Shown here: positions 1-64,000 of the stretch, one piece after another
Numbering within the stretch: position 1 is the first letter of the stretch
How the letters are laid out: every line of letters begins with the position of its first letter
IMG/VR virus record: IMGVR_UViG_3300030060_002342
Span: 4,416-68,415 of that record
DNA length: 64,000 bases
Origin: a virus
Strand: one strand, 5' to 3'
Position numbers and translations under genes: made by a program
Notes under the pieces: generated by a model
The model's database searches: none
Seen by the model: the letters and a program-made list of their open reading frames with translations, nothing else
What the model was told of the DNA's origin: nothing

Positions 1-12
1 ATTTTGTTAAAC

Positions 13-1263
13 TTATTTTCTCATTTTAACTCGGAGTTTTCGTGAATCATCACCTGTTATAGCTCTTACTTTTATACCACCAGCTTCAACAACATCGGAA
101 TGTGTTTGTCTAGCGGCCATATCAACATTTTTTGCTTTTGCCATGCTTTCTTTCATTGCATCAGCTTTACCTTGTTGATAAAAGTGATTTGCTATAGCGT
201 CTGGATTATTCGCTGTAAACAAAGCTTTGTGATAACCTTGAGGATCAACTAACTGATTCTTTTTATCTAAAAACTTAGATGCAAAGTTGTTAATATCACT
301 TTGGTTATCTTTTACCTTAGCAGCATCTTTGACATTGTATCTAAATCTTTTTTCACCAACCTTAAATTCAAAACCTTTGAATTCATCGTTAAATAACTGA
401 TTAGTTTTATTTTCAAATACTTGTCTTTGTTGTTTAGCTACCTTAGCTGTTTGTTCAGACTCTTCGTTATATCTGTTGAAAAAATCGACAGCTTTCTGCT
501 GATCGGGTGTTAACTTAACTCCACTTTTGATTTCCTCGTAATATTTGGACTTTTGCCCGTCCAAGTGGCTTTTAGCGTTGGCAACTTGCTCTTTAAACGC
601 TAATTTTTTTCTACGAACCTCTCTCTCTTCTTCAACTTCTTCGTCCCATGAATAAAGGTCCTCCATAACAAAACTAATCTCATCATCTGTTAAATGTGGT
701 TTAGTTTGTTTTAAATATTCTCTTATTAAGGTGTTATCATCAAATTTATCAAAATCTTGATTTAACCTTACATAGTCTTCAAGACTACCACCAGTTTCAT
801 TCATAAAGTCTACGACTTTTTGAATATTTCCAGGTAAAGGGTTTGCAGTATCTTGAGCTTCAGCAATAGCTTCTTCAACTTCTTCCTGTAACTCTTCAAC
901 TTTTTCTTCTACTTCTTTCTCTTCTTCATCAGTTATTTCTTCAACAACTGGTGTTTCTTCTTCAACCTCTTCTTTTTTATCTTCTGGTTGTTCATCTTTT
1001 ATTTCTTCAACAACCTCTTCTTTAGGTTCTTCGCTTAAATCAACTTTTGTAACATTGTCTTCTTTTTCTTCAACCTCTTTTGCAGGTTTACTTAAATCAA
1101 CTTTTACTACGTTGTTTTCTTCTTCACCTAATTGTTTCATTTTACGTTTTGGTGGTGTTTTAACTTTTAACGGTTTGTCTTCCACTTTTTCGTCAGAACC
1201 TGCAGGTTTAACAACAGGCACATCTTGTTGTAGTTCTTCAACTACTTCCTTATTTTTAGCCAT
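13..1263 (-). CDS. Putative capsid scaffolding protein
   Basis: 416 aa with a very Glu/Lys-rich N-terminal half and helical C-terminal half; directly downstream of the portal gene. Confidence 0.65.
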   Translation of the reverse strand: MAKNKEVVEELQQDVPVVKPAGSDEKVEDKPLKVKTPPKRKMKQLGEEENNVVKVDLSKPAKEVEEKEDNVTKVDLSEEPKEEVVEEIKDEQPEDKKEEVEEETPVVEEITDEEEKEVEEKVEELQEEVEEAIAEAQDTANPLPGNIQKVVDFMNETGGSLEDYVRLNQDFDKFDDNTLIREYLKQTKPHLTDDEISFVMEDLYSWDEEVEEEREVRRKKLAFKEQVANAKSHLDGQKSKYYEEIKSGVKLTPDQQKAVDFFNRYNEESEQTAKVAKQQRQVFENKTNQLFNDEFKGFEFKVGEKRFRYNVKDAAKVKDNQSDINNFASKFLDKKNQLVDPQGYHKALFTANNPDAIANHFYQQGKADAMKESMAKAKNVDMAARQTHSDVVEAGGIKVRAITGDDSRKLRVKMRK

Positions 1264-1289
1264 AATATAATATTATATAATTAAACAAA

Positions 1290-3722
1290 TTACCTAGGTT
1301 CAAACATGCCTAGATCCATGCCAGCTAGATTATCATTACCAGCTGATTCAAAAGTCTTGGGTGGTTTACCCGTACTTCGTTGATCGATTAACTCAGATTG
1401 CTGACTAGCTTGTATTCTAGTTCTTTCATCTTTACGATCTTCTTTTTCTTTTTCTTTACTCTTCATTCCATCTACTTCCATATTCTTTAATTGCATGTTG
1501 TATTGGAATTCTAATGCCATTAACTCCTTTTTTGCTCTAACTTCACCCATCATCTTACCTTCATCTACTTGAGCTTGAAGTTGTATTAACTGAGACTTTT
1601 GCTGAGTTAAAGCAGCTTGCTTTTGTACTTCAGCTTGAGCGGCTACTTGTTGTGTTTGAGCATTTGCTTGAGCTTGTGATTGAATGTTCTGTTGAGCAAT
1701 CATTTGATCCTCTTTTGATTTTGCTTTTCTACGTAGCTTTAAAACTTGATTAGCTAATTTTAAGTTCTTAATATCTCTTACGTCTATAGCATCTTCAAGA
1801 TGTATACTTTGTTGTTGTAAAGCAGCTTGAATATTATTTTCAAGTAATTGTTTCTCTTCTTCATCTGGTGCTAATTCAATATATATACCAAAGTCATATA
1901 AATGTAGATTAGACATTTCATCTAATGTTGCTACATTATGAGCACCTATTTTCTGTATGAAAGCATCTCTTGCTGGTGAATATTCTATTATATCAGATAT
2001 TCTTAATGAAACACCTTCACATAAATCAGATGTTAAGAATAAACCAGCTTGTAATATATGTCTTGTAGCTGTATTACTATTTGCTGCAGCTATTTTTTGT
2101 ACACCAACTAAAGCGTCTTTTGCAGGAGCACTAGCATCTCTAGCTTCATTTAAACCGGTCACATCTCTTATCATTTGTAAATAATAATTATATGTACCAA
2201 TTAAACTTTGTATTTTACCACCACCGTTACCAGATGTTATTTCTTGTATAGGTACTTTACCAGGGTTCATATCACCATCACCAGTAAATGATCTACCAAT
2301 TATCGAACCAGTTTGGAAGAACATGTTTAGTGCTTCTTGTGGGCTATAATTAGTACCATTACCTAAATCTATTTCAGCTAGTCCATCAGCATCTAAATAA
2401 ACACCGTCTGGAACCATTCTAGATAACACCTGTTGTAGTTTTAAATGAGTTAGCTGTATCATATCAGCAAAACCAGTTATACGTCCTACAAGTGATTCTA
2501 TTTTACCCTTGTATAAACGTGGTGCACATATACTATAGTTCATTTTTACTTTAGTATAATCACTCTTAGGTCTTATCATGTTTTTAGCAATCTCCCATTT
2601 AAGTATTTTATCAGTACCTAAAATCATAGCTCCTTCATATAATACTTCTAGTACTCTTTCTAACTTACCAAATCTAACTTCCATTGCTGCGACTGGTGGA
2701 TCAAACTGATCATCTCTCATTATTATTTTTTCAGCACCAGATGAGGTTTCTTTAACCTTATATACTTCGTTCATGTAAGTTTTGTAGTTAAAGTATAAAA
2801 CTCTTATTTGGTTATGATCAATGTCTTCACCAAGATAAGATGCTTTATCATGTACTCTATTACTTTTGTAAGTTTGACCAGATATATCTTTTAGTTCTTC
2901 TGGTGATAAGTTTGGAAACTCTTTTTTAAGTTCGTTTAAAGGTATTGTTTTTACTTCACCTACATAATATAAATCATCAAAGTATGGTGATTCTGTATAT
3001 GAATAAACAATATTAGCTGGATCAACATATTGTACTTTAACACCTTCTGCCTGAGTAAACGTGTGTTTAACTGCTCCAATACCAAGTGTAACTAAGTCAT
3101 AGTTGACTCTTTTTCTAATTAAATCATATCTATTACCTTCAAGTAAAACGTTTATAGCTTGCTCTTCTGCTAGTTCTACAGCTTGTTTGTATGTAAGCTG
3201 CATGTGTAGTTCTAACTCTTCTTCATCTTGAGGTAGTTTTTCTGGTGGCGTAGATGATAAGCTTATACCAAATGATTCTCTTGACATTTCATCTAGCTCT
3301 CTAGTTCTCATATCAGCTAGTAAGGTTTCCATATACTTTGTTCTTTTACTAACACCATATGGATCTTGTGAAAAAGCTTTTACATCAAAAACTCTTTCTG
3401 ATATACCATTAACTACTATATCTACAAACTTAGGTATAATAGGTACTGGCTTCCAGTCTAGGTTTAAGTAGCTTAAGTCACCATTAATTGATAACTCATC
3501 TTTATATTTTTGTATTGATTGCTCGCCCCTAGCATAAAGTCTCAATTTATGAAAACTACTTTCATTGGTATGAAACTTGTTAAATCCAGTACCAACATCA
3601 AACCATTCTTTTTCAATAGCTTTTCCTATTTCAAGACCATACTCTTCGCTTAGCTTTTCAGCATCGCTTACAGTTTGGCTTGGAAAGTTTGCTTTTATAT
3701 TTGAATCATTTCGAGTTCCCAT
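1290..3722 (-). CDS. Portal protein
   Basis: 810 aa directly after TerL; NLDWKPVPIIPKFVDIVVNG and IRDVTGLNEARD segments; Gln/Ala-rich C-terminal coiled coil typical of podovirus portals. Confidence 0.85.
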   Translation of the reverse strand: MGTRNDSNIKANFPSQTVSDAEKLSEEYGLEIGKAIEKEWFDVGTGFNKFHTNESSFHKLRLYARGEQSIQKYKDELSINGDLSYLNLDWKPVPIIPKFVDIVVNGISERVFDVKAFSQDPYGVSKRTKYMETLLADMRTRELDEMSRESFGISLSSTPPEKLPQDEEELELHMQLTYKQAVELAEEQAINVLLEGNRYDLIRKRVNYDLVTLGIGAVKHTFTQAEGVKVQYVDPANIVYSYTESPYFDDLYYVGEVKTIPLNELKKEFPNLSPEELKDISGQTYKSNRVHDKASYLGEDIDHNQIRVLYFNYKTYMNEVYKVKETSSGAEKIIMRDDQFDPPVAAMEVRFGKLERVLEVLYEGAMILGTDKILKWEIAKNMIRPKSDYTKVKMNYSICAPRLYKGKIESLVGRITGFADMIQLTHLKLQQVLSRMVPDGVYLDADGLAEIDLGNGTNYSPQEALNMFFQTGSIIGRSFTGDGDMNPGKVPIQEITSGNGGGKIQSLIGTYNYYLQMIRDVTGLNEARDASAPAKDALVGVQKIAAANSNTATRHILQAGLFLTSDLCEGVSLRISDIIEYSPARDAFIQKIGAHNVATLDEMSNLHLYDFGIYIELAPDEEEKQLLENNIQAALQQQSIHLEDAIDVRDIKNLKLANQVLKLRRKAKSKEDQMIAQQNIQSQAQANAQTQQVAAQAEVQKQAALTQQKSQLIQLQAQVDEGKMMGEVRAKKELMALEFQYNMQLKNMEVDGMKSKEKEKEDRKDERTRIQASQQSELIDQRSTGKPPKTFESAGNDNLAGMDLGMFEPR

Positions 3723-3723
3723 A

Positions 3724-5934
3724 TTAATCTATTATTGTTGATCTCATGCCAGATTGTTTATATCTAGCAAAATTTATGTTTAATTTTTGTTTTTCCACGT
3801 TAGCGCTTGGGTTGTATAAATGTCTATTACAAGCCATTACAGCTAATCCACTACTTATTGTAGCATCGTACTTTGTTCTATTGTTTATATCAAATTTAGC
3901 CCAGTCATTTAATGTTTCATTGAAATACATATTACCGTTTGAACCATCGGGTTTAGTACCTACGTTTTGCTGTATGTACATTTCAATTGCTGCAGCGTGA
4001 GCTTGTTTTATATCTTCGCTAGAGTTTGGTATACCACCTATTTCTTTTTCAGCAACAGATAGTTTGTTCCATAATTTATCAGGTCTGTTCATTGAGTAAC
4101 CTCTATAACCTCTACGTTTAAAATAATATAACAGTCTTGGTTTATTGTTCTCTGCTAATAGTGGCATACCATAAAATATGCAAGCCATTAACACATCTTC
4201 AAAAAATATCTCTGCAGTTTGTGGTCTAGCTATATATTCTAAAAAGAAATGATTAGGTGGACAATCTTCCATGCTAAACTTAGTTAAACCATGTAAAGAA
4301 CCTTTAGATCCTTTACCATCAACTGTGCCTGATATATCGTAACTATCACAACCTAAAGCACCCATGTGCTCGTTACCAGGATGTTTTCTATTATTCTTTA
4401 ATGTAATTTTGTTTTGTAAATGAACTGGTGGTGTCCAGGTAACTTTAAATCTACCTTTTTGATCTGGATAAAACATTACTGTTGAATCCTTAACACCGTT
4501 GAGCCATTGAAAATTACCTACGGATATACCGTTATTAGCCTCTTCATTAAAATCTATCTGCTCGTATATCTTAACTAAATTAAATATACTATTTTTAGTT
4601 TCATCTCTGAAAGCATGTTCTTCAGTTCTTGGAAACTGTCTATAAAATTCGTTTAACGCATCTTGATCGTTACGTAAACCATCTGCTTCGTTTTGCCAGT
4701 GATCTATTACACCTATATCAATCCAATCACCATATGGTCCTTTTACTTCTTCTTCAGGTGTTTCAAAAACAGGTATACCATATTCATCAATAAATCCTTC
4801 ATAGTTCCACTCCATTGGTATAAAAAGACTGTATAAACCAGAATTAGTTTGGCCATTACGGTTTCGTTTATTAACATCTGAATCATAGAACAACTTTTTA
4901 AACTCAGCACCACCCTTGTCTAGAGCGTTACTTGTTGAACCCATCATACACTTGCCAATAATTCTACTACCTAACCTTAATGTAGTTTTAGTTACACGCC
5001 AGTTATTTAATATGTTATTTGGTCTTTCCCATTTACCACTTTCGTCGTGTACTAATAGTTTTAGTTTTTCACCATCATAACTATTATCACCTGTATTTTT
5101 CCAGTCTATCGTTGTATCAAGACCCGTAAGTTCTTCTGGCCTATCATCTACACTTGTTATCTTTCTTCTAGTTAATTTTGTAGCAGGTACTCTATACGCT
5201 AGCTCTGTTTTAGGTCGATCCATACCGTCTTGGATCGGTTTAAAAAAGAAAGGATAATTAACTGATATTGGTACTACTTTATCAGTAAACATCTTTTTCG
5301 CATCAGGACCAGACTTTGATAATATACCAAACCTAGCGTCACTTGATATTGTTGCCATGTTTACTGTTTCACCAGATGCCATAAAGGAGAAACCAGATCG
5401 TCTATTCTTGAGATAACACATGCCATAACATCGCTTATCTGCCTTGCAAGCTTCCCAGAATATATAGAATAACCTGTTTGCTTCTCTAAAATCTGGATTA
5501 CCAACATCAATTTTTGACCATTGGAGATACATATAATGAGTACCAGTAATATAAGTCGGAACACCTTTGTTGTAAAACCAAAACCCGTTTTCTCTTTTTG
5601 TAAACTCATTTTCTATGTAGTCTACATATTTGTTTTTAAAGTCTTTCGGGTATTCACGCCAATCAAAAATAGTTTTAATTCTTTTTAGCTCTTTTGGGTA
5701 CTCGGTAACTTGCCACTTATTTTTCTTAAACTTATGTATTTCTTTTGGCTCTTTTGGCAAAGCTATTTTCAAACCTTGTATGCTATACACATCGCCGATC
5801 GTACCGTTCTTGCTTATAACAACTACATCATGTTCTTTGTTATAACCATATTCCCACTTCTTAGACTTGTTAAGTCTTTTAATAGTGTTTATTTTAATAG
5901 GCTTTACAACCTCATATAATGTTTGATTATACAT
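3724..5934 (-). CDS. terL: Terminase large subunit
   Basis: Walker A-like KNRRSGFS, Walker B LLVHDESGKW, motif III MGSTSN, and a C-terminal RNase H-like nuclease (GCDSYD ... KYDATIS). Confidence 0.9.
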   Translation of the reverse strand: MYNQTLYEVVKPIKINTIKRLNKSKKWEYGYNKEHDVVVISKNGTIGDVYSIQGLKIALPKEPKEIHKFKKNKWQVTEYPKELKRIKTIFDWREYPKDFKNKYVDYIENEFTKRENGFWFYNKGVPTYITGTHYMYLQWSKIDVGNPDFREANRLFYIFWEACKADKRCYGMCYLKNRRSGFSFMASGETVNMATISSDARFGILSKSGPDAKKMFTDKVVPISVNYPFFFKPIQDGMDRPKTELAYRVPATKLTRRKITSVDDRPEELTGLDTTIDWKNTGDNSYDGEKLKLLVHDESGKWERPNNILNNWRVTKTTLRLGSRIIGKCMMGSTSNALDKGGAEFKKLFYDSDVNKRNRNGQTNSGLYSLFIPMEWNYEGFIDEYGIPVFETPEEEVKGPYGDWIDIGVIDHWQNEADGLRNDQDALNEFYRQFPRTEEHAFRDETKNSIFNLVKIYEQIDFNEEANNGISVGNFQWLNGVKDSTVMFYPDQKGRFKVTWTPPVHLQNKITLKNNRKHPGNEHMGALGCDSYDISGTVDGKGSKGSLHGLTKFSMEDCPPNHFFLEYIARPQTAEIFFEDVLMACIFYGMPLLAENNKPRLLYYFKRRGYRGYSMNRPDKLWNKLSVAEKEIGGIPNSSEDIKQAHAAAIEMYIQQNVGTKPDGSNGNMYFNETLNDWAKFDINNRTKYDATISSGLAVMACNRHLYNPSANVEKQKLNINFARYKQSGMRSTIID

Positions 5935-6209
5935 TACTTAGATCTTTTTTCAGCAAAACCAGAAAAAGATTGTTTTTCTTCTTCTTGTCTTACAACACCA
6001 TCAAGCATATCTTGTTCTGCTTGTATTCTATTAAGTATTTCAAAAGCATCGAATATAGCTAGCTTTTTTGTTGCAGCTGCGTTTTTTAATCTATCAGCAC
6101 TTATATCGTCGTCACTATCAACTATAGGTTCTTTAGCTACTTTTACTAATTCTTCTACAGCTTTATAACCAGCTTGGATTATATTCTTCTTCCTGTCCTT
6201 TGTATTCAT
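5934..6209 (-). CDS. Putative terminase small subunit
   Basis: 91-aa helical protein immediately upstream of TerL. Confidence 0.5.
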   Translation of the reverse strand: MNTKDRKKNIIQAGYKAVEELVKVAKEPIVDSDDDISADRLKNAAATKKLAIFDAFEILNRIQAEQDMLDGVVRQEEEKQSFSGFAEKRSK

Positions 6210-6744
6210 ATTGAATTGTAATAAATTTTGATAATACTCTATATAGTCTTTCGTTATCTATAATAAACTCATACTCACCGTTTGGTTTAAAACCAACTAA
6301 CGATCCTTTTTTAACAGTACCATCACTATGCTTTACAATACCCATTAAGGGTTCTTCTTTTTGAACACTAAGATTATTGTATGGTTTTATAGGTTTTATA
6401 AAACAATATCCTTGTAGAGGTTTCCAAACATTATTTCTTTTGTAAGCAAATATTTGATCTTCAAAAACAAAATACATATCATCTTTGTAATATGATTTAC
6501 TATTCTTTTCAACACCTCTAATATCTTTCCAGCGTCTAAAAACATTATGATGTACTATAACAGTATCACCTTTTTTTAATGTAGTTTTTTCAGCTACAGG
6601 TAAACCTACTATAATAGCTTCTCTGTTAACATGTTTATGTTGATAGTTGTCGCTATTTATTATTAGCTCCTTACCATCAACATCAACAGTGTTATTATAA
6701 CGTTTGCCCTTAGGCTTTATTATATAAGTAAATACAGACTTCAC
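6163..6744 (-). CDS. GroES-like co-chaperonin, apparently two tandem domains
   Basis: Two GroES-like beta units: LKKGDTVIVHHN...YFVFEDQIFAY and VKKGSLVGFKP..EYEFIIDNERLYRV. Confidence 0.6.
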   Translation of the reverse strand: MKSVFTYIIKPKGKRYNNTVDVDGKELIINSDNYQHKHVNREAIIVGLPVAEKTTLKKGDTVIVHHNVFRRWKDIRGVEKNSKSYYKDDMYFVFEDQIFAYKRNNVWKPLQGYCFIKPIKPYNNLSVQKEEPLMGIVKHSDGTVKKGSLVGFKPNGEYEFIIDNERLYRVLSKFITIQYEYKGQEEEYNPSWL

Positions 6745-6965
6745 TAATACTCTAAATTGTATTCTATAGCTATAGCCATATTTTTATTAAAATCTTTCCA
6801 TGGTAATACATCATTACCTTTTTTAATAAATATGCTAAACTTATCGTCTACTTCTATTATAGAATCTATAGTATGACCACCATAAACCTCTTGGCCTACT
6901 GAGTAGTGCATAGCTTCGTTCTTATAGTCTTTACCTATGCTAATCTTTCTTATTAACGTCTCCAT
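6744..6965 (-). CDS. Hypothetical protein
   Basis: 73-aa ORF overlapping both neighbours in the operon. Confidence 0.7.
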   Translation of the reverse strand: METLIRKISIGKDYKNEAMHYSVGQEVYGGHTIDSIIEVDDKFSIFIKKGNDVLPWKDFNKNMAIAIEYNLEY

Positions 6966-7188
6966 CTCTTTCAGTTATTGTTCCATCTTGTATACTGACG
7001 TTAACTGGACCATACTTCTTCTCTAAGTCTTGCTGAGCAACAATTACTTGTTGTCTTAAAACTTTAGCAGCGTCTACAGTCTCTGACTTCTGTAACTCTA
7101 ATACACCGATTTGAATTTGAGTTTGATTTAATTTACCTAACAAACCTCTTAGGTTGTCAAGTTCTTTTTTTGCTATTTTTTTTGCCAT
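6940..7188 (-). CDS. Coiled-coil hypothetical protein
   Basis: 82-aa ORF preceded by a class II promoter-like motif. Confidence 0.7.
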   Translation of the reverse strand: MAKKIAKKELDNLRGLLGKLNQTQIQIGVLELQKSETVDAAKVLRQQVIVAQQDLEKKYGPVNVSIQDGTITERDGDVNKKD

Positions 7189-7213
7189 TTTATTTAATTT
7201 TATTTCACTTTTA

Positions 7214-7225
7214 TATTATCACGCA
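7214..7225 (-). promoter_or_regulatory. Class II (middle/late) promoter-like motif TGCGTGATAATA
   Basis: One of six intergenic copies of YRNGTRAYWATW just upstream of gene starts. Confidence 0.5.
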
Positions 7226-7238
7226 ATTGTCACGCTTT

Positions 7239-8150
7239 TTACTTCTTTGCTGGCCTATCATCAATAAACCAATTTTTATAAGGTTCTCTCTTTTTTAGTA
7301 TATAATCTAAATAAGCATCAACCTTTTTCTTCCAGTCTTTATCTACAGCTGGATTTATAATACCTGATTTAGGTGAAGAAAACGTTTTGTTTATATACTC
7401 TTTTGCAATATTCTGATTATAAAACAACCAGTTGTTTATACAGTAAAAAGATCCTCTCTGTATATTTTGCCAAACATCTATTGGTGTTGTATATTTTCCT
7501 AATACTGTAGCGTATGCACAACTTTCACTTATATGTGTCGTGTAAACGTTTTTAGCTTTTTGTAAGTAATAATACATATCAGCGTGTCTAGGTAGTATAC
7601 ACTCTTCACCAAAAAAGTCTTTTAACTCACCTATTATTTGATGAGTTGTTATTGGATGTGGTTTAAAATAAACGTTATCACCGTGTTGTTTTTTAATCCA
7701 CTTTAATCTATTCAAACATACGTTTTCTCTAACTTTGTTTGAACCAGGTAATATAACTAAATTATCTTTAGCTGGGTATTTACCTGTAACATCCTCTCTG
7801 TCTTCGTACTTATTGCTTTTAGCATTAACTACTTTATCTATTAAATAACCTGCATAATCTACAACAGGAAACCTTAGATCTTTAACATCGTCAAACCAAG
7901 CGTCCATCATCTGTTCGTTTCTTAGTTTATAGTTGAGAGGTTGTAAATAAAAACTACCAGCATATTCTGTATAAGCTAGTGTTCTAAAGTGTGGCATTTC
8001 TTCTGCCATAACATCGTATGAGCATTTAACTCCTGCCTCACTACATCTTCTTATTACATAACCTTCAACTTGCTCAAGATCATATAAGTCTTTTGATTTT
8101 TTTAAAGGACCTATTCTACCGTCTAGTTCCTTTTTATTAAACATTTCCAT
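7239..8150 (-). CDS. Putative GT-B CMP-ulosonate (Kdo/sialic acid) transferase, KpsS/Capsule_synth-like
   Basis: YFKPHP motif followed by L..AKNVYT.HISES..YA.VLGK, resembling the C-terminal HP-motif domain of KpsC/KpsS and bacterial sialyltransferases. Confidence 0.55.
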   Translation of the reverse strand: MEMFNKKELDGRIGPLKKSKDLYDLEQVEGYVIRRCSEAGVKCSYDVMAEEMPHFRTLAYTEYAGSFYLQPLNYKLRNEQMMDAWFDDVKDLRFPVVDYAGYLIDKVVNAKSNKYEDREDVTGKYPAKDNLVILPGSNKVRENVCLNRLKWIKKQHGDNVYFKPHPITTHQIIGELKDFFGEECILPRHADMYYYLQKAKNVYTTHISESCAYATVLGKYTTPIDVWQNIQRGSFYCINNWLFYNQNIAKEYINKTFSSPKSGIINPAVDKDWKKKVDAYLDYILKKREPYKNWFIDDRPAKK

Positions 8151-8178
8151 ATAATTAAATTTAAATTTCTAGTATTTT

Positions 8179-8190
8179 TATAGTTACACG
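8179..8190 (-). promoter_or_regulatory. Class II promoter-like motif CGTGTAACTATA
   Basis: Intergenic copy upstream of the 8150 start. Confidence 0.5.
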
Positions 8191-8203
8191 TTTTTACACT
8201 TTT

Positions 8204-10267
8204 CTACCTACCCGAGCTAAATGGCTGCTCTCCAAGTTGACCAGCTTTTGTAGAAGGGTCATACCATGTTGTATTAGTCGCTGTAGTTGTGTTAAACGTA
8301 GTACTAAACGTTGTTATAGTATTAAACACTGTTAACGTTGTTGTATTAAACGTCGTTAGTGTACTAGTATTAAACGTAGTTGTTGTACTAGTTGAAGTAC
8401 TTGTGTTAAAAGTAGTCAACGTACTTGTGTTAAATGTTGTTGTAGTACTTGTACTAGTATTGAATGTAGTTAACGTGCTTGTATTGAAAGTAGTAACCGT
8501 TATTGTACTAGTATTAAATGTAGTACTTGTGGTATAATCAGTCTGTGTTAACCTTTGCTCTATGGTATTCTTGTTAGTACTATATTCTGTTGTTGTTTCT
8601 TTGCTGGTACTAAAAGTTGTAGTATATACAGTAGTAGTAGTAGTACTAGTATTAAACGTTGTAGTAGTTTGTGTTGATCTAGTAGTATTAAACGTTGTTA
8701 AGGTACTAGTGTTATACACAGTTATAGTTGTTCTAGTGGTATTAAAAGTTGTAGTTACATTTATAGGTGTAGTATTAAGCGTATTTCTTTGTGTCTCATA
8801 CGTTGTGTTTGTACCTCTAACCGTACTAGTACTTCTTGATTCAGCTGTGGCTCTTATTGTAGCAAAAGTAGTTCCTATAGTTGTATTAAACACAGTAACC
8901 GTAGATGTGTTAAATGTTGTAGTAGTAGTTTTGCTAGTATTAAATGTTGTAACTGTACTCTTAGATGTACTTACAACTGTAGATGTTCCTATACTTGTAG
9001 GTACTGTTGTGCCAAAACTAGTTGTTGTGTTTGTAGATGTATTAAACACCGTGGTTGTAGTATGGTTTGTTGCAAAAGTTGTACTAGTTTGTTTTGTAGT
9101 TGCAAACGTTGTTGTAAAGCTAGTTGTTGTAGATTTACTTGTATTATACTGAGTAATAGTTAAAGTACTTGTATTAAAAGTAGTTGTAGTACTCTTAGTA
9201 GTGTTAAACGTGGTACTAGTTGTATAAAGAGTTTGCGTTGATCTTTGCTCCGTTGTAGACTTAGTTGTTGCAAAAGTAGTAGTTCTACTTGTTAAAGTTT
9301 GCTTACTAGTATTAAAAGTTGTGACAGTAGCTGTACTAGTGTTAAATGCTGTTATAGTTCCAAATACAGTTACAGTACTTGTATTAAAAGTTGTTGTTCT
9401 AGCTGTAGAAAACGTAGTAGTAGTTGATCTGTTTGTAGTTCTACTAGTATTAAACGTTGTTGTTGTAGTATACGTGGTTTGAGTTAATCTTTGTTCAGTA
9501 GTACTTTTAGTTGTATTAAACGTTGTTGTCGTAGTAAACTCCGTTGTAGTTGTTGTATTAAATACAGTAAGTGTAGTTGTGGTTGTATTAAACGTTGTTG
9601 TGGTTGTATACGTAGTAGTTGTATTTCTTTGCTCTATTGTATTTCTATTAGTAGCAAATGTGGTAACAGTATTTTTATTTGTAGATATAGTTGTAGTTCT
9701 ACTAGTTAATGTAGACCTACTAGTATTAAAAGTAGTAGTAGTAGCAAATATTGTACTAGTGTTTCTACTTTCAAGTGTGTTTCTTGAGGTTTGTGTCGTT
9801 CTACTTTCAGCTGTGTTTCTTGATGTACCTGTGTTTCTAGTTTCAAGTGTACTTCTAGTTGTACCTCTTGATGTTGTAGTACCAAATGTGGTTGTTGTAT
9901 TTTTATCAGTAATTTTCTGAGTAGCAAACGTCGTAGTTGTGTTTCTTTGCTCTGTTGTTCCTCTTGATGTTATAGTGTTAAAAGAAGTAACAGAGTTACG
10001 ATTAGTTTCTATTGATGTGCCAAATGTTGTAGTAGTGTCAAATAAAGTAGTTCTACTAGTATTAAACGTAGTATTTCTACTAGTATTAAACGTGGTAACT
10101 CTATCAGTATTATACGTAGTATTAAAGCTAGTTGTTGTAGAGTACACCGTAGTAGTATTTCTACTTTCACCAGTAACGTTACTAGTATTTTCAACGTACT
10201 GTGTTATTGTAGCAAACGCAGTCGAAGTATTAAATACAGTAAGTGTAGCAGTACTAGTATTAGGCAT
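8204..10267 (-). CDS. Thr-rich repetitive (mucin-like/beta-solenoid) putative virion protein 1
   Basis: 687 aa made almost entirely of T/S/N/F/R repeats such as TTTFNTS and TTFAT; synonymous codons vary between repeats, so it is coding. Confidence 0.75.
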   Translation of the reverse strand: MPNTSTATLTVFNTSTAFATITQYVENTSNVTGESRNTTTVYSTTTSFNTTYNTDRVTTFNTSRNTTFNTSRTTLFDTTTTFGTSIETNRNSVTSFNTITSRGTTEQRNTTTTFATQKITDKNTTTTFGTTTSRGTTRSTLETRNTGTSRNTAESRTTQTSRNTLESRNTSTIFATTTTFNTSRSTLTSRTTTISTNKNTVTTFATNRNTIEQRNTTTTYTTTTTFNTTTTTLTVFNTTTTTEFTTTTTFNTTKSTTEQRLTQTTYTTTTTFNTSRTTNRSTTTTFSTARTTTFNTSTVTVFGTITAFNTSTATVTTFNTSKQTLTSRTTTFATTKSTTEQRSTQTLYTTSTTFNTTKSTTTTFNTSTLTITQYNTSKSTTTSFTTTFATTKQTSTTFATNHTTTTVFNTSTNTTTSFGTTVPTSIGTSTVVSTSKSTVTTFNTSKTTTTTFNTSTVTVFNTTIGTTFATIRATAESRSTSTVRGTNTTYETQRNTLNTTPINVTTTFNTTRTTITVYNTSTLTTFNTTRSTQTTTTFNTSTTTTTVYTTTFSTSKETTTEYSTNKNTIEQRLTQTDYTTSTTFNTSTITVTTFNTSTLTTFNTSTSTTTTFNTSTLTTFNTSTSTSTTTTFNTSTLTTFNTTTLTVFNTITTFSTTFNTTTATNTTWYDPSTKAGQLGEQPFSSGR

Positions 10268-10775
10268 GTCTTATAATTTTATTTGTTAGTGGCCAAATCA
10301 TTACACCATCATCTTTTAACTGAGGTGTATATAGGTTTGTCATTTTATTTGGCGTAATATCATCTACGTCTCCATAATATTCTAATATAATTAAATCATA
10401 TTTTTTAGTTCCACTATAAGCTTCACAATCTGAAGTTGATATTATATTTATATCTTCATGTAAATAATCTACATATTCAACTAACTCAGGATCATCTTCA
10501 ACAACATCTATAGTAGTATAGTTTTTATTTTGTCTTATGTACTCTGGTATAAGACCTAGGCCTAGCCCGATAACTAAAACATCACCATACACTAAATTGT
10601 TAAAACAAGTGTTATAATTACAACCATCACAATCATTAAAATAACCTATAAGACAAGCTGTAAAGTTTTCATAGCCGCCATACCTATTTTTATATTCGAG
10701 TATAGAATATCCGTAGGGTTTGGTTACCTTAAAATTTGTTGCATCAATAACACTTAAGTATTCTTCGTTTATCAT
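10260..10775 (-). CDS. Class I SAM-dependent methyltransferase (spermidine-synthase-like motif I)
   Basis: GDVLVIGLGLG, IDVVEDDPEL, KYDLIILE. Confidence 0.75.
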   Translation of the reverse strand: MINEEYLSVIDATNFKVTKPYGYSILEYKNRYGGYENFTACLIGYFNDCDGCNYNTCFNNLVYGDVLVIGLGLGLIPEYIRQNKNYTTIDVVEDDPELVEYVDYLHEDINIISTSDCEAYSGTKKYDLIILEYYGDVDDITPNKMTNLYTPQLKDDGVMIWPLTNKIIRHA

Positions 10776-11341
10776 ATTCTTTTAACGGGTATTTTATATA
10801 TTGAGTAATTGTAATAAGCATTTTTAGGTGGCTTAACGTTCATGTCATAAAACTTAACGTTATCCCAACCCATAGTATGAGTATCACTACATAAATGATT
10901 CCACCAGCTAATTATACCCTTGTTCATCTTAGCTTCGCAAAATTGTTTAAACTTTGGCAAATCATCATCAGCGTATGTATCTATTAATATTACACTATAT
11001 CCACTATCTTTTAAATTTATCCACTTGTCCTCGTGCAATATAACATTAGATTTATCTTTAGCCCAAGATCTTAACCTTGGTATTATATCTTTATGGTTTT
11101 CACATATAGTATGTGAAGCTGGGTTTTTTGCTTGTATTTCATCTGATAATATACCCATGCCAAATCCACACTCTAAAACATGATCACCTTCATTAACACA
11201 TAGATCAGCTATTTTTTTCATTATAGGTTTTTCCCAATCCATCATAACTTCCCAAATACGACCACGATTAGATTCATAAAATGTTATCTTATCGTGATCA
11301 AATTCTAGGCTTGCGTTTTGATATGCTTCTTGCAGCTTCAT
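10772..11341 (-). CDS. Class I SAM-dependent methyltransferase (GAMT/Rmt2-like)
   Basis: VMMDWEKPIM, HVLECGFGMGI, SHTICENH, ILIDTY, matching guanidinoacetate methyltransferase/Rmt2 signature segments. Confidence 0.8.
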   Translation of the reverse strand: MKLQEAYQNASLEFDHDKITFYESNRGRIWEVMMDWEKPIMKKIADLCVNEGDHVLECGFGMGILSDEIQAKNPASHTICENHKDIIPRLRSWAKDKSNVILHEDKWINLKDSGYSVILIDTYADDDLPKFKQFCEAKMNKGIISWWNHLCSDTHTMGWDNVKFYDMNVKPPKNAYYNYSIYKIPVKRI

Positions 11342-11344
11342 ATC

Positions 11345-13705
11345 TTACGGTTGACCAGGAGGTCCACCTGGATCACTACCACCGCCGCCTCTTCCGCCGC
11401 CGCCGCTGTTACAGTTATGTATTGCAGTACATAAACCACCAGAACCTATTGTTGCAACTTTAACAGCATTACCACCACTGTTTACAGACATACCGTAGTT
11501 ACCAGAAGATAATGGTATTGTACCTGCAGCATTTGTATAGAAGTTGTCACCAACGTTAACCACTGTGAATGAGTTACCATTTACTAATCTGTATATTAAA
11601 CTAAATGTAGAGTTATTACAGTTTGATGCAGGGAAGAACGTGCTGTTTGTTCTATATCTACTTTGCAGCGTTTGTGCAGTGTTAAATACCGTAGTTGTAC
11701 TAACGTTAGTACTGTAAGTATGAGTTGTTGTAGTACTTTGTGCTGTGTTAGCTTGATAAGCTGTACTAGTTACATAAACAGTAGTTGTGCTTCTTGATTC
11801 AGTAGTATTCTTACTAGTTAATGTAGAAGTATTGTATTTAGTATTTCTAGTTGTATTAAATGTAGTACTTCTACTTGTGTTGAACGTAGTACTTCTACTT
11901 GTGCCAGTTACTTTACTTGTATTAAATGTTGAGTTATAAACAGTGTTAGTAAATCTAGACGTACCAGTAGCAAACGCTGTTAATGTTGAGTAAACAGTAA
12001 GTGTTGATTTACTAGTGTTAAACACACTTGCATATTCAGTAACAGTAGACTTAGTAGTATTTGTTGTAAACGCAGTATTAAACGCAGTAGTAGTTGAGTA
12101 CTCAGTTACAGTATTAAACGCTGTGCTAGTTGTGTAAGCTGTTGTCGTACCAAACGTAGTAGATGTTGTATAAGTAGTACCTGTTGATCTACTAGTTAAC
12201 GTGTTTTTACTAGTGTTAAATGTAGTTGTAGTACTAAATACTGTTGTTGTACTAGTGTTGTATACAGTATTAGTAGTAGTAGTTGTGTTAAACACTGTGT
12301 TCGTAGTATATGTAGTTGTAGTACTTCTTGATTCAGTAGTATTTCTAGTAGTTGCGTATGTTGTTTCAGTATTTCTTGAAGTCGCGTAAGTTGTTTGTCT
12401 ACTAGTTAACGTAGCCCTAGTTGTATTGAACGTAGTCGTGGTTGTATAAACAGTAGTAGTCATTCTTGACTCGGTAGTACTTCTAGAAGTTGCAAACGTA
12501 GTAGTATAAACTGTAATAGTTGATGTTGATGTATTAAACGTAGTTGTTCTACTAGTTGATATTGTTGTAGTTCTACTAGTTGTAGTTGCTCTAGATGTAG
12601 AATACTCAGTCGTAGTTGATCTAGTTGTATTAAACGTGGTTGTAGTAGCAAATACAGTCGATGTGCTAGTGTTAAACGTAGTTGTAGTTGTATATGTTGT
12701 TGTTGTAAACCTACTTTCTGCCGTATTTCTACTAGTGGCAAAGGTTGTAGTTGTACTTATATTAGTACTGTATGTTGTATTAGTACCTCTTGCTGTTGCA
12801 AATGTAGTTGTGGTACTTTTACTAGTTGTCGTACTTGTATTAAACGTAGTAGTAGTTAATGTACTAGTGTTAAAAACAGTAGTAGTACTACGAGATGTTG
12901 AAACCACAGTACTAGTTTGTTTTGTAGTTGCTGTAGTTGTATTAAACACAGTTGTAGTTACTGTAGACGTATTAAATGTAGTCGTAGTGCTTCTATTTGT
13001 AGCAAAAGTAGTTGTAGTATCTCTTGTTGTAGATACTGTGGTAGTTGTACTAGTGTTAAATGTAGTAAGTGTACTCGTATTAAATGTAGTGTTTGTTGAA
13101 TAAAGAGTAGTAGTACTAAATTGTGTTATAGTTAGTGTACTAGTATTAAACGCCGTTATAAGTGTGTTGATTGTGTTTCTGACAAAAGTACTTCTACTTG
13201 TGTTGTAAGTAGTTGTTGTATCTCTTTGAGTTGAAATTGAGGTACCTCTAGTAGTATTGAAAGTAGTAGTTGTACTTGTACTTCTAGTTGTATTAAATAC
13301 TGTTGTTGTTGATTTACTTGTTAACTTTGATGTGTTAAATACAGTTACAGTAGTTGTAGTTGTATTAAAGACAGTATTAGTTGAATATACAGTCATCGTC
13401 ATTCTAGACTCAGCTGTGTTTTTACTTGTAGCAAAAGTCGTTTCAGTAGACTTAGTTGTAGATATAGTTGTAGTTCTAGTTGTGTTGTACTGAGTTGTGG
13501 TATTTTTACTTGTAGAGAAATTAGTTCCTCTAGTCGTATTAAACACCGTAGTAGTATTTGTAGATCTACTAGTACTTATAGTAGTTGTTCGGGAAGTAGC
13601 AAAGACAGTGTTCCTCGACGTGCTAGTGCTTTTAGTAGTATTCTTACTAGTGCTAACAGTCGTGCTCGTACCCCAGAAATCTATTCTATTCCACAACCAC
13701 CTCAT
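11345..13705 (-). CDS. Thr-rich repetitive putative virion protein 2
   Basis: 786 aa with the same TTTFNTS/TTFATSRNT repeats; short MRWLWNRIDFWG head, a C-terminal globular beta domain and a Gly/Pro tail. Confidence 0.75.
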   Translation of the reverse strand: MRWLWNRIDFWGTSTTVSTSKNTTKSTSTSRNTVFATSRTTTISTSRSTNTTTVFNTTRGTNFSTSKNTTTQYNTTRTTTISTTKSTETTFATSKNTAESRMTMTVYSTNTVFNTTTTTVTVFNTSKLTSKSTTTVFNTTRSTSTTTTFNTTRGTSISTQRDTTTTYNTSRSTFVRNTINTLITAFNTSTLTITQFSTTTLYSTNTTFNTSTLTTFNTSTTTTVSTTRDTTTTFATNRSTTTTFNTSTVTTTVFNTTTATTKQTSTVVSTSRSTTTVFNTSTLTTTTFNTSTTTSKSTTTTFATARGTNTTYSTNISTTTTFATSRNTAESRFTTTTYTTTTTFNTSTSTVFATTTTFNTTRSTTTEYSTSRATTTSRTTTISTSRTTTFNTSTSTITVYTTTFATSRSTTESRMTTTVYTTTTTFNTTRATLTSRQTTYATSRNTETTYATTRNTTESRSTTTTYTTNTVFNTTTTTNTVYNTSTTTVFSTTTTFNTSKNTLTSRSTGTTYTTSTTFGTTTAYTTSTAFNTVTEYSTTTAFNTAFTTNTTKSTVTEYASVFNTSKSTLTVYSTLTAFATGTSRFTNTVYNSTFNTSKVTGTSRSTTFNTSRSTTFNTTRNTKYNTSTLTSKNTTESRSTTTVYVTSTAYQANTAQSTTTTHTYSTNVSTTTVFNTAQTLQSRYRTNSTFFPASNCNNSTFSLIYRLVNGNSFTVVNVGDNFYTNAAGTIPLSSGNYGMSVNSGGNAVKVATIGSGGLCTAIHNCNSGGGGRGGGGSDPGGPPGQP

Positions 13706-13716
13706 TATATTTTAGT

Positions 13717-14124
13717 TTAAGGTTGAGGATATGAATCAAAATTCCCAACGTAGTTTATCAATACTTTGTTTGCTGCCAATATAAAATAGGAAATAACAGC
13801 TATGCCATTAGCCGTAGTATCAAAGTTTATTGTACCACCACCTGGAGTATAAGCTGTTGATGGTAAAACACTCCAACCTAAAGATCCTACACTTGATGGG
13901 TTGGTTATTGTTATATTACCTTGTTTACCTATAAGATCAGCTGATAAATTAACGAACGTTATTACGTTTGTTGCATTGTTTGCTGATATACTATAATTGT
14001 TACTTTCTAAAGCAAAATTAATATTATGGGTATTACCTGGCGCTGCCGTAATGTTTGTGACGCCAACTTTTTGAACTGTTAATTCACCTTTAAATAAACT
14101 ATCTGAAAGAAACTGTATTGACAT
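13717..14124 (-). CDS. Putative tail-fibre-associated structural protein
   Basis: Beta-rich ORF; likely start MSIQFL parallels MAIDFL of the upstream fibre gene. Confidence 0.55.
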   Translation of the reverse strand: MSIQFLSDSLFKGELTVQKVGVTNITAAPGNTHNINFALESNNYSISANNATNVITFVNLSADLIGKQGNITITNPSSVGSLGWSVLPSTAYTPGGGTINFDTTANGIAVISYFILAANKVLINYVGNFDSYPQP

Positions 14125-14148
14125 AAGAGTGTAGTTAAATGAATACAT

Positions 14149-14168
14149 GGCGGCACCGAAGTACCGCC
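14149..14168 (-). terminator. GC-rich hairpin with cUUCGg tetraloop (attenuator/processing or stability element)
   Basis: GGCGGTAC-TTCG-GTGCCGCC in an AT-rich intergenic gap after the fibre gene; weak U tract. Confidence 0.5.
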
Positions 14169-14184
14169 TGTATTTAATTATTTA

Positions 14185-15699
14185 TTAAGATATAGCTGGA
14201 TATTTCTCAACTAGCACTAGGTAATCTTGTGAAGTACCTGGAGCTGTTGCGAAAACAACGTCGACTTTATTATCGTCAGACCCTGCTTTTACCTCAGCAA
14301 AAACTTGAGCGTATGTTGCTCCTGAACTATCGTTACCGTAATCTAATAGAGTAACACTAACGATTGGACTGTTAAGACCGTGGTTTATTGAATATGTTAG
14401 ACCTGATCCACCACTTAGCTTTTTAGTTACTTTGTTAGCCGCTGTTTCTTTTGCGTCTAACTGAGTTTGAATAGCTGAAGTTACACCATCTATATGGTTT
14501 ATCTCTGCAGTTGTTGCAGTTACGCCATCCATTAAGTTTAACTCAGTAGCTGTAGCAGTTACACCGTCTAAGATATTAAGCTCAGAGGCAGTAGCAGTTA
14601 CACCATCAAGTATGTTAAGCTCCGAAGTTGTAGCGGTTACACCATCTAACAAGTTAAGTTCTGTTGCAGTTGCAGTAACGCCATCTAGAATATTTAATTC
14701 TGATGCTGTGGCTGTAACACCATCCATGATGTTAAGTTCAGCAGTAGTTGCTGTAACACCATCCATAATGTTTAATTCCTCAGGAGTTGCTGATATTTGA
14801 GTTGTAGATGCGACTGCTAAAACAGGTATAGTACCTGATTGGTTTGGTAACTTAATAGATCTAGTTGCAGTTGGATCAATTACATCTAATGTTGTTTCAT
14901 TACCATCATCAGTACCACCTTCAAATTTAACACCACTTGAAGTACTAATAACTTCAACGTTCTTTGTTGTTTGTGTTCCTGTTACAGATATGTTTTTAAC
15001 ACTTAATGTTTCTGTACTAGGATTATAGTGGAAAGCACCACCTGATGATTCGTCTAATAAACCGTTACTACCATCATGGTAAACCATGTTAAAGTTAGTG
15101 TTAGCACTTGAGCTCTCTGTAACTGTTACTGTACTAGCTAATGTAGCTGAATCAGCATTACCTTCAAGAGCACCATCAAATTTAGTAGCTTCAATTTCGC
15201 CAGAACCTTTCATTATAATACCGTCGCCATTATCAACTCTAAATATGATTTGATTATCAGTACTAAACTTTATCTGGTTTTGACTATCTCTACCCACAAC
15301 AAGAGCAGTGTTAAGTATCGACTGTAATGAAGTTTGTGCTGTATCTAACGTAATTTCTAAATCAAACTCGTCACCAGCGTCACCACTGTCAACATCTGTT
15401 AAATCAGTAGTTATACCTGTTCCACCAAATATTTTTACGTGTTTACCATCTGATACTGTTACGTTGTCATCGCCTTCATCAGATATGATCCAAGAACTCA
15501 TTGTTCCTGAAGCAGTACCTAGTGATTGCCATGATGAACCATTATAATATTTTAACGTTCCTGCATCATAGATCAATTTACCCGTAACATTAGTTGCGTC
15601 TGAAGTATTTGAATGATCTACAACAAAGTCGTTTAATTGGTTATTGTTAAGGTTAATGGTACCCTTAACATCCAAATTTTGTAAAAAATCAATTGCCAT
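14185..15699 (-). CDS. Tail fibre / structural fibre protein
   Basis: 504 aa with ATKFDGALEGNADSAT and RSIKLPNQSGT fibre motifs, a 13-aa repeat shaft and a C-terminal INHGLNS domain. Confidence 0.75.
   Translation of the reverse strand: MAIDFLQNLDVKGTINLNNNQLNDFVVDHSNTSDATNVTGKLIYDAGTLKYYNGSSWQSLGTASGTMSSWIISDEGDDNVTVSDGKHVKIFGGTGITTDLTDVDSGDAGDEFDLEITLDTAQTSLQSILNTALVVGRDSQNQIKFSTDNQIIFRVDNGDGIIMKGSGEIEATKFDGALEGNADSATLASTVTVTESSSANTNFNMVYHDGSNGLLDESSGGAFHYNPSTETLSVKNISVTGTQTTKNVEVISTSSGVKFEGGTDDGNETTLDVIDPTATRSIKLPNQSGTIPVLAVASTTQISATPEELNIMDGVTATTAELNIMDGVTATASELNILDGVTATATELNLLDGVTATTSELNILDGVTATASELNILDGVTATATELNLMDGVTATTAEINHIDGVTSAIQTQLDAKETAANKVTKKLSGGSGLTYSINHGLNSPIVSVTLLDYGNDSSGATYAQVFAEVKAGSDDNKVDVVFATAPGTSQDYLVLVEKYPAIS
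14482..14793 (-). repeat. Eight tandem 39-bp repeats encoding TATxxELNI(L/M)DGV
   Basis: Counted directly in the translation. Confidence 0.9.
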
Positions 15700-15704
15700 A
15701 GTTT

Positions 15705-16397
15705 TTAATTTAAGATAACAACGCCTGTGTACGAGTTGTTGTTAAAAGTTATTGTTAATGTGTTATTGTTAGTGTGACTTACATCTGCGTAAACCACGGA
15801 GTTATCATTCAATTTAATTGTTACGTTAGGAAATTTACCTAAATTGTGATTGATAGTTTTAGTTGCAGTGCCTGTGCTATCAAAAGGCACAACAGCGTTA
15901 GCATCACCATCTGTATTAAAAGCAGCAACAGCATAAACTTTACCATCAGTAAAGCTTCCGTTTGTAGTTGCTGCAGTTAAAGATGATTCATAAAAACCAT
16001 CAGAGTTAGCATCTGTCCAAGGGCCAGCTGTAAATGTTCCATAGCTGTTTGGATTACCAACTTCTATTATTATTATTTTCTTATTGTTTAAGGCTACTAA
16101 TGCAGGACTAATATCTAAAGAGCCTTTAAATTGAAACTTGCTAACGTTAATTTTAGTAACATTAGCAAATGTAGTACCGCTAGATGCGGTAATTTTAGCC
16201 TCACCTGTTTGTAGGCTTTGTGTTTGATTTAGTTTCCAGTTAAACTGTAAAGGTATACCAGCTGAATTAGTTTCGCTAATAAAATCAGTAACACTAGCAA
16301 CTGAGAAGTTTCTAGTTTTTCCAGATCCATCAGATCCAAAAAACTTATCACCTCTTGTTACGTTATCGTCCTGAGCGTATTTACTAATTCTAGCCAT
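15705..16397 (-). CDS. Structural protein
   Basis: MARISKY N-terminus; C-terminal TINHNLGKFPNV domain similar to that of the neighbouring fibre. Confidence 0.6.
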   Translation of the reverse strand: MARISKYAQDDNVTRGDKFFGSDGSGKTRNFSVASVTDFISETNSAGIPLQFNWKLNQTQSLQTGEAKITASSGTTFANVTKINVSKFQFKGSLDISPALVALNNKKIIIIEVGNPNSYGTFTAGPWTDANSDGFYESSLTAATTNGSFTDGKVYAVAAFNTDGDANAVVPFDSTGTATKTINHNLGKFPNVTIKLNDNSVVYADVSHTNNNTLTITFNNNSYTGVVILN

Positions 16398-16797
16398 TCT
16401 TCTTTTTGTTAAATTTTTCTACACTTCGACCTCCGAAATAGGCCCCAATGGTTGTCATCAAAACTAATTGAAGTAAATCTGTCCACTTCTGTTCGACGTT
16501 AAATGTTATTGATCCACTGTCTATAAATACCATGAGCACGGTCGCCACTATTAGGAATATAAGAACGAGAGGACGAACTGAACGCGTTAACCAGTTTCCG
16601 TGCTCTAAATCTGCTTTCCACCTTTCGGTTACGTTTTTCTGCATTTCAGCCTCAGCTTTTATAAGTATCTGAGTCATTTCTTTTTGAAACGCTGCTTTTT
16701 CTTCTTTTGTTTGTATAAACTTATCAGCTACACCAGATAGTTTTTCTAATATACTACCACCAGCATTGCCAAATAGCTTTGCTAATAATTTACTCAT
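16390..16797 (-). CDS. Putative holin (GTA 3TM holin-like)
   Basis: RWKAD..WLTRSVRPL, hydrophobic helix, and GAYFGGRSVEK. Confidence 0.7.
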   Translation of the reverse strand: MSKLLAKLFGNAGGSILEKLSGVADKFIQTKEEKAAFQKEMTQILIKAEAEMQKNVTERWKADLEHGNWLTRSVRPLVLIFLIVATVLMVFIDSGSITFNVEQKWTDLLQLVLMTTIGAYFGGRSVEKFNKKKNG

Positions 16798-17678
16798 TTC
16801 TTAAGTTTTGATCCATAGCCCATCATTTTAAATGGAGCTTTTGATTTTAATTTTTTAGTAGGTGTACCTGATATGTTTTCTTTACCTTCTTCACCTGGTT
16901 TACCTTTTTTAGCTTTTTCCATTATAACTTTATCCTGTACGTTACCAAGTTGTCCAGCTGATTTATCCATAGTTTGACCTTCAACTCTACTTTTAAATTG
17001 ATCAGATGTTTTATCTAACTTACCTCTAGCAGATTCTATATTAGTAACACCAAAGTTTTCAGCTCCTTCAATACCCATTTTAGTTCCTTTATAGTCTCTG
17101 TTTACGTTTTGCATTAATTGTATATCTCTTGCAGCGCCTCTACCTTTTAACTCACCTAAACCTCTTAGTTTTCTTTTTTCTTTACGAAGCGCTTGCTTTT
17201 GGTTTTTAGTAAGATTACCTTTTAAATCTTTTATTGCTCTTTTAGTATCTCTTGCAGAACCTCTACGCGCAGCGCCTTCTGCTAAGTTTTTATTAAGAGT
17301 TTCAAAATAACCAGGGTTATATCTTTTTCTTTCAGGTGTAGGATCAACAGGATCTTTACCTTCTATATCACCTCTATATTCTGTTTTACCTTCAACAGCT
17401 GGCTTACCTTCTATTTTTTCTGTATAAGCTTTACCTTCAGGCGATGCTAAGAATTTTTTCCAGTCTTCATCTGAAGCATAACCACCAGATCCATCATAAT
17501 CATCTGCAACACCTGGAACAGCATCTTGACCACCAGTAGTTCTTTTTTCAGCGTTCATTAATATATTACCAGCTGAATCCTGAATCTCTTCTTCTGTTGG
17601 TTCCCAATCGTCGTGATTATCTTTCAACGGTGAAGATGAAGATTTTGACATTTTTATTTTTTCATAAATAGTTTTCAT
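16794..17678 (-). CDS. Putative internal virion protein
   Basis: 294 aa hydrophilic; SSPLK at the N-terminus and APFKMMGYG at the C-terminus. Confidence 0.5.
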   Translation of the reverse strand: MKTIYEKIKMSKSSSSPLKDNHDDWEPTEEEIQDSAGNILMNAEKRTTGGQDAVPGVADDYDGSGGYASDEDWKKFLASPEGKAYTEKIEGKPAVEGKTEYRGDIEGKDPVDPTPERKRYNPGYFETLNKNLAEGAARRGSARDTKRAIKDLKGNLTKNQKQALRKEKRKLRGLGELKGRGAARDIQLMQNVNRDYKGTKMGIEGAENFGVTNIESARGKLDKTSDQFKSRVEGQTMDKSAGQLGNVQDKVIMEKAKKGKPGEEGKENISGTPTKKLKSKAPFKMMGYGSKLKK

Positions 17679-17680
17679 AG

Positions 17681-18016
17681 TTATTTTGTTTTGTTATAGG
17701 CTTCTTTTTCCCATGGTAAATCCTTGGCGCCTTCTTGCATATCATCACGATCGTACTCTTTACCTTTCCAGTAAACATGTTCATCGTCGTAATCTAAATC
17801 ACCTCTTTGCATTTGGTCTAAATGCACCATTTCGTGGTCGACAACCTCCTTACCTTTCTTTGTATCAAGGTTAACAGATCTATCCACGAATATTGTTCCG
17901 TCTTTGTTAGCTTCAGCTTCTATGCCAGGATCTAGGTCTTTCTTTATGACCGGAGCGTTATGCTTTTGTGAACCTTGGCGTGAAAGCTGTACTTTTTTTG
18001 TTATTGGTATTGCCAT
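17681..18016 (-). CDS. Small zincin-like metallopeptidase
   Basis: HEMVH (HExxH) motif plus downstream PWEKEAY glutamate. Confidence 0.65.
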   Translation of the reverse strand: MAIPITKKVQLSRQGSQKHNAPVIKKDLDPGIEAEANKDGTIFVDRSVNLDTKKGKEVVDHEMVHLDQMQRGDLDYDDEHVYWKGKEYDRDDMQEGAKDLPWEKEAYNKTK

Positions 18017-18073
18017 ATTTTCTTCTTGCTCTTGCGTTAGCTCTTCTTGCTACTCTTCCTCTTTTACTTTCCA

Positions 18074-18856
18074 TTACTTCTTGTTACAATGTGCTTTAGC
18101 TGGAGATGCTTTTTTATATTTCTTTGCAGGAGACTTTTTATATTTCTTAGCAGGAGATTTTTTATACATCTTAGCTGGAGCACCTTTACCACCATCGGCT
18201 TTAGAAGCATGTACTGCTTTTCTTTGAGCATCAGATTTGTACTTTTTAGCAGGAGATTTTTTAGCAGAAGCACTTACTTTAGCTTCACCTTCTTTTCTAA
18301 CTTTAGCTATTATAGCTTTTCTTTTTGCGGCACCTGCTTTAGTACCTTTCTTTTTAACAGGAGATTTTTTCTTGTTATATTCTTTAGCAGCTTTCTTAAA
18401 TGATTCTTTACTAGGATATTTCTTTTTATCAGCATCAGCATACGCTTCATCATATGTAACACCTAATCCTAAAGCTCTGTTCTTTTTGTTTTTAAAGCTT
18501 TGCACTTTATCTTTAACACCTGGTAATCTACCACCTAGTCCTACAGCCATATCAACAGCAGCGTCAGTTGCTTTTTTAGCGAAATTTTTAAGTTTATTCT
18601 TTTTAGCAGGTGAAGATTCAACTGCAGCTTTAAATTTAGGGTTTTTATCTAACTTACCTTCAGCAGCTGCTTTCTTTAAACCAGCGTTAAACTGCATAGG
18701 TGAACTGTGCTTCATACCCATTTTGATAGGGGAACCTAATCTTTGAGGTCCACAACCCTTTCTTTTTTTGAATGGTGAACCAATGTTTTTAATTTCTGGT
18801 CCTTTACCACCTTCTGATTTTACTCCTTTATTCTGGAATATATTACTTGCTTTCAT
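18074..18856 (-). CDS. Lys/Ala-rich histone-H1-like basic protein
   Basis: Repeated KKSPAKKY / SPAKK motifs. Confidence 0.65.
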   Translation of the reverse strand: MKASNIFQNKGVKSEGGKGPEIKNIGSPFKKRKGCGPQRLGSPIKMGMKHSSPMQFNAGLKKAAAEGKLDKNPKFKAAVESSPAKKNKLKNFAKKATDAAVDMAVGLGGRLPGVKDKVQSFKNKKNRALGLGVTYDEAYADADKKKYPSKESFKKAAKEYNKKKSPVKKKGTKAGAAKRKAIIAKVRKEGEAKVSASAKKSPAKKYKSDAQRKAVHASKADGGKGAPAKMYKKSPAKKYKKSPAKKYKKASPAKAHCNKK

Positions 18857-18861
18857 AATTA

Positions 18862-19302
18862 TTATCTAGTTTTGTCTTTAATCATATCATCGATAGCTTT
18901 ATTAAAGACTTTATCTGTGTATGATTTGTTATTAAAAAAAGTGTTTCTTTCTGAAGTAGGCATATCCTCTTGCCCTAATAAGATTCTGTATATACGGGAT
19001 ATTAGTTGACTACATTTAAATGATGTTTTGTATATACTGTATTTGATTGAAGTACGGTTACGATGTCTCCAAACTTCGATCCAACCGTCTCGTCGAAGTC
19101 GCTCCCAGCGGTTTTTATCCCAACTGTAAGTATAAGAGCCATCTATAAAATTATTACGTGTAAATCGCGATTTGCAATCTAAATAGATTAAAAGTTCTAA
19201 ATCAGCGTCTTTTAACCCATAAGTTTTACAGGCCCATTTTCTAACAAGCCTGTAATACTTAAATAAATTTAATTCTCTTATGTCTGATGCTGATAGCTTC
19301 AT
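18862..19302 (-). CDS. Hypothetical protein, possible winged-helix
   Basis: 146 aa; ADLELLIYLD...WERLRRDGWIEV pattern. Confidence 0.55.
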   Translation of the reverse strand: MKLSASDIRELNLFKYYRLVRKWACKTYGLKDADLELLIYLDCKSRFTRNNFIDGSYTYSWDKNRWERLRRDGWIEVWRHRNRTSIKYSIYKTSFKCSQLISRIYRILLGQEDMPTSERNTFFNNKSYTDKVFNKAIDDMIKDKTR

Positions 19303-19559
19303 TCTACTAAAACTACATCCTGCATCTTAATTACTTTATATATATTGTTGTCATAAGATATATTATGCCCACAATGTCCATCGTAATATATAGTAGATTT
19401 ATTTGATATGCCTTCTACCATATTACCAACAGAGACTACTTTAGCTTTTTTGTATCTAGCTTCGTCTTTTGTTAGTTTTGCTGTAAGATCTAGACCTGCA
19501 ATCTTAGCAGGTTTCTCTTTTATGTCTTTTACTATTATATAATAACTAATTGCTCTCAT
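19299..19559 (-). CDS. groES: Co-chaperonin GroES-like
   Basis: 86 aa directly after GroEL; KAKVVSVGN and VIKMQDVVLVE. Confidence 0.8.
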   Translation of the reverse strand: MRAISYYIIVKDIKEKPAKIAGLDLTAKLTKDEARYKKAKVVSVGNMVEGISNKSTIYYDGHCGHNISYDNNIYKVIKMQDVVLVE

Positions 19560-21105
19560 TTGTTCTCATATTAGATATTACACAATCAGCTGATATAATA
19601 GTAGAAGCAACACTTGCAGCATTTTTTAAAGCTGTTTTTGTTACTAATACTGGATCTATGATACCTTTATCAACCATTTTAGTTAATTCGCCAGTAATAA
19701 CATCAATACCATAGCCTTCATCTTCAATTATATCAATTTTTTTGATACCTGCATTAGAAACTATGGTTTGATATGGTGAAACTATTGCTTTTGCCACAAT
19801 TTTTTCACCTACTTTGTCCATATCGAGTAATTTTACCGCATTTACTAGTGCTACACCACCTCCAGGAACAATTCCTTCTTGTAAAGCAGCTTTTGTAGCG
19901 TAAATTGCGTCTTCTACTCTTGCTTTTTTCTCGTTTAGTGCTACTTTTGAGTTTGCACCTACCTTAATTACGCCGACAGAGCCTGTTAACATAGCTAATC
20001 TGTCTTGTAATTTATCTTTTACGAAAGGGTTTTTCTCTTTTTTTGCTATTTTCTTAACTTCCGCAACTCTTTCATTTAAATTTGCTGGCTTCACGCCAGT
20101 TGTAAGGACTGTAGTTCTGTTATCAGTTACAGATTTGACCACTTCGCCTAAACAATCTGGCTGGATCAGATCTAAATCATCACCAAGTTCTTCATTCATT
20201 ACCTTTGCGCCAGTTAATATTGCTAAGTCCTCAATTGTGTCCATTCTTGTTGGACCAAAACCAGGAGTATCAATAATATTTACTTTGATATTACCTTTAA
20301 TTTTGTTCATTAACAGAGCAGATTTAACTTGTTGATCAACATCTGCTACTATAAGAAGGCTTCTACCCTTCTTTATAACATGTTCTAGTATTGCTTGTAT
20401 CTTTCTTATGCTAGTTATAGTTGAACTAACAACTAAAACATAAGGATTTTCTAGTGTACATGTTTGTCTATCTTTATCGGTTATCCAGTGAGGTGATGTT
20501 AACTTACAGTCTAGCTTTATACCATCTGTAATATCAGCATAAGTTGTTTCATCTTCTGAGTCTTCCATCAAAACTATACCGTCTTGACCAACTTTTTTAT
20601 AAGCTTCTGCTATTATGCTGCCAAGTTCTTTATCATTGTTACATGAAATAGATGCAACACTTTCAAGCATTTTACCTTTAACTGGTATTGATATTGAATT
20701 AAGATAAGTACATATTTTATTAATTGCACTTTCTATACCATTTTTAATATCTCTTGTAGACTTATTTTCTTTAAGAGCATTAATTAACAGCGAGTGAGCA
20801 AGGACGGTAGCTGTTGTAGTACCATCACCTGCTTCGCTTACTGTCTTTTTAGCAGCTTCTTTAATTAGATGTGCACCTAAGTTTTCTACAGGATCGTACA
20901 ATACAACTGATTCAGCAACGGTAACACCGTCTTTAGTTATAATTGGTCGACCTCTGTCATCTTCATATATTACACACTTACCAGAAGCGCCTAATGTAGA
21001 TGCTACAGCATTTGCTAGCTTAGTAACACCACTCATTATTTTGTTTTTACCATCTTTGCCAAAGTTTAAATCCTTGACAATAAGGCTAGGGGGATTATAT
21101 TCCAT
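19546..21105 (-). CDS. groEL: Chaperonin GroEL-like
   Basis: ITKDGVTVA, AGDGTTTATVLA, EGIVPGGG, GIIDPVLVTKTALKNAASVA; no GGM tail. Confidence 0.95.
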   Translation of the reverse strand: MEYNPPSLIVKDLNFGKDGKNKIMSGVTKLANAVASTLGASGKCVIYEDDRGRPIITKDGVTVAESVVLYDPVENLGAHLIKEAAKKTVSEAGDGTTTATVLAHSLLINALKENKSTRDIKNGIESAINKICTYLNSISIPVKGKMLESVASISCNNDKELGSIIAEAYKKVGQDGIVLMEDSEDETTYADITDGIKLDCKLTSPHWITDKDRQTCTLENPYVLVVSSTITSIRKIQAILEHVIKKGRSLLIVADVDQQVKSALLMNKIKGNIKVNIIDTPGFGPTRMDTIEDLAILTGAKVMNEELGDDLDLIQPDCLGEVVKSVTDNRTTVLTTGVKPANLNERVAEVKKIAKKEKNPFVKDKLQDRLAMLTGSVGVIKVGANSKVALNEKKARVEDAIYATKAALQEGIVPGGGVALVNAVKLLDMDKVGEKIVAKAIVSPYQTIVSNAGIKKIDIIEDEGYGIDVITGELTKMVDKGIIDPVLVTKTALKNAASVASTIISADCVISNMRTNESN

Positions 21106-21127
21106 TGAATTAAATTTTAATTAGTTA

Positions 21128-21412
21128 CTATTTAAATGTTTTTACAACTTTAGGACCCTTTGTAAACTCTAGTCTTTTGTTGTAGTGCTCGATACTACCA
21201 TCAATAGCAGCTTCTGCTGATTCAATAGTCTCTCGCCTTGTTACGTCTACCCATTGATCATCTTGATCTTGGTATTCGGTTTGGTAAAACCCGTTAGGTA
21301 GCTGAACTATTCGCCAGTTTTTCTTGTCAGCTAAGTGCTTCCAATATTTAACGGTTTCCTCATTAATCTGTGGTTGACTAGTCCACGTTTTAGTCGTGTA
21401 AAAATATGTCAT
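21128..21412 (-). CDS. Hypothetical protein
   Basis: 94-aa ORF in the operon. Confidence 0.7.
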   Translation of the reverse strand: MTYFYTTKTWTSQPQINEETVKYWKHLADKKNWRIVQLPNGFYQTEYQDQDDQWVDVTRRETIESAEAAIDGSIEHYNKRLEFTKGPKVVKTFK

Positions 21413-21430
21413 AATATTTAAGGTTTTAGG

Positions 21431-21664
21431 TTAACCAACTTCACCTCTACGGTGCGTGGCTCTGTTATAGGCTATCGATGTGCGTCTTACCTGTCCGCTG
21501 GCAGTATGGTGTAGATCACTATTTGACCTTTGTCCTATGCGTTGGTTTTCGGCTTTACGTGCTCTACGCTTAGGTGTTTTAGCTGCATTAAGATCTCTTT
21601 TTCTCTTTGCTGCTAACGCTCTTCTCGATAATCCTTGGGAGTTTCCCGGTTTTTTCACTGCCAT
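21431..21664 (-). CDS. Small Arg-rich protein, degenerate HNH-like
   Basis: Likely start MAVKKPG just after a class II motif; DLHH...NRA segment. Confidence 0.5.
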   Translation of the reverse strand: MAVKKPGNSQGLSRRALAAKRKRDLNAAKTPKRRARKAENQRIGQRSNSDLHHTASGQVRRTSIAYNRATHRRGEVG

Positions 21665-21670
21665 AGTAAG

Positions 21671-21682
21671 AATAATCACATA
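21671..21682 (-). promoter_or_regulatory. Class II promoter-like motif TATGTGATTATT
   Basis: At the head of the left minus-strand operon. Confidence 0.5.
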
Positions 21683-21703
21683 GTTAAGCAGAAATTTAAA
21701 AAG

Positions 21704-21747
21704 GTGACACTTGCCTATTACTAGTATACTCTTATAGGCTATTGTCA
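21704..21747. repeat. 44-bp imperfect palindrome, copy 1 (inverted repeat of 28622-28665)
   Basis: GTGACACTTGCCTATTACTAGTATACTCTTATAGGCTATTGTCA; 36/44 identical to the reverse complement of copy 2. Confidence 0.85.
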
Positions 21748-21857
21748 TAAAAAAAGTTGTTAGATATAATGGGGTATAGCGCCGCCCCTCTCCTCCCTGC
21801 ACCACACCGTAAAAGCAAAGTTAAAATTATTTACCGGGCCCCACCCTGTTTTTATAT

Positions 21858-21888
21858 TATTATCCATGTTTGTCAGTGTTTACTCTGT
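21858..21888 (-). promoter_or_regulatory. Class I (early) promoter-like motif, divergent copy
   Basis: Reverse complement ACAGAGTAAACACTGACAAACATGGATAATA matches the 31-bp layout. Confidence 0.45.
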
Positions 21889-21939
21889 ATTTTCCTGCTC
21901 ACCATTTAATAACTAATATATTTTTTGTTCTAAATTTTC

Positions 21940-21970
21940 ACAATGTTACTACTATATATAATGGATAGTA
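21940..21970 (+). promoter_or_regulatory. Class I promoter-like motif
   Basis: ACAATGTTACTACTATATATAATGGATAGTA. Confidence 0.5.
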
Positions 21971-22068
21971 ATAATGTAAGTAAATTAAATAAATAACTTA
22001 GACAATATGAGACAGTGCGGAATACTACTAACAATAAATGAAACACTAAACAAAGTATCTACTTTTAT

Positions 22069-22099
22069 ACAATGTAAATACTAACTCAATTGGATAATA
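22069..22099 (+). promoter_or_regulatory. Class I promoter-like motif
   Basis: ACAATGTAAATACTAACTCAATTGGATAATA. Confidence 0.7.
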
Positions 22100-22138
22100 A
22101 TAATGTAACTAAATAATAATAATTAAATATAATAAACT

Positions 22139-22366
22139 ATGAGTAACTTAATCACAAAAAGATTTGTCGTAAGACAATCACTAGTCGGAAAAAATGTAAC
22201 ATTCGAATTCACTAACAAAAAAGGTGACAAGATAACTTACAATCATGACAAAGTATTTTCAATAATGAAAGATACACTAACTAAACTTCCATGTTGGTTA
22301 AAGTACAAAAGTTATACTGCTACTAACAATATACCTTTAGTACTTAGAGATAAAGACTTAGTGTAA
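22139..22366 (+). CDS. Early hypothetical protein
   Basis: First plus-strand ORF, 75 aa, after the promoter motif. Confidence 0.75.
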   Translation: MSNLITKRFVVRQSLVGKNVTFEFTNKKGDKITYNHDKVFSIMKDTLTKLPCWLKYKSYTATNNIPLVLRDKDLV

Positions 22367-22429
22367 CAACTAAGCTTTATTTCAACTGCGAGTTCCACTT
22401 GTTTCTAACAGTAAATTGCGAATGAGTAA

Positions 22430-22472
22430 TGTCATTATGGTACACGAGTGTGTTCGATTCACACTATGACAA
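22430..22472 (+). ncRNA. tRNA-like minihelix (acceptor-like stem plus T-arm)
   Basis: TGTCAT/ATGACA stem, TATGGTACACG linker, AGTGTG-TTCGATT-CACACT T-arm; intergenic. Confidence 0.5.
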
Positions 22473-22493
22473 CTAACAATTAATATTATAACT

Positions 22494-22688
22494 ATGAATA
22501 AAATCAAATTGACGTACAATAAAGTGTACAATTATGCGAAAGGTAAACCAGTAGCAGAACTAATAGCAGAAGTAATAGCTTTCGGTTTCTTACTACCACT
22601 AGTAATAGTAGGTTTAACTACAATCATATTTGCTTTGCTAACAGGTGAAATCAATACTAACAATATAACATTTGGAATTTATGGATAA
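22494..22688 (+). CDS. Small membrane protein
   Basis: 64 aa with one long hydrophobic helix. Confidence 0.65.
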   Translation: MNKIKLTYNKVYNYAKGKPVAELIAEVIAFGFLLPLVIVGLTTIIFALLTGEINTNNITFGIYG

Positions 22689-22784
22689 GAAGCAAATGAT
22701 AATAGAAATAATGTTTGTAGCGTGTTTATTCGCGCTACTATATGTATCACTATGGATATTCTGTCCATGCTAAACTATAATAAT

Positions 22785-22922
22785 ATGGCAAGAAAACACA
22801 CACATGAGAAACTATGGTCGTTTAGTGACGAACACGTAGTTGATGGTATGATTTACTCACATGAATTAGACAAGTGGGTAACTGTTGAAGAATACACAGA
22901 AGTATACTATGGAACTTTATAG
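22785..22922 (+). CDS. Small hypothetical protein
   Basis: MARKHTHEK start preferred within the 22722 ORF. Confidence 0.5.
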   Translation: MARKHTHEKLWSFSDEHVVDGMIYSHELDKWVTVEEYTEVYYGTL

Positions 22923-22925
22923 TAT

Positions 22926-22956
22926 ACAATATAAATACGAACTGAGTTGGATAATA
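22926..22956 (+). promoter_or_regulatory. Class I promoter-like motif
   Basis: ACAATATAAATACGAACTGAGTTGGATAATA. Confidence 0.75.
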
Positions 22957-22970
22957 ATATAAATTAAAAT

Positions 22971-23156
22971 ATGAATAAACTTAAATTTACAAACTATAAT
23001 GCACTGGGTCAACCACAAAATGTTATACTAAAGTATGCAAATGGCGATGTCGAAGTACTCGAATTTGCTCCAAATACTAGATACTATGACAGTTTTGACA
23101 AGAAATACAGAAGTTACCCATCATTTACTACTATAAAAACTAGAACTTATGCCTAA
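22971..23156 (+). CDS. Early hypothetical protein
   Basis: 61-aa ORF after the promoter motif. Confidence 0.65.
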   Translation: MNKLKFTNYNALGQPQNVILKYANGDVEVLEFAPNTRYYDSFDKKYRSYPSFTTIKTRTYA

Positions 23157-23388
23157 ATACTTTGATGATTTAACATTAGAACAAATGTTCGAGTATCATG
23201 ACCATACTTATATGATGGCAGATGACAATCGAGCGTACGAAAATGGCAGACGCCAACGTGATTTGATAGAAGATAAAGTCAAAGCACAAGGCGGATGGAC
23301 TAAAGAATTAGTAGATTTGTATAATAAATATGCACCAAGTGGTATGTTTCAAAAAGATTACGACTTCATGCAAAAATATAATAAATAA
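23149..23388 (+). CDS. Early hypothetical protein
   Basis: 79 aa; HDHTYMMADD motif. Confidence 0.7.
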   Translation: MPKYFDDLTLEQMFEYHDHTYMMADDNRAYENGRRQRDLIEDKVKAQGGWTKELVDLYNKYAPSGMFQKDYDFMQKYNK

Positions 23389-23393
23389 TAACT

Positions 23394-23876
23394 ATGAGAA
23401 TACTAGAAAACGGCGAGTATAAATATACTTGGCAACAAGAACAGCAAATGCTTGAAGATGCTTATGCAAGACAATTGCTACTTAAATACAATATTAAAGA
23501 AGTAACTACACAAAAACAAGCAATAAATGGTACAAGAGAATTTGAGTTTCCTGTATCTACTTATAATAATACTAATGAATTTTATAAGAAATGGCTAAAA
23601 AAGCAGGGTAGATCACTAAAAGATACACCAAGATTAAGATTAGCTTGCTTTAAATCTGGCTATGTAAGAAAACAAAATGGTACTTATTCACCATATCAGT
23701 TAAATAAAACTTACAAACAAGAGCAAAGAACTACTTTTTTAATAGATGGTAAGCTAGAAACTAGAAAGTATAGAGGAATAGCTAGAGCTAAAATATGGTC
23801 AGGTCTTGCTAGATTAAACTATATGTTAGAATACTATTTAAGAAATTACAAACAAAATACGAATAAAGTTGGATAA
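23394..23876 (+). CDS. Early hypothetical protein
   Basis: 160-aa basic ORF. Confidence 0.7.
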   Translation: MRILENGEYKYTWQQEQQMLEDAYARQLLLKYNIKEVTTQKQAINGTREFEFPVSTYNNTNEFYKKWLKKQGRSLKDTPRLRLACFKSGYVRKQNGTYSPYQLNKTYKQEQRTTFLIDGKLETRKYRGIARAKIWSGLARLNYMLEYYLRNYKQNTNKVG

Positions 23877-23878
23877 TA
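23848..23878 (+). promoter_or_regulatory. Class I promoter-like motif
   Basis: ACAAACAAAATACGAATAAAGTTGGATAATA. Confidence 0.7.
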
Positions 23879-23885
23879 TATTTGT

Positions 23886-24098
23886 ATGACGAAATGTAAA
23901 TGTAAAAATATAATACCTCCGCAGCGCCTCGCACTAGGTTATACCTCTTGCGTCGACTGTTCAACCACTGAACCTTATGGTTGTGTTCAAATCACGTACC
24001 ATAAAACCGGCAATACTATTCAAATTATGCCAAAAAGTCAGGCGAAACGTGTAAGGAAGCTTGGCGCTAGACGAGGTTATGGCACATGTTTAAGATAA
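23886..24098 (+). CDS. DksA/TraR-type C4 zinc-finger protein
   Basis: CKCKNIIPPQRLALGYTSCVDC matches the C..C..I...RL.....C..C pattern. Confidence 0.65.
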   Translation: MTKCKCKNIIPPQRLALGYTSCVDCSTTEPYGCVQITYHKTGNTIQIMPKSQAKRVRKLGARRGYGTCLR

Positions 24099-24102
24099 TA
24101 AT

Positions 24103-24321
24103 ATGGCACTAATAAAACAAATGAATATTGTAGCAGAAGAAATAGCTACAGATATAATAAAACAAATAGACAAACAAAGTGATTGGCAAGTCGGTCAGTT
24201 TCTACCAGAAGATGCTGAGTCCCCACTTACAAACGACACTCATAGTTATCTTATGAGACTGGTCGCTCGCCACATCGCTAATAAACTAGACGTAACAACT
24301 AATAAATACTACGATGAGTGA
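24103..24321 (+). CDS. Hypothetical protein
   Basis: 72-aa ORF in the operon. Confidence 0.65.
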   Translation: MALIKQMNIVAEEIATDIIKQIDKQSDWQVGQFLPEDAESPLTNDTHSYLMRLVARHIANKLDVTTNKYYDE

Positions 24322-24598
24322 TTCAGTAAAAAAATATTTTGAAGATAAAGAAGAAACTTGTAACTACAGCGGGCTAAGAAGTACAAGCAGCTACACAGCT
24401 AAGTACATATTCTTACTAGATTTTACAGACGGTAAGGTATATAGATATGACATTAGCTCGTTATGTAATGATGAAAACAAATGGAATCCTGACTCAGAGT
24501 CTTGTGAAGCGTTTTTATACGGCGCAGGTCACAAAGTAAATGACTGTGAGTGGATGGTTACAAGTGATAAAGATATAACTCTCGGGAATACACAGTAG
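24314..24598 (+). CDS. Hypothetical protein
   Basis: 94-aa ORF in the operon. Confidence 0.65.
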   Translation: MSDSVKKYFEDKEETCNYSGLRSTSSYTAKYIFLLDFTDGKVYRYDISSLCNDENKWNPDSESCEAFLYGAGHKVNDCEWMVTSDKDITLGNTQ

Positions 24599-24624
24599 GC
24601 CTTGTGATGAAAACAAGAGAGTAT

Positions 24625-24698
24625 GGGCGTGTAATGGTTGGCGGCAACCTCGGCGTAAGCAAAGGTGCCAGACGCAGGTTCGAATCCTGCCACGTCCA
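24625..24698 (+). ncRNA. tmRNA tRNA-like-domain (TLD)-only RNA / tRNA-Ala mimic
   Basis: Acceptor GGGCGTG/CACGTCC with G3-U70 and A73; no D-stem; helix GGCAACCT/AGGTGCC; AGAC linker; T-arm GCAGG-TTCGAAT-CCTGC; no anticodon arm. Confidence 0.7.
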
Positions 24699-24702
24699 CA
24701 AT

Positions 24703-24733
24703 ACAATATAAATACGACAATAGTCGGATAATA
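24703..24733 (+). promoter_or_regulatory. Class I promoter-like motif
   Basis: ACAATATAAATACGACAATAGTCGGATAATA. Confidence 0.75.
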
Positions 24734-24761
24734 TATATACAAACAATTAAATATAATAACA

Positions 24762-25004
24762 ATGGGTAAACTTAAAACACTTTACGACTTAATGCAACCT
24801 AGTCTTAAAACAGAGTTGCAAGCTAGTGCTAGAAAGTATGACAGCGCTAAAAGACTAAAGTATAAACTCATGAGTTCTACATTATGGCACGAGCTATCAT
24901 TATCTGATATTAGTGACCTAATGTCTTACTCAGGTCTTTATACAAGCGATGTAACAGCTAAAGATATAATCTATGGCGATAAATTCTTAACAAACAAATA
25001 CTAA
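24762..25004 (+). CDS. Hypothetical protein
   Basis: 80-aa ORF after the promoter motif. Confidence 0.7.
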   Translation: MGKLKTLYDLMQPSLKTELQASARKYDSAKRLKYKLMSSTLWHELSLSDISDLMSYSGLYTSDVTAKDIIYGDKFLTNKY

Positions 25005-25459
25005 TGGCAGAATTACTAACAGATGATATTATCACCGATGCGCTAAGCAACGATGGTATCATGGAAGAACCAGATGCTAACTGGCTCCTTGAATATATCG
25101 AATCAGAATACGGCGGCAAACTAGACAATACTACCACATGGTCTGACAGTAAAGGTTTAAAAATATACAGTGAATCAACAGCTGACAGCTATGATATATA
25201 TTTCTGTACTTATGAAGATAAACCTTATGTGTCACAAGATGGTTATTACTATGAAGATCACGCGACTTGGTCAGAACAAGCTATTGAAGCACTGTGTGAT
25301 AATCAAAATGTGTGGATAGAATCTCATATATGGGACGATATGGAATACGACTTTAACCACGAACTAGAACAATGGTGGCAAGATGTATACGAAGATAAGT
25401 TTAACGATAAAAAAGATGAGTTAATAGACTCAGGCGATTACTATGAAGAAAAACAATAA
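25004..25459 (+). CDS. Highly acidic protein (DNA-mimic candidate)
   Basis: 151 aa dominated by D/E, with many W/Y and no Arg. Confidence 0.6.
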   Translation: MAELLTDDIITDALSNDGIMEEPDANWLLEYIESEYGGKLDNTTTWSDSKGLKIYSESTADSYDIYFCTYEDKPYVSQDGYYYEDHATWSEQAIEALCDNQNVWIESHIWDDMEYDFNHELEQWWQDVYEDKFNDKKDELIDSGDYYEEKQ

Positions 25460-25727
25460 ACAAGAGAAACCAAACTGGTTTCACGGTGTATGGTACACAG
25501 AAGGTGATACTGTAAACAATCCTTTTACAGGTGACAGTTGCAAGCTAACTGGTCCTGAATTAAGTATGTATGACTTTATTAAAGGTGCAGAGTTTACTAT
25601 ATCAATGCAGTCTAACGACGTTACTGTGCTACATCCTGACACCGTTAACTTACAAAACGATATGAGAAAAGGCTTAGACTGGTTTAGAACTGCTAACCCT
25701 TCAGCTTATATGACATTACTAGATTAA
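25443..25727 (+). CDS. Hypothetical protein
   Basis: 94 aa; NPFTG..ELSMYDFIKG..GLDWFR..NPSAYMTLLD. Confidence 0.7.
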   Translation: MKKNNKQEKPNWFHGVWYTEGDTVNNPFTGDSCKLTGPELSMYDFIKGAEFTISMQSNDVTVLHPDTVNLQNDMRKGLDWFRTANPSAYMTLLD

Positions 25728-25728
25728 T

Positions 25729-26043
25729 ATGAAGACAGATAAATTTAATGAGATAGTGCATGAGTTAGATACACACGCACAAGAAACTATGAATGCTAAA
25801 GGTCCTGAGTATACAGTGCAGGACGAAGATGTGTTAAACAATTTTAAAGCTACAGCTAAAAAGCTAGGTGTAGATCCTTTAATTGTTTGGTATGCTTACT
25901 TTGATAAGCAAGTTAGTTCAGTTGCTGCTCACGTTAGCAACCATGATCTAAATAAAGCAGAACCTATGATTAGTAGGTTTGGTGATATAATTAACTACGC
26001 AAAGCTTGGCTATGCGTTATTTACAGAAAGAGATAAATTATGA
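25729..26043 (+). CDS. All-alpha nucleotide-modification-associated / NTP pyrophosphatase-like protein
   Basis: KGPEY...LNNF...RFGDIINYA pattern. Confidence 0.5.
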   Translation: MKTDKFNEIVHELDTHAQETMNAKGPEYTVQDEDVLNNFKATAKKLGVDPLIVWYAYFDKQVSSVAAHVSNHDLNKAEPMISRFGDIINYAKLGYALFTERDKL

Positions 26044-26528
26044 GTACAAGAAACTTAACAATGGTCGTAGACCGAAAACATGCAGAAAATCATGAACTTG
26101 GTTTTGCTGCTCCACCACAGGTGTACAGTGACAAAAGCTACGTAAATATGTATTTACATCATGATGGTTACCCACAATGGCAAGGTGTACAAATAGCAAA
26201 CTGGGTTAAAGCTAATGCTAGACAAGATGGTAGTGCTATAGCTGCAAAGCTAGTACACGATATGTACTATGACAGTTGCTATTTATATGCAGACCCAGAT
26301 AATATAGACCATCATTATACTTACGTAATATGGACAGGTAAAGATGATATATGGATTAGTTGCTACGATCAGTACAGTAGTAAGAATATATTTGTAAGTC
26401 AACCTGATAGAATTATAGAAAGATACAGTGATGATATGGACTATACTGATTTTGCTGGCGGTGAAATAAGACATGAAGATAGTAAGATAGCTTCTGCTAG
26501 AAAACTAATTGATTTATTACAAAGCTAA
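26040..26528 (+). CDS. Conserved phage hypothetical protein
   Basis: MSTR N-terminus and YLHHDGYP motif. Confidence 0.65.
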   Translation: MSTRNLTMVVDRKHAENHELGFAAPPQVYSDKSYVNMYLHHDGYPQWQGVQIANWVKANARQDGSAIAAKLVHDMYYDSCYLYADPDNIDHHYTYVIWTGKDDIWISCYDQYSSKNIFVSQPDRIIERYSDDMDYTDFAGGEIRHEDSKIASARKLIDLLQS

Positions 26529-26549
26529 TACGAATAAAGATGGATAATG
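26519..26549 (+). promoter_or_regulatory. Class I promoter-like motif
   Basis: ACAAAGCTAATACGAATAAAGATGGATAATG. Confidence 0.65.
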
Positions 26550-26554
26550 ATAAT

Positions 26555-26854
26555 ATGATGCCCAAAGATTTTTACAATAAAAAAAGGCTTGATGAGCTAG
26601 CTGATAAAGTATTAGATATACTAATACAAAAAGCTCAACAACCACAGTGGCATCAGTATAATACACCTATGACACTAGGTGAATTAATAAAAGGACATTT
26701 GCCATTTAAAGAAACAACTGAAGAGTTCTTAGTATCTGAAATGGCTAGGCTAACTACATTACTTAATATGTATGAAGCTCAAGAAGAATATATGAAAGCA
26801 GCTATAATAAAAAGAAAACTAGATGCTATAACCAATAAACTAAATAACCTATGA
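26555..26854 (+). CDS. Hypothetical protein with UVR-like C-terminal helix hairpin
   Basis: EEYMKAAIIKRKL; start placed downstream of the promoter motif. Confidence 0.55.
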   Translation: MMPKDFYNKKRLDELADKVLDILIQKAQQPQWHQYNTPMTLGELIKGHLPFKETTEEFLVSEMARLTTLLNMYEAQEEYMKAAIIKRKLDAITNKLNNL

Positions 26855-27723
26855 CAAAACCTATGCTAGCACACAAGTATGACGACAAGCGAGTAGACTG
26901 GTCTCAACCTGTGTATATACAACCTAAACTCGACGGCGTTCGCTGTATAATAAAACGAGTATCAGACTTTCCTGGCCAAGAAAACTTGGCATCATACAGC
27001 GTAAAAGCTTATTCACGTACAGGTAAAGAATTTAAAAATGTCAGGCATATTACAAATGCTTTGAAAGGATTTTTCTTTCATAACCCTGACACAGTGCTTG
27101 ATGGCGAATTATACAACCACAAGCTTAAAAACGATTTTGAAAAAATTATATCATTAGTTCGTAAGCAAAAGCCTACCGATACTGACAGACTTGATGCTCA
27201 ACATCTTGTACAATTTCATTGCTACGATTATGTTGATGGCAATTACGAAAGCTACAAAGCTCGTATGCACAACCTTGTCTGCTCTAATATTTACGATGCG
27301 CAGATAAAGTATGTGCCTGCAAAGCTAGTTGATAGCTACAATTATGCTAGAGATATACACGCCACGTTCTTAAGTGAGGGCTACGAAGGCTCTATCATAA
27401 GGCTTGATGGTCTGTACAAACACGGTAGGTCTTACGACTTAATGAAATTCAAAGACTTCAGCGATACTGAAGCAACAATCATAGGTTATGAATTAGGTAA
27501 AGGTAAAAGGACAGGCACACTTGGCAAGTTCATTATGCTAGATGACGAAGGTATACAGTTCGGTTGTCCACCGGGTAAAGGTTATACCTACAAGGATTTA
27601 GCTAAAATGCTCAGTGAAATAGACTCTTATGTTGGCAAGCGTGCTACCTTTACTTATTTTCAACGAACACAAGCAGGTTCATACAGACACCCGCTATTTA
27701 AATGTATACGTAATTATGAGTAA
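26851..27723 (+). CDS. lig: ATP-dependent DNA ligase
   Basis: QPKLDGVR motif I, LDGELY, EGYEGSIIR, LMKFK and a C-terminal OB fold. Confidence 0.93.
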   Translation: MTKPMLAHKYDDKRVDWSQPVYIQPKLDGVRCIIKRVSDFPGQENLASYSVKAYSRTGKEFKNVRHITNALKGFFFHNPDTVLDGELYNHKLKNDFEKIISLVRKQKPTDTDRLDAQHLVQFHCYDYVDGNYESYKARMHNLVCSNIYDAQIKYVPAKLVDSYNYARDIHATFLSEGYEGSIIRLDGLYKHGRSYDLMKFKDFSDTEATIIGYELGKGKRTGTLGKFIMLDDEGIQFGCPPGKGYTYKDLAKMLSEIDSYVGKRATFTYFQRTQAGSYRHPLFKCIRNYE

Positions 27724-27826
27724 ATTAATATGGCAACTATACAATGACAACTTAATATCAGAAGAGGTAGCAAACCTTTTACTAGATAAACATTATAATA
27801 GATTAAACCACAAAAGATATAAATGA
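27716..27826 (+). CDS. Small hypothetical protein
   Basis: MSKLIWQLY start fills the gap, overlapping both neighbours. Confidence 0.5.
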   Translation: MSKLIWQLYNDNLISEEVANLLLDKHYNRLNHKRYK

Positions 27827-28353
27827 ATATATTTTATTTAGATAAATGCCCAGTTAAAGCTGCGCAGTTACAATATAATAAACATGTAGTGAAAATGATA
27901 CTCGAGTCAGCCCAGATGCTGTGTACTGCTCATCACTGTTACGGTGATAGAGATCAGAAAGAGAACGTCCCATATAAGCAAGCGCACTTGAACCACCCAT
28001 CTACGATATGGGCTAGACAGTCAAGATCAACTTATATGTGGTTGTATGAGCATATGCTAGCTCTGGGCCACGAGTACACAAAACGATATGGTAAAACACA
28101 TTTAACAATAACTAAATGCAAAGACTTTTTGGCTAAACCGCCAGTGCATATACAAGGTGATGAGTTTACTCAACCACCACAAGCTATGCCCGAAGAGTTT
28201 AAGCGTGCTTGTGCTATACACGCGTATTGGCTATACTATGTATACGATAAAAAACATATAGCGCATAACAAAGAAAAATTATATGATAGTAGATTTATTC
28301 AAAATAATTTTGGTTACTGCGACGATTTATCATGCAGAACCGCAACAAACTGA
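27823..28353 (+). CDS. Pyrimidine-dimer DNA glycosylase (DenV-like)
   Basis: MNIFYLD, KHVVKMILESAQML, HLNHPSTIW, EYTKRYGKTH, PPQAMP. Confidence 0.8.
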   Translation: MNIFYLDKCPVKAAQLQYNKHVVKMILESAQMLCTAHHCYGDRDQKENVPYKQAHLNHPSTIWARQSRSTYMWLYEHMLALGHEYTKRYGKTHLTITKCKDFLAKPPVHIQGDEFTQPPQAMPEEFKRACAIHAYWLYYVYDKKHIAHNKEKLYDSRFIQNNFGYCDDLSCRTATN

Positions 28354-28624
28354 TGATACACCTTATATAACTGCCTCAGGCATGTATATAAACCCTGATT
28401 GTCCTCAGTGCCACAGATGGATAGCTGTATCAAGAGATCTTGAAGAGCTTGGTTTTGTTTTTGGTGCTGAAGTAAGAGTTTCAGGTACAGGTTACCTAGA
28501 TGGTATATGGACTGTACAAGACAGAATGAACTCAAGATGGACAAACCGCATTGATTTCTTGGTAAACCAAGATATTTCAGGTGGTAAATGGGAAAACATC
28601 AAAATAGAATTATTGTCATACTGA
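28283..28624 (+). CDS. 3D-domain (MltA-like) peptidoglycan-active protein
   Basis: TATIY..QTDDTPYITASG, IAVSRDL, VQDRM..RIDF. Confidence 0.75.
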   Translation: MIVDLFKIILVTATIYHAEPQQTDDTPYITASGMYINPDCPQCHRWIAVSRDLEELGFVFGAEVRVSGTGYLDGIWTVQDRMNSRWTNRIDFLVNQDISGGKWENIKIELLSY

Positions 28625-28665
28625 CAATAGGTTATAAGATATAATTAGTAATAGGCAAATGTCAC
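28622..28665. repeat. 44-bp imperfect palindrome, copy 2, overlapping the start codon at 28659
   Basis: TGACAATAGGTTATAAGATATAATTAGTAATAGGCAAATGTCAC; extra half-site TATTGTCA at 28611-28618. Confidence 0.85.
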
Positions 28666-29294
28666 AAGATAGAAACTTAAAATGGTTAAATGATAGACGC
28701 ATCGTATATAGGAGAGATCCTATAAATGATGTGCCTACCATTGAAACCAAACAATATAAATACTACGAAAATGGTACACATGAATGTTATCACTTGTTTA
28801 ATAGCAAGGCTAAGATAACTACATATAAATCATTGAAGTGGCACATGCTTGTATTATATTACTTAAATATAGATGGCGTAGAAAATGATTATATATCTTT
28901 AGAAGATGATATGCGTTCTGTATTTAACTTTATAGCAAACAAAGAAAATGGTTTTGTAACCTTCTTCATAAAACAGAAAGTATTAAATGATATGATAGAA
29001 GATGTATTTAACCAAGGTGGTGATCCACCTGCAAACAAGCTACGTAAAGTAGTATTTAAACCGTACTCTGGGTTAGACTTGAGTGGTAAATTAAAAATTG
29101 TAGGCCAACTAATAGGCAGATCTAGCATTGATAAGTTTATGATATACGATGCTATGATTGAAATAAGCGATGCTTATAGAAAAATTACTATTAGCAGAAT
29201 AGCTAAGCTTTTAAGATGCTCTGCAAGAACAATACATCGCCATATGAGTGATGATTTAAAACGAGAAAAACGAATATTAAATGAAAAGTTATAA
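28659..29294 (+). CDS. HTH DNA-binding protein, possible replication initiator/regulator
   Basis: C-terminal ITISRIAKLLRCSARTIHRHM helix-turn-helix. Confidence 0.6.
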   Translation: MSQDRNLKWLNDRRIVYRRDPINDVPTIETKQYKYYENGTHECYHLFNSKAKITTYKSLKWHMLVLYYLNIDGVENDYISLEDDMRSVFNFIANKENGFVTFFIKQKVLNDMIEDVFNQGGDPPANKLRKVVFKPYSGLDLSGKLKIVGQLIGRSSIDKFMIYDAMIEISDAYRKITISRIAKLLRCSARTIHRHMSDDLKREKRILNEKL

Positions 29295-30048
29295 CATACA
29301 AAATTATATTCGGTGGAAAAAAGACATTGAATATAAAATTAGCAAGTTACCAAAAATAGTAGACAATGATTATACTGTTTGGAACAGAGAGCAGATGATT
29401 ATTGGTTTTACTCCTCTTGTAGAAAATTTATCAAGGAAGTTCTCAACTAGCCAACAAGCTAGCGGAGTAATGGATATACTAGATTTAATACAAGAAGGTA
29501 ATTCAGGTTTAGTTAAAGCTGTAGATAGGTTAGACTATACTACACTTTCTGACTCTGACGATCAAGAAAAAACTTTAAAATCATTTTTATCTAAAAGAAT
29601 AAAAGGCCACATACGTAGAGCTGTAGATATTAATCGTGGTGACATGAGAATACCTGAACACAAGCTAAATGAAATACGTAGGAACTTTGGTAAAGATAAA
29701 AAGATGGTTGAAATGTTTTTTAATTCTATATTTTTAAGTATAGATGATAAACCTAAAGATGACGAAAATATGGTTTATCAAATACCTGATAAATCAGAAC
29801 CTTATAATATGAATTTACTAAATATATATTTAAAAGGTTTGATGAGAAAATACCTCAATGAAAAAGAATACGAGGTACTTAGGTTAAGCTATGGCTTGGA
29901 CTGTGATAAACACCCTGCGAAGCAAATTGCTGACATATTAAAGATTGAAGGCACTAGCTCTTATGTACGTGTTTCACAACTAAAAAGGCAAGCTGTAGAA
30001 AAACTTATAGAGAATGTCGATCACTCGCAAGTGCTTGATTATCTTTAA
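29281..30048 (+). CDS. Sigma-70 family RNA polymerase sigma factor
   Basis: Region 2 DLIQEGNSGLVKAVDRLD, MRIPEH, and region 4 LNEKEYEVLRLSYGL...VRVSQLKRQAVEKL. Confidence 0.9.
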   Translation: MKSYNIQNYIRWKKDIEYKISKLPKIVDNDYTVWNREQMIIGFTPLVENLSRKFSTSQQASGVMDILDLIQEGNSGLVKAVDRLDYTTLSDSDDQEKTLKSFLSKRIKGHIRRAVDINRGDMRIPEHKLNEIRRNFGKDKKMVEMFFNSIFLSIDDKPKDDENMVYQIPDKSEPYNMNLLNIYLKGLMRKYLNEKEYEVLRLSYGLDCDKHPAKQIADILKIEGTSSYVRVSQLKRQAVEKLIENVDHSQVLDYL

Positions 30049-30086
30049 GTTATGGAGTGAACTATATGTTAAATTGTGTTCACTAA

Positions 30087-30098
30087 TATGTAATTATA
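30087..30098 (+). promoter_or_regulatory. Class II promoter-like motif TATGTAATTATA
   Basis: Intergenic, upstream of the recombination/replication operon. Confidence 0.55.
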
Positions 30099-30120
30099 AT
30101 AAAGACTAAAATTAAATTAT

Positions 30121-30636
30121 ATGACTTTACAACAAAAGCTGGCGCAAGTCCAGACTGAGTTTAAATCTAAAAAATCTAGATTTAATTCCTTCGGCAAATA
30201 TTATTTCCGATCAGCCGAAGACATCTTAGAAGCAATCAAACCGTTTTTATTGAAGTACGGTATTACCGTAACTGTTGACGAAGAATTAATCGTCGAAGGT
30301 CCTGTACCTGTGATTAAGACTACAGCAACTATACATGATGAGAAAGGCATGACAATGCAAACCTCAGCTATAGTAGGAGTAGACTTAAATCAGAAGGGTA
30401 TGCAAGTACCACAGCAGTTTGGTAGTGCAAGTTCATACGGTAAAAAATATGCTTTAGGAAATTTATTTTTAATAGATGATACTCAAGATTCTGATGCAAC
30501 TAATAAACACAATAAAGACAAACTACAGGATATTAATAAAGCTGTAGACTATGTTAAGTCTGGTGGTAAAATAGATGCGATCAAGAAAAAGTATCAGTTA
30601 ACACCTGAACAGGAAAAGCAATTAACAACGATATAA
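30121..30636 (+). CDS. erf: ERF-family single-strand annealing protein
   Basis: FNSFGKYYFRSAEDILEAIKP and GSASSYGKKYALGNLFLIDD..DSD. Confidence 0.9.
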   Translation: MTLQQKLAQVQTEFKSKKSRFNSFGKYYFRSAEDILEAIKPFLLKYGITVTVDEELIVEGPVPVIKTTATIHDEKGMTMQTSAIVGVDLNQKGMQVPQQFGSASSYGKKYALGNLFLIDDTQDSDATNKHNKDKLQDINKAVDYVKSGGKIDAIKKKYQLTPEQEKQLTTI

Positions 30637-31368
30637 ATGAAAAAGGAAAAAGTACTACAGAAGCTTCGTAATGATGAAGATTATTATGGAGAGTTTGGTA
30701 GGAAATATTTAAGCAACTCAGACATAGGTACATTACTTAAAAACCCTTTGGCTTTTGGTGAACCAAGCAAGCCATCGTCAGCGTTTCTAGTAGGTGGTTA
30801 TTTTCATACTGCAATACTTGAGCCAGATAAACTCAAGAAGTATAAGATAATACCCGCAACAACTAGAAATACTAAGGTTTATAAAGAAATGTCAGGCGGT
30901 GAGTTATGTTTATTACAACACGAAGTTGATATGATTGAGGCTATGGTCGATAAGATGATTAGCAACAACATATGCAACGGTATAATTAACAGCAAAGGTA
31001 ACGAGTTTGAAGTACCTGGTATATCAAAGCTTAATAAGTATATGTGGAAAGGTAAAGCAGATATTGTATGTCACGATGAACAACTTGTAGTTGATTTAAA
31101 AACTACGGCAGATATACATAAATTTAAAAGCTCTGCTTATCGTTACAATTACGACTCACAAGCTTATATATACAGAAAGCTATTTAATTATGATATGTTA
31201 TTCGTTGTAATAGATAAGACTACCCATCAAATAGGTATGTTTGACTGTTCGCCTGAGTTTTATGCATCAGGTAAAGATAAGGTTGATAGAGCAGAAGAAG
31301 CTTATGAGCTGTTCTATAAAACCAAGGACTTTAATCCAAAACAATATTTCATAAGCAAAACACTTTAA
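30637..31368 (+). CDS. PD-(D/E)XK exonuclease (Exo VIII/RecE-like)
   Basis: LSNSDI, GGYFHTAILEP, KGKADI, VVDLKTT, Y.YDSQAYIY. Confidence 0.85.
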   Translation: MKKEKVLQKLRNDEDYYGEFGRKYLSNSDIGTLLKNPLAFGEPSKPSSAFLVGGYFHTAILEPDKLKKYKIIPATTRNTKVYKEMSGGELCLLQHEVDMIEAMVDKMISNNICNGIINSKGNEFEVPGISKLNKYMWKGKADIVCHDEQLVVDLKTTADIHKFKSSAYRYNYDSQAYIYRKLFNYDMLFVVIDKTTHQIGMFDCSPEFYASGKDKVDRAEEAYELFYKTKDFNPKQYFISKTL

Positions 31369-31377
31369 TTTAATAAT

Positions 31378-31545
31378 ATGGCAAGAACAAGAAAAAGAAC
31401 TTGTGACGTCTCAGGCGTTACAACGAGTACCAATAACTTTTATGCAAATCAATCACACGTAAAAGCTGTTGATAATTTAAGAAGAGGCACAGGAGCTACA
31501 AAAGCTCAAATGTCTAGAATGTTTAACCAATTAAATACTTATTAA
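31378..31545 (+). CDS. Small hypothetical protein (55 aa, not in the ORF track)
   Basis: MARTRKRTCDVSG...QLNTY fills the gap exactly. Confidence 0.6.
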   Translation: MARTRKRTCDVSGVTTSTNNFYANQSHVKAVDNLRRGTGATKAQMSRMFNQLNTY

Positions 31546-31546
31546 T

Positions 31547-31861
31547 ATGGCGAGTATAATAGCTACAAGTATTGACCTTACTAAAATACCTAAAGATAAA
31601 ATTATCGAAGGTAAGAAAGGTAAATACTTACCAATTACTATTACACTTAACGACGAACTAGATCAGTTTGGTAACAACGGACCTGTTATCGTTCAACAAA
31701 CGAAAGAGGAAAGAGAAGCTAAGACTGAAAAGGTTTACCTCGGTAATGTGAAAGTAGTATGGACTAACGACAATAATGTTGGCGTTGCTCCAAGACAAGA
31801 TCAGCCAGCTCAAGCAGCACCAGTTGCAGCAGCTGCACCAGTAGATGATTTACCATTTTAA
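31547..31861 (+). CDS. Putative single-stranded DNA-binding protein
   Basis: 104 aa with Ala/Pro linker and acidic DDLPF C-terminus; adjacent to the helicase. Confidence 0.75.
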   Translation: MASIIATSIDLTKIPKDKIIEGKKGKYLPITITLNDELDQFGNNGPVIVQQTKEEREAKTEKVYLGNVKVVWTNDNNVGVAPRQDQPAQAAPVAAAAPVDDLPF

Positions 31862-31870
31862 ATATTATAG

Positions 31871-33595
31871 ATGCAAGTAGAAGAAAGAGAGATCAATGGA
31901 TTTAAGATTGACCAGTTCAATCAATATGGCCTAGAAGTGGGTAAGACACAGGGGATTTGTCCTCTGTGTTCTCACGACAGGAAACCCAAGAACCAGAAGC
32001 TTAAATGCTCTAGTTATGATTGGGAACGTGGTCTCGGTACTTGCCACAACTGTAATTCAACTTATCAGCTACATACTTACGAACGTAAGGGTACTAGCGA
32101 TCGTGAATACGTTCGCCCGAGTTTCTCTACAAAAACTCACAAAGCACCCAGTAGTAAAGTTGTAGAATGGTTTAAGTCAAGAGGAATATCTCAAGGTACT
32201 TTAGAGGATTTAAATGTCTCTGAAGGCCTTGAGTTTATGCCTCAAACTGGCAAGCAAGAGAACACGATAAAGTTTAATTACTTTATGGGTAACAAGCTTA
32301 TCAATATAAAATATAGAGACGGTGCTAAAAACTTTAAGTTATATAAAGGTGCTGAAAAAGTATTTTATAATATTAACAGTATTGTTAATCATGAAAGCTG
32401 TGTTATTGTAGAAGGTGAGATAGATGCTCTATCATTACACGAGGCAGGTGTGCCTAACGTAATATCTGTACCTAACGGTGCAACGTTAAATCACAACAAC
32501 CTAGATTATCTAGACAACTGTATAGATTACTTTGATGACAAAGAAAAAATTATACTAGCTGTCGATGCAGATGAACCTGGTCAAATGCTTAAACAAGAGT
32601 TTATACGTAGACTAGGTGCTGAAAACTGTTATATTGTAGATTTTCTAGACTGTAAAGATGCTAATGAATACTTGATCAAACATGGCAAAGAGGCTTTGGC
32701 CAGTGCTATACACGATGCTCAACAAGTTCCATTAGAAAATGTAACAACACTTAAAAACGTAGAAAATGACCTTAAAGACTTTGTTAAACACGGTTTTAAA
32801 CCGGGCTTCCAAGTTGGCCTCAAGAATTTTGACGAAATATTCAGCACTTATACTGGACAGTTTATTACTGTTACTGGTATTCCTAGTAGTGGCAAATCTG
32901 ATTTTGTCGATCAAATGGTTGTAGGTTATAACAAGATGTATGGTTGGAAGACTGCATTTGCTAGTCCTGAAAACCAGCCAATATATCTACATACTCACAA
33001 GTTAATGCGTAAGTGTTGGGGTGATATGCCATCTCCACACGACATAGGTGGTGGTAAGTGGAATCAAGTAGCAGATCATGTAAATGATAACTTTTATTTC
33101 ATTGATATGGATAAATATAGTTTAGAGTCAGTACTACGTAAAGGCGCTGAGCTAGTTAAACGTAAAGGTATTAAATGCCTGGTTATAGATCCGTATAACA
33201 AAGTAAGAGATACAAACGCGGTGTCAGATGATGTCAACAGATATACTATGGATTATCTATCTAAGATAGAATCGTTTTGTAAAAAGTATGATGTTTTAAC
33301 ATTTATAGTAGCTCATCCGACTAAGATGCCAAGAGAAAACGGTAAGATGGTAGAACCTAATATGTATAACATAAAGGGTGGTGGCGAATGGTATGATGCA
33401 AGTTATCACGGTTTACTAGTACACAGAGATTATGAAGCTAAAAATACTAAAGTAAAAGTATTAAAAGTTAAGTTTCAAAACCTAGGTGAAAACGGTGCCG
33501 AAGCATTTTTCACATGGGAACCTAAGTCAGGTTCTTTTGTACCGCAAGTTAATGTATTAGACGAAAAGAATGACAGCGGCCTTCCGTGGGAATAA
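31871..33595 (+). CDS. Primase-helicase (T7 gp4/Twinkle-like)
   Basis: Zn finger CPLC..CHNC, TOPRIM VEGEIDAL and DADEPG, Walker A GIPSSGKS, VIDPYN, VAHPTK. Confidence 0.93.
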   Translation: MQVEEREINGFKIDQFNQYGLEVGKTQGICPLCSHDRKPKNQKLKCSSYDWERGLGTCHNCNSTYQLHTYERKGTSDREYVRPSFSTKTHKAPSSKVVEWFKSRGISQGTLEDLNVSEGLEFMPQTGKQENTIKFNYFMGNKLINIKYRDGAKNFKLYKGAEKVFYNINSIVNHESCVIVEGEIDALSLHEAGVPNVISVPNGATLNHNNLDYLDNCIDYFDDKEKIILAVDADEPGQMLKQEFIRRLGAENCYIVDFLDCKDANEYLIKHGKEALASAIHDAQQVPLENVTTLKNVENDLKDFVKHGFKPGFQVGLKNFDEIFSTYTGQFITVTGIPSSGKSDFVDQMVVGYNKMYGWKTAFASPENQPIYLHTHKLMRKCWGDMPSPHDIGGGKWNQVADHVNDNFYFIDMDKYSLESVLRKGAELVKRKGIKCLVIDPYNKVRDTNAVSDDVNRYTMDYLSKIESFCKKYDVLTFIVAHPTKMPRENGKMVEPNMYNIKGGGEWYDASYHGLLVHRDYEAKNTKVKVLKVKFQNLGENGAEAFFTWEPKSGSFVPQVNVLDEKNDSGLPWE

Positions 33596-33845
33596 AAAGT
33601 ATGGCATGGGTAGTTATACCCCTAGCACAGAAGAAATGAAAGCTAGCACATGGTGTCATAAAAACGATATATGTATAACTCCAAGAGCTATTAAATATGG
33701 CGAACGTATATGGGTTGTAGATATTGAAAAAGGTAAATACCCTAACCGAAGATTATTAGGTACGTCTGATCCTTACGGTCCGACTACAATATGGGAAAAG
33801 GTATTTGAATATAAATTATTTTATTATAAGAAGTATGCGAAATAA
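33570..33845 (+). CDS. Hypothetical protein
   Basis: ORF bridging the helicase and the TS-family gene. Confidence 0.6.
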   Translation: MTAAFRGNKKYGMGSYTPSTEEMKASTWCHKNDICITPRAIKYGERIWVVDIEKGKYPNRRLLGTSDPYGPTTIWEKVFEYKLFYYKKYAK

Positions 33846-34476
33846 ATTTTATAATGCTAACGAAGCTTTTAACTGTATATTACACGAGTTAAAAACAACA
33901 GGTATAGACTTTGATAATACTAAGGCTTTATTTAATGTAGGTTTTACATTAGAAAATCCATTAGATAATCATATACATAATAAGTTTAGAGACTGGAAAT
34001 ATGAATATGCAGAAGCTGAATGGCAATGGTATTTATCAGGTGACAATAGCATATCAAAGCTAGGGTCTATATATGGTAAGATACCACCAATATGGGTAAA
34101 AATGGCTAATCGCAAAGGTTGTGTAAATAGTAATTATGGTTGGCAATGGCAACGTGAAAATCAATTAGAATACGTTATCAAAAAGCTAAGAAAAAACAAA
34201 GATACTAGACACGCAGCGATTAGTATATACGATTGTAAAGAGCATGACCAATACAAGAAAGATACCCCTTGTACTTATGCTGTTCAATTTACAATTATTG
34301 ATGATAAACTAAATATGTCTGTTTATATGCGTTCTAACGACATCTGGTACGGTTTCTGTAATGATCAATACTGTTTTAGTATGTTACAAAAATTAGTTGC
34401 AGAGAGACTGTCTATTGACGTCGGATGGTATTACCATCACGCACACAACATGCATTTATATAATGATAAATTATGA
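33835..34476 (+). CDS. Thymidylate-synthase-family dCMP hydroxymethylase (T4 gp42-like)
   Basis: PPIW..MA, VNSNYGW, DTPCT..VQF, and MRSNDIWYGFCND with Asp at the position where dUMP-specific ThyA has Asn. Confidence 0.75.
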   Translation: MRNKFYNANEAFNCILHELKTTGIDFDNTKALFNVGFTLENPLDNHIHNKFRDWKYEYAEAEWQWYLSGDNSISKLGSIYGKIPPIWVKMANRKGCVNSNYGWQWQRENQLEYVIKKLRKNKDTRHAAISIYDCKEHDQYKKDTPCTYAVQFTIIDDKLNMSVYMRSNDIWYGFCNDQYCFSMLQKLVAERLSIDVGWYYHHAHNMHLYNDKL

Positions 34477-35264
34477 CGTATTATATTTATCATATTCCTG
34501 GTAAAAAAATCGGTGTTACCTGTGATCTTAATAACCGGGTCACAGTTCAGCAAGGTTATGGGCCAGATGAATATGAAGTACTAGAAACCTCTGAAGATGT
34601 TGATTATGTATCAGCAAAAGAGAGGACATTACAAAGAGAATATGGTTACCGTGTAGATATGGTGCCATATAAAAACCTTAAACCAAAATCAAATATGAAT
34701 ATAAATATAACTGAACAGACTACAACGTTTCCATGTCCAGTGGATAAATTAAAAGGTCAATTGTTCGATAACATAGGTATGAAATGGAAAACTGATCACG
34801 GTCAGTTAGATATAACACCTAAGACTATTGGCTGGATAATGAAAAACGTTAAAACTTCTATGTTTAATACAGAAAGAAGTTATGTATACAATAAAGCATT
34901 TGCAAGGTTTTACGACAACAATGATGTGTTTGCAGAACCAACTCCAGTTAAATGCTCTAAGAAACCTTTAAAAATGTTTGAGAACATTAGACAATGGGCT
35001 GATGAAAGAGGCTTATACGATAAGGGTGATACAAAAACTCAATTAATCAAACTACAAGAAGAAATGGGTGAGCTAGCTAAAGCTACACTAGAAAAAGACC
35101 AAGCAGAAGTAATTGATGCTATTGGTGATATGGTTGTAGTATTAACTAACCTAGCACATTTAAACAACGTGAACATAGAAACGTGTATAGCAGAAGCATA
35201 CAACGTAATATCGAAACGAACTGGTAAAATGGTTAATGGAACATTTGTCAAAGATGCAGATTAA
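34473..35264 (+). CDS. GIY-YIG-like N-terminal domain fused to MazG-like dNTP pyrophosphohydrolase
   Basis: YYIYHIPGKKIGVT..L..R at the N-terminus; KLQEEMGELA...DAIGDMVVVL at the C-terminus. Confidence 0.75.
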   Translation: MTYYIYHIPGKKIGVTCDLNNRVTVQQGYGPDEYEVLETSEDVDYVSAKERTLQREYGYRVDMVPYKNLKPKSNMNINITEQTTTFPCPVDKLKGQLFDNIGMKWKTDHGQLDITPKTIGWIMKNVKTSMFNTERSYVYNKAFARFYDNNDVFAEPTPVKCSKKPLKMFENIRQWADERGLYDKGDTKTQLIKLQEEMGELAKATLEKDQAEVIDAIGDMVVVLTNLAHLNNVNIETCIAEAYNVISKRTGKMVNGTFVKDAD

Positions 35265-35478
35265 AACAGAAGATAAGGTAGTACGATCAGTACTAAGGAA
35301 GATGGACGAACGTAGCTTAATTGGCCAAGCCAAGTATGGAGCTATGATGCATGAAGAAATAGAAGGTAAAGATAAAAATCTTCTAGACTTCTTAAATGAT
35401 GTACAAGAAGAGATAATGGATGCGTTGTTGTATATCGAAGCTGCTAAAAGATGTATTGAAGATGAGAAGAAAGGTTAG
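35254..35478 (+). CDS. Small all-alpha NTP-pyrophosphatase-like protein
   Basis: ERSLIGQAKYG...QEEIMDALLY. Confidence 0.55.
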   Translation: MQIKTEDKVVRSVLRKMDERSLIGQAKYGAMMHEEIEGKDKNLLDFLNDVQEEIMDALLYIEAAKRCIEDEKKG

Positions 35479-35908
35479 AAGAAAAAAACGAGGTCCTGTT
35501 GTCAGTAAGAAAACTACTGTTGACGGGATTAAGTTTGCAAGCGGATTAGAAGCATATATGTATAAAGCATTAAAGCAGGCTAAAATACCTGCAGCTTACG
35601 AAGGTAGCACATATACTATATTTCAAGGCTTTGATTTAACAAAGACTTGTATTGAAAGATGTGCTAACGGAAAAGGCGAGTATAAAGATAGAGGTAATAA
35701 AAAGATATTACCAATAAAATATACTCCAGACTTTATAGGAAAAGGTTTTATAATAGAGTGTAAAGGTAGAGCTAACGAATCATTTCCAATGCGTTGGAAG
35801 TTATTTAAACATTATGCAGAGCATAACTTAAACTCTACACTTTATAAACCTCAAAATCAAAGAGAGTGTGACAGAACTGTAGAATTAATTTTAAAAGATA
35901 ATGGCTAG
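35462..35908 (+). CDS. T7 endonuclease I-like Holliday junction resolvase
   Basis: FASGLE, YTPDF, IIECKG. Confidence 0.8.
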   Translation: MRRKVRRKKRGPVVSKKTTVDGIKFASGLEAYMYKALKQAKIPAAYEGSTYTIFQGFDLTKTCIERCANGKGEYKDRGNKKILPIKYTPDFIGKGFIIECKGRANESFPMRWKLFKHYAEHNLNSTLYKPQNQRECDRTVELILKDNG

Positions 35909-36041
35909 AAAAATAAACTTAGTAGCATATAGAAAACAAGCTAAAAAGAAAAGGCCTGGAGTACATTCTAAAAACAGACACACAAAACAAAAATCAGGCA
36001 AGTACTATAATGGTACTGCCTACAGAGGACAAGGTAGATAA
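35901..36041 (+). CDS. Small basic protein ending YRGQGR (46 aa, not in the ORF track)
   Basis: MARKINL...KKRPGVHSK...YRGQGR. Confidence 0.6.
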   Translation: MARKINLVAYRKQAKKKRPGVHSKNRHTKQKSGKYYNGTAYRGQGR

Positions 36042-36042
36042 T

Positions 36043-36183
36043 ATGAAAAAATGGGAATTAAGTTTTGGCCTTTTTGAAGGCTTACTGTTTGGGTATAGAA
36101 ATTATCCAGACCAAGAGAACTCAAAGATAGATCACGTATTTTACGTGTTTGTTTTTGATATTTGTTTAACTTTTTATTATTAA
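36043..36183 (+). CDS. Small hydrophobic protein (46 aa, not in the ORF track)
   Basis: MKKWELSFGLFEGLLFGYR... fills the gap before nrdB. Confidence 0.55.
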   Translation: MKKWELSFGLFEGLLFGYRNYPDQENSKIDHVFYVFVFDICLTFYY

Positions 36184-36187
36184 AAAA

Positions 36188-37159
36188 ATGGGATTATTTG
36201 ATGAACGTATACCTTACAAACCTTTTGAGTACCCTGAGTATTACACAGACGGTTGGCTAAAACAAGCTCAAGCGTTTTGGTTACACACAGAGATACCAAT
36301 GAGTGGTGATGTAAAGGACTGGAACGAAAAACTAACAAAGTCAGAGAAAAACTTAGTAGGTAATATACTATTAGGGTTCGCACAAACTGAGTGTGCAGTA
36401 TCTGATTATTGGACTCAGAAAGTCGTATCATGGTTTCCAAAACATGAGATACAGCAAATGGCTATGATGTTCGGCTCACAAGAAACAATACACGCTGTAG
36501 CTTATAGTTATTTAAATGAAACACTGGGACTTGAAGACTTTGAAGCGTTTTTACATGAGCCAGCTACGGCTGAGCGTTTTGATAATCTCGTTTCATATAG
36601 TGGCTCCGATCCTGTTGAGATCGGTAGATCACTGGCTATTTTTTCTGCTTTCGCAGAAGGAGTATCTTTATATTCTGCTTTTGCAGTACTTTACAGCTTT
36701 CAGCTACGTAATTTACTCAAGGGTATTGGCCAACAAATGAAATGGTCAGTAAGAGATGAATCATTGCATAGTAAAATGGGTTGCCAATTATATAGACACA
36801 TGTGTCAAGAAAAAGACTTTTTAAAAGAGACTTGCAAACCACACATTGTTGAAGCTGCTCATGTTATGCACGATGCTGAAATGAACTATATTGATAAGAT
36901 GTTTGAGATGGGAGATATAGAAGGTTTAAAAGCATATGATCTTAAACAGTTTATAAAGAAAAGATTAAATGAAAAGCTTGAAGAGCTTGGATATAAAGAA
37001 CTTTCAAAAGAGTTTAAATACGACAAAGAAGCAGCAAAAAATCTAGACTGGTTTTATCATCTTACAGGTGGTCATACACATACAGACTTTTTTGCTATTA
37101 GACCAACTGATTATTCTAAAGCCAACGAAGGAGAGGATTTTGAAGATATATGGGAATAA
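36188..37159 (+). CDS. nrdB: Ribonucleotide reductase class I beta subunit
   Basis: QAFW..EI, ETIH..AYS, EGVSLYSAF, RDESLH di-metal ligands, and DFF..RPTDY tail. Confidence 0.93.
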   Translation: MGLFDERIPYKPFEYPEYYTDGWLKQAQAFWLHTEIPMSGDVKDWNEKLTKSEKNLVGNILLGFAQTECAVSDYWTQKVVSWFPKHEIQQMAMMFGSQETIHAVAYSYLNETLGLEDFEAFLHEPATAERFDNLVSYSGSDPVEIGRSLAIFSAFAEGVSLYSAFAVLYSFQLRNLLKGIGQQMKWSVRDESLHSKMGCQLYRHMCQEKDFLKETCKPHIVEAAHVMHDAEMNYIDKMFEMGDIEGLKAYDLKQFIKKRLNEKLEELGYKELSKEFKYDKEAAKNLDWFYHLTGGHTHTDFFAIRPTDYSKANEGEDFEDIWE

Positions 37160-37161
37160 AA

Positions 37162-37401
37162 ATGAAGTATTTAAAACTTTTAGTAAGAAGTAAAAGATTA
37201 ACACCAGGTGAAAAACTAGCTAGTAGGATAGGTTATTTTGGTGCTGGCTGTTTATTATCAGCGCACTGGACGTTAGAACCTAAATTATATATAGCTGGTT
37301 TTTTATGCGTGTTAATACAAGTTGCGACAAGAAAGCAATGGAATTTAGTAGCGTTAAACATTAATGGTTTAATAGCTTGGACAAAACATTTAATAGGATA
37401 A
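37162..37401 (+). CDS. Small membrane protein between nrdB and nrdA
   Basis: Two to three hydrophobic segments. Confidence 0.6.
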   Translation: MKYLKLLVRSKRLTPGEKLASRIGYFGAGCLLSAHWTLEPKLYIAGFLCVLIQVATRKQWNLVALNINGLIAWTKHLIG

Positions 37402-37402
37402 C

Positions 37403-39124
37403 ATGTGGAGTAATAGATGGAAAAAAGGCGTTGATTACCCTGAGTGGGCAGACGCAGATGTATATAAGAAAACAATTACAGGTGGTTATTTATTTAACGG
37501 CGAAACACCAAGAGAAGCATATGAACGAGTAGCTGCTACGGTAGCCATGCGACTTAGAAAGCCTGAGCTTAAAGATAAATTCTTTGAGTATATATGGAAC
37601 GGTTGGTTATGTTTGGCTTCACCTGTATTATCAAACCTAGGCACAGAGAAAGGATTACCGATCTCGTGCTTTGGTATTGATGTAGCTGATAGCATACAAG
37701 ACATAGGTAAGAAAAACTTAGAGATGATGCTGTTAGCTAAACACGGTGGTGGTGTAGGTATAGGCATAAATCAAATCAGACCATCAGGTGCTGAGATTAC
37801 AATGAACGGTACATCAGATGGTGTTGTGCCTTTCTGTAAGATATATGACTCTAGCATACTAGCCACTAATCAAGGTGCTGTACGAAGAGGTGCTGCATCT
37901 GTTAATTTAAATATAGAACACAGCGATTGGGAAGACTGGTTAGAAATAAGAGAACCTAAAGGTGATATTAATAGACAATCATTAAACCTACATCAGTGTA
38001 CTGTAATCGGTGATAAGTTTATGCGTAAACTTAGAGACGGTGATAAAGTTGCAAGACGTAAATGGGGTAAACTATTACAGAAACGTAAGGCAACTGGTGA
38101 ACCTTATATAATGTACAAGGGTAATGTAAATAAAAACAACCCTGCTGCATATAAGGATAATGCTCTGAAAGTATTTATGACTAATATATGTTCAGAGATA
38201 GTATTGCACACAGATGAAAACCATAGTTTCGTATGTTGTTTATCTAGTTTAAACCTAGCTAAATATCATGAGTGGAAAGACTCAAATATAATATACGATA
38301 GTATATGGTTTTTAGATGGTGTATTAGAAGAATTTATACAAAAAGCAAAAAATAGAAGGGGCTTTGAAAACGCAGTAAGATCTGCTGAAAAAGGTAGAGC
38401 ACTTGGTTTAGGTGTTTTAGGTTGGCATACTTATTTACAACAAAAAGGTTACCCTTTTGAAGGATTATTAGCACAATATGAAACAAGAAGGATTTTTAGC
38501 CAAATTAAAATTGAAAGTGAAAGAGCAAGTATGGCGCTTGCGGAAGAGTACGGAGAACCTTTATGGTGTATTGGTACTGGATTTCGTAACACCCATCTTA
38601 GAGCTATTGCTCCTACTGTTAGTAATAGTAAACTATCTGGTAATGTCAGTCCTGGTATTGAGCCTTGGGCTGCTAACGTCTTTACTGACCAGAGTGCTAA
38701 AGGTACTTTCATACGTAAAAATCCTACGCTAGTAGAAGTATTAAAAGAACATAATTTAAACACGGATAAAATATGGAACAAAATTTTGGAAGACGGTGGT
38801 TCAATACAAGGCATAAAACAATTAGAGAAAATTACGTTGGGCGATCACGACATACCAATCAAAGAAGTATTCAAAACTTTCAAGGAAATAAATCAACTAG
38901 ACTTAGTTAATCAAGCTGGTATAAGACAACAGTATATAGACCAGTCTGTTAGTTTAAACTTAGCTTTTCCTGCGCAAGCAGATCCTAAGTTTATAAACAA
39001 AGTTCATTTAGAAGCTTGGAAGAAAGGTATAAAAACATTATATTATATGAGAACCGAATCAGTACTTAGAGGTGATATAGCTAGACAAGCTACTGATGAA
39101 AATTGTTTAAGTTGTGATGGTTAG
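37403..39124 (+). CDS. nrdA: Ribonucleotide reductase class I alpha subunit (no ATP cone)
   Basis: PISCF, GGGVG, QGAVRRGA, TNICSEI, CCLSS, IAPT, IDQSVS, KTLYY and C-terminal CLSC. Confidence 0.95.
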   Translation: MWSNRWKKGVDYPEWADADVYKKTITGGYLFNGETPREAYERVAATVAMRLRKPELKDKFFEYIWNGWLCLASPVLSNLGTEKGLPISCFGIDVADSIQDIGKKNLEMMLLAKHGGGVGIGINQIRPSGAEITMNGTSDGVVPFCKIYDSSILATNQGAVRRGAASVNLNIEHSDWEDWLEIREPKGDINRQSLNLHQCTVIGDKFMRKLRDGDKVARRKWGKLLQKRKATGEPYIMYKGNVNKNNPAAYKDNALKVFMTNICSEIVLHTDENHSFVCCLSSLNLAKYHEWKDSNIIYDSIWFLDGVLEEFIQKAKNRRGFENAVRSAEKGRALGLGVLGWHTYLQQKGYPFEGLLAQYETRRIFSQIKIESERASMALAEEYGEPLWCIGTGFRNTHLRAIAPTVSNSKLSGNVSPGIEPWAANVFTDQSAKGTFIRKNPTLVEVLKEHNLNTDKIWNKILEDGGSIQGIKQLEKITLGDHDIPIKEVFKTFKEINQLDLVNQAGIRQQYIDQSVSLNLAFPAQADPKFINKVHLEAWKKGIKTLYYMRTESVLRGDIARQATDENCLSCDG

Positions 39125-39890
39125 TATAGAACAAATATTAGATCCAATAGATGTAAAAACTTTCTTTAGTACTTATTGGAAGAAAAAACATTTAGTTATA
39201 AGAAGAAATAAGTTTAAAGACTTATATACTTTTGAGCAGTTAGATAAATATCTAAATCAATATCCTGATGTAAAATCGTTACAGATATTAAACTATAACG
39301 ATAAAGATGAAAGATGGTGTTTAGATAAACATAAAAAACTAAAACAACCCATGTTAAGCAAACAAGAGGTACATACTCTATGGACAAAAGGTAAATCATT
39401 TGTTTTACCCTTTGCAGAGTATCAAAGCAAAAAGTTAGTTGATATATGTTTTGAGCTAGAAAAGTATTTTGATCGCGGGCAAGTAAACGTGTATGCTTCG
39501 CCTGCAGCAAACTCAAAGTCATTTCCACCTCATAGAGATGGTACAGAAAACTTTTTGTTTCATCAACACGGTAGAGTTAAATGGACTTTGTATAAAAACT
39601 TTGATAATAAAGAAATATTAGATGAGTTTATTTTAGAACCAGGTGATTTACTTTATATACCTATAGGTATGTTTCACAAGGTAGAAACACTTGGACCAAG
39701 AATACTATTAAGTATTCATTTTACAAATAAGAAAAATCAATCATTAGAAAAGTTTTCAGTAGGTGGTAGCAACAGTAGACGTAAGTGGTATAATTGGTTA
39801 CCTGAACTACCTACCGCAACAATTAAACGACCAGCTAGGCTTATGAACAAAGCAAGATGGTCTAAACCTTACTTTAATAAAAAAATATGA
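39114..39890 (+). CDS. JmjC/cupin 2OG-Fe(II) oxygenase (RoxA/NO66-like)
   Basis: FFSTYWKKKHLVI, NVYASP, HRD...GRVKW, LEPGDLLYIP.GMFH (HxD...H triad). Confidence 0.85.
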   Translation: MMVSIEQILDPIDVKTFFSTYWKKKHLVIRRNKFKDLYTFEQLDKYLNQYPDVKSLQILNYNDKDERWCLDKHKKLKQPMLSKQEVHTLWTKGKSFVLPFAEYQSKKLVDICFELEKYFDRGQVNVYASPAANSKSFPPHRDGTENFLFHQHGRVKWTLYKNFDNKEILDEFILEPGDLLYIPIGMFHKVETLGPRILLSIHFTNKKNQSLEKFSVGGSNSRRKWYNWLPELPTATIKRPARLMNKARWSKPYFNKKI

Positions 39891-40231
39891 AAGCAGGAAA
39901 AATATGGGGTAAAACAGAAATGGTCCATAAAAATGGAGTATTAGAGTTTCACCGAATAGAATTTAATAAAGGATTTAAATGCTCTGAACATGAGCATAGA
40001 TTTAAGTGGAACGGATTTTTTGTTGAGTCCGGCAAAATGCTTGTCAGAGTTTGGCAAGAAGATCAAGGCTTGCTAGATGAAACAATACTTGAAGCAGGTG
40101 ATTTTACTATGGTTAAACCTGGTAAGATACATCAGTTTGAAGGTATTGAAGATGGCGTAGCTTTTGAATTATATTGGGCTGAGTTTAATCACGATGATAT
40201 AATTAGAAGAACAGCAGGTACTAAGATATGA
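39887..40231 (+). CDS. Cupin-domain protein (sugar isomerase-like)
   Basis: KIWG, CSEHEH, FVESG, L.AGD..V.PG..HQF. Confidence 0.75.
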   Translation: MKAGKIWGKTEMVHKNGVLEFHRIEFNKGFKCSEHEHRFKWNGFFVESGKMLVRVWQEDQGLLDETILEAGDFTMVKPGKIHQFEGIEDGVAFELYWAEFNHDDIIRRTAGTKI

Positions 40232-40875
40232 AAATAGCTATAGTAATACCAGCAAGACTAAATAGTACTAGAGTCAAGCACAAGATGTTAAAGAAGTTTA
40301 ATAACAAACCTTTAATAGCACTTGTGTTTGATAAAGTACGTTCATTTGGCTATGATACATATGTCGCAACAGACAGTACTAAAATAGCAAATACAATACC
40401 AGTTAAATGGTTGTTAAAAACAAATAGAGCAAAAAATGGTACAGAGCGTATAGCTCAGTGTTATAATAAATTACAAAAGTATGATTATATAATAAACATA
40501 CAAGGTGATATGATAGATATAGATGCTTGGACTATGAAGCCTATATTTAGAGAGTGTAAGACTGGTAACTTTGATGTGTTAACAGCTTATACAGAAGGTG
40601 CTAAACCTGACGATGTAAAAGTTATACACAACTATGGTCAAGCTCTATGGTTTACAAGATCTAATATAGGTTATGGTGATAGACATTTAGGTATATATGT
40701 TTACACACCAAGGATATTACAAGTGTATGATTTGTTTCATGATAAATATCCTATAGAAAACTTAGAACAAAACCGTATGGTTGGTTATTATAAATTTAAT
40801 GTAGTTAAAACAGAATACAATGGAATCGAAATTAACACCCAAGAAGATATTGATAGCTGGCCCGTGCAGTCTTGA
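40228..40875 (+). CDS. kdsB: 3-deoxy-manno-octulosonate cytidylyltransferase (CMP-Kdo synthetase)
   Basis: IPARLNSTR..KML, VATDS, GTER, INIQGD, HLGIYVY, ENLEQ.R, EINT.ED. Confidence 0.9.
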   Translation: MKIAIVIPARLNSTRVKHKMLKKFNNKPLIALVFDKVRSFGYDTYVATDSTKIANTIPVKWLLKTNRAKNGTERIAQCYNKLQKYDYIINIQGDMIDIDAWTMKPIFRECKTGNFDVLTAYTEGAKPDDVKVIHNYGQALWFTRSNIGYGDRHLGIYVYTPRILQVYDLFHDKYPIENLEQNRMVGYYKFNVVKTEYNGIEINTQEDIDSWPVQS

Positions 40876-41584
40876 AGACTGGTCAACGGTTAGCATGATA
40901 GCTCAGAACTGTAAATACCTAGCAGATCAAGATGGTTTTGATTATGTATTTAAAGGATCGTTTGATAAAGCTAATAGAACTTCTGTACACTCTAAACGAG
41001 GTATAGGTATAAGTGAAGCTAAGTTTATGTTTAGAACACTTAGAGAGTTTGGTATAGATAAAATAACAACTGATATACATGAACCTTGGCAAGCAAAAGA
41101 ACTAGAACCATATGTAGATATAATTCAAATACCTGCTTACCTATGTAGACAAACTGATTTATTAGTTGCTGCAGGTGAAACAGGTAAAATTGTAAACATT
41201 AAAAAAGGTCAGTTTATAAGCGGTAAAAATATGGTATACGCTGTAAATAAAGTTAGAAGCACAGGTAACGAAAATGTTTGGCTAACAGAAAGAGGTAGTA
41301 TGTTTGGTATGGGTGATTTAGTTGTAGATCCTAGACAAATAGTTGATATGAAAGATTTAGGTGTACCTGTTATAATGGACTGTACTCACTCAGTACAAAA
41401 ACCTAACTCAGGTAATAAAACAGCTGGCCAACCTAAATATACGTTACCAATAGCTAAAGTAGCTAAAGCATTAGATGTTGATGGTTACTTTTTTGAAGTA
41501 CATCCAAATCCTAGCGCTGCTTGGAGTGACGGATCTAATATGGTTGAGCTAGATAACTTTGGAAATATATTATTAGAATTATGA
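40820..41584 (+). CDS. kdsA: KDO-8-phosphate synthase (metal-dependent type)
   Basis: IAGPCSLE, FDKANRTS, QIPAYLCRQTDL, NIKKGQF, DCTHSVQ, EVHP.P..A.SDG. Confidence 0.95.
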   Translation: MESKLTPKKILIAGPCSLEDWSTVSMIAQNCKYLADQDGFDYVFKGSFDKANRTSVHSKRGIGISEAKFMFRTLREFGIDKITTDIHEPWQAKELEPYVDIIQIPAYLCRQTDLLVAAGETGKIVNIKKGQFISGKNMVYAVNKVRSTGNENVWLTERGSMFGMGDLVVDPRQIVDMKDLGVPVIMDCTHSVQKPNSGNKTAGQPKYTLPIAKVAKALDVDGYFFEVHPNPSAAWSDGSNMVELDNFGNILLEL

Positions 41585-42231
41585 AAATATTTATAGGACA
41601 CGATAGTAAATACCCGCAAGCAACAGATGTTTGTATAAAGTCTATTAGAGACAACGGGTTTAAAGGTGATATACAAATACTAGATAAAAAGAAACTGATA
41701 CGCGATGGAGTGTATAGCAGAGAAGATGTTGAAGGCGAATCAACAGAGTTTTCGTTTACTAGATTTTATGTACCGTTGTTAAGTGATTACAAGGGTATAT
41801 CTATGTTTTGTGATAATGATTTTTTATGGAAATGTAATCCAGAAGAGTTATTAGATTATATGGATAATCACAAACTAGGTGTGGTTATGCACGATGATTA
41901 TGAGGCTACTGGCACTAAAATGGACGGTATTGTAAATAAAACCTATCCTAGAAAAAACTGGTCTAGCTTAATGGTATTTAAAAACGAAGGATTTAAAGAT
42001 ATACTTGTTAAAGAATATTTAGACAATGCTTCTCCAGCAGAGCTTCATCAAATTAAATGGGCTTGTAATAAATGTGTTAGTAGTATACCAAAGAAATATA
42101 ATTGTTTAGTAGGTCATTATGATTGTACTAACGCTAAAGCTTTACATTATACTAATGGTGGACCTTGGTTTGATAAATATAAAAATTCAGAAAAATCTTT
42201 AGAATGGTGGAAAGTATACGAGAGTTTGTAA
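41581..42231 (+). CDS. GT-A fold glycosyltransferase (GT8/plant CDI-like)
   Basis: KIFIGHD, STEFSFTRF, FCDND (DxD), YPRKNWSS, LHYTNGGPW. Confidence 0.8.
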   Translation: MKIFIGHDSKYPQATDVCIKSIRDNGFKGDIQILDKKKLIRDGVYSREDVEGESTEFSFTRFYVPLLSDYKGISMFCDNDFLWKCNPEELLDYMDNHKLGVVMHDDYEATGTKMDGIVNKTYPRKNWSSLMVFKNEGFKDILVKEYLDNASPAELHQIKWACNKCVSSIPKKYNCLVGHYDCTNAKALHYTNGGPWFDKYKNSEKSLEWWKVYESL

Positions 42232-43013
42232 AAGGTAAGTCAGTAATATTTGTTGGCAACTCTGTAGAAATGATGAATTACAATAATGCAAAGTTTATAG
42301 ACGGCTTTGATATTGTTGTTAGATTTGGTGCAGCTATAGAAGCTAACAAAGCACATAGAAAGTTAGTAGGTAATAAGACTGATATATGGATCACAGGTCA
42401 GTTTAGATCACCTGCTTATACTAGACTAAAAGAAGAGTTTAATACTGGTAGATATAAAGATACTAAAATACTAGTTAATAGATGTAGAGGTAATTTTAAA
42501 TTAAAGAGCTGGATATTAGAAGATCGTTTACCAAAAGGTATGAAGTACGATCAAATGTATACTGATAAAGAAATTATAGATATAATGAAGAATAGGTTTA
42601 ACAAAGATATGTTAGACCCAAATGAATGTAGACCTAGCGCTGGCTTTATAAGTTTACTATGGTTTATGGAACAAATAAAAACATATAGTAGTATACACCT
42701 TATAGGCTTTGATTTTTTTACTAAACAAGTTGATATAAAAGTTAGGGATAAGAAAGGTAGACAGAGTAATTGTAAGCCACATAGTTGGCATCTACCTTGT
42801 TATGTATTAGATAGGTCGGCTCACGATTCTAATATGGAAAGAAATTATGTTGTGAATTTATGTAAGAAAAAGCTAGTAACTTGGTATGTACTAACTAATT
42901 TAGATAAGCAGCAGATAAAATATACAGGTTGGATGGGTAACGCAAAGTTAGTTAAATCAAAACCTAAATTTACTAAGACATCAAAGATAGTTCCTCAATC
43001 AGAACAAGATTAG
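42204..43013 (+). CDS. GT29-like (sialylmotif) CMP-ulosonate transferase
   Basis: L-motif-like VIFVGNS...IDGFDIVVRF...GNKTDIW, S-motif-like RPSAG...LIGFDFF, VS-like HDSNME. Confidence 0.7.
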   Translation: MVESIREFVKGKSVIFVGNSVEMMNYNNAKFIDGFDIVVRFGAAIEANKAHRKLVGNKTDIWITGQFRSPAYTRLKEEFNTGRYKDTKILVNRCRGNFKLKSWILEDRLPKGMKYDQMYTDKEIIDIMKNRFNKDMLDPNECRPSAGFISLLWFMEQIKTYSSIHLIGFDFFTKQVDIKVRDKKGRQSNCKPHSWHLPCYVLDRSAHDSNMERNYVVNLCKKKLVTWYVLTNLDKQQIKYTGWMGNAKLVKSKPKFTKTSKIVPQSEQD

Positions 43014-43423
43014 CACTTCCATCTTCTTCGTGCAGCTTTACCTCTTTCACCGGTCCAGCCTTTTGATCTTGCACAAAAAGATTTTCTACGTTTAGCAGCT
43101 TTACTACCAGGTTTAACCTTACCAGTAACAGCTGTTTTTAATTTACTACCTGGATTTTTTCTTTTATAATCAGCTACACCAGCAGCTGTCATACCAGCAC
43201 CTTCTTCTACAGTTCTAAAGTTTCTACCTTTACCTTTAGTAGTTTTTCTAGGTTCATTACTTTTTTTAGCAGGTGATTTAGGATATGGAGCAGCACCTAT
43301 TTTTTTAGGTCCTATAATACCACAACCACAGTGTTTTAGTGGTGATTGAACATTATCAAAACCACTATATCCACACTCTGGACACGTTGAACTTTTTGCT
43401 TTTAATCTTTGTAACCAAGTCAT
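43010..43423 (-). CDS. Basic putative core protein
   Basis: GAGMT..G...NPGSKLK..V...AKRRKSFCAR...ARRRWKC. Confidence 0.65.
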   Translation of the reverse strand: MTWLQRLKAKSSTCPECGYSGFDNVQSPLKHCGCGIIGPKKIGAAPYPKSPAKKSNEPRKTTKGKGRNFRTVEEGAGMTAAGVADYKRKNPGSKLKTAVTGKVKPGSKAAKRRKSFCARSKGWTGERGKAARRRWKC

Positions 43424-43424
43424 A

Positions 43425-43790
43425 TTATTCTCCACATTTTTTACTAGGATCATCTACTCTTCTCCAGTCTTCTTTTTGAAACCAGTCACGTAATGTAGCA
43501 CCTTTTTTTCTAGCACCTTTTACGTTTGTTTTAGATGATCTTCTATATTTACCACTAGCTCCTGCTGATTTTTTAGCGTTAACTAATTGTTTTCTTTTTT
43601 CTGGTGACATACTTCTTATCTTTGCCGCAGGTAAACAAGTTTTAGTAGTACCACCACCTTTTTGTTTCTTTTTAGCTGGTGAGTTCTTTTTACAACTACC
43701 TTTACTATATGCAGCCTTACCTGGAACAGGTGAATAACCTGGCCAACATCTCTTTAATAAAGGTGAAGAAAAAGGTTGTTTGTAACTCAT
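43425..43790 (-). CDS. Basic putative core protein
   Basis: CWPGY, CLP..K, LRDWFQKEDW; start MSYKQPF. Confidence 0.65.
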   Translation of the reverse strand: MSYKQPFSSPLLKRCWPGYSPVPGKAAYSKGSCKKNSPAKKKQKGGGTTKTCLPAAKIRSMSPEKRKQLVNAKKSAGASGKYRRSSKTNVKGARKKGATLRDWFQKEDWRRVDDPSKKCGE

Positions 43791-43791
43791 A

Positions 43792-43959
43792 TTATTTCTT
43801 TTTACCGCCTCCGTAATTACCAGGACCACCAGCTTTTGTACATCTTACACCCCATCCAGAAGCATAAGCACTAGGCCAAACTTTAAATTTACGTTTTGCC
43901 GCAGCTTTACAAGCAGCGCTAATCTTTTTTAAAGGCGAAGTTTTCATTGTATCTTTCAT
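43792..43959 (-). CDS. Small basic protein (55 aa, not in the ORF track)
   Basis: MKDTMKTSPLKKISAACKAAAKRKFKVWPSAYASGWGVRC... Confidence 0.65.
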   Translation of the reverse strand: MKDTMKTSPLKKISAACKAAAKRKFKVWPSAYASGWGVRCTKAGGPGNYGGGKKK

Positions 43960-43960
43960 A

Positions 43961-44371
43961 TCAATTCTTTTTTCTAGGATTAACTGGCGTTGGTGGTGTA
44001 ACTACTGAGCCAGATGGTTTTACTGTTTGTGTATTTACTGGTGTATTATTACTAGTATTACTATTACCAATAGGTTTATAATTACTATTACCATAAACAG
44101 GTTTATACCTATGTGGATTATAATAAAAAGTATTATGTCCATATCCTATAGGGTATCTATTTGTTGGATAGGTATTATAGTTATAAATAGGTCTTATAAC
44201 ATCTATAGGTAACTTTAATGTATCACCTTCAGCTGTAACAGCTAATACAGATGTTATTTTCATGTGAGGTTGTTTATAAACAGTACAACTAGTAAACATA
44301 GCTATGAGTATTATCAATAATAATATTGATACTGATATTGCTCTACCTTTATCTCTTTGTGAATCTGTCAT
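43961..44371 (-). CDS. Putative lipoprotein in the lysis region
   Basis: Hydrophobic signal ending MFTSC (lipobox-like); Pro/Asn-rich tail. Confidence 0.55.
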   Translation of the reverse strand: MTDSQRDKGRAISVSILLLIILIAMFTSCTVYKQPHMKITSVLAVTAEGDTLKLPIDVIRPIYNYNTYPTNRYPIGYGHNTFYYNPHRYKPVYGNSNYKPIGNSNTSNNTPVNTQTVKPSGSVVTPPTPVNPRKKN

Positions 44372-44826
44372 ATTACCATGTATTTTGTTTTACCACCTTC
44401 GCGGTAAGCTTTCAAACATCTATTTCTATTTGCTTCAGGATTTACATAACTTACATGAACCCAATCAGGATTTTTATCGTCACCAAATTCCCATATCATC
44501 TGATCGTAATCTAAGTTTTCTTTTATAAACTTATACATATCAGCATTAGACATGTTACCCATAGTATCATCAATATCCATTGCTTGTCCGTGACAATGCT
44601 GTGATTTTGACGATCCACCAATAGCTTTATTAAGTTCAGGTCCACGATAAAACGAATTAATCTTTATAGGACCACCCACGTGCATTCTAAGAGGTTCAAA
44701 TACTTTTTCTGCGATAAGCTTCATGTTTAATAAATGAGCATCAGAGGGATCATTTTTTAAACCTAGCCTTATAGCTGTTATACTGTATACACCTTCCTTG
44801 TAACTAACGTGTTTACTTATTTTCAC
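44368..44826 (-). CDS. Endolysin, peptidase M15A family
   Basis: INSFYR...LNKAIGG..SQHC.GQAMD, DQMIWE, WVHVSY. Confidence 0.88.
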   Translation of the reverse strand: MKISKHVSYKEGVYSITAIRLGLKNDPSDAHLLNMKLIAEKVFEPLRMHVGGPIKINSFYRGPELNKAIGGSSKSQHCHGQAMDIDDTMGNMSNADMYKFIKENLDYDQMIWEFGDDKNPDWVHVSYVNPEANRNRCLKAYREGGKTKYMVI

Positions 44827-44963
44827 TTCTTAATAATTTTCTTTATTTCTTTAGCTTTACTTTTAATTTCTTTAGCTTTAGCTAAGATAATATCATCTAC
44901 AGTGGTTTTACTCCATAGTAATACCCACATATCTTTCCAATATTCTTTTGTTAATTTCCACAT
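44823..44963 (-). CDS. Small amphipathic protein (46 aa, not in the ORF track)
   Basis: MWKLTKEYWKDMWVLLWSKTTVDD...; stop overlaps the endolysin start. Confidence 0.5.
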   Translation of the reverse strand: MWKLTKEYWKDMWVLLWSKTTVDDIILAKAKEIKSKAKEIKKIIKK

Positions 44964-45009
44964 AATTAATTATTTACAAATACATATTTCACAAAATGGA
45001 CACATAGTT

Positions 45010-45420
45010 TTAAAATTTAGAAGCCTGATTGACTTCGTTAATACTTTCTTGAATTTCTTCTAAGCCTACAGGTAATTCAAGGTCTAAGCCTGCTTTAAAA
45101 ACTGTTTCTTTTATACCACCTTTAAATACTATAATTGTAGGTGCCATACGGACTCTATACTTTTTTTTAGCTTCTGGTGCTTTTGCTATATCAACCCTGT
45201 AATATGTAACATCTTTTAGTTTATTCCACTCAGCAAAACAATTTATATCATTAAACTTAGCCCAAAACTCTACTACAACAGGTTTACTGTCATCATCACC
45301 AAATGCTTTGTGTTCTTTAATTTTTTCTTCAAAGTTTGAATCATCTATCCAATATTCGTCTGGTACATCTACTTGTGAGAACGATATAAATGGAATTAAA
45401 ATTAAAATTAAGTACTTCAT
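45010..45420 (-). CDS. Secreted thioredoxin-fold protein lacking CxxC
   Basis: Signal peptide; PVVVEFWAKFN...YRVDI...YRVRMAPTIIVFKGG. Confidence 0.7.
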   Translation of the reverse strand: MKYLILILIPFISFSQVDVPDEYWIDDSNFEEKIKEHKAFGDDDSKPVVVEFWAKFNDINCFAEWNKLKDVTYYRVDIAKAPEAKKKYRVRMAPTIIVFKGGIKETVFKAGLDLELPVGLEEIQESINEVNQASKF

Positions 45421-45740
45421 TATCTTTGTTTTTGTAATTCGTAAAGTCTTTCGTCAATTTTTTCAAGACTTTCTTTTATTTCTTCTACGTCATCTTGAGT
45501 GTCCATTATGGTCTGGCGTATCAACTCGTCTTTTAGATCATACTCTACTCTATCAATAACAGGTGCTGGTAGTTTCTTAGCTTCTTCTATATCTGCTTTC
45601 AATGTAAACCAAACACCAGCCAAAGATATAATACCAAATATCAATGCACCTATTGTTTTTAATGATAAAGCAAAGTCTGGTTTGCCATCTCCATCAATAT
45701 CTAATCCTATTTTGTGGTTTTCGTTTAGTTCTTTTGCCAT
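45420..45740 (-). CDS. Single-TM coiled-coil protein
   Basis: Start MAKELNE; TM helix then coiled coil. Confidence 0.65.
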   Translation of the reverse strand: MAKELNENHKIGLDIDGDGKPDFALSLKTIGALIFGIISLAGVWFTLKADIEEAKKLPAPVIDRVEYDLKDELIRQTIMDTQDDVEEIKESLEKIDERLYELQKQR

Positions 45741-45741
45741 G

Positions 45742-46920
45742 TTATCTGAATGTGTAGTTAATTCCAAAGTTTGAGTTAAACATTTCTGTGTCCCAGAATT
45801 TAGTATATTCGCCTTCAATAAACAAACCAATTGATTTGCTAACTTTAACTCCTAATACCAAACCAGCTTGGTAATCACTCCATTGTTCACCATCTAATGT
45901 ATCATTATGTCCACCTTTACCCCAGCTGTTTCTATGTAAATAGCTGAAATCTTCATTACCCTGTACATATTTATGATAAGGTAATATCCAGCTACCATAA
46001 GCATGAAGCCAGAAGTTGTTTTTGTAATGGTAAAAGTCCATACCGATGATAGGTGCAACTTCACCAAAAGCATCTAGATCAGCCCAAGCTTCTCTATTAT
46101 ATCGATTTAACAAGCCAGGCATTATCCTGTCTCTAAAATCTGCATCAGTATAAGCTACAATATCTCCTTGTTCATTAACCCAATACCAATCATATGTTGC
46201 ATTACCATACTCATCATTTTGTGAGTAATATACATCATCGTAACCATATTCAAAACCTAGAGTATACCATGGGTTTACAGCGTTACCATCTTCGTCCATT
46301 TCATTTAACCATATCTCTACTGGATTATATCCATAAGGACGTTGATGAGTTCTATATATTGCACCTGCAGATATACTAAACTTCTTACCTATAGGTAACC
46401 TGGCTCTTAATTCACCAGATATATATTGAAAATCTATTTTACCTGTTTCTCTTGCTTCAAACTTAGCTATGTGATAGTCGCCAGTATGTCTAACAAATAA
46501 TCTTTTGTTATCAAACTGTGCGCCGTTAAATCTTTCTTTTTCCCAATGTAGTAAATATTCTAGCCCTTGTACAGCTGACGTTGGTGCTGACAAACCTATT
46601 TGTCTTTCTACTTGCTGATCACCTGTCCAAAAATTACCAGGTTTTATTTCATAATCAAATCTAGCTAGTTTACGTATACCAAAACCATATCTATAATTAA
46701 ATGGATGGTAATTAGCTCTATCCTCTACTTGAGGTATGCCATAAAAATCTTCTGGGTCTGTACGTATGAAATAGTTTGGTTGTACTAGTCTGGAGTTTTC
46801 GATATTACCAGCAGCATAAAAAGTACCGTACTTAAGAAAGTCTTTGTATAATTCTTTAAAAAATTGTGCTTCAGCATTGCTAGAAATTAACAATGCTACA
46901 ATTAATAGTAGTTTTTTCAT
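45742..46920 (-). CDS. Putative outer-membrane beta-barrel protein
   Basis: Sec signal (AEA-Q), aromatic-rich amphipathic strands, and C-terminal NFGINYTFR resembling a beta-signal. Confidence 0.6.
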   Translation of the reverse strand: MKKLLLIVALLISSNAEAQFFKELYKDFLKYGTFYAAGNIENSRLVQPNYFIRTDPEDFYGIPQVEDRANYHPFNYRYGFGIRKLARFDYEIKPGNFWTGDQQVERQIGLSAPTSAVQGLEYLLHWEKERFNGAQFDNKRLFVRHTGDYHIAKFEARETGKIDFQYISGELRARLPIGKKFSISAGAIYRTHQRPYGYNPVEIWLNEMDEDGNAVNPWYTLGFEYGYDDVYYSQNDEYGNATYDWYWVNEQGDIVAYTDADFRDRIMPGLLNRYNREAWADLDAFGEVAPIIGMDFYHYKNNFWLHAYGSWILPYHKYVQGNEDFSYLHRNSWGKGGHNDTLDGEQWSDYQAGLVLGVKVSKSIGLFIEGEYTKFWDTEMFNSNFGINYTFR

Positions 46921-46940
46921 AGTAGAGTGGTTTATTCTTT

Positions 46941-46952
46941 AATTATTACTCG
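46941..46952 (-). promoter_or_regulatory. Class II promoter-like motif CGAGTAATAATT
   Basis: Upstream of the OMP/lysis operon. Confidence 0.4.
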
Positions 46953-49900
46953 TTTTCTCTCTTTTTTAATCTTTCAATTTCGTTTCTTATAAATTCGTTT
47001 CTTTCTTTTATTGAAAGACTTTTGTAATAGTTGTATACGTTGTCAGGCATTCTTTCTTCTATAATCTTCTTCTGTGCGTTAAATGTACTTACAGTCTCTT
47101 TTCTTTTCTTAATACCCTCTTGTTTTCTTCTTTCTTTTGCTTGATCTTTTATTAAGTCATGCTCAGGGAAAGGTTCAACACCTACATCCCAGCTACTCCA
47201 GCCCATAGCCATAGCAACTCTTTGCCATGCTCTATGTCTTGAATCTAATGCAGCGTATGTATTTGTTAATATGTTAACAGCTCTTTGCATAGGTATATTT
47301 GTTGTACCTTCAACCATACTACCTATAACACTGTATATAGGTGAATCTAAATTAAATCCTCTTGCAGCAATAACATCTTTTTCATATGTCATTGTTTTAT
47401 GTGATGAGTACATCTTTCTTATTTTAGAGCCTAATGGTGGAGATAAGTTAATAGCTTCAATTATAGTATACGCATGATCAGTACCCCAAGATTTATCTTC
47501 TTGCTTTTTGTAAGTCATTAATATATTTTTAACTGTAGATACAACAGCACCAGGTAAACCAGATCCTCTTAATATAGTATCTGTCATGTTGTTTATAACT
47601 CTAACCTTTTTACCCATAATTCTATTTGCTTCTCTTTCTTCATCTTCTTCTTCATCACCGTGCATTCCTGGTAGTAAAGCAAATAAAGCATTTTGCATAG
47701 CTGTAAATATAAAGTTTTGTACAGCTCCATAATATATTATTTTACTAATATGTGTTTTAGGATCACCTCTTCTGTTAATTAAATCTCTTGCAGCTTTTTT
47801 CATTAACCTGTTATACTGGAAAGGTGTATTCTGCCAAGCAAATAAAAATCTACCCATTGGACTAGCTTGTATTGCTGATATTAAAGATGGATCAGATGAT
47901 TGCTGTGTTTCTTCAGATATTTTAGAAAAGTCTTCAAATGCTCTTTTAGTAGCATCTTCTTGTGTATAACCTTCTTTAATATATTTATTTACTCTATTAC
48001 GATACATTGATGCACCACCTAATGATATTGCTAAACTATCAACTATTCTTGTCGGTGTAAAACCTATTGATAATAGTTTGTTAATAACACCTTTCACACC
48101 ACCTTTTTTAGCTGCAGCTGCCATTTCAGCTTCTTGTACGTTTATTTCTAAACCACCTCTTCTTTGTTTTAATTTAGGTGAATTAAATATCATACTAAAG
48201 TCTTTCCAAAACTGAGGTTGATTAGCAAATGCTTTAGCAGCAGCTAGTGGATTGTTATCTGACCAGTTTAAAAAGTTAACTGTAGATAAAGACTGTAATG
48301 TTGCTGATCTAAAGTTAAAGAACATAGTAGCACCAACAGAAGCATTGATCCAGTCTTGAAACTCATTCATTAATCTATTGCTACCAAAGTTTCTATTTCT
48401 ACCAGACTTCATTCTAAATAAAGAATCTTCTATAGCATCTCTTATAGGTTTACCATATAAAGCTTCTATTTTATTTAAATTATCTTTATCAAATATTATG
48501 TCAGCGTTCATTTCAAACTGAGCTAAATATTGTTTTCTACCTATCTTACCTGTTATAGCTTGTAAATCTGTAAGTATAGTTTCTGCTACCCAGCTATTAC
48601 CAGGCTCTACATAATTACTTGTTTTAACTATAGGTATTATGCTTTCCGCAAACAACTGTAAGTTAGGATTATTTTCCATAACTTTATTTACAGCTGCTAA
48701 ATCTCTAGCTGCTATTCCTGGTATCTTATGACCAGCTTTGTTCCATAAATATATTCTTACAGCTTGTTCATGTGTTAATACACTACCTGGTATTTCTTTG
48801 TTTAATATTTCTTTAACGTCAGGGTATAATTTCTTTAACGCTCTATAGTCTTCTGTTATTTTTTGTTTAGCTACGTTCATAGCATCTATACCTCTTTGAT
48901 ATGGTTTCATTAAGTTATCATTAAACCATTGCATATCAAGATCACCTTGCTTGCCTTTACCTAAAAAGTTATACATAAGACCCATAAAGTCCTCTGCACT
49001 TGGTGGTAAATAAAAAGTAAACTGACCTGTTTGTGCGCCTTTTATTCTAGCAACAGCATCTGAATATCTAGCTTCCGATACAACACCTTTATCTCTTTGT
49101 ATCATATCGTTAAAGTCTTTAGACATTTTATCTACTTTACTAAACATTACTTGTTGCACATCAGACTTCACGTCTACAACATCTAAAACTGTTTTAACAG
49201 CATTAACATTACCTAGCGCATCATCAGCAAATAAAAAGTCATTATAACCTTCAGCTGCTTTTCTTACTATAAAATCTGCTTTAGCTAATGGGCTACCGTC
49301 TTCTAAACCTGTTATGTTTTCTAACGGTATGTTTAAGCCTACACTCTTTAAAAACTTTTGTATTGCAGGTGCAGCAGCCGCTGGTCTAGCAGTTAGTATA
49401 AACATGTCTTTGCTACCAAACTTCTTTTGTAACTCTAGTGCTCTTTTTAAGAAAGGTCCAGGTTTACCGTCTTTAACATCATTGAACTCGTTAAAATCAA
49501 ACTTAGCACCTTGTTCTTCTAGTATGCCAGCGTCTGTAGCAAATTTAGCTGGTGTTATTTTAGTTACTTTACCATCAGGCATTGTAACTATAATTTTAGA
49601 ATCACTAGTAGCAAGTGTATCATCAAAGTCTAAAACACTAATACCTTTTCTTGTTTTTGATTTTTTCTTAGCTAACTCTAAAGCTTTATCAACTAAGTTT
49701 AACTTATCTATTATCTCTTGCTGTGATAAGTTTTTGCTATACATCACACCTGTATCTTGTAATGCTTTTAAATTATTTTTTTGTGCAGCTTCAAAAGCTT
49801 TTTTATTTTTTACTATTTCAGGACCTACTACTTTACCTGTTGAAAGTTGTTTTAGTTTTACGTTAAACTTGCCTATTGTAAATGGGTTATAATATCTCAA

Positions 49901-52900
49901 CAAGGACATTTGCGTACCATCCCACCATGATGGCATAAAATCTTTATAAAACTTATTAATAGTTGTATGTGCTTTAGTAGATATTAAAGCTGTTCTATAT
50001 CCTGCTAGCTTGTTTTTAAAATCAGTTTGATTTAAATTACCAGTTACATACTCAAATAAAGCTAAACCAATTTCTTTAGCTGGTGTCATGTGCTCAAGAT
50101 CTATTTTACCATCAACTAAATCTTCTTGTACAAAATCCATTATAGCTGAAGTTCTTAGTAAAGAGCCAGGATTATTATTCATTGTTTGTATTAGTGTAGC
50201 TACTTGCGACGACGATATTAATTTCTTACCGTGCATGTCTTTTAGTATATCAGCAAACTTACCTAAAAATTTATTGTCTTGCCTTGACTGCTCAACCATT
50301 ATATTAAGATCAGCTTCTGTAGGCATCTTTTTGTTTTTTAATTGATAAACCTTACTGTTTAAAGTACCTTGATCAGCTCCATCTTTTTTACTATGTAAAT
50401 CTATAAAAGCATTTAGATCTGCTTTATTATTAAACAAACCATATCTATTTGTATTTTTTTTATCAGCTTTATAATTTGGGTTGTCCATTATAGCTGTGCT
50501 ACCAGGTGATACAGGTATAAACCTACCGTCACCAATTTTTGATGCTATAGACATACCACCAAAATATCTTTTAAACTCTGCTTTAGTTATACGGCCTTCG
50601 CTTAACATAGTTGCCAACACTGATCTACCACTTTCTACAGAAGATTTGTTATTAAACAAAGCTGTTCCTGTTAAACCACCATAACCATTTATACCATTAA
50701 ACGACATTGGTGAGCTAGGATCTTGATTAGCTACTTGTTTTATTTCTTGTTTAAATAACTCTGTTGCTGATAAGTTTAACGCAGATACAGCCGGTGTAAA
50801 TGTATTATACTTTTGCCATATTTCATTTATATCTTTTACAATATCTCTTACCTGAGCTTTATTTAAAGCAAACTCAGCTAAGTGGCCAGGTAATGTAGCT
50901 TCTAATTCATTTTGATCATTAGGTGAAATGTTTAATGAAGCTAGCTTATTTACTATATCCATAGCTAGCTGAGAATTAGTTTTACCAATTTTTCTTATGG
51001 TTTTACTAAACATAACATCTGACTTACCATCAGACACAAACTTAAGAGCATCTACTGATCTACCGTCTAACAACTGTTGATCTCTTACAGCTTGATTAGT
51101 TAACATCTTACCAGTCTGCATTACTAGTGCTTTTATTCTAGCACTAACATTAGTTTCTTTTTTATATAAGTTAGTACCATCTTCTATAATACCAAAGTAC
51201 TCTAAGAAATCTTTTTTATAAGCTTTATAAGGTTCAGTCTCTACTTTTTGTTGTACTATCTCTCCGTTTTCGTTTGTAACTTGTTGTATTGTAAATTGTT
51301 CTGGAACAGGATTTTTAATTTGCTCAGTTAAATTAGCAGCACTACCTGTTTTAGCATACTTTACTTTATCACCTTTAGTATAAAACTTATCTAATAAAAC
51401 CTTTTGAACGCCTGTTGAAGTACCACTTGTAGTAGTACCATCAGGTAACATTTGTATTAATACATCTACATTTTCTTGTATAAACTCTTGAGCGTTTGTT
51501 ATATCACCTCTAGTTAAGTTACCAGGTTTTGGTTTAATACCAAACATCTCTTGTGTTTGATTAGGCGTAGCATCTGTTAATGATTTAAAGTCTTTACCTT
51601 TTATATCTATATTTAATTCTTTTACAGCTGCATCTATTGTTTTAGCTAAATCAGATGTCAATTCATCTTTTAGTCTTATCTTAACTCTACTAGATAGGTT
51701 TAAGTTAGATACTTTACTTTTGTTTTCGTTAGGTGTAAAGTTATTATTATCTAGTATGTTATCTATTTCACCTGGTGTAAAATCACCTAAGCTAACTTTA
51801 AAGTCTAGACCAACACCATACTTTTTTCGTATACCATCTATTTTTTGTTCTATCTGACCGTTTATCCAAGCACTTATAGGTTTACCTTCACTTGGGTTCC
51901 ATCTTCTTATTATATCTACTATACCTCTAGCACCTTTAACATCACCATATGCAATATCAGCAACCATATCATCTATGTATTTACTGTAGTCTGAAAACTT
52001 AGAATACTTTTTAAATCTTCTTCTTATTTCGTTTTCCCAACCAAAGCCAGCTTCTTGAGCTTTACTAATATCAAAACCATCCCAAGAAAAATTACCATCA
52101 GCATCTTTTGTTATACCTAGTAATCTTTCTGTTTGATCAAACAATTGTTCGTTACCCATAGAAAAGTCAACACCATCTTTCTTTTGCATTTCCTGTACTG
52201 CAGCTGTAGCTTGTGCCATTTTAACCTCACCTCTCATAACTCTAGAAGCAGCACCAGATATTTCACCAGCGTCAAAACCACTAGCAAAACTATGTAACAT
52301 GTCAAATACATCTTTACCAGTTTTTATTTCATTAAACTGATCTGTATCTTTAGTTGTATCTTGCCACCAGTCTAAGGCACCTTTAAGCATAGTTTGATCT
52401 GCTTTTAAATCATACTTTCTCATAAAGTCTATAGCTCTAGCTAATTTTTCCTCAGCTCTTTTAGCTTCGTTCATTTCTTTATAAGCTGGATCATCTTGTA
52501 CAACTTCAAATAAACCTTTATATCTACCTCTTAAATAACTGTCTAACATATTAGCCATAGATACTAAATCACCACCTTGCTCTACTATTGATCTAAACAA
52601 TGTTTGATGGCTAAGCTCATGTGAAAATACACTAGCATTACCTAAACCACCACCTCTTTCAGACATAGTTAAATCTTGAAAAGTAAAGTTTTGATTACCT
52701 TCGCTTATAGAAAAACCATGAATATCATGGCCCTGAGCTTTAGCATCTACTATTACTTTAGCAACTCTTCTCTTTAATCTGTTTTTTTGCTCAGGTGTTA
52801 AGCTAGAAGCTTCTATCTTGTCATTTGCATCTTTTAACAAGTTATCAACACCTCTACCTTTTACAACATTTATATTTTTACCAGTTAATACAGCGTCTTT

Positions 52901-55111
52901 CATAACTAACTTACTAGTTCTGTATTGATCTTTAAACAATTGAGCTTTATTTAAAAGTGTTTCATGTTGATACTCTAGATTATTTATTTCATTAATCTTT
53001 TCGTTTATAGCTTTTGATTTCATTTTTGGCGACATATCGCTGTTAGCATTTATATTATCTATTTCTGCTTTTAGCTTTCTTACGTCTCTCATTAACTCTA
53101 CAGCTTGGCGCTTTTGAGTGTTACTCATGTTATCAACTCTTGTCTCTGTTTCGTACTTTGTATCTAAGTTCATTCTCAACAAAGCATCTTGTTGTTTTCT
53201 TAGCTGTGATATTGCGGCTTTTTGAGAACCAGGATTTAATTTATTTAGCTTTTCTAACCTGTCTATTTCATTTTGCATTTCAATAACTTCAAGTGTATTA
53301 GCGTTTAACTGTTTCCACTTTTTAGCAGTTGTAAAGCTTTGATACATGTCTTTAGCTACAACTGGAGCTTGAAAACCAAAACCTGACATTAAAGCACCTG
53401 TTATATAAGCCTCACCAACACCATCAAATATATCAACGTCTTCATCTAACATGTATCTACCAATAGTGTTTTGAATTATACTAGCACCTGCTTCAGCCAT
53501 ACCTTCACTGTTAACTTGTATTGCGTAGTTTGTTAAAGCTTTTTCAACATTCATTTGCCTTAACGTATATTTTGGTAGCTCTCTAGTAAGATCTAAGTTT
53601 CCAGCCGCAGCTTTTGCATATGCTTTTTTAAAGTTGTTTTTACCAAAACCACCAAAAGCTTTTAACATACCTTTTGCTTGACCTAAACTAATTCTTTCTG
53701 TTATATATTCTGCAACACCAAATCCCATTGAGCCAGCATAATAATTTAAAGCACTTATATCTTCACCGTTCTCCATACGTATATTAAGTTCAGACATTTT
53801 ATTACCCGCAGCACCAGCTGCAACAAGCATTAAACCAGTACCACCAGTAGATAGTGTAACAGCTGTGTTTATAGATTGTTCAGCAAATAGATCTACCATA
53901 AATACACCAAAATCACCTAAGCTATCTATATCACCTAAAGCTATATTTTTTCTAGCTTGACCACCTATTTCTTCAGCAACATCTGCCGTGTAGTCTGAAA
54001 GCTTATCTAAACCTTTATATAAATAAACACCTGTTTTAGCTCTTACATATGATTTAAGAGCATCTGGAACCATCTCTAATTGGCTATCATCTGCTAAGTC
54101 TAAACCAGTAGTTCTTTTTATTATAGAGTACGGTGTTAATTCAGCACCAACTTGACTTAGACCACTAACTAAGTTTAATGCTGTTTTTTGTACCTTCATT
54201 ATAGGTACTTCTAGTTCGTTATAAGATCTTTTTGATAAATCACCTAAGTCAGCTATTTCTTCAGCTTGACCTTGCAACGTATCTAATTTATCAAGCTCAT
54301 CTTGAAAAGCGGCTGTATGACCTCTATACTCTTCTAATAGCTCTCTATGTTTAAATACTATGTCTTGTGTGATTTGTTCTTGCGGAGTGTTTTCGATCGC
54401 AGTTAATTGACCGTGCAAGTTTTCTATGTGTGTTTTTCGGTTTTTAATACCTGCTATATGATTTACTATTTCAGTTTCTTTAACTTTAAATTCTTGATCA
54501 TATTTAGCCTTTATGTCAGCTCTTACTTGTTCGTATTCTGTTTTAGGTCTTTCATATCCTGTTATATTGCCATCTTCGTCCTTAACAGGTACTAATGTTT
54601 TGTTACCTGGACCATACTTACTTAAAAATACAGCTACATCATTACTACCATCTAATGATAAAAATGGTTGTACTTCATCTTCTATAGTATCAAATAAACC
54701 TTCTGTTTTCTGTGCTCTTTTCTTTTGCTTGGCTTGTGTTATCCACATATTCCTAGCATCTTCTTTACTAACTTTATCAGTTACTAGCTCTTCCCATGGA
54801 AACTCTTCATATGTTTCAGTTGATTTTATACCGTAAACAGGAAACTTAGAATCCATACCACCTGAAACACCTCTAAGCTGTTCTTTTTCTAATATTCTAG
54901 TCTTTTTAACTTTAGTATCAGCTTGTGTTTCTATGGCTTGTATTTCATCTTGAGATAGCTTACCTTGTTTATCTATTCGATATTTATATAAGCTGGCTCT
55001 GTCAGTTACACCTGGCAGTATTTCTGCAGTACCATATTTACCTCGGTCCTTTTCCTTTATCAGCTTATACTCGCCTTCATGGAAAATACCTATCATATTT
55101 GTTTCCGGCAT
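46946..55111 (-). CDS. Large polyvalent internal virion (DNA-ejection) protein with zincin and HAD domains
   Basis: 2721 aa; HELSH at about 52607-52621; HAD motifs LDFDDTLA, ILTAR, K, FADD at about 49200-49640; helical C-terminus typical of ejected proteins. Confidence 0.75.
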   Translation of the reverse strand: MPETNMIGIFHEGEYKLIKEKDRGKYGTAEILPGVTDRASLYKYRIDKQGKLSQDEIQAIETQADTKVKKTRILEKEQLRGVSGGMDSKFPVYGIKSTETYEEFPWEELVTDKVSKEDARNMWITQAKQKKRAQKTEGLFDTIEDEVQPFLSLDGSNDVAVFLSKYGPGNKTLVPVKDEDGNITGYERPKTEYEQVRADIKAKYDQEFKVKETEIVNHIAGIKNRKTHIENLHGQLTAIENTPQEQITQDIVFKHRELLEEYRGHTAAFQDELDKLDTLQGQAEEIADLGDLSKRSYNELEVPIMKVQKTALNLVSGLSQVGAELTPYSIIKRTTGLDLADDSQLEMVPDALKSYVRAKTGVYLYKGLDKLSDYTADVAEEIGGQARKNIALGDIDSLGDFGVFMVDLFAEQSINTAVTLSTGGTGLMLVAAGAAGNKMSELNIRMENGEDISALNYYAGSMGFGVAEYITERISLGQAKGMLKAFGGFGKNNFKKAYAKAAAGNLDLTRELPKYTLRQMNVEKALTNYAIQVNSEGMAEAGASIIQNTIGRYMLDEDVDIFDGVGEAYITGALMSGFGFQAPVVAKDMYQSFTTAKKWKQLNANTLEVIEMQNEIDRLEKLNKLNPGSQKAAISQLRKQQDALLRMNLDTKYETETRVDNMSNTQKRQAVELMRDVRKLKAEIDNINANSDMSPKMKSKAINEKINEINNLEYQHETLLNKAQLFKDQYRTSKLVMKDAVLTGKNINVVKGRGVDNLLKDANDKIEASSLTPEQKNRLKRRVAKVIVDAKAQGHDIHGFSISEGNQNFTFQDLTMSERGGGLGNASVFSHELSHQTLFRSIVEQGGDLVSMANMLDSYLRGRYKGLFEVVQDDPAYKEMNEAKRAEEKLARAIDFMRKYDLKADQTMLKGALDWWQDTTKDTDQFNEIKTGKDVFDMLHSFASGFDAGEISGAASRVMRGEVKMAQATAAVQEMQKKDGVDFSMGNEQLFDQTERLLGITKDADGNFSWDGFDISKAQEAGFGWENEIRRRFKKYSKFSDYSKYIDDMVADIAYGDVKGARGIVDIIRRWNPSEGKPISAWINGQIEQKIDGIRKKYGVGLDFKVSLGDFTPGEIDNILDNNNFTPNENKSKVSNLNLSSRVKIRLKDELTSDLAKTIDAAVKELNIDIKGKDFKSLTDATPNQTQEMFGIKPKPGNLTRGDITNAQEFIQENVDVLIQMLPDGTTTSGTSTGVQKVLLDKFYTKGDKVKYAKTGSAANLTEQIKNPVPEQFTIQQVTNENGEIVQQKVETEPYKAYKKDFLEYFGIIEDGTNLYKKETNVSARIKALVMQTGKMLTNQAVRDQQLLDGRSVDALKFVSDGKSDVMFSKTIRKIGKTNSQLAMDIVNKLASLNISPNDQNELEATLPGHLAEFALNKAQVRDIVKDINEIWQKYNTFTPAVSALNLSATELFKQEIKQVANQDPSSPMSFNGINGYGGLTGTALFNNKSSVESGRSVLATMLSEGRITKAEFKRYFGGMSIASKIGDGRFIPVSPGSTAIMDNPNYKADKKNTNRYGLFNNKADLNAFIDLHSKKDGADQGTLNSKVYQLKNKKMPTEADLNIMVEQSRQDNKFLGKFADILKDMHGKKLISSSQVATLIQTMNNNPGSLLRTSAIMDFVQEDLVDGKIDLEHMTPAKEIGLALFEYVTGNLNQTDFKNKLAGYRTALISTKAHTTINKFYKDFMPSWWDGTQMSLLRYYNPFTIGKFNVKLKQLSTGKVVGPEIVKNKKAFEAAQKNNLKALQDTGVMYSKNLSQQEIIDKLNLVDKALELAKKKSKTRKGISVLDFDDTLATSDSKIIVTMPDGKVTKITPAKFATDAGILEEQGAKFDFNEFNDVKDGKPGPFLKRALELQKKFGSKDMFILTARPAAAAPAIQKFLKSVGLNIPLENITGLEDGSPLAKADFIVRKAAEGYNDFLFADDALGNVNAVKTVLDVVDVKSDVQQVMFSKVDKMSKDFNDMIQRDKGVVSEARYSDAVARIKGAQTGQFTFYLPPSAEDFMGLMYNFLGKGKQGDLDMQWFNDNLMKPYQRGIDAMNVAKQKITEDYRALKKLYPDVKEILNKEIPGSVLTHEQAVRIYLWNKAGHKIPGIAARDLAAVNKVMENNPNLQLFAESIIPIVKTSNYVEPGNSWVAETILTDLQAITGKIGRKQYLAQFEMNADIIFDKDNLNKIEALYGKPIRDAIEDSLFRMKSGRNRNFGSNRLMNEFQDWINASVGATMFFNFRSATLQSLSTVNFLNWSDNNPLAAAKAFANQPQFWKDFSMIFNSPKLKQRRGGLEINVQEAEMAAAAKKGGVKGVINKLLSIGFTPTRIVDSLAISLGGASMYRNRVNKYIKEGYTQEDATKRAFEDFSKISEETQQSSDPSLISAIQASPMGRFLFAWQNTPFQYNRLMKKAARDLINRRGDPKTHISKIIYYGAVQNFIFTAMQNALFALLPGMHGDEEEDEEREANRIMGKKVRVINNMTDTILRGSGLPGAVVSTVKNILMTYKKQEDKSWGTDHAYTIIEAINLSPPLGSKIRKMYSSHKTMTYEKDVIAARGFNLDSPIYSVIGSMVEGTTNIPMQRAVNILTNTYAALDSRHRAWQRVAMAMGWSSWDVGVEPFPEHDLIKDQAKERRKQEGIKKRKETVSTFNAQKKIIEERMPDNVYNYYKSLSIKERNEFIRNEIERLKKRENE

Positions 55112-55112
55112 A

Positions 55113-56393
55113 TTATTTTGCTTTAAAGTGTCTTTTCAAAAACTTATTAATAGTTGCGCTATCAGCGCTAGCTGAGATTGAAGATGTGCCTCTTCGTGTT
55201 GAAGTATCATAAACAACATATCTACCGTCCATAAGTCTAAGCTCTTTATTAGTGCTAGTTCTGTGTTCTACTGTAGGGAAAATTTTATATTTTTTCTCTG
55301 GAACCGTAATACCACCTGATTCAGTAGCAGGTTCTACTATTTCTTCAGAGTAACTAGTTATATTTCCACTATCATCAAACGCAAAGTCATCATCACTATC
55401 ACCAGTACCATTAGCTTTTTTACCTTTTGTAGCTGAATTATTTAAATGTACCATAAGTTGATCTTTTACAGCATCGTTTATAGCTTCTTTAGCACCTACA
55501 CTTACACTTGTGTCATTACTGTTTGCCATGTCCATAGCTTGATCTAGCGTATAATCTTTACCATCTATATTAACTGTAGATATTTGTTGATTTAATGGAG
55601 TACCAAATAAATCATCTGCTAAAAAAGATTGAGTAACGTTCCAGCCACCTGTGTCTAAAATGTTAGCTATTTTATTTTGATGCATTTGTTTTTCAGCGTC
55701 ACTAATATCTTTACCACTGTTATATATACTTTTATTTAGTTCTAAAAACTGTTTAGCTTCATCGTTTGCTTTTGAAAAAGGAGCATCGTTACCTGTAGTA
55801 TTTAAATTAAACTCTTCAACACCTTCACCACTAAAAAATAAATTACCATCTTCACTTATTCTTACATCTAAATTATCTGTATATAGTTGTGACAAGTTAT
55901 ACATCTTACCACCTGGATCATTTGCGGCAGAAAAGTTTTTTGTTTGATGATCTTCTAAAAAATCTTTTTTATCAGTACCAAATTGATCAAACTGTGTTTT
56001 GATATTATTCATAGCGTTTTTAACTCTATTTATAATATCAACATTCATTTGATAACCTTGCTCACCAGGATTATACTGTACTATATCTTGTGCAGCTTGA
56101 GCAGCTTCATTTTTCATTTCTAATAACTTCTCTGTTATAGCACCTCTATATTTGTCTGGTATTTGTGATACATCAAAGTCTGGCGGTAAACTATTTATAT
56201 AACTAGCAACAGTGGTTTCCATTTCAGCTTCTTGTGCTTTTCTTTTAGCTTTAGCTTGCATAGCAGCCATTTGCATAGCTTGACCACTACCACCATATCT
56301 AGCTTGTATATTAGCTTGACGCATAGCTGCAGCTGATGATGTACCAGCACCGTATGCAAATTTTGCTCCTTGTATTAATGATTCGTTTGCCAT
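55113..56393 (-). CDS. Putative internal virion/ejection protein
   Basis: 426 aa with Ala/Gln-rich N-terminus; upstream of the polyvalent protein. Confidence 0.6.
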   Translation of the reverse strand: MANESLIQGAKFAYGAGTSSAAAMRQANIQARYGGSGQAMQMAAMQAKAKRKAQEAEMETTVASYINSLPPDFDVSQIPDKYRGAITEKLLEMKNEAAQAAQDIVQYNPGEQGYQMNVDIINRVKNAMNNIKTQFDQFGTDKKDFLEDHQTKNFSAANDPGGKMYNLSQLYTDNLDVRISEDGNLFFSGEGVEEFNLNTTGNDAPFSKANDEAKQFLELNKSIYNSGKDISDAEKQMHQNKIANILDTGGWNVTQSFLADDLFGTPLNQQISTVNIDGKDYTLDQAMDMANSNDTSVSVGAKEAINDAVKDQLMVHLNNSATKGKKANGTGDSDDDFAFDDSGNITSYSEEIVEPATESGGITVPEKKYKIFPTVEHRTSTNKELRLMDGRYVVYDTSTRRGTSSISASADSATINKFLKRHFKAK

Positions 56394-56408
56394 TTTTATT
56401 ATTTTATT

Positions 56409-57047
56409 TTATCCTTCGACTGATCCTAAACCAGCTTGCATGTCAGCACCAAAGCCACTAACAGCGCCACCAACTTGACCAATACCACCGATTACTTGTT
56501 GTTTTGCAGCTTCTCTTGCAGCATCCGCAGCTCCTTTTCTTTGTTGCGCCATACCTAACATAGTACCTGTTTTTTCGTACTGCAAACTTCTTGCGGCACC
56601 AGCACCTTGTCTTTCAGCCATTTGATTACTAGCTGCTTGTTGTGCGGCAGCCGCTTGATTACTAGCTTCTTGTCTACCAATATCTGCAGCAGCAGCTTGG
56701 TTTTGTTGTGAAGCTTGATTAGCCATAGATTGCGCTAAAGCAGCAATACCGGATCCACCAGCTGCTCCAGACATACTTTGCATAATATTTGCTTGTGATG
56801 CTTGATTTTGTTGTGCTTGAAAGTTAGAAGCTTGTTGATTTACAGTTAAGTCTTCAGCTGTATTTTCTAAGTTAGCCATCAAGTTAGAGGTATCTAAGTT
56901 TGAATACTGTTGCTTCATTTGATTTAGTTCTCTTTGTGCGGCTCTTTGTTCTTGTCTTCTTTTACGACCACCGATAAGTCCTCCAGCTATATTAGCTATC
57001 CCACCTAAGGCTGCGCCGCCCGCTTTCATCATAGTAAATGGATCCAT
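56409..57047 (-). CDS. Putative DNA pilot/ejection protein
   Basis: Gly/Ala-rich hydrophobic ends and Gln/Ala-rich coiled coil. Confidence 0.65.
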   Translation of the reverse strand: MDPFTMMKAGGAALGGIANIAGGLIGGRKRRQEQRAAQRELNQMKQQYSNLDTSNLMANLENTAEDLTVNQQASNFQAQQNQASQANIMQSMSGAAGGSGIAALAQSMANQASQQNQAAAADIGRQEASNQAAAAQQAASNQMAERQGAGAARSLQYEKTGTMLGMAQQRKGAADAAREAAKQQVIGGIGQVGGAVSGFGADMQAGLGSVEG

Positions 57048-57070
57048 ATTCTTTTATATTAAGTTATTAT

Positions 57071-57082
57071 TATTATCACACG
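57071..57082 (-). promoter_or_regulatory. Class II promoter-like motif CGTGTGATAATA
   Basis: Intergenic, upstream of the ejection-protein operon. Confidence 0.55.
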
Positions 57083-57469
57083 TTATTTGCTACTTTCAAC
57101 TATTTCACTACCAACAGAAAACAATTCAATTTGCTCATTACTAGTGTTTTCCATCTTTACCTCAGCGTAGTAGCCAGCTAAGCTAGACATATTTGCTCTA
57201 TTATCTTTGCTAAATAGTATAAAGCTATTATTTGAAGGTCTAGTAGTACTTGCAGGTATATTTGTTTTAATTGTAAACTTACCAGCATGAACACCACTAG
57301 CCGCTCTAAATCTATTAACTTCAGTTATATTACCCATTTCAACTATATCACCTTGAGGACCATATGCTGTTGGTGCTCCAGATGTTGAGGTGTTTAAGTA
57401 ATAAGATACATCACCTACACTTACTGATTCATTTATTGGGTGGTCAAAACCTATAGTTATTAAAGCCAT
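57083..57469 (-). CDS. Structural hypothetical protein
   Basis: 128 aa; FSKDNRAN.SSL.GYYAEV...ELFSVGSE. Confidence 0.65.
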   Translation of the reverse strand: MALITIGFDHPINESVSVGDVSYYLNTSTSGAPTAYGPQGDIVEMGNITEVNRFRAASGVHAGKFTIKTNIPASTTRPSNNSFILFSKDNRANMSSLAGYYAEVKMENTSNEQIELFSVGSEIVESSK

Positions 57470-57479
57470 ATTTATTTAT

Positions 57480-59771
57480 TTAACAGTTAATTCCAAATTG
57501 GTTGTTGTGAGCATTTGCAGCTGAGCTATATTTCTTATCATCATTTATGTAAGCATTGAAAGTACCATTACTAACAGACTGACTTGTTATTCTACCAGCT
57601 GCAAAACTAGTAGTACCACAACCACCAGCTGTTGTAACATACCTAAAGTAATCACCTACAGAGAAACAACCACCAGGCATTAATGAAAGTTGATTACCTT
57701 CACAATAACTTGTAGCTGAAACGTGACCTGTAGCACCAGTTGCTTGACCTTGTGCGTTATATACATCAAAGCTCCATCTAGCACCAGAGAACGTTTGCTC
57801 TGTAATACTTATAGTAAATTGTTTTTCAAAAGTACCACCTGAACCATCTGTCGCTCTTAATCTAATGCTGTAACTACTCTTAACACTAAAGTCAAATACT
57901 TCAGCTGCTTTAAGTGACGTTCCAGTTATACTAAAGCTACTGTTGTTTGTTGATCCAGTACCTGTCACTAGAGCAAATGTATGTGAAGAACCATCTACGT
58001 CAGTAGCTTGCATTGAACCAATCACATCACCTATAGAGTTTCCTTCTTCAATCGATGCAGCAGATAATACTATATTTGTAGGTGCATCATTAACAGCTGT
58101 TACATTTACTGTAGCTGTTGAAGTGTTACTGTCTTGAACACCGTCGTTTACTTTATATGTAAAGCTAACATTTGTGTTATTGTTTGCGGCTGGAACATAT
58201 GTTACAGTACCATTTGAAGAACTTGTTAAAGTTAAAGTACCATTAGATCCTGTGCCATCAGAAACTATAGAGTATGTTAATGTTCCACCAGAAGGGTTTG
58301 TAATATTAGTTGCTAAATTAATGTTCTGCGTTGTATCTTCATTTCCAGTAGATGTAAAGTTAGATGTTGTAGGTGCTGCACTTAAAATGTTATTTAAGTT
58401 TAACGATGAAGTTGTGTTTGCAGAACCAAAAGCACCGACATTAAATCTACCAGCTATTGTTAATGTTGTACCACCACTACCAGTAACAGTAGGTTCTGAT
58501 AAAAAGAATTGATTACCATTTGTATCAACATTACTAAAATCATCAGGGAATATAGGTTGTCTAGCTAAAAACATATTTGCACTACTTGTTACAGTAAAGC
58601 TAGCTGTTTTTGAAGCAATATCAACCCCTAATCCAGCATCACCAGCAGCACCAACTAAAGTATCTTGTGTTCTACTTGATACATTAGAACCATTAACAGT
58701 TGTTAATGTTATAGTAATATCTTCTACTTGATTTAATGTTATATTAGGATTACTATTGTTGTAATTTGTTATATTACTACTTATAGTAGTACCAGACTCA
58801 GCAAGCACTTTTATATCAAATGATTCAGTTTTATTTGCTGGTGGACCTGGTATAACAATATAACACTCGTGAAAACCTGTAGCTCCTACTGTAACATTGT
58901 CTAGTTTAGTTGAGCTTGATGTAAATTTATCATCTAGCTCGCTAGTAAAATCATATGTATTGCTATCACTAGATCTTGTTACAGTTAATTCAAAACTAGC
59001 TGTAGGTGTACCATAAACTTTTAATACTCTAGTATCACCTCTTCTAGGTATACTTGAGTCATCTATTACTAATTTTTTTATTTCAGATGTTCCAGATTCA
59101 TTATCAGTAGCTGGTATATCAACAGCTGTTGCTGCAAAATCTATATTATCTCCTGCTACAAAAGCACCTGGCACTCTATATTTTACTATAAACCTTCTTT
59201 TAATTAATCTATTAAAGAAGTTATTGTTAACAGTATCTTCATGTTCTATTATATAATTAGTAGCTGTTCCTGTAGAAACCGTAGCTGTTGGCTCAGATGC
59301 AAAGTGTTTACCAGTAGCAGCTTCAAAAGTTTTTTCAAACAACGTTATTATAGTACCTTCAATACCAGCTCCATTATAAGCTTGTCCAGTATAAGTCGAT
59401 GGCGAAGCATTACTAACTGTAGCATCACTCGTACCAGCTATTGTATACTCTCTACTTTTCTTATCTTTAGCATCACCATCAATGTCTATTATATAATTAA
59501 TGCTAGCGTTAGGAACAAAGTTATTATCAAGATCACATGTTACTAAAACAGTATTATCATCGTGATAAGGATTTGCGTGACTATCTGTTATAGCTATAGA
59601 CGCTATTGGTGATCCAGATAAACTACCACTGTTGTTTGTAAAGTCTGCAGCAGCAACTACATAACCAGCATCTGGTGTTATAGTTAACACCTGACTTGCT
59701 GTAGTACTCAAAGCTTGACCTTGATTTACAGTTACCGAAGCTGAATTTATTGTACAATTATTTAATGCCAT
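57480..59771 (-). CDS. Virion protein with Ig-like (Big_9) and cadherin-like domains
   Basis: NEDT..I, VTYVPAAN, SFTYKVNDG, VTAVNDAPT, ATDVDG, YSIRLRATD. Confidence 0.75.
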   Translation of the reverse strand: MALNNCTINSASVTVNQGQALSTTASQVLTITPDAGYVVAAADFTNNSGSLSGSPIASIAITDSHANPYHDDNTVLVTCDLDNNFVPNASINYIIDIDGDAKDKKSREYTIAGTSDATVSNASPSTYTGQAYNGAGIEGTIITLFEKTFEAATGKHFASEPTATVSTGTATNYIIEHEDTVNNNFFNRLIKRRFIVKYRVPGAFVAGDNIDFAATAVDIPATDNESGTSEIKKLVIDDSSIPRRGDTRVLKVYGTPTASFELTVTRSSDSNTYDFTSELDDKFTSSSTKLDNVTVGATGFHECYIVIPGPPANKTESFDIKVLAESGTTISSNITNYNNSNPNITLNQVEDITITLTTVNGSNVSSRTQDTLVGAAGDAGLGVDIASKTASFTVTSSANMFLARQPIFPDDFSNVDTNGNQFFLSEPTVTGSGGTTLTIAGRFNVGAFGSANTTSSLNLNNILSAAPTTSNFTSTGNEDTTQNINLATNITNPSGGTLTYSIVSDGTGSNGTLTLTSSSNGTVTYVPAANNNTNVSFTYKVNDGVQDSNTSTATVNVTAVNDAPTNIVLSAASIEEGNSIGDVIGSMQATDVDGSSHTFALVTGTGSTNNSSFSITGTSLKAAEVFDFSVKSSYSIRLRATDGSGGTFEKQFTISITEQTFSGARWSFDVYNAQGQATGATGHVSATSYCEGNQLSLMPGGCFSVGDYFRYVTTAGGCGTTSFAAGRITSQSVSNGTFNAYINDDKKYSSAANAHNNQFGINC

Positions 59772-59774
59772 ATC

Positions 59775-62700
59775 TTAATATCCTGGGTTTTCATCATTGT
59801 TCTCTGTGATAGTTATAACTACCTGAGGAGTTGTTGTATCACCGTCTATGCTTTTTTGTCTACCTATACCTTGAACACTAAACTCTTTTGTGTCTAGGTT
59901 AGCTAATGTTGTAGCATCACCTTTTATATAGTTAAACCATTTATTTTCTTTATCTATAAATATAGGTACGTTACCACTCTGAACATCTGTAGTTATAGTT
60001 GGTGCATACCATCCAGTAATATCGCTAAAATCATATAATGATTCATCTACATTACCTGATTCTTTAGTTGCAACAACTCTAGTTCTAGTACCTTCGTAAT
60101 TTAAAGTTTTAAAACTTTTTATAGTACCTGGAAAATCATTTAGTATTAAAGTTAACGAAGAAGGTGTAAAGTTATTTCCATAAAACGTATTTCTCTGCGG
60201 GCTATCGTGTGAATATATTTCACCATTTTTAAATGTGTAATACATATTGTTTAAAGATAAACCACTTTCTTTTAAATAACTTTGTCTACTAGGCCAACCT
60301 TTAACTTGCTCTTTATAACACACTGTATCTTCATCACCTCTAGTATATAAGTGTGTAAACGTTAAACAGTATGAATTTTTATTATCATTATAACTACCAA
60401 CCATAGTATCACAAACTGCTAGCTTGTCTCTAAAGTAATCTACCATACCTGCAGCTGAGATTTCTGTTAAACCGTCTCTAGACAGCCTTAAAACAACTCC
60501 TCGCGCACGATCTGTAAAGTAAGCTCTAAAACCATATGATGCAAATGATTCTGGATTAGTACTAATACCATATTCACCTACATAAGGTACTGCTTGACCT
60601 AAAACAGCTTTGTTAGATGTTACGTTAGCACTACCATCAGCATTAAATAAAGCATCTTTGTTAGCTAATACTCTTAATATTTTATCTTCACAACAAACAA
60701 CTAGATCTGTGTTTCTTTGATGTAGTTTTTGTATTGACCCATACTCTGGGTTTAAATCTTTTGTTATTGCCTCTGCTATTATAAACTGATTTGTTCTATT
60801 AATACCAGACAGTGAGTTATATATTTGTGAAAATATTAAACCACCTTTTTTTCTTTCTTGTTTATATTGCTCAGCTAATACAGTTGATGCTTTTACACCT
60901 TTAGCTATTGTAGGTGTGTTAAAGTCGTCTCTTATTCTATTTGACTCTACACCATTACCAAAACTATAACAGTTCGTGTAATCTAATACATGATCATTTC
61001 CATGTTGAGCTATTGGTATAACATTACTAGCTTCGTAATATAAATCTACATCAATAGCTTCTCTTGGCTCTGTTTCCCATATAGCTGGATTATTTGTTGA
61101 AAAAGTATTTTCACCTAAATCAACTTCTAATATTTCTATAGTTGCCATTTGATTTGTATTTCTATTGGCATATTGAGTTTGTGAAAAACCAACTACAGGT
61201 TTATCTAACTTTAATGTAAATATAGTTCTTTGGTTTGACTCCCAGTGACCACTACCACCGTTGTAGTTTGTTACAAGTGTTACACACGAGTCTGTAATAG
61301 TGTAAATTTCAGGCTCACCTGTTAAACTATTAAATTGATCGTGTCTAAATCTAAACTTAGTTCCTTGAGCTCTTATTTTTTGAGCAAAATCATTAAACTG
61401 TGAATATCCGCCTGTATAAGTATCTCTAGTACCTAATATAGAAATACTGATATAATCTTTGTTTGCAAAAACACCAGGTGGTTTGTTTACACCAGATCTA
61501 TTTTCATACCATAGTTGACTATTACCATGAACATGATTAGCACCCCAGTGAGTAGATCTTCTACATCTATCAAATACCCATCTAAACTTGTTATCAAATA
61601 TATCATCTTTCCAGTGACCAGAGCTACTTGTACTACAACTACCATCTCTTCTCATTATAGGTGCTGTAGCAGCTACTCTATATGATACTTCATCTGTTGT
61701 TGTTAATATAGCTGTATTTAAGTATTGATCTCTATATACTTTTACAAAAAACCTACCTGAAAACTCAGCTTTGTTTTTTACTTCTTCTTGGAATATTTCA
61801 AATGCTAAACCTGCAGCAGGGCTACCGTGTGTACCTACTATTGACATATCAGAACCAAACTTACCGTCAATAGTTATATCAAAAAAGTCTGTACCACTAC
61901 CAGCATCTGTAAAAGCTATACTTGATATTTTATAATAATCACTTTTACCAGAAGCGGTTATAAACCTAACTAATAAACCTGATTTACCTGTTATACCTCC
62001 TGGTTCGTCTGAAAAACCTGAGTTTTCAATAAAATCTTTTTTAGATACTCTAAATACACTACCATCAACTGCTGGAAAATTAGATGCACCAAGCCCAGCT
62101 GTTGTTGTTCCAAAACTAGCTCTACCTTGTGAAGTTTTTATTTGTTTTAAAAACAATGGTGCTTCATTTGATATAGCTATTACTTTATATTTAGCTTCAG
62201 CTTCAACACATTCATCAGTATCGTGTTTTTTCTTTAATATTAAAAAGCTTTCTTCAGTAACTTTATTTCTTTCTGCAGATGGAAAACTTAACCATATATT
62301 ATCATCTTCAGCATCGTACCATCTATCCATTGCCATGTTATAATACTCATTAGAAGTTTCTTTGATAAAAAACTTAAACGATTTAGCAAAAGCAGGTTTA
62401 TCATGAAGCATTTTTACTTTAAACTGATTAAATGCTTTTGATGCGTTTTTAGGTATATTTTTAGAAGCGGTTGTATCTGTAAATACAGGTGTTTCTCTAC
62501 CATACTCATCTCTATAAACAACACCAAACTGATATGTTCTCTGGCTTTTTAACGATTTACCAGGTGATTTATATTGTACTGCTTGAGTAAAACCTGATCT
62601 AGGTTGAACACTAACTTCAAATTTAGGCTTTACGTCATCACCTGTTACTGTTAGCATATCAAAGTTTTGTACATAGTTACCATAAACTATTCTATTAGCA

Positions 62701-64000
62701 ACAAGCTCTTGTGATTTAGCTTTTAATGGAACACTATCAAATGCTCTTAATAATTGATTTGATGGTATTGTTTTGTATATAAGCTCTGATTCTAACTCAA
62801 ACTCATTAGCTGAGTATTCAGCATCATTATGTTTAAATGATTTTACAGTGTATATATTTGTATTAGATTCATCTTTATATAATACATCTACTTCAATTAC
62901 ACCTTTGTGAACACCCGTTGTAAAGCCAGATATTTTTAAATATCTTAAATCATTTTCCATACCTAAATTATAACCTTTTTTAGGGTTATATTCAAATTCT
63001 TTAGGTAAAAATGCTATTTCAGAAAATGGTCCTATTGTTGAATATTCACCATCTCTATATTTATATCTAACAGCAAATCTAACAAACTTATCTAAGAACA
63101 TAGCATCTTGTTGCTCTAGCTCTATAGTCCATGTTACAGCTGAAGTTGGTACTATTTCAGGTATACCTTGTATTTTAACATTAATCGTGCTACCACCAGA
63201 GTAACTAACAACCTCACATCTAACTGTAAAGTCAGGATCGTAACCATTTATATCAGGATCATTGCCTTGTGTAAATATAAGTATATCACCTGTTTGATAT
63301 GTTGGTAGTGGACCTGTTATTGTAACTGTAACGTTTTCACCAACCTCCATAGGTTCTGTGTTTGATGAATCGTAAAAGTTAGCAGTACCACTTGTATTTA
63401 TAATACCTGTAACACCACTGGCAGTAACTCTTCTAGTGTTTGCCATTGTTAATGTTGGAGCAGCACTTGGTCCTTTCTTTATAACTGTAATATCGTCTTC
63501 ACCTACATTGTAAGAAGCTCCTTGAGGAGTTTCATATTGTGTTGATGTTGCAAAATCTGTAGAACCAGCTTTTGATCTTTCTATATTAACTACCTTTGGC
63601 TCTCTATTATCATCTGTAAAAAACAATAAGCCATCAACTAGATTAATACCAGTTATTAGCTTATCTTTTTCTAAAAACAAAAATTTATCAGCATCAGTTG
63701 CGCCTGCATCTACAAGAACCGGAGTTGTATGGTTAGCTTTTTGATCATACTCTGCTATAGCATCTATATTATTACCAGCAATAAACCAGTATATTTTTTC
63801 GTTTTCAGTATCAGCAATACTACCAATACATTTACCACCTGCTATATTTACAATACTTCTTTTTCTATTACCTCTTACATTTTGAACAGCGCCAACATTA
63901 CTACCATCTGAGCCAGAGACTTCTATATTCATAGCATCTCTATACTCACCGTTAGGCAATAGCCTCTCGTCCAGGTCTTTATTCATTCTACCTGCTTGAA
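59775..64000 (-). CDS. Tail nozzle/stabilisation protein (5' end truncated by the window)
   Basis: Open frame to the window edge (QAGRMNKDLDERL); beta-propeller-like segments LFFTDD..EPK, YGISTNPES, YFTD..RG.VLRLS.DG. Confidence 0.75.
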   Translation of the reverse strand, partial: QAGRMNKDLDERLLPNGEYRDAMNIEVSGSDGSNVGAVQNVRGNRKRSIVNIAGGKCIGSIADTENEKIYWFIAGNNIDAIAEYDQKANHTTPVLVDAGATDADKFLFLEKDKLITGINLVDGLLFFTDDNREPKVVNIERSKAGSTDFATSTQYETPQGASYNVGEDDITVIKKGPSAAPTLTMANTRRVTASGVTGIINTSGTANFYDSSNTEPMEVGENVTVTITGPLPTYQTGDILIFTQGNDPDINGYDPDFTVRCEVVSYSGGSTINVKIQGIPEIVPTSAVTWTIELEQQDAMFLDKFVRFAVRYKYRDGEYSTIGPFSEIAFLPKEFEYNPKKGYNLGMENDLRYLKISGFTTGVHKGVIEVDVLYKDESNTNIYTVKSFKHNDAEYSANEFELESELIYKTIPSNQLLRAFDSVPLKAKSQELVANRIVYGNYVQNFDMLTVTGDDVKPKFEVSVQPRSGFTQAVQYKSPGKSLKSQRTYQFGVVYRDEYGRETPVFTDTTASKNIPKNASKAFNQFKVKMLHDKPAFAKSFKFFIKETSNEYYNMAMDRWYDAEDDNIWLSFPSAERNKVTEESFLILKKKHDTDECVEAEAKYKVIAISNEAPLFLKQIKTSQGRASFGTTTAGLGASNFPAVDGSVFRVSKKDFIENSGFSDEPGGITGKSGLLVRFITASGKSDYYKISSIAFTDAGSGTDFFDITIDGKFGSDMSIVGTHGSPAAGLAFEIFQEEVKNKAEFSGRFFVKVYRDQYLNTAILTTTDEVSYRVAATAPIMRRDGSCSTSSSGHWKDDIFDNKFRWVFDRCRRSTHWGANHVHGNSQLWYENRSGVNKPPGVFANKDYISISILGTRDTYTGGYSQFNDFAQKIRAQGTKFRFRHDQFNSLTGEPEIYTITDSCVTLVTNYNGGSGHWESNQRTIFTLKLDKPVVGFSQTQYANRNTNQMATIEILEVDLGENTFSTNNPAIWETEPREAIDVDLYYEASNVIPIAQHGNDHVLDYTNCYSFGNGVESNRIRDDFNTPTIAKGVKASTVLAEQYKQERKKGGLIFSQIYNSLSGINRTNQFIIAEAITKDLNPEYGSIQKLHQRNTDLVVCCEDKILRVLANKDALFNADGSANVTSNKAVLGQAVPYVGEYGISTNPESFASYGFRAYFTDRARGVVLRLSRDGLTEISAAGMVDYFRDKLAVCDTMVGSYNDNKNSYCLTFTHLYTRGDEDTVCYKEQVKGWPSRQSYLKESGLSLNNMYYTFKNGEIYSHDSPQRNTFYGNNFTPSSLTLILNDFPGTIKSFKTLNYEGTRTRVVATKESGNVDESLYDFSDITGWYAPTITTDVQSGNVPIFIDKENKWFNYIKGDATTLANLDTKEFSVQGIGRQKSIDGDTTTPQVVITITENNDENPGY

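What the first reader, a model, noticed from the sequence alone, without database searches (positions are those of the whole stretch)
24625..24698. Minimal tmRNA mimic: tRNA-like domain with the mRNA domain replaced by a tiny hairpin
Seen: a 7-bp acceptor with G1-C72, G2-C71, G3-U70 and A73; an unpaired TAATGGTTGGC loop in place of a D-stem; a bulged helix closed by GC-GTAA-GC (GNRA); an AGAC linker; and a canonical T-arm. Established: G3-U70 with A73 is the AlaRS identity. A stemless D-loop and a GAC before the T-arm are hallmarks of the tmRNA TLD bound by SmpB. Inference: an alanylatable RNA with no tag ORF could sequester SmpB/EF-Tu to block trans-translation, rescue ribosomes without degradation tagging, or decoy tRNA-targeting defences. 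tRNA and tmRNA scanners would probably miss it or call it a pseudo-tRNA.
Basis: partly seen in the sequence, partly recalled or inferred. Interest (0 to 1): 0.85.

Follow-up and report, generated by a model that had tools for sequence, protein, structure and literature searches.

The report
Phage tag-less mini-tmRNA gene
This marine phage carries a real 74-base gene for only the alanine-accepting, tRNA-like end of the bacterial ribosome-rescue RNA (tmRNA), a kind known from one mycobacteriophage, and it probably interferes with the host's rescue-and-tagging system.

Summary
Window 24625-24698 (+) has a 7-bp acceptor stem with G3:U70 and A73, a stemless 11-nt D-loop, a bulged GUAA-capped hairpin, an AGAC linker and a canonical T-arm. 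It is not chance: a covariance model built without it scores it 61.2 bits (E about 9e-14) against 10.4 for the next site in the window.

It belongs to a family of at least 87 distinct RNAs of 65-185 nt on related uncultured phage contigs. The tRNA-like ends are nearly invariant. The closing helix covaries at 5 of 5 pairs and the apical insert is hypervariable. In a sample not selected on RNA sequence, G3:U70 is kept in 32 of 33 and A73 in 33 of 33.

Rfam's tmRNA model is the best clan match for 10 of 12 relatives and tRNA for none. No convincing tag frame exists in any mini. The family model also finds the published TLD-only tmRNA of mycobacteriophage DS6A.

Verdict: a new member, and a large new lineage, of a known kind. 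The likely role is a tmRNA competitor or SmpB sponge. Charging, SmpB binding and expression are untested. This scan has reported the same kind on other phage DNA.

The parts
24625..24698 (+). The whole RNA gene: a 74-nt TLD-only (tag-less) mini-tmRNA
   Evidence: Sequence. Rfam tRNA 31.0 bits and tmRNA 30.3 bits. Family model R1 65.3 bits. Leave-out model R2 61.2 bits.
24625..24631 (+). Acceptor stem, 5' strand GGGCGTG (G3 at 24627)
   Evidence: Pairs with 24691-24697. Across 26 aligned relatives the acceptor cells are 100% paired, and pair 4:69 shows four pair types while G3:U70 is kept in 25 of 26.
24632..24642 (+). Stemless D-loop analogue TAATGGTTGGC with the conserved GG (24636-24637)
   Evidence: G12 and G13 are invariant in alignment A2. 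A GG lies in the 5' loop of 85 of 87 family members.
24643..24669 (+). Closing helix (P2/H2 analogue) with a bulged A and an apical GC-GTAA-GC GNRA hairpin, standing where the whole mRNA-like domain would be
   Evidence: Fold. In the family the closing helix has changes on both sides at 5 of 5 pairs. L109 carries the compensatory GACA/TGTC in place of GGCA/TGCC.
24670..24673 (+). Linker AGAC before the T-arm
   Evidence: Sequence. The three bases before the T-arm are GAC in 6 of 87 members and AAC in 69 of 87.
24674..24690 (+). T-arm GCAGG-TTCGAAT-CCTGC
   Evidence: Cells are 100% paired, and 3 of 5 pairs have changes on both sides.
24691..24698 (+). Acceptor stem, 3' strand CACGTCC (U70 at 24694), plus discriminator A73 (24698)
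   Evidence: A73 is present in 33 of 33 distinct strong hits of the sample not selected on RNA sequence.
24699..24701 (+). 3' trailer CAA; the CCA end is not encoded
   Evidence: Sequence. The trailer is CTA in 76 of 87 members and CAA in 7 of 87. DS6A has CTA.
24314..24598 (+). Upstream co-oriented small ORF (94 aa, no family match); its stop lies 26 nt before the RNA
   Evidence: Its homologues were used to find relatives.
24762..25004 (+). Downstream co-oriented small ORF (80 aa, no family match)
   Evidence: A homologue is the nearest identifiable downstream gene for 40 of 86 family members.

Best explanation
The element is a genuine phage RNA gene: a TLD-only (tag-less, CDS-less) mini-tmRNA.

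Shown here:
- A conserved, covarying structure made of a 7-bp acceptor stem with the alanine identity set G3:U70 plus A73, a stemless D-loop with a GG, one closing helix and a T-arm.
- No tag reading frame.
- A position inside a co-oriented block of small early-type genes.

Inferred:
- It is cut out of the polycistronic transcript by host RNase P and host 3'-end enzymes.
- It receives CCA from the host enzyme, because the gene ends in A-CAA.
- It is charged with alanine by host AlaRS and bound at its elbow by host SmpB.
- Having no resume codon and no stop codon, it cannot complete trans-translation. It therefore competes with the host tmRNA for SmpB, and possibly for AlaRS, EF-Tu and stalled ribosomes. 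That would dampen ssrA tagging and rescue during infection.
For: **A real gene**
- Leave-out model R2 scores the window element 61.2 bits, against 10.4 for the next site.
- There are 87 distinct members of 65-185 nt.
- The loci holding minis come from phages that share proteins with this one; 141 loci share at least one window protein, up to 30.
- The nearest mini, in L112, is 73 of 74 identical. The ORF homologues flanking it are only 39% and 48% identical to the window's.

**Structure**
- On a MAFFT alignment not fitted to the structure, 93.0% of cells pair, against 78.9% in shuffles.
- The covariation score is 0.348, against 0.091 in shuffles and at most 0.113 with partners slid.
- The closing helix covaries at 5 of 5 pairs.

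**Alanine identity is selected, not just pairing**
- Among loci found through neighbouring proteins, G3:U70 is kept in 32 of 33 distinct strong hits and A73 in 33 of 33. The adjacent pair 4:69 shows five pair types.
- The 47-nt elements in the same genomic context keep G:U in only 1 of 4.

**tmRNA kinship**
- Rfam's tmRNA model is the best clan match for 10 of 12 minis and tRNA for none.
- L016 and L009 pass the tmRNA gathering score, at 60.6 and 64.7 bits.
- R1 finds the DS6A TLD-only tmRNA at 28478-28557 with 39.5 bits.

**No tag**
- ARAGORN's tmRNA mode gave canonical-looking tags only for forms of 243 nt or more.
- Differences between L006 and L010 are compensatory in a hairpin rather than synonymous (my reading).

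**The phage depends on host factors**
- The phage has no SmpB, no CCA-adding enzyme family and no integrase.

**Literature (passages read)**
- The TLD has a reduced, stemless D-loop whose interaction with the T-loop is required for SmpB binding; SmpB binds the elbow; G3:U70 and A73 are the AlaRS keys (PMC3968760).
- A DS6A-like TLD molecule, chargeable or not, strongly inhibits tmRNA, perhaps by titrating SmpB (PMC4131195 and PMC11915505, both citing Mao et al. 2009).
- Peptidyl transfer to a TLD-only tmRNA has been observed in vitro (PMC3895274, citing Shimizu and Ueda 2006).
Against: - Nothing here shows transcription as a discrete RNA, CCA addition, charging or SmpB binding.
- The window's own tmRNA score (30.3 bits) is below the gathering score of 47 and about equal to its tRNA score of 31.0.
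- Most family members have AAC, not the tmRNA-typical GAC, before the T-arm (69 of 87).
- No promoter or terminator of its own was found. There are 0 terminator-like sites in 21800-25200, and promoter-like sites are not clearly enriched (26 against 18.8 +/- 5.0 in shuffles).
- In relatives the same slot can hold a 47-nt acceptor/T-arm element without alanine identity. The same phages also carry a second tRNA-like family with C3-G70. A shared role in RNA processing is therefore a live alternative.
- The 100 loci searched were collected with a pattern that fixes U70 and A73, so the 82 of 87 and 84 of 87 figures are biased. Only the 33-sequence sample is not.
- The host is not identified, and the benefit to the phage of blocking trans-translation is conjecture.
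Confidence: 0.55

Rival explanations
1. It is a working minimal rescue RNA. Ala-TLD with SmpB enters stalled ribosomes and accepts the nascent chain. The ribosome is then freed by drop-off or a backup factor without a degradation tag, as is proposed for the tag-less mitochondrial tmRNAs. This would recycle ribosomes for phage translation.
For: - It shares the structural evidence of the main reading: alanine identity kept in 32 of 33 and 33 of 33, and TLD features.
- Tag-less mitochondrial and plastid tmRNAs are conserved together with SmpB and are thought still to help with incomplete mRNAs (PMC11915505, passage read).
- Peptidyl transfer to a TLD-only tmRNA occurs in vitro (PMC3895274, passage read).
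Against: - No release mechanism is encoded: there is no stop codon and no phage rescue factor (no family matches among the 10 neighbouring ORFs).
- The one experimental report on a DS6A-like molecule describes inhibition, not rescue (PMC4131195 and PMC11915505, passages read).
Confidence: 0.15
2. It is mainly a tRNA-like processing or punctuation signal. It would direct RNase P and 3' tRNA-end enzymes to cut the polycistronic early transcript, or cap and stabilise mRNA ends. The alanine identity would be an inherited feature of little consequence.
For: - It lies between co-oriented small ORFs with no promoter or terminator of its own.
- It shares orientation with its identifiable neighbours in 150 of 151 flank comparisons.
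- The same slot holds a 47-nt acceptor/T-arm element in a relative (L040 against L041; record 10).
- Those 47-nt elements and a second tRNA-like family lack G3:U70.
Against: - RNase P and the 3'-end enzymes need no G:U at 3:70 and no A73. Yet these are kept in 32 of 33 and 33 of 33, while neighbouring pairs covary.
- The stemless GG loop and the closing helix in TLD geometry are conserved over 87 variants.
- Processing is also needed under the main reading, so the two are not exclusive.
Confidence: 0.18
3. It is a decayed tRNA-Ala gene, or a leftover piece of a host ssrA gene such as an attachment-site remnant, with no function.
For: - Rfam's tRNA model passes its threshold, at 31.0 bits against 29.
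- Bacterial tRNA-Ala genes with the identical GGGCGUG acceptor and T-arm exist.
- tmRNA genes are common integration sites (PMC11915505, abstract).
Against: - Eighty-seven distinct variants keep both halves paired, with compensatory changes.
- The RNA is near-identical between phages whose flanking proteins are under 50% identical.
- ARAGORN calls a tRNA or 'tRNA-???' on only 4 of 87 and a tmRNA with a non-canonical tag on 1 of 87.
- An attachment-site remnant would carry only the 3' part of the gene.
- No integrase is present in the genome.
Confidence: 0.03
4. It is a decoy or sponge for a host defence that recognises tRNA or tmRNA, or its hypervariable apical domain carries a separate, fast-evolving function such as a target of, or bait for, a host factor.
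For: - The apical insert ranges from about 10 to more than 100 nt and is rebuilt from shuffled modules between close relatives, while the TLD is frozen.
- GNRA-capped hairpins recur at the apex (my reading).
Against: - Known tRNA-targeting defence nucleases cut anticodon loops (recalled, not tested). This RNA has none.
- The variability fits equally well with an absence of constraint beyond forming a helix, as with the region enclosed by helix 2 of real tmRNAs.
Confidence: 0.07

Closest known systems
'TLD only' (CDS-less) tmRNA of Mycobacterium phage DS6A (JN698994 28478-28557; Hudson, Lau and Williams 2014, PMC4131195; Nawrocki, Petrov and Williams 2025, PMC11915505; Mao et al. 2009, not held)
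   Same: - Both are phage-encoded and 74-80 nt long.
- Both have a 7-bp acceptor with G3:U70 and A73, a stemless GG-containing D-loop, a single closing helix in place of the mRNA-like domain and a T-arm.
- Neither encodes CCA: the trailer is CTA in DS6A and in 76 of 87 family members, and CAA in the window.
- Both fall below Rfam's tmRNA gathering score, at 43.2 and 30.3 bits.
- The family model R1 finds the DS6A gene at 39.5 bits.
   Different: - No detectable primary-sequence kinship beyond the shared TLD consensus.
- A different acceptor stem: GGGGCCG in DS6A against GGGCGUG here.
- A different phage lineage and probable host: an actinobacteriophage against relatives of Cellulophaga, Tenacibaculum and Flavobacterium phages.
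- Here the RNA is one of a large family with a hypervariable apical domain and 47-nt alternatives at the same slot.
Tag-less tmRNAs of jakobid and other mitochondria (Rfam mt-tmRNA RF02544) and of Mallomonadaceae plastids (about 65 bp), as described in PMC11915505
   Same: They are reduced to the tRNA-like domain with no tag reading frame, and are conserved.
   Different: - They are organellar and vertically inherited, and work with a nucleus-encoded SmpB as the organelle's own system.
- The phage RNA sits beside a complete host tmRNA and would compete with it.
- I did not compare the sequences here.
Canonical one-piece bacterial and phage tmRNA (Rfam RF00023)
   Same: - The TLD architecture and the alanine identity.
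- Full-length tmRNA genes with the identical GGGCGUG acceptor and T-arm, and with canonical tags such as ANKNQFALAA, exist on other viral contigs.
- The same acceptor is found on second ssrA copies in bacterial genomes.
   Different: - No pseudoknots, no resume codon, no tag ORF and no stop codon.
- 74 nt against roughly 240-420 nt.
- The viral contigs with full-length forms are not relatives of this phage.
tRNA-Ala
   Same: Acceptor stem, G3:U70, A73 and T-arm. Some bacterial tRNA-Ala genes share these 3' 22 bases exactly.
   Different: No D-stem, no 5-bp anticodon stem with a 7-nt loop and no anticodon. ARAGORN does not call it.
tRNA-like processing elements (t-elements of plant mitochondria; mascRNA-type 3'-end modules)
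   Same: It is embedded in a longer transcript and has a tRNA-like acceptor/T-arm module that RNase P and tRNA 3'-end enzymes could recognise.
   Different: - Such elements need no aminoacylation identity, whereas here G3:U70 and A73 are conserved.
- The Rfam mascRNA-menRNA match is only 13.2 bits against a gathering score of 42.5.

Membership tests
tmRNA tRNA-like domain (TLD) | 7-bp acceptor stem formed by the 5' and 3' ends, with a G3:U70 wobble | tested here: met
   Sequence. G:U is kept in 25 of 26 sequences and in 32 of 33 distinct hits of the sample not selected on RNA sequence.
tmRNA tRNA-like domain (TLD) | Adenosine discriminator (A73) | tested here: met
   A at 24698; 33 of 33 in the unselected sample.
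tmRNA tRNA-like domain (TLD) | Reduced D-loop without a stem, with a GG that can meet the T-loop | tested here: met
   TAATGGTTGGC is unpaired in the fold. G12 and G13 are invariant in A2. The loop-loop contact itself is not testable here.
tmRNA tRNA-like domain (TLD) | Canonical T stem-loop (5 bp, 7-nt TTCRANY loop) | tested here: met
   GCAGG-TTCGAAT-CCTGC; 100% of cells paired, with 3 of 5 pairs covarying.
tmRNA tRNA-like domain (TLD) | Helix 2 leaving between the D-loop and the T-arm | tested here: met
   The closing helix has changes on both sides at 5 of 5 pairs. In the window it is GGCA/TGCC plus CCT/AGG.
tmRNA tRNA-like domain (TLD) | 3'-terminal CCA | not testable with these tools
   Not encoded; the trailer is CAA. 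It would have to be added after transcription. The phage has no PF01743 enzyme.
tmRNA tRNA-like domain (TLD) | Charged by AlaRS and bound by SmpB | not testable with these tools
The phage has no SmpB of its own.
Canonical tmRNA (Rfam RF00023) | Score at or above the curated gathering score (47 bits) | tested here: not met
   The window scores 30.3 bits. Relatives L016 (60.6) and L009 (64.7) pass. DS6A itself scores 43.2.
Canonical tmRNA (Rfam RF00023) | mRNA-like domain with a resume codon, a tag ORF and a stop codon | tested here: not met
   Only 27 nt lie between the D-loop and the linker. ARAGORN's tmRNA mode finds none in the window. Among minis its only call is a non-canonical tag, ERTEVYYIC, on one 185-nt member.
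TLD-only / CDS-less tmRNA (DS6A type) | Complete TLD plus a closing helix, with no tag frame, encoded by a phage | tested here: met
   See the rows above. Same architecture as DS6A, and cross-detection by R1 at 39.5 bits.
TLD-only / CDS-less tmRNA (DS6A type) | Inhibits host tmRNA function | not testable with these tools
   Known only from passages citing Mao et al. 2009 (PMC4131195, PMC11915505). That paper is not held.
tRNA (Rfam RF00005) | Cloverleaf with a D-arm and an anticodon arm bearing an anticodon | tested here: not met
   The Rfam score of 31.0 just passes the gathering score of 29, but only by skipping the D and anticodon arms. ARAGORN makes no call.

The most novel reading that the evidence does not exclude
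These flavophage-like marine phages run a modular set of tRNA-shaped early RNAs. It comprises the alanine-identity mini-tmRNA with a rapidly rebuilt apical domain, 47-nt acceptor/T-arm elements that can occupy the same slot, and a second C3-G70 tRNA-like family. The mini-tmRNA's frozen TLD would dock on SmpB or the ribosome, while its hypervariable apex carries a second, lineage-specific function such as bait or a target in an arms race with the host. That would make it more than a simple SmpB sponge.
Probability: 0.1. Interest if true: 0.75.

Novelty: new member of a known kind. Interest (0 to 1): 0.45.

Why it matters
In the papers I could search and read, only one phage TLD-only tmRNA (DS6A) is described (searches; passages).

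This window shows that the kind is not a curiosity.

Standard scanners miss the family or mislabel it. ARAGORN called 5 of 87, none of them as a canonical tmRNA. Rfam's curated tmRNA threshold was passed by 2 of the 34 mini-bearing neighbour-anchored loci.

If these RNAs do block or redirect trans-translation, phage interference with ribosome rescue would be a common infection strategy. The natural series of variants also offers a ready-made mutational map of what a TLD needs. The series runs from 185 nt down to 65 nt, with 47-nt relatives that have lost alanine identity.

Tried and rejected
- **Cultured phages.** blastn of 24000-25400 against GenBank phages found nothing. blastn of the element alone gave 617 records, but only T-arm-sized pieces; none covers 80% of the query. 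The family is therefore not seen in cultured phages at that sensitivity.
- **Sister phages with a full tmRNA at the same slot.** None found. The viral contigs with full-length tmRNAs share no window proteins, or in one case a single one.
- **Tag frames in the longer minis.** ARAGORN's tmRNA mode gave only one odd call, on the 185-nt mini in L052 (ERTEVYYIC). My own reading of the L006/L010 pair found compensatory rather than synonymous changes.
- **Expression.** All 24 listed runs hold only a small share of the stretch's words, 0.16 at most.
  - Laying four metatranscriptome assemblies gave one 110-nt contig in run X3 over 24592-24699, with 2 differences. It has higher contig depth than the flanking contigs (45.2 against 3-13.6).
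  - These are contigs, DNA carry-over is not excluded, and the contig ends coincide with points where strains diverge.
  - I do not count this as evidence of transcription or of RNA ends.
- **Host.**
  - The genome-collection scan gave mostly bacterial tRNA-Ala genes.
  - It also gave 7 minis among 83 stretches. They lie on contigs of metagenome bins of inconsistent taxonomy: Bacteroidetes, Aliivibrio and Ilumatobacteraceae.
  - Only the protein kinship to Cellulophaga, Tenacibaculum, Riemerella and Flavobacterium phages points to Flavobacteriia.
- **Partner proteins.** The ten neighbouring ORFs gave no Pfam match and one PHROG of unknown function.
- **Phage-encoded factors.** No phage SmpB, CCA-adding enzyme or integrase.
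- **Mao et al. 2009** is not held, so its content is known only through two citing papers. Supplements were not consulted.
- **Further copies.** The window has none.
Full report
**1. The observation**

The window is a 64-kb part of a 68,415-bp IMG/VR virus record that CheckV rates complete. Positions 24625-24698 (+) read GGGCGTG TAATGGTTGGC GGCAACCTCGGCGTAAGCAAAGGTGCC AGAC GCAGG TTCGAAT CCTGC CACGTCC A.

The ends form a 7-bp stem with G3:U70, followed by A73. No D-stem can be drawn. The middle is a bulged hairpin capped by GC-GTAA-GC. The T-arm is canonical. The minimum-free-energy fold gives the same picture: -31.9 kcal/mol, z = -2.74, and 2 of 200 shuffles fold at least as well.

The scanners disagree:
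- ARAGORN calls nothing in the window.
- Rfam's tRNA model just passes, at 31.0 bits against a gathering score of 29, by skipping the D and anticodon arms.
- Rfam's tmRNA model gives 30.3 bits, below its gathering score of 47. The match spans model positions 1-374, with 304 central positions replaced by 10 nt.

The element fills most of a 163-nt gap between two co-oriented small ORFs (24314-24598 and 24762-25004) in a run of small + strand genes. There are no terminator-like sites in 21800-25200 and no clear promoter next to the element.

**2. Relatives**

Homologues of the two flanking ORFs led to 45 loci on related viral contigs. A generic scan of those loci found the same kind of element in most of them. 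The scan asked only for a T-loop motif, a 5-bp T-stem and a 7-bp acceptor.

The shared layout is:
- a 5' end GGGCGTG-AAATGGTTAG;
- a closing helix of variable sequence;
- an apical insert of very variable length;
- a 3' end AACG-CAGG-TTCGAWT-CCTGC-CACGTCC-A;
- a trailer, most often CTA.

I built a covariance model, R1, from 26 diverse members including the window.
- It gave 46 matches in the 45 neighbour-anchored loci plus the window, 37 of them at 50 bits or more.
- It gave 98 matches in 100 pattern-derived loci, 80 of them at 50 bits or more.
- After removing duplicates and requiring an intact acceptor and T-arm, 87 distinct sequences of 65-185 nt remain.

The loci that hold minis come from phages sharing proteins with this one; 141 loci share at least one window protein, up to 30. 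The nearest identifiable upstream gene is a homologue of window ORF 23886-24098 in 54 of 86 members and of ORF 24314-24598 in 9 of 86. The nearest downstream gene is a homologue of ORF 24762-25004 in 40 of 86. The orientation matches the flanking genes in 150 of 151 comparisons.

The closest copy, in L112, differs at 1 of 74 positions. The ORF homologues flanking it are only 39% and 48% identical to the window's.

A second model, R2, was built without the window and without L109, the nearest subtype representative in the seed set. With filters off it scores the window element 61.2 bits (E about 9e-14), and nothing else in the window above 10.4 bits. The element is real and single-copy.

**3. 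Structure and selection**

On a MAFFT alignment that was not fitted to any structure (A2, 26 sequences), the proposed 17 pairs behave as follows.

| Measure | Observed | Control |
|---|---|---|
| Cells forming a standard pair | 93.0% | 78.9% in shuffles |
| Pairs with a change on both sides | 9 | 5.8 mean in shuffles |
| Covariation score | 0.348 | 0.091 in shuffles; at most 0.113 with partners slid |

The closing helix has changes on both sides at 5 of 5 pairs, with four or five pair types at four of them. The model-fitted alignment of the neighbour-anchored sample agrees, with 94.1% paired and 14 pairs changed on both sides, though such an alignment leans towards the model.

The key point is what does not vary. 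The neighbour-anchored sample was found through proteins, not through RNA sequence. In its 33 distinct strong hits, G3:U70 is kept in 32 (one A:U) and A73 in all 33. The adjacent pair 4:69 shows C-G, A-U, G-C, U-A and U-G. A helix under purely structural selection would not preserve a wobble pair in this way.

The pooled figures are 82 of 87 for G:U and 84 of 87 for A73. They are inflated, because one search pattern fixed those bases.

The 5' loop holds a GG in 85 of 87 members. The three bases before the T-arm are AAC in 69 of 87 and GAC in 6 of 87, including the window.

**4. What it is**

- Rfam's tmRNA model is the best clan match for 10 of 12 relatives' minis. tRNA is best for none, and 2 are unlisted at E 0.01 or better.
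- Two relatives pass the tmRNA gathering score: L016 at 60.6 bits and L009 at 64.7 bits.
- No mini has a credible tag. ARAGORN's tmRNA mode made 20 calls on the viral loci. Nineteen are on forms of 243 nt or more. The other is a 185-nt mini with the non-canonical tag ERTEVYYIC.
- On the 87 distinct members ARAGORN makes 5 calls in all: three odd tRNAs, one 'tRNA-???' and that one tmRNA.
- Between L006 and L010 the differences inside the insert are compensatory for a hairpin and non-synonymous in the open frame I read. This is my own reading.
- The window's apical hairpin recurs with a compensatory GACA/TGTC in L109. It also sits nested inside a longer outer helix in L026/L108. The window's form therefore looks like a deletion derivative of a longer one.

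I fetched the published 'TLD only' tmRNA of mycobacteriophage DS6A. It is 80 nt long, has G3:U70 and A73, a stemless GG loop, one closing helix, a T-arm and a CTA trailer, and scores 43.2 bits with Rfam's tmRNA model. R1, built only from the marine family, finds it at exactly 28478-28557 with 39.5 bits. The window element is therefore a member of the same kind.

**5. How it probably works**

Passages I read in the review PMC3968760 state the following:
- the TLD has a reduced, stemless D-loop;
- the D-loop's interaction with the T-loop is required for SmpB binding;
- SmpB binds the elbow and stands in for the anticodon arm;
- helix 2 mimics a long variable arm;
- RNase P makes the 5' end;
- G3:U70 with A73 is the AlaRS key.

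Each sequence-level item on that list is present here. The phage has no SmpB, no CCA-adding enzyme family and no integrase. Host enzymes would therefore have to release the RNA from the polycistronic transcript, add CCA to it, charge it and bind it.

Two passages bear on the consequence. PMC4131195 and PMC11915505 report, citing Mao et al. 2009, that a DS6A-like TLD molecule strongly inhibits tmRNA whether or not it can be charged, perhaps by titrating SmpB. PMC3895274 reports, citing Shimizu and Ueda 2006, that peptidyl transfer to a TLD-only tmRNA occurs in vitro.

My best reading is a competitor of host tmRNA that damps tagging and rescue during infection (0.55). All steps after 'conserved TLD-shaped gene with alanine identity' are inference.

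**6. Rivals**

*Tag-less rescue RNA (0.15).* This is the role proposed for mitochondrial tag-less tmRNAs (PMC11915505).

*Processing or punctuation signal (0.18).* Several observations favour it:
- the operon context;
- a relative (L040) that carries a 47-nt acceptor/T-arm element where L041 has a 78-nt mini;
- a metatranscriptome contig that joins the window's leader to such a 47-nt element;
- a second tRNA-like family with C3-G70 in the same phages.

However, the 47-nt elements keep G:U in only 1 of 4. That shows how the acceptor drifts in this setting when alanine identity is not needed. It makes the retention in the main family more telling.

*Pseudogene or attachment-site remnant (0.03).* This is contradicted by the covariation, by the presence of both halves of the gene and by the absence of an integrase.

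*Defence decoy, or a separate function of the apex (0.07).* The RNA has no anticodon loop to bait the defence nucleases I can recall.

**7. Host and origin**

The primase-helicase is closest to those of Cellulophaga phage phi10:1 (41.8% identity), Tenacibaculum, Riemerella and Flavobacterium phages. A Flavobacteriia host is likely but not shown.

Full-length tmRNA genes with the same GGGCGUG acceptor and T-arm occur on unrelated viral contigs. They also occur as second ssrA copies in three bacterial genomes, each of which also holds an ssrA copy with a GGGG-type acceptor. Two further bacterial genomes hold only a GGGG-type ssrA. This hints that the minis descend from a mobile-element tmRNA lineage. 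My search pattern selected for that acceptor, so it is only a lead.

**8. Expression**

All 24 listed runs hold only a small share of the stretch's words. One metatranscriptome assembly contains a 110-nt contig over 24592-24699 with two differences. These are contigs, DNA may be present in the library, and the contig ends coincide with points where strains diverge. I treat this as no evidence either way.

**9. Novelty**

The kind is in print for one phage, DS6A, and for organelles. My searches of the held library found no paper describing this marine family or a phage 'TLD-only', 'mini-tmRNA' or 'CDS-less tmRNA' beyond the Williams-group papers. No GenBank phage record holds the element.

Earlier reports of this scan describe the same kind on other phage DNA. 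None overlaps this sequence.

I rate it a new member, and a large new lineage, of a known kind, of moderate interest.

Noticed in passing
L040 2896-2942; L036 2891-2937; L045 2439-2485; L004 2036-2082: These are 47-nt 'super-mini' tRNA-like elements: a 7-bp acceptor, a conserved 15-nt loop (CTACGGTACTAAGGT or a near variant) and a T-arm, with no closing helix. The acceptors covary (GGGCGTG, GGACGTG, AGTGGTG, GAGCATG) and only 1 of 4 keeps G3:U70. L040 has one where the homologous locus L041 has a 78-nt mini. A metatranscriptome contig joins the window's leader (24592-24621) to such an element.
   Followed up: partly
L016 4236-4347; L027 3495-3583; L046 2163-2240: A second tRNA-like family has acceptor AACTAGG/TCTAGTT (C3-G70, so no alanine identity) and the motif ATCGACGGATAAAGAGG before the T-arm. 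It lies a few hundred bases upstream of the mini in one relative (L016) and 1.3-1.7 kb upstream in two others (L027, L046). It is absent from the window.
   Followed up: no
L003-L046 (for example L006 4117-4191, L009 316-390): Most related loci carry a canonical tRNA-Met (CAT) near the mini, in L009 only 7 nt downstream of it. The window has no canonical tRNA at all.
   Followed up: no
L325, L326, L327 (bacterial genomes G005, G003, G004): Three bacterial genomes each hold two ssrA copies, one with a GGGG-type acceptor and one with the GGGCGUG acceptor shared with the phage minis. The Balneola copy is only 308 nt and has a CTA trailer. The second copies may be borne on mobile elements.
   Followed up: partly
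Family-wide; DS6A L249 259-261; window 24699-24701: The three bases after the discriminator are CTA in 76 of 87 minis, in DS6A's TLD-only gene and after several of the phages' tRNA-Met genes; the window has CAA. C74 and A76 match CCA but position 75 does not. The reason is unexplained.
   Followed up: no
L090, L103, L104, L106, L107, L052 (apical inserts): The long apical inserts share shuffled modules, for example TACGGAAGTGTATTAC and GCCGACTATCGACGGATATAAGCGAG. This suggests that the inserts are rebuilt by recombination of small cassettes.
   Followed up: no
window 19546-21105 (-), 29281-30048 (+), 46946-55111 (-): The phage encodes a GroEL/Cpn60-family chaperonin (191.7 bits), a sigma-70-like protein (weak matches to regions 2 and 4) and a 2,721-aa ORF. 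It also encodes both ribonucleotide reductase subunits, an ATP-dependent DNA ligase and a primase-helicase.
   Followed up: no
KC821618 (Cellulophaga phage phi10:1) 31701-31755: An unannotated stretch between the annotated tRNA-Tyr and tRNA-Phe genes gives a weak R1 match (19.7 bits) and contains a T-arm. It may be a degenerate or unusual tRNA-like unit.
   Followed up: no
L174, L175, L194, L209, L210, L241, L243 (genome collection): Seven minis with CTA trailers lie on contigs of metagenome bins labelled Ilumatobacteraceae, Bacteroidetes (two bins) and Aliivibrio (four contigs of one bin). These are probably phage contigs swept into the bins, so the labels do not name the host.
   Followed up: no
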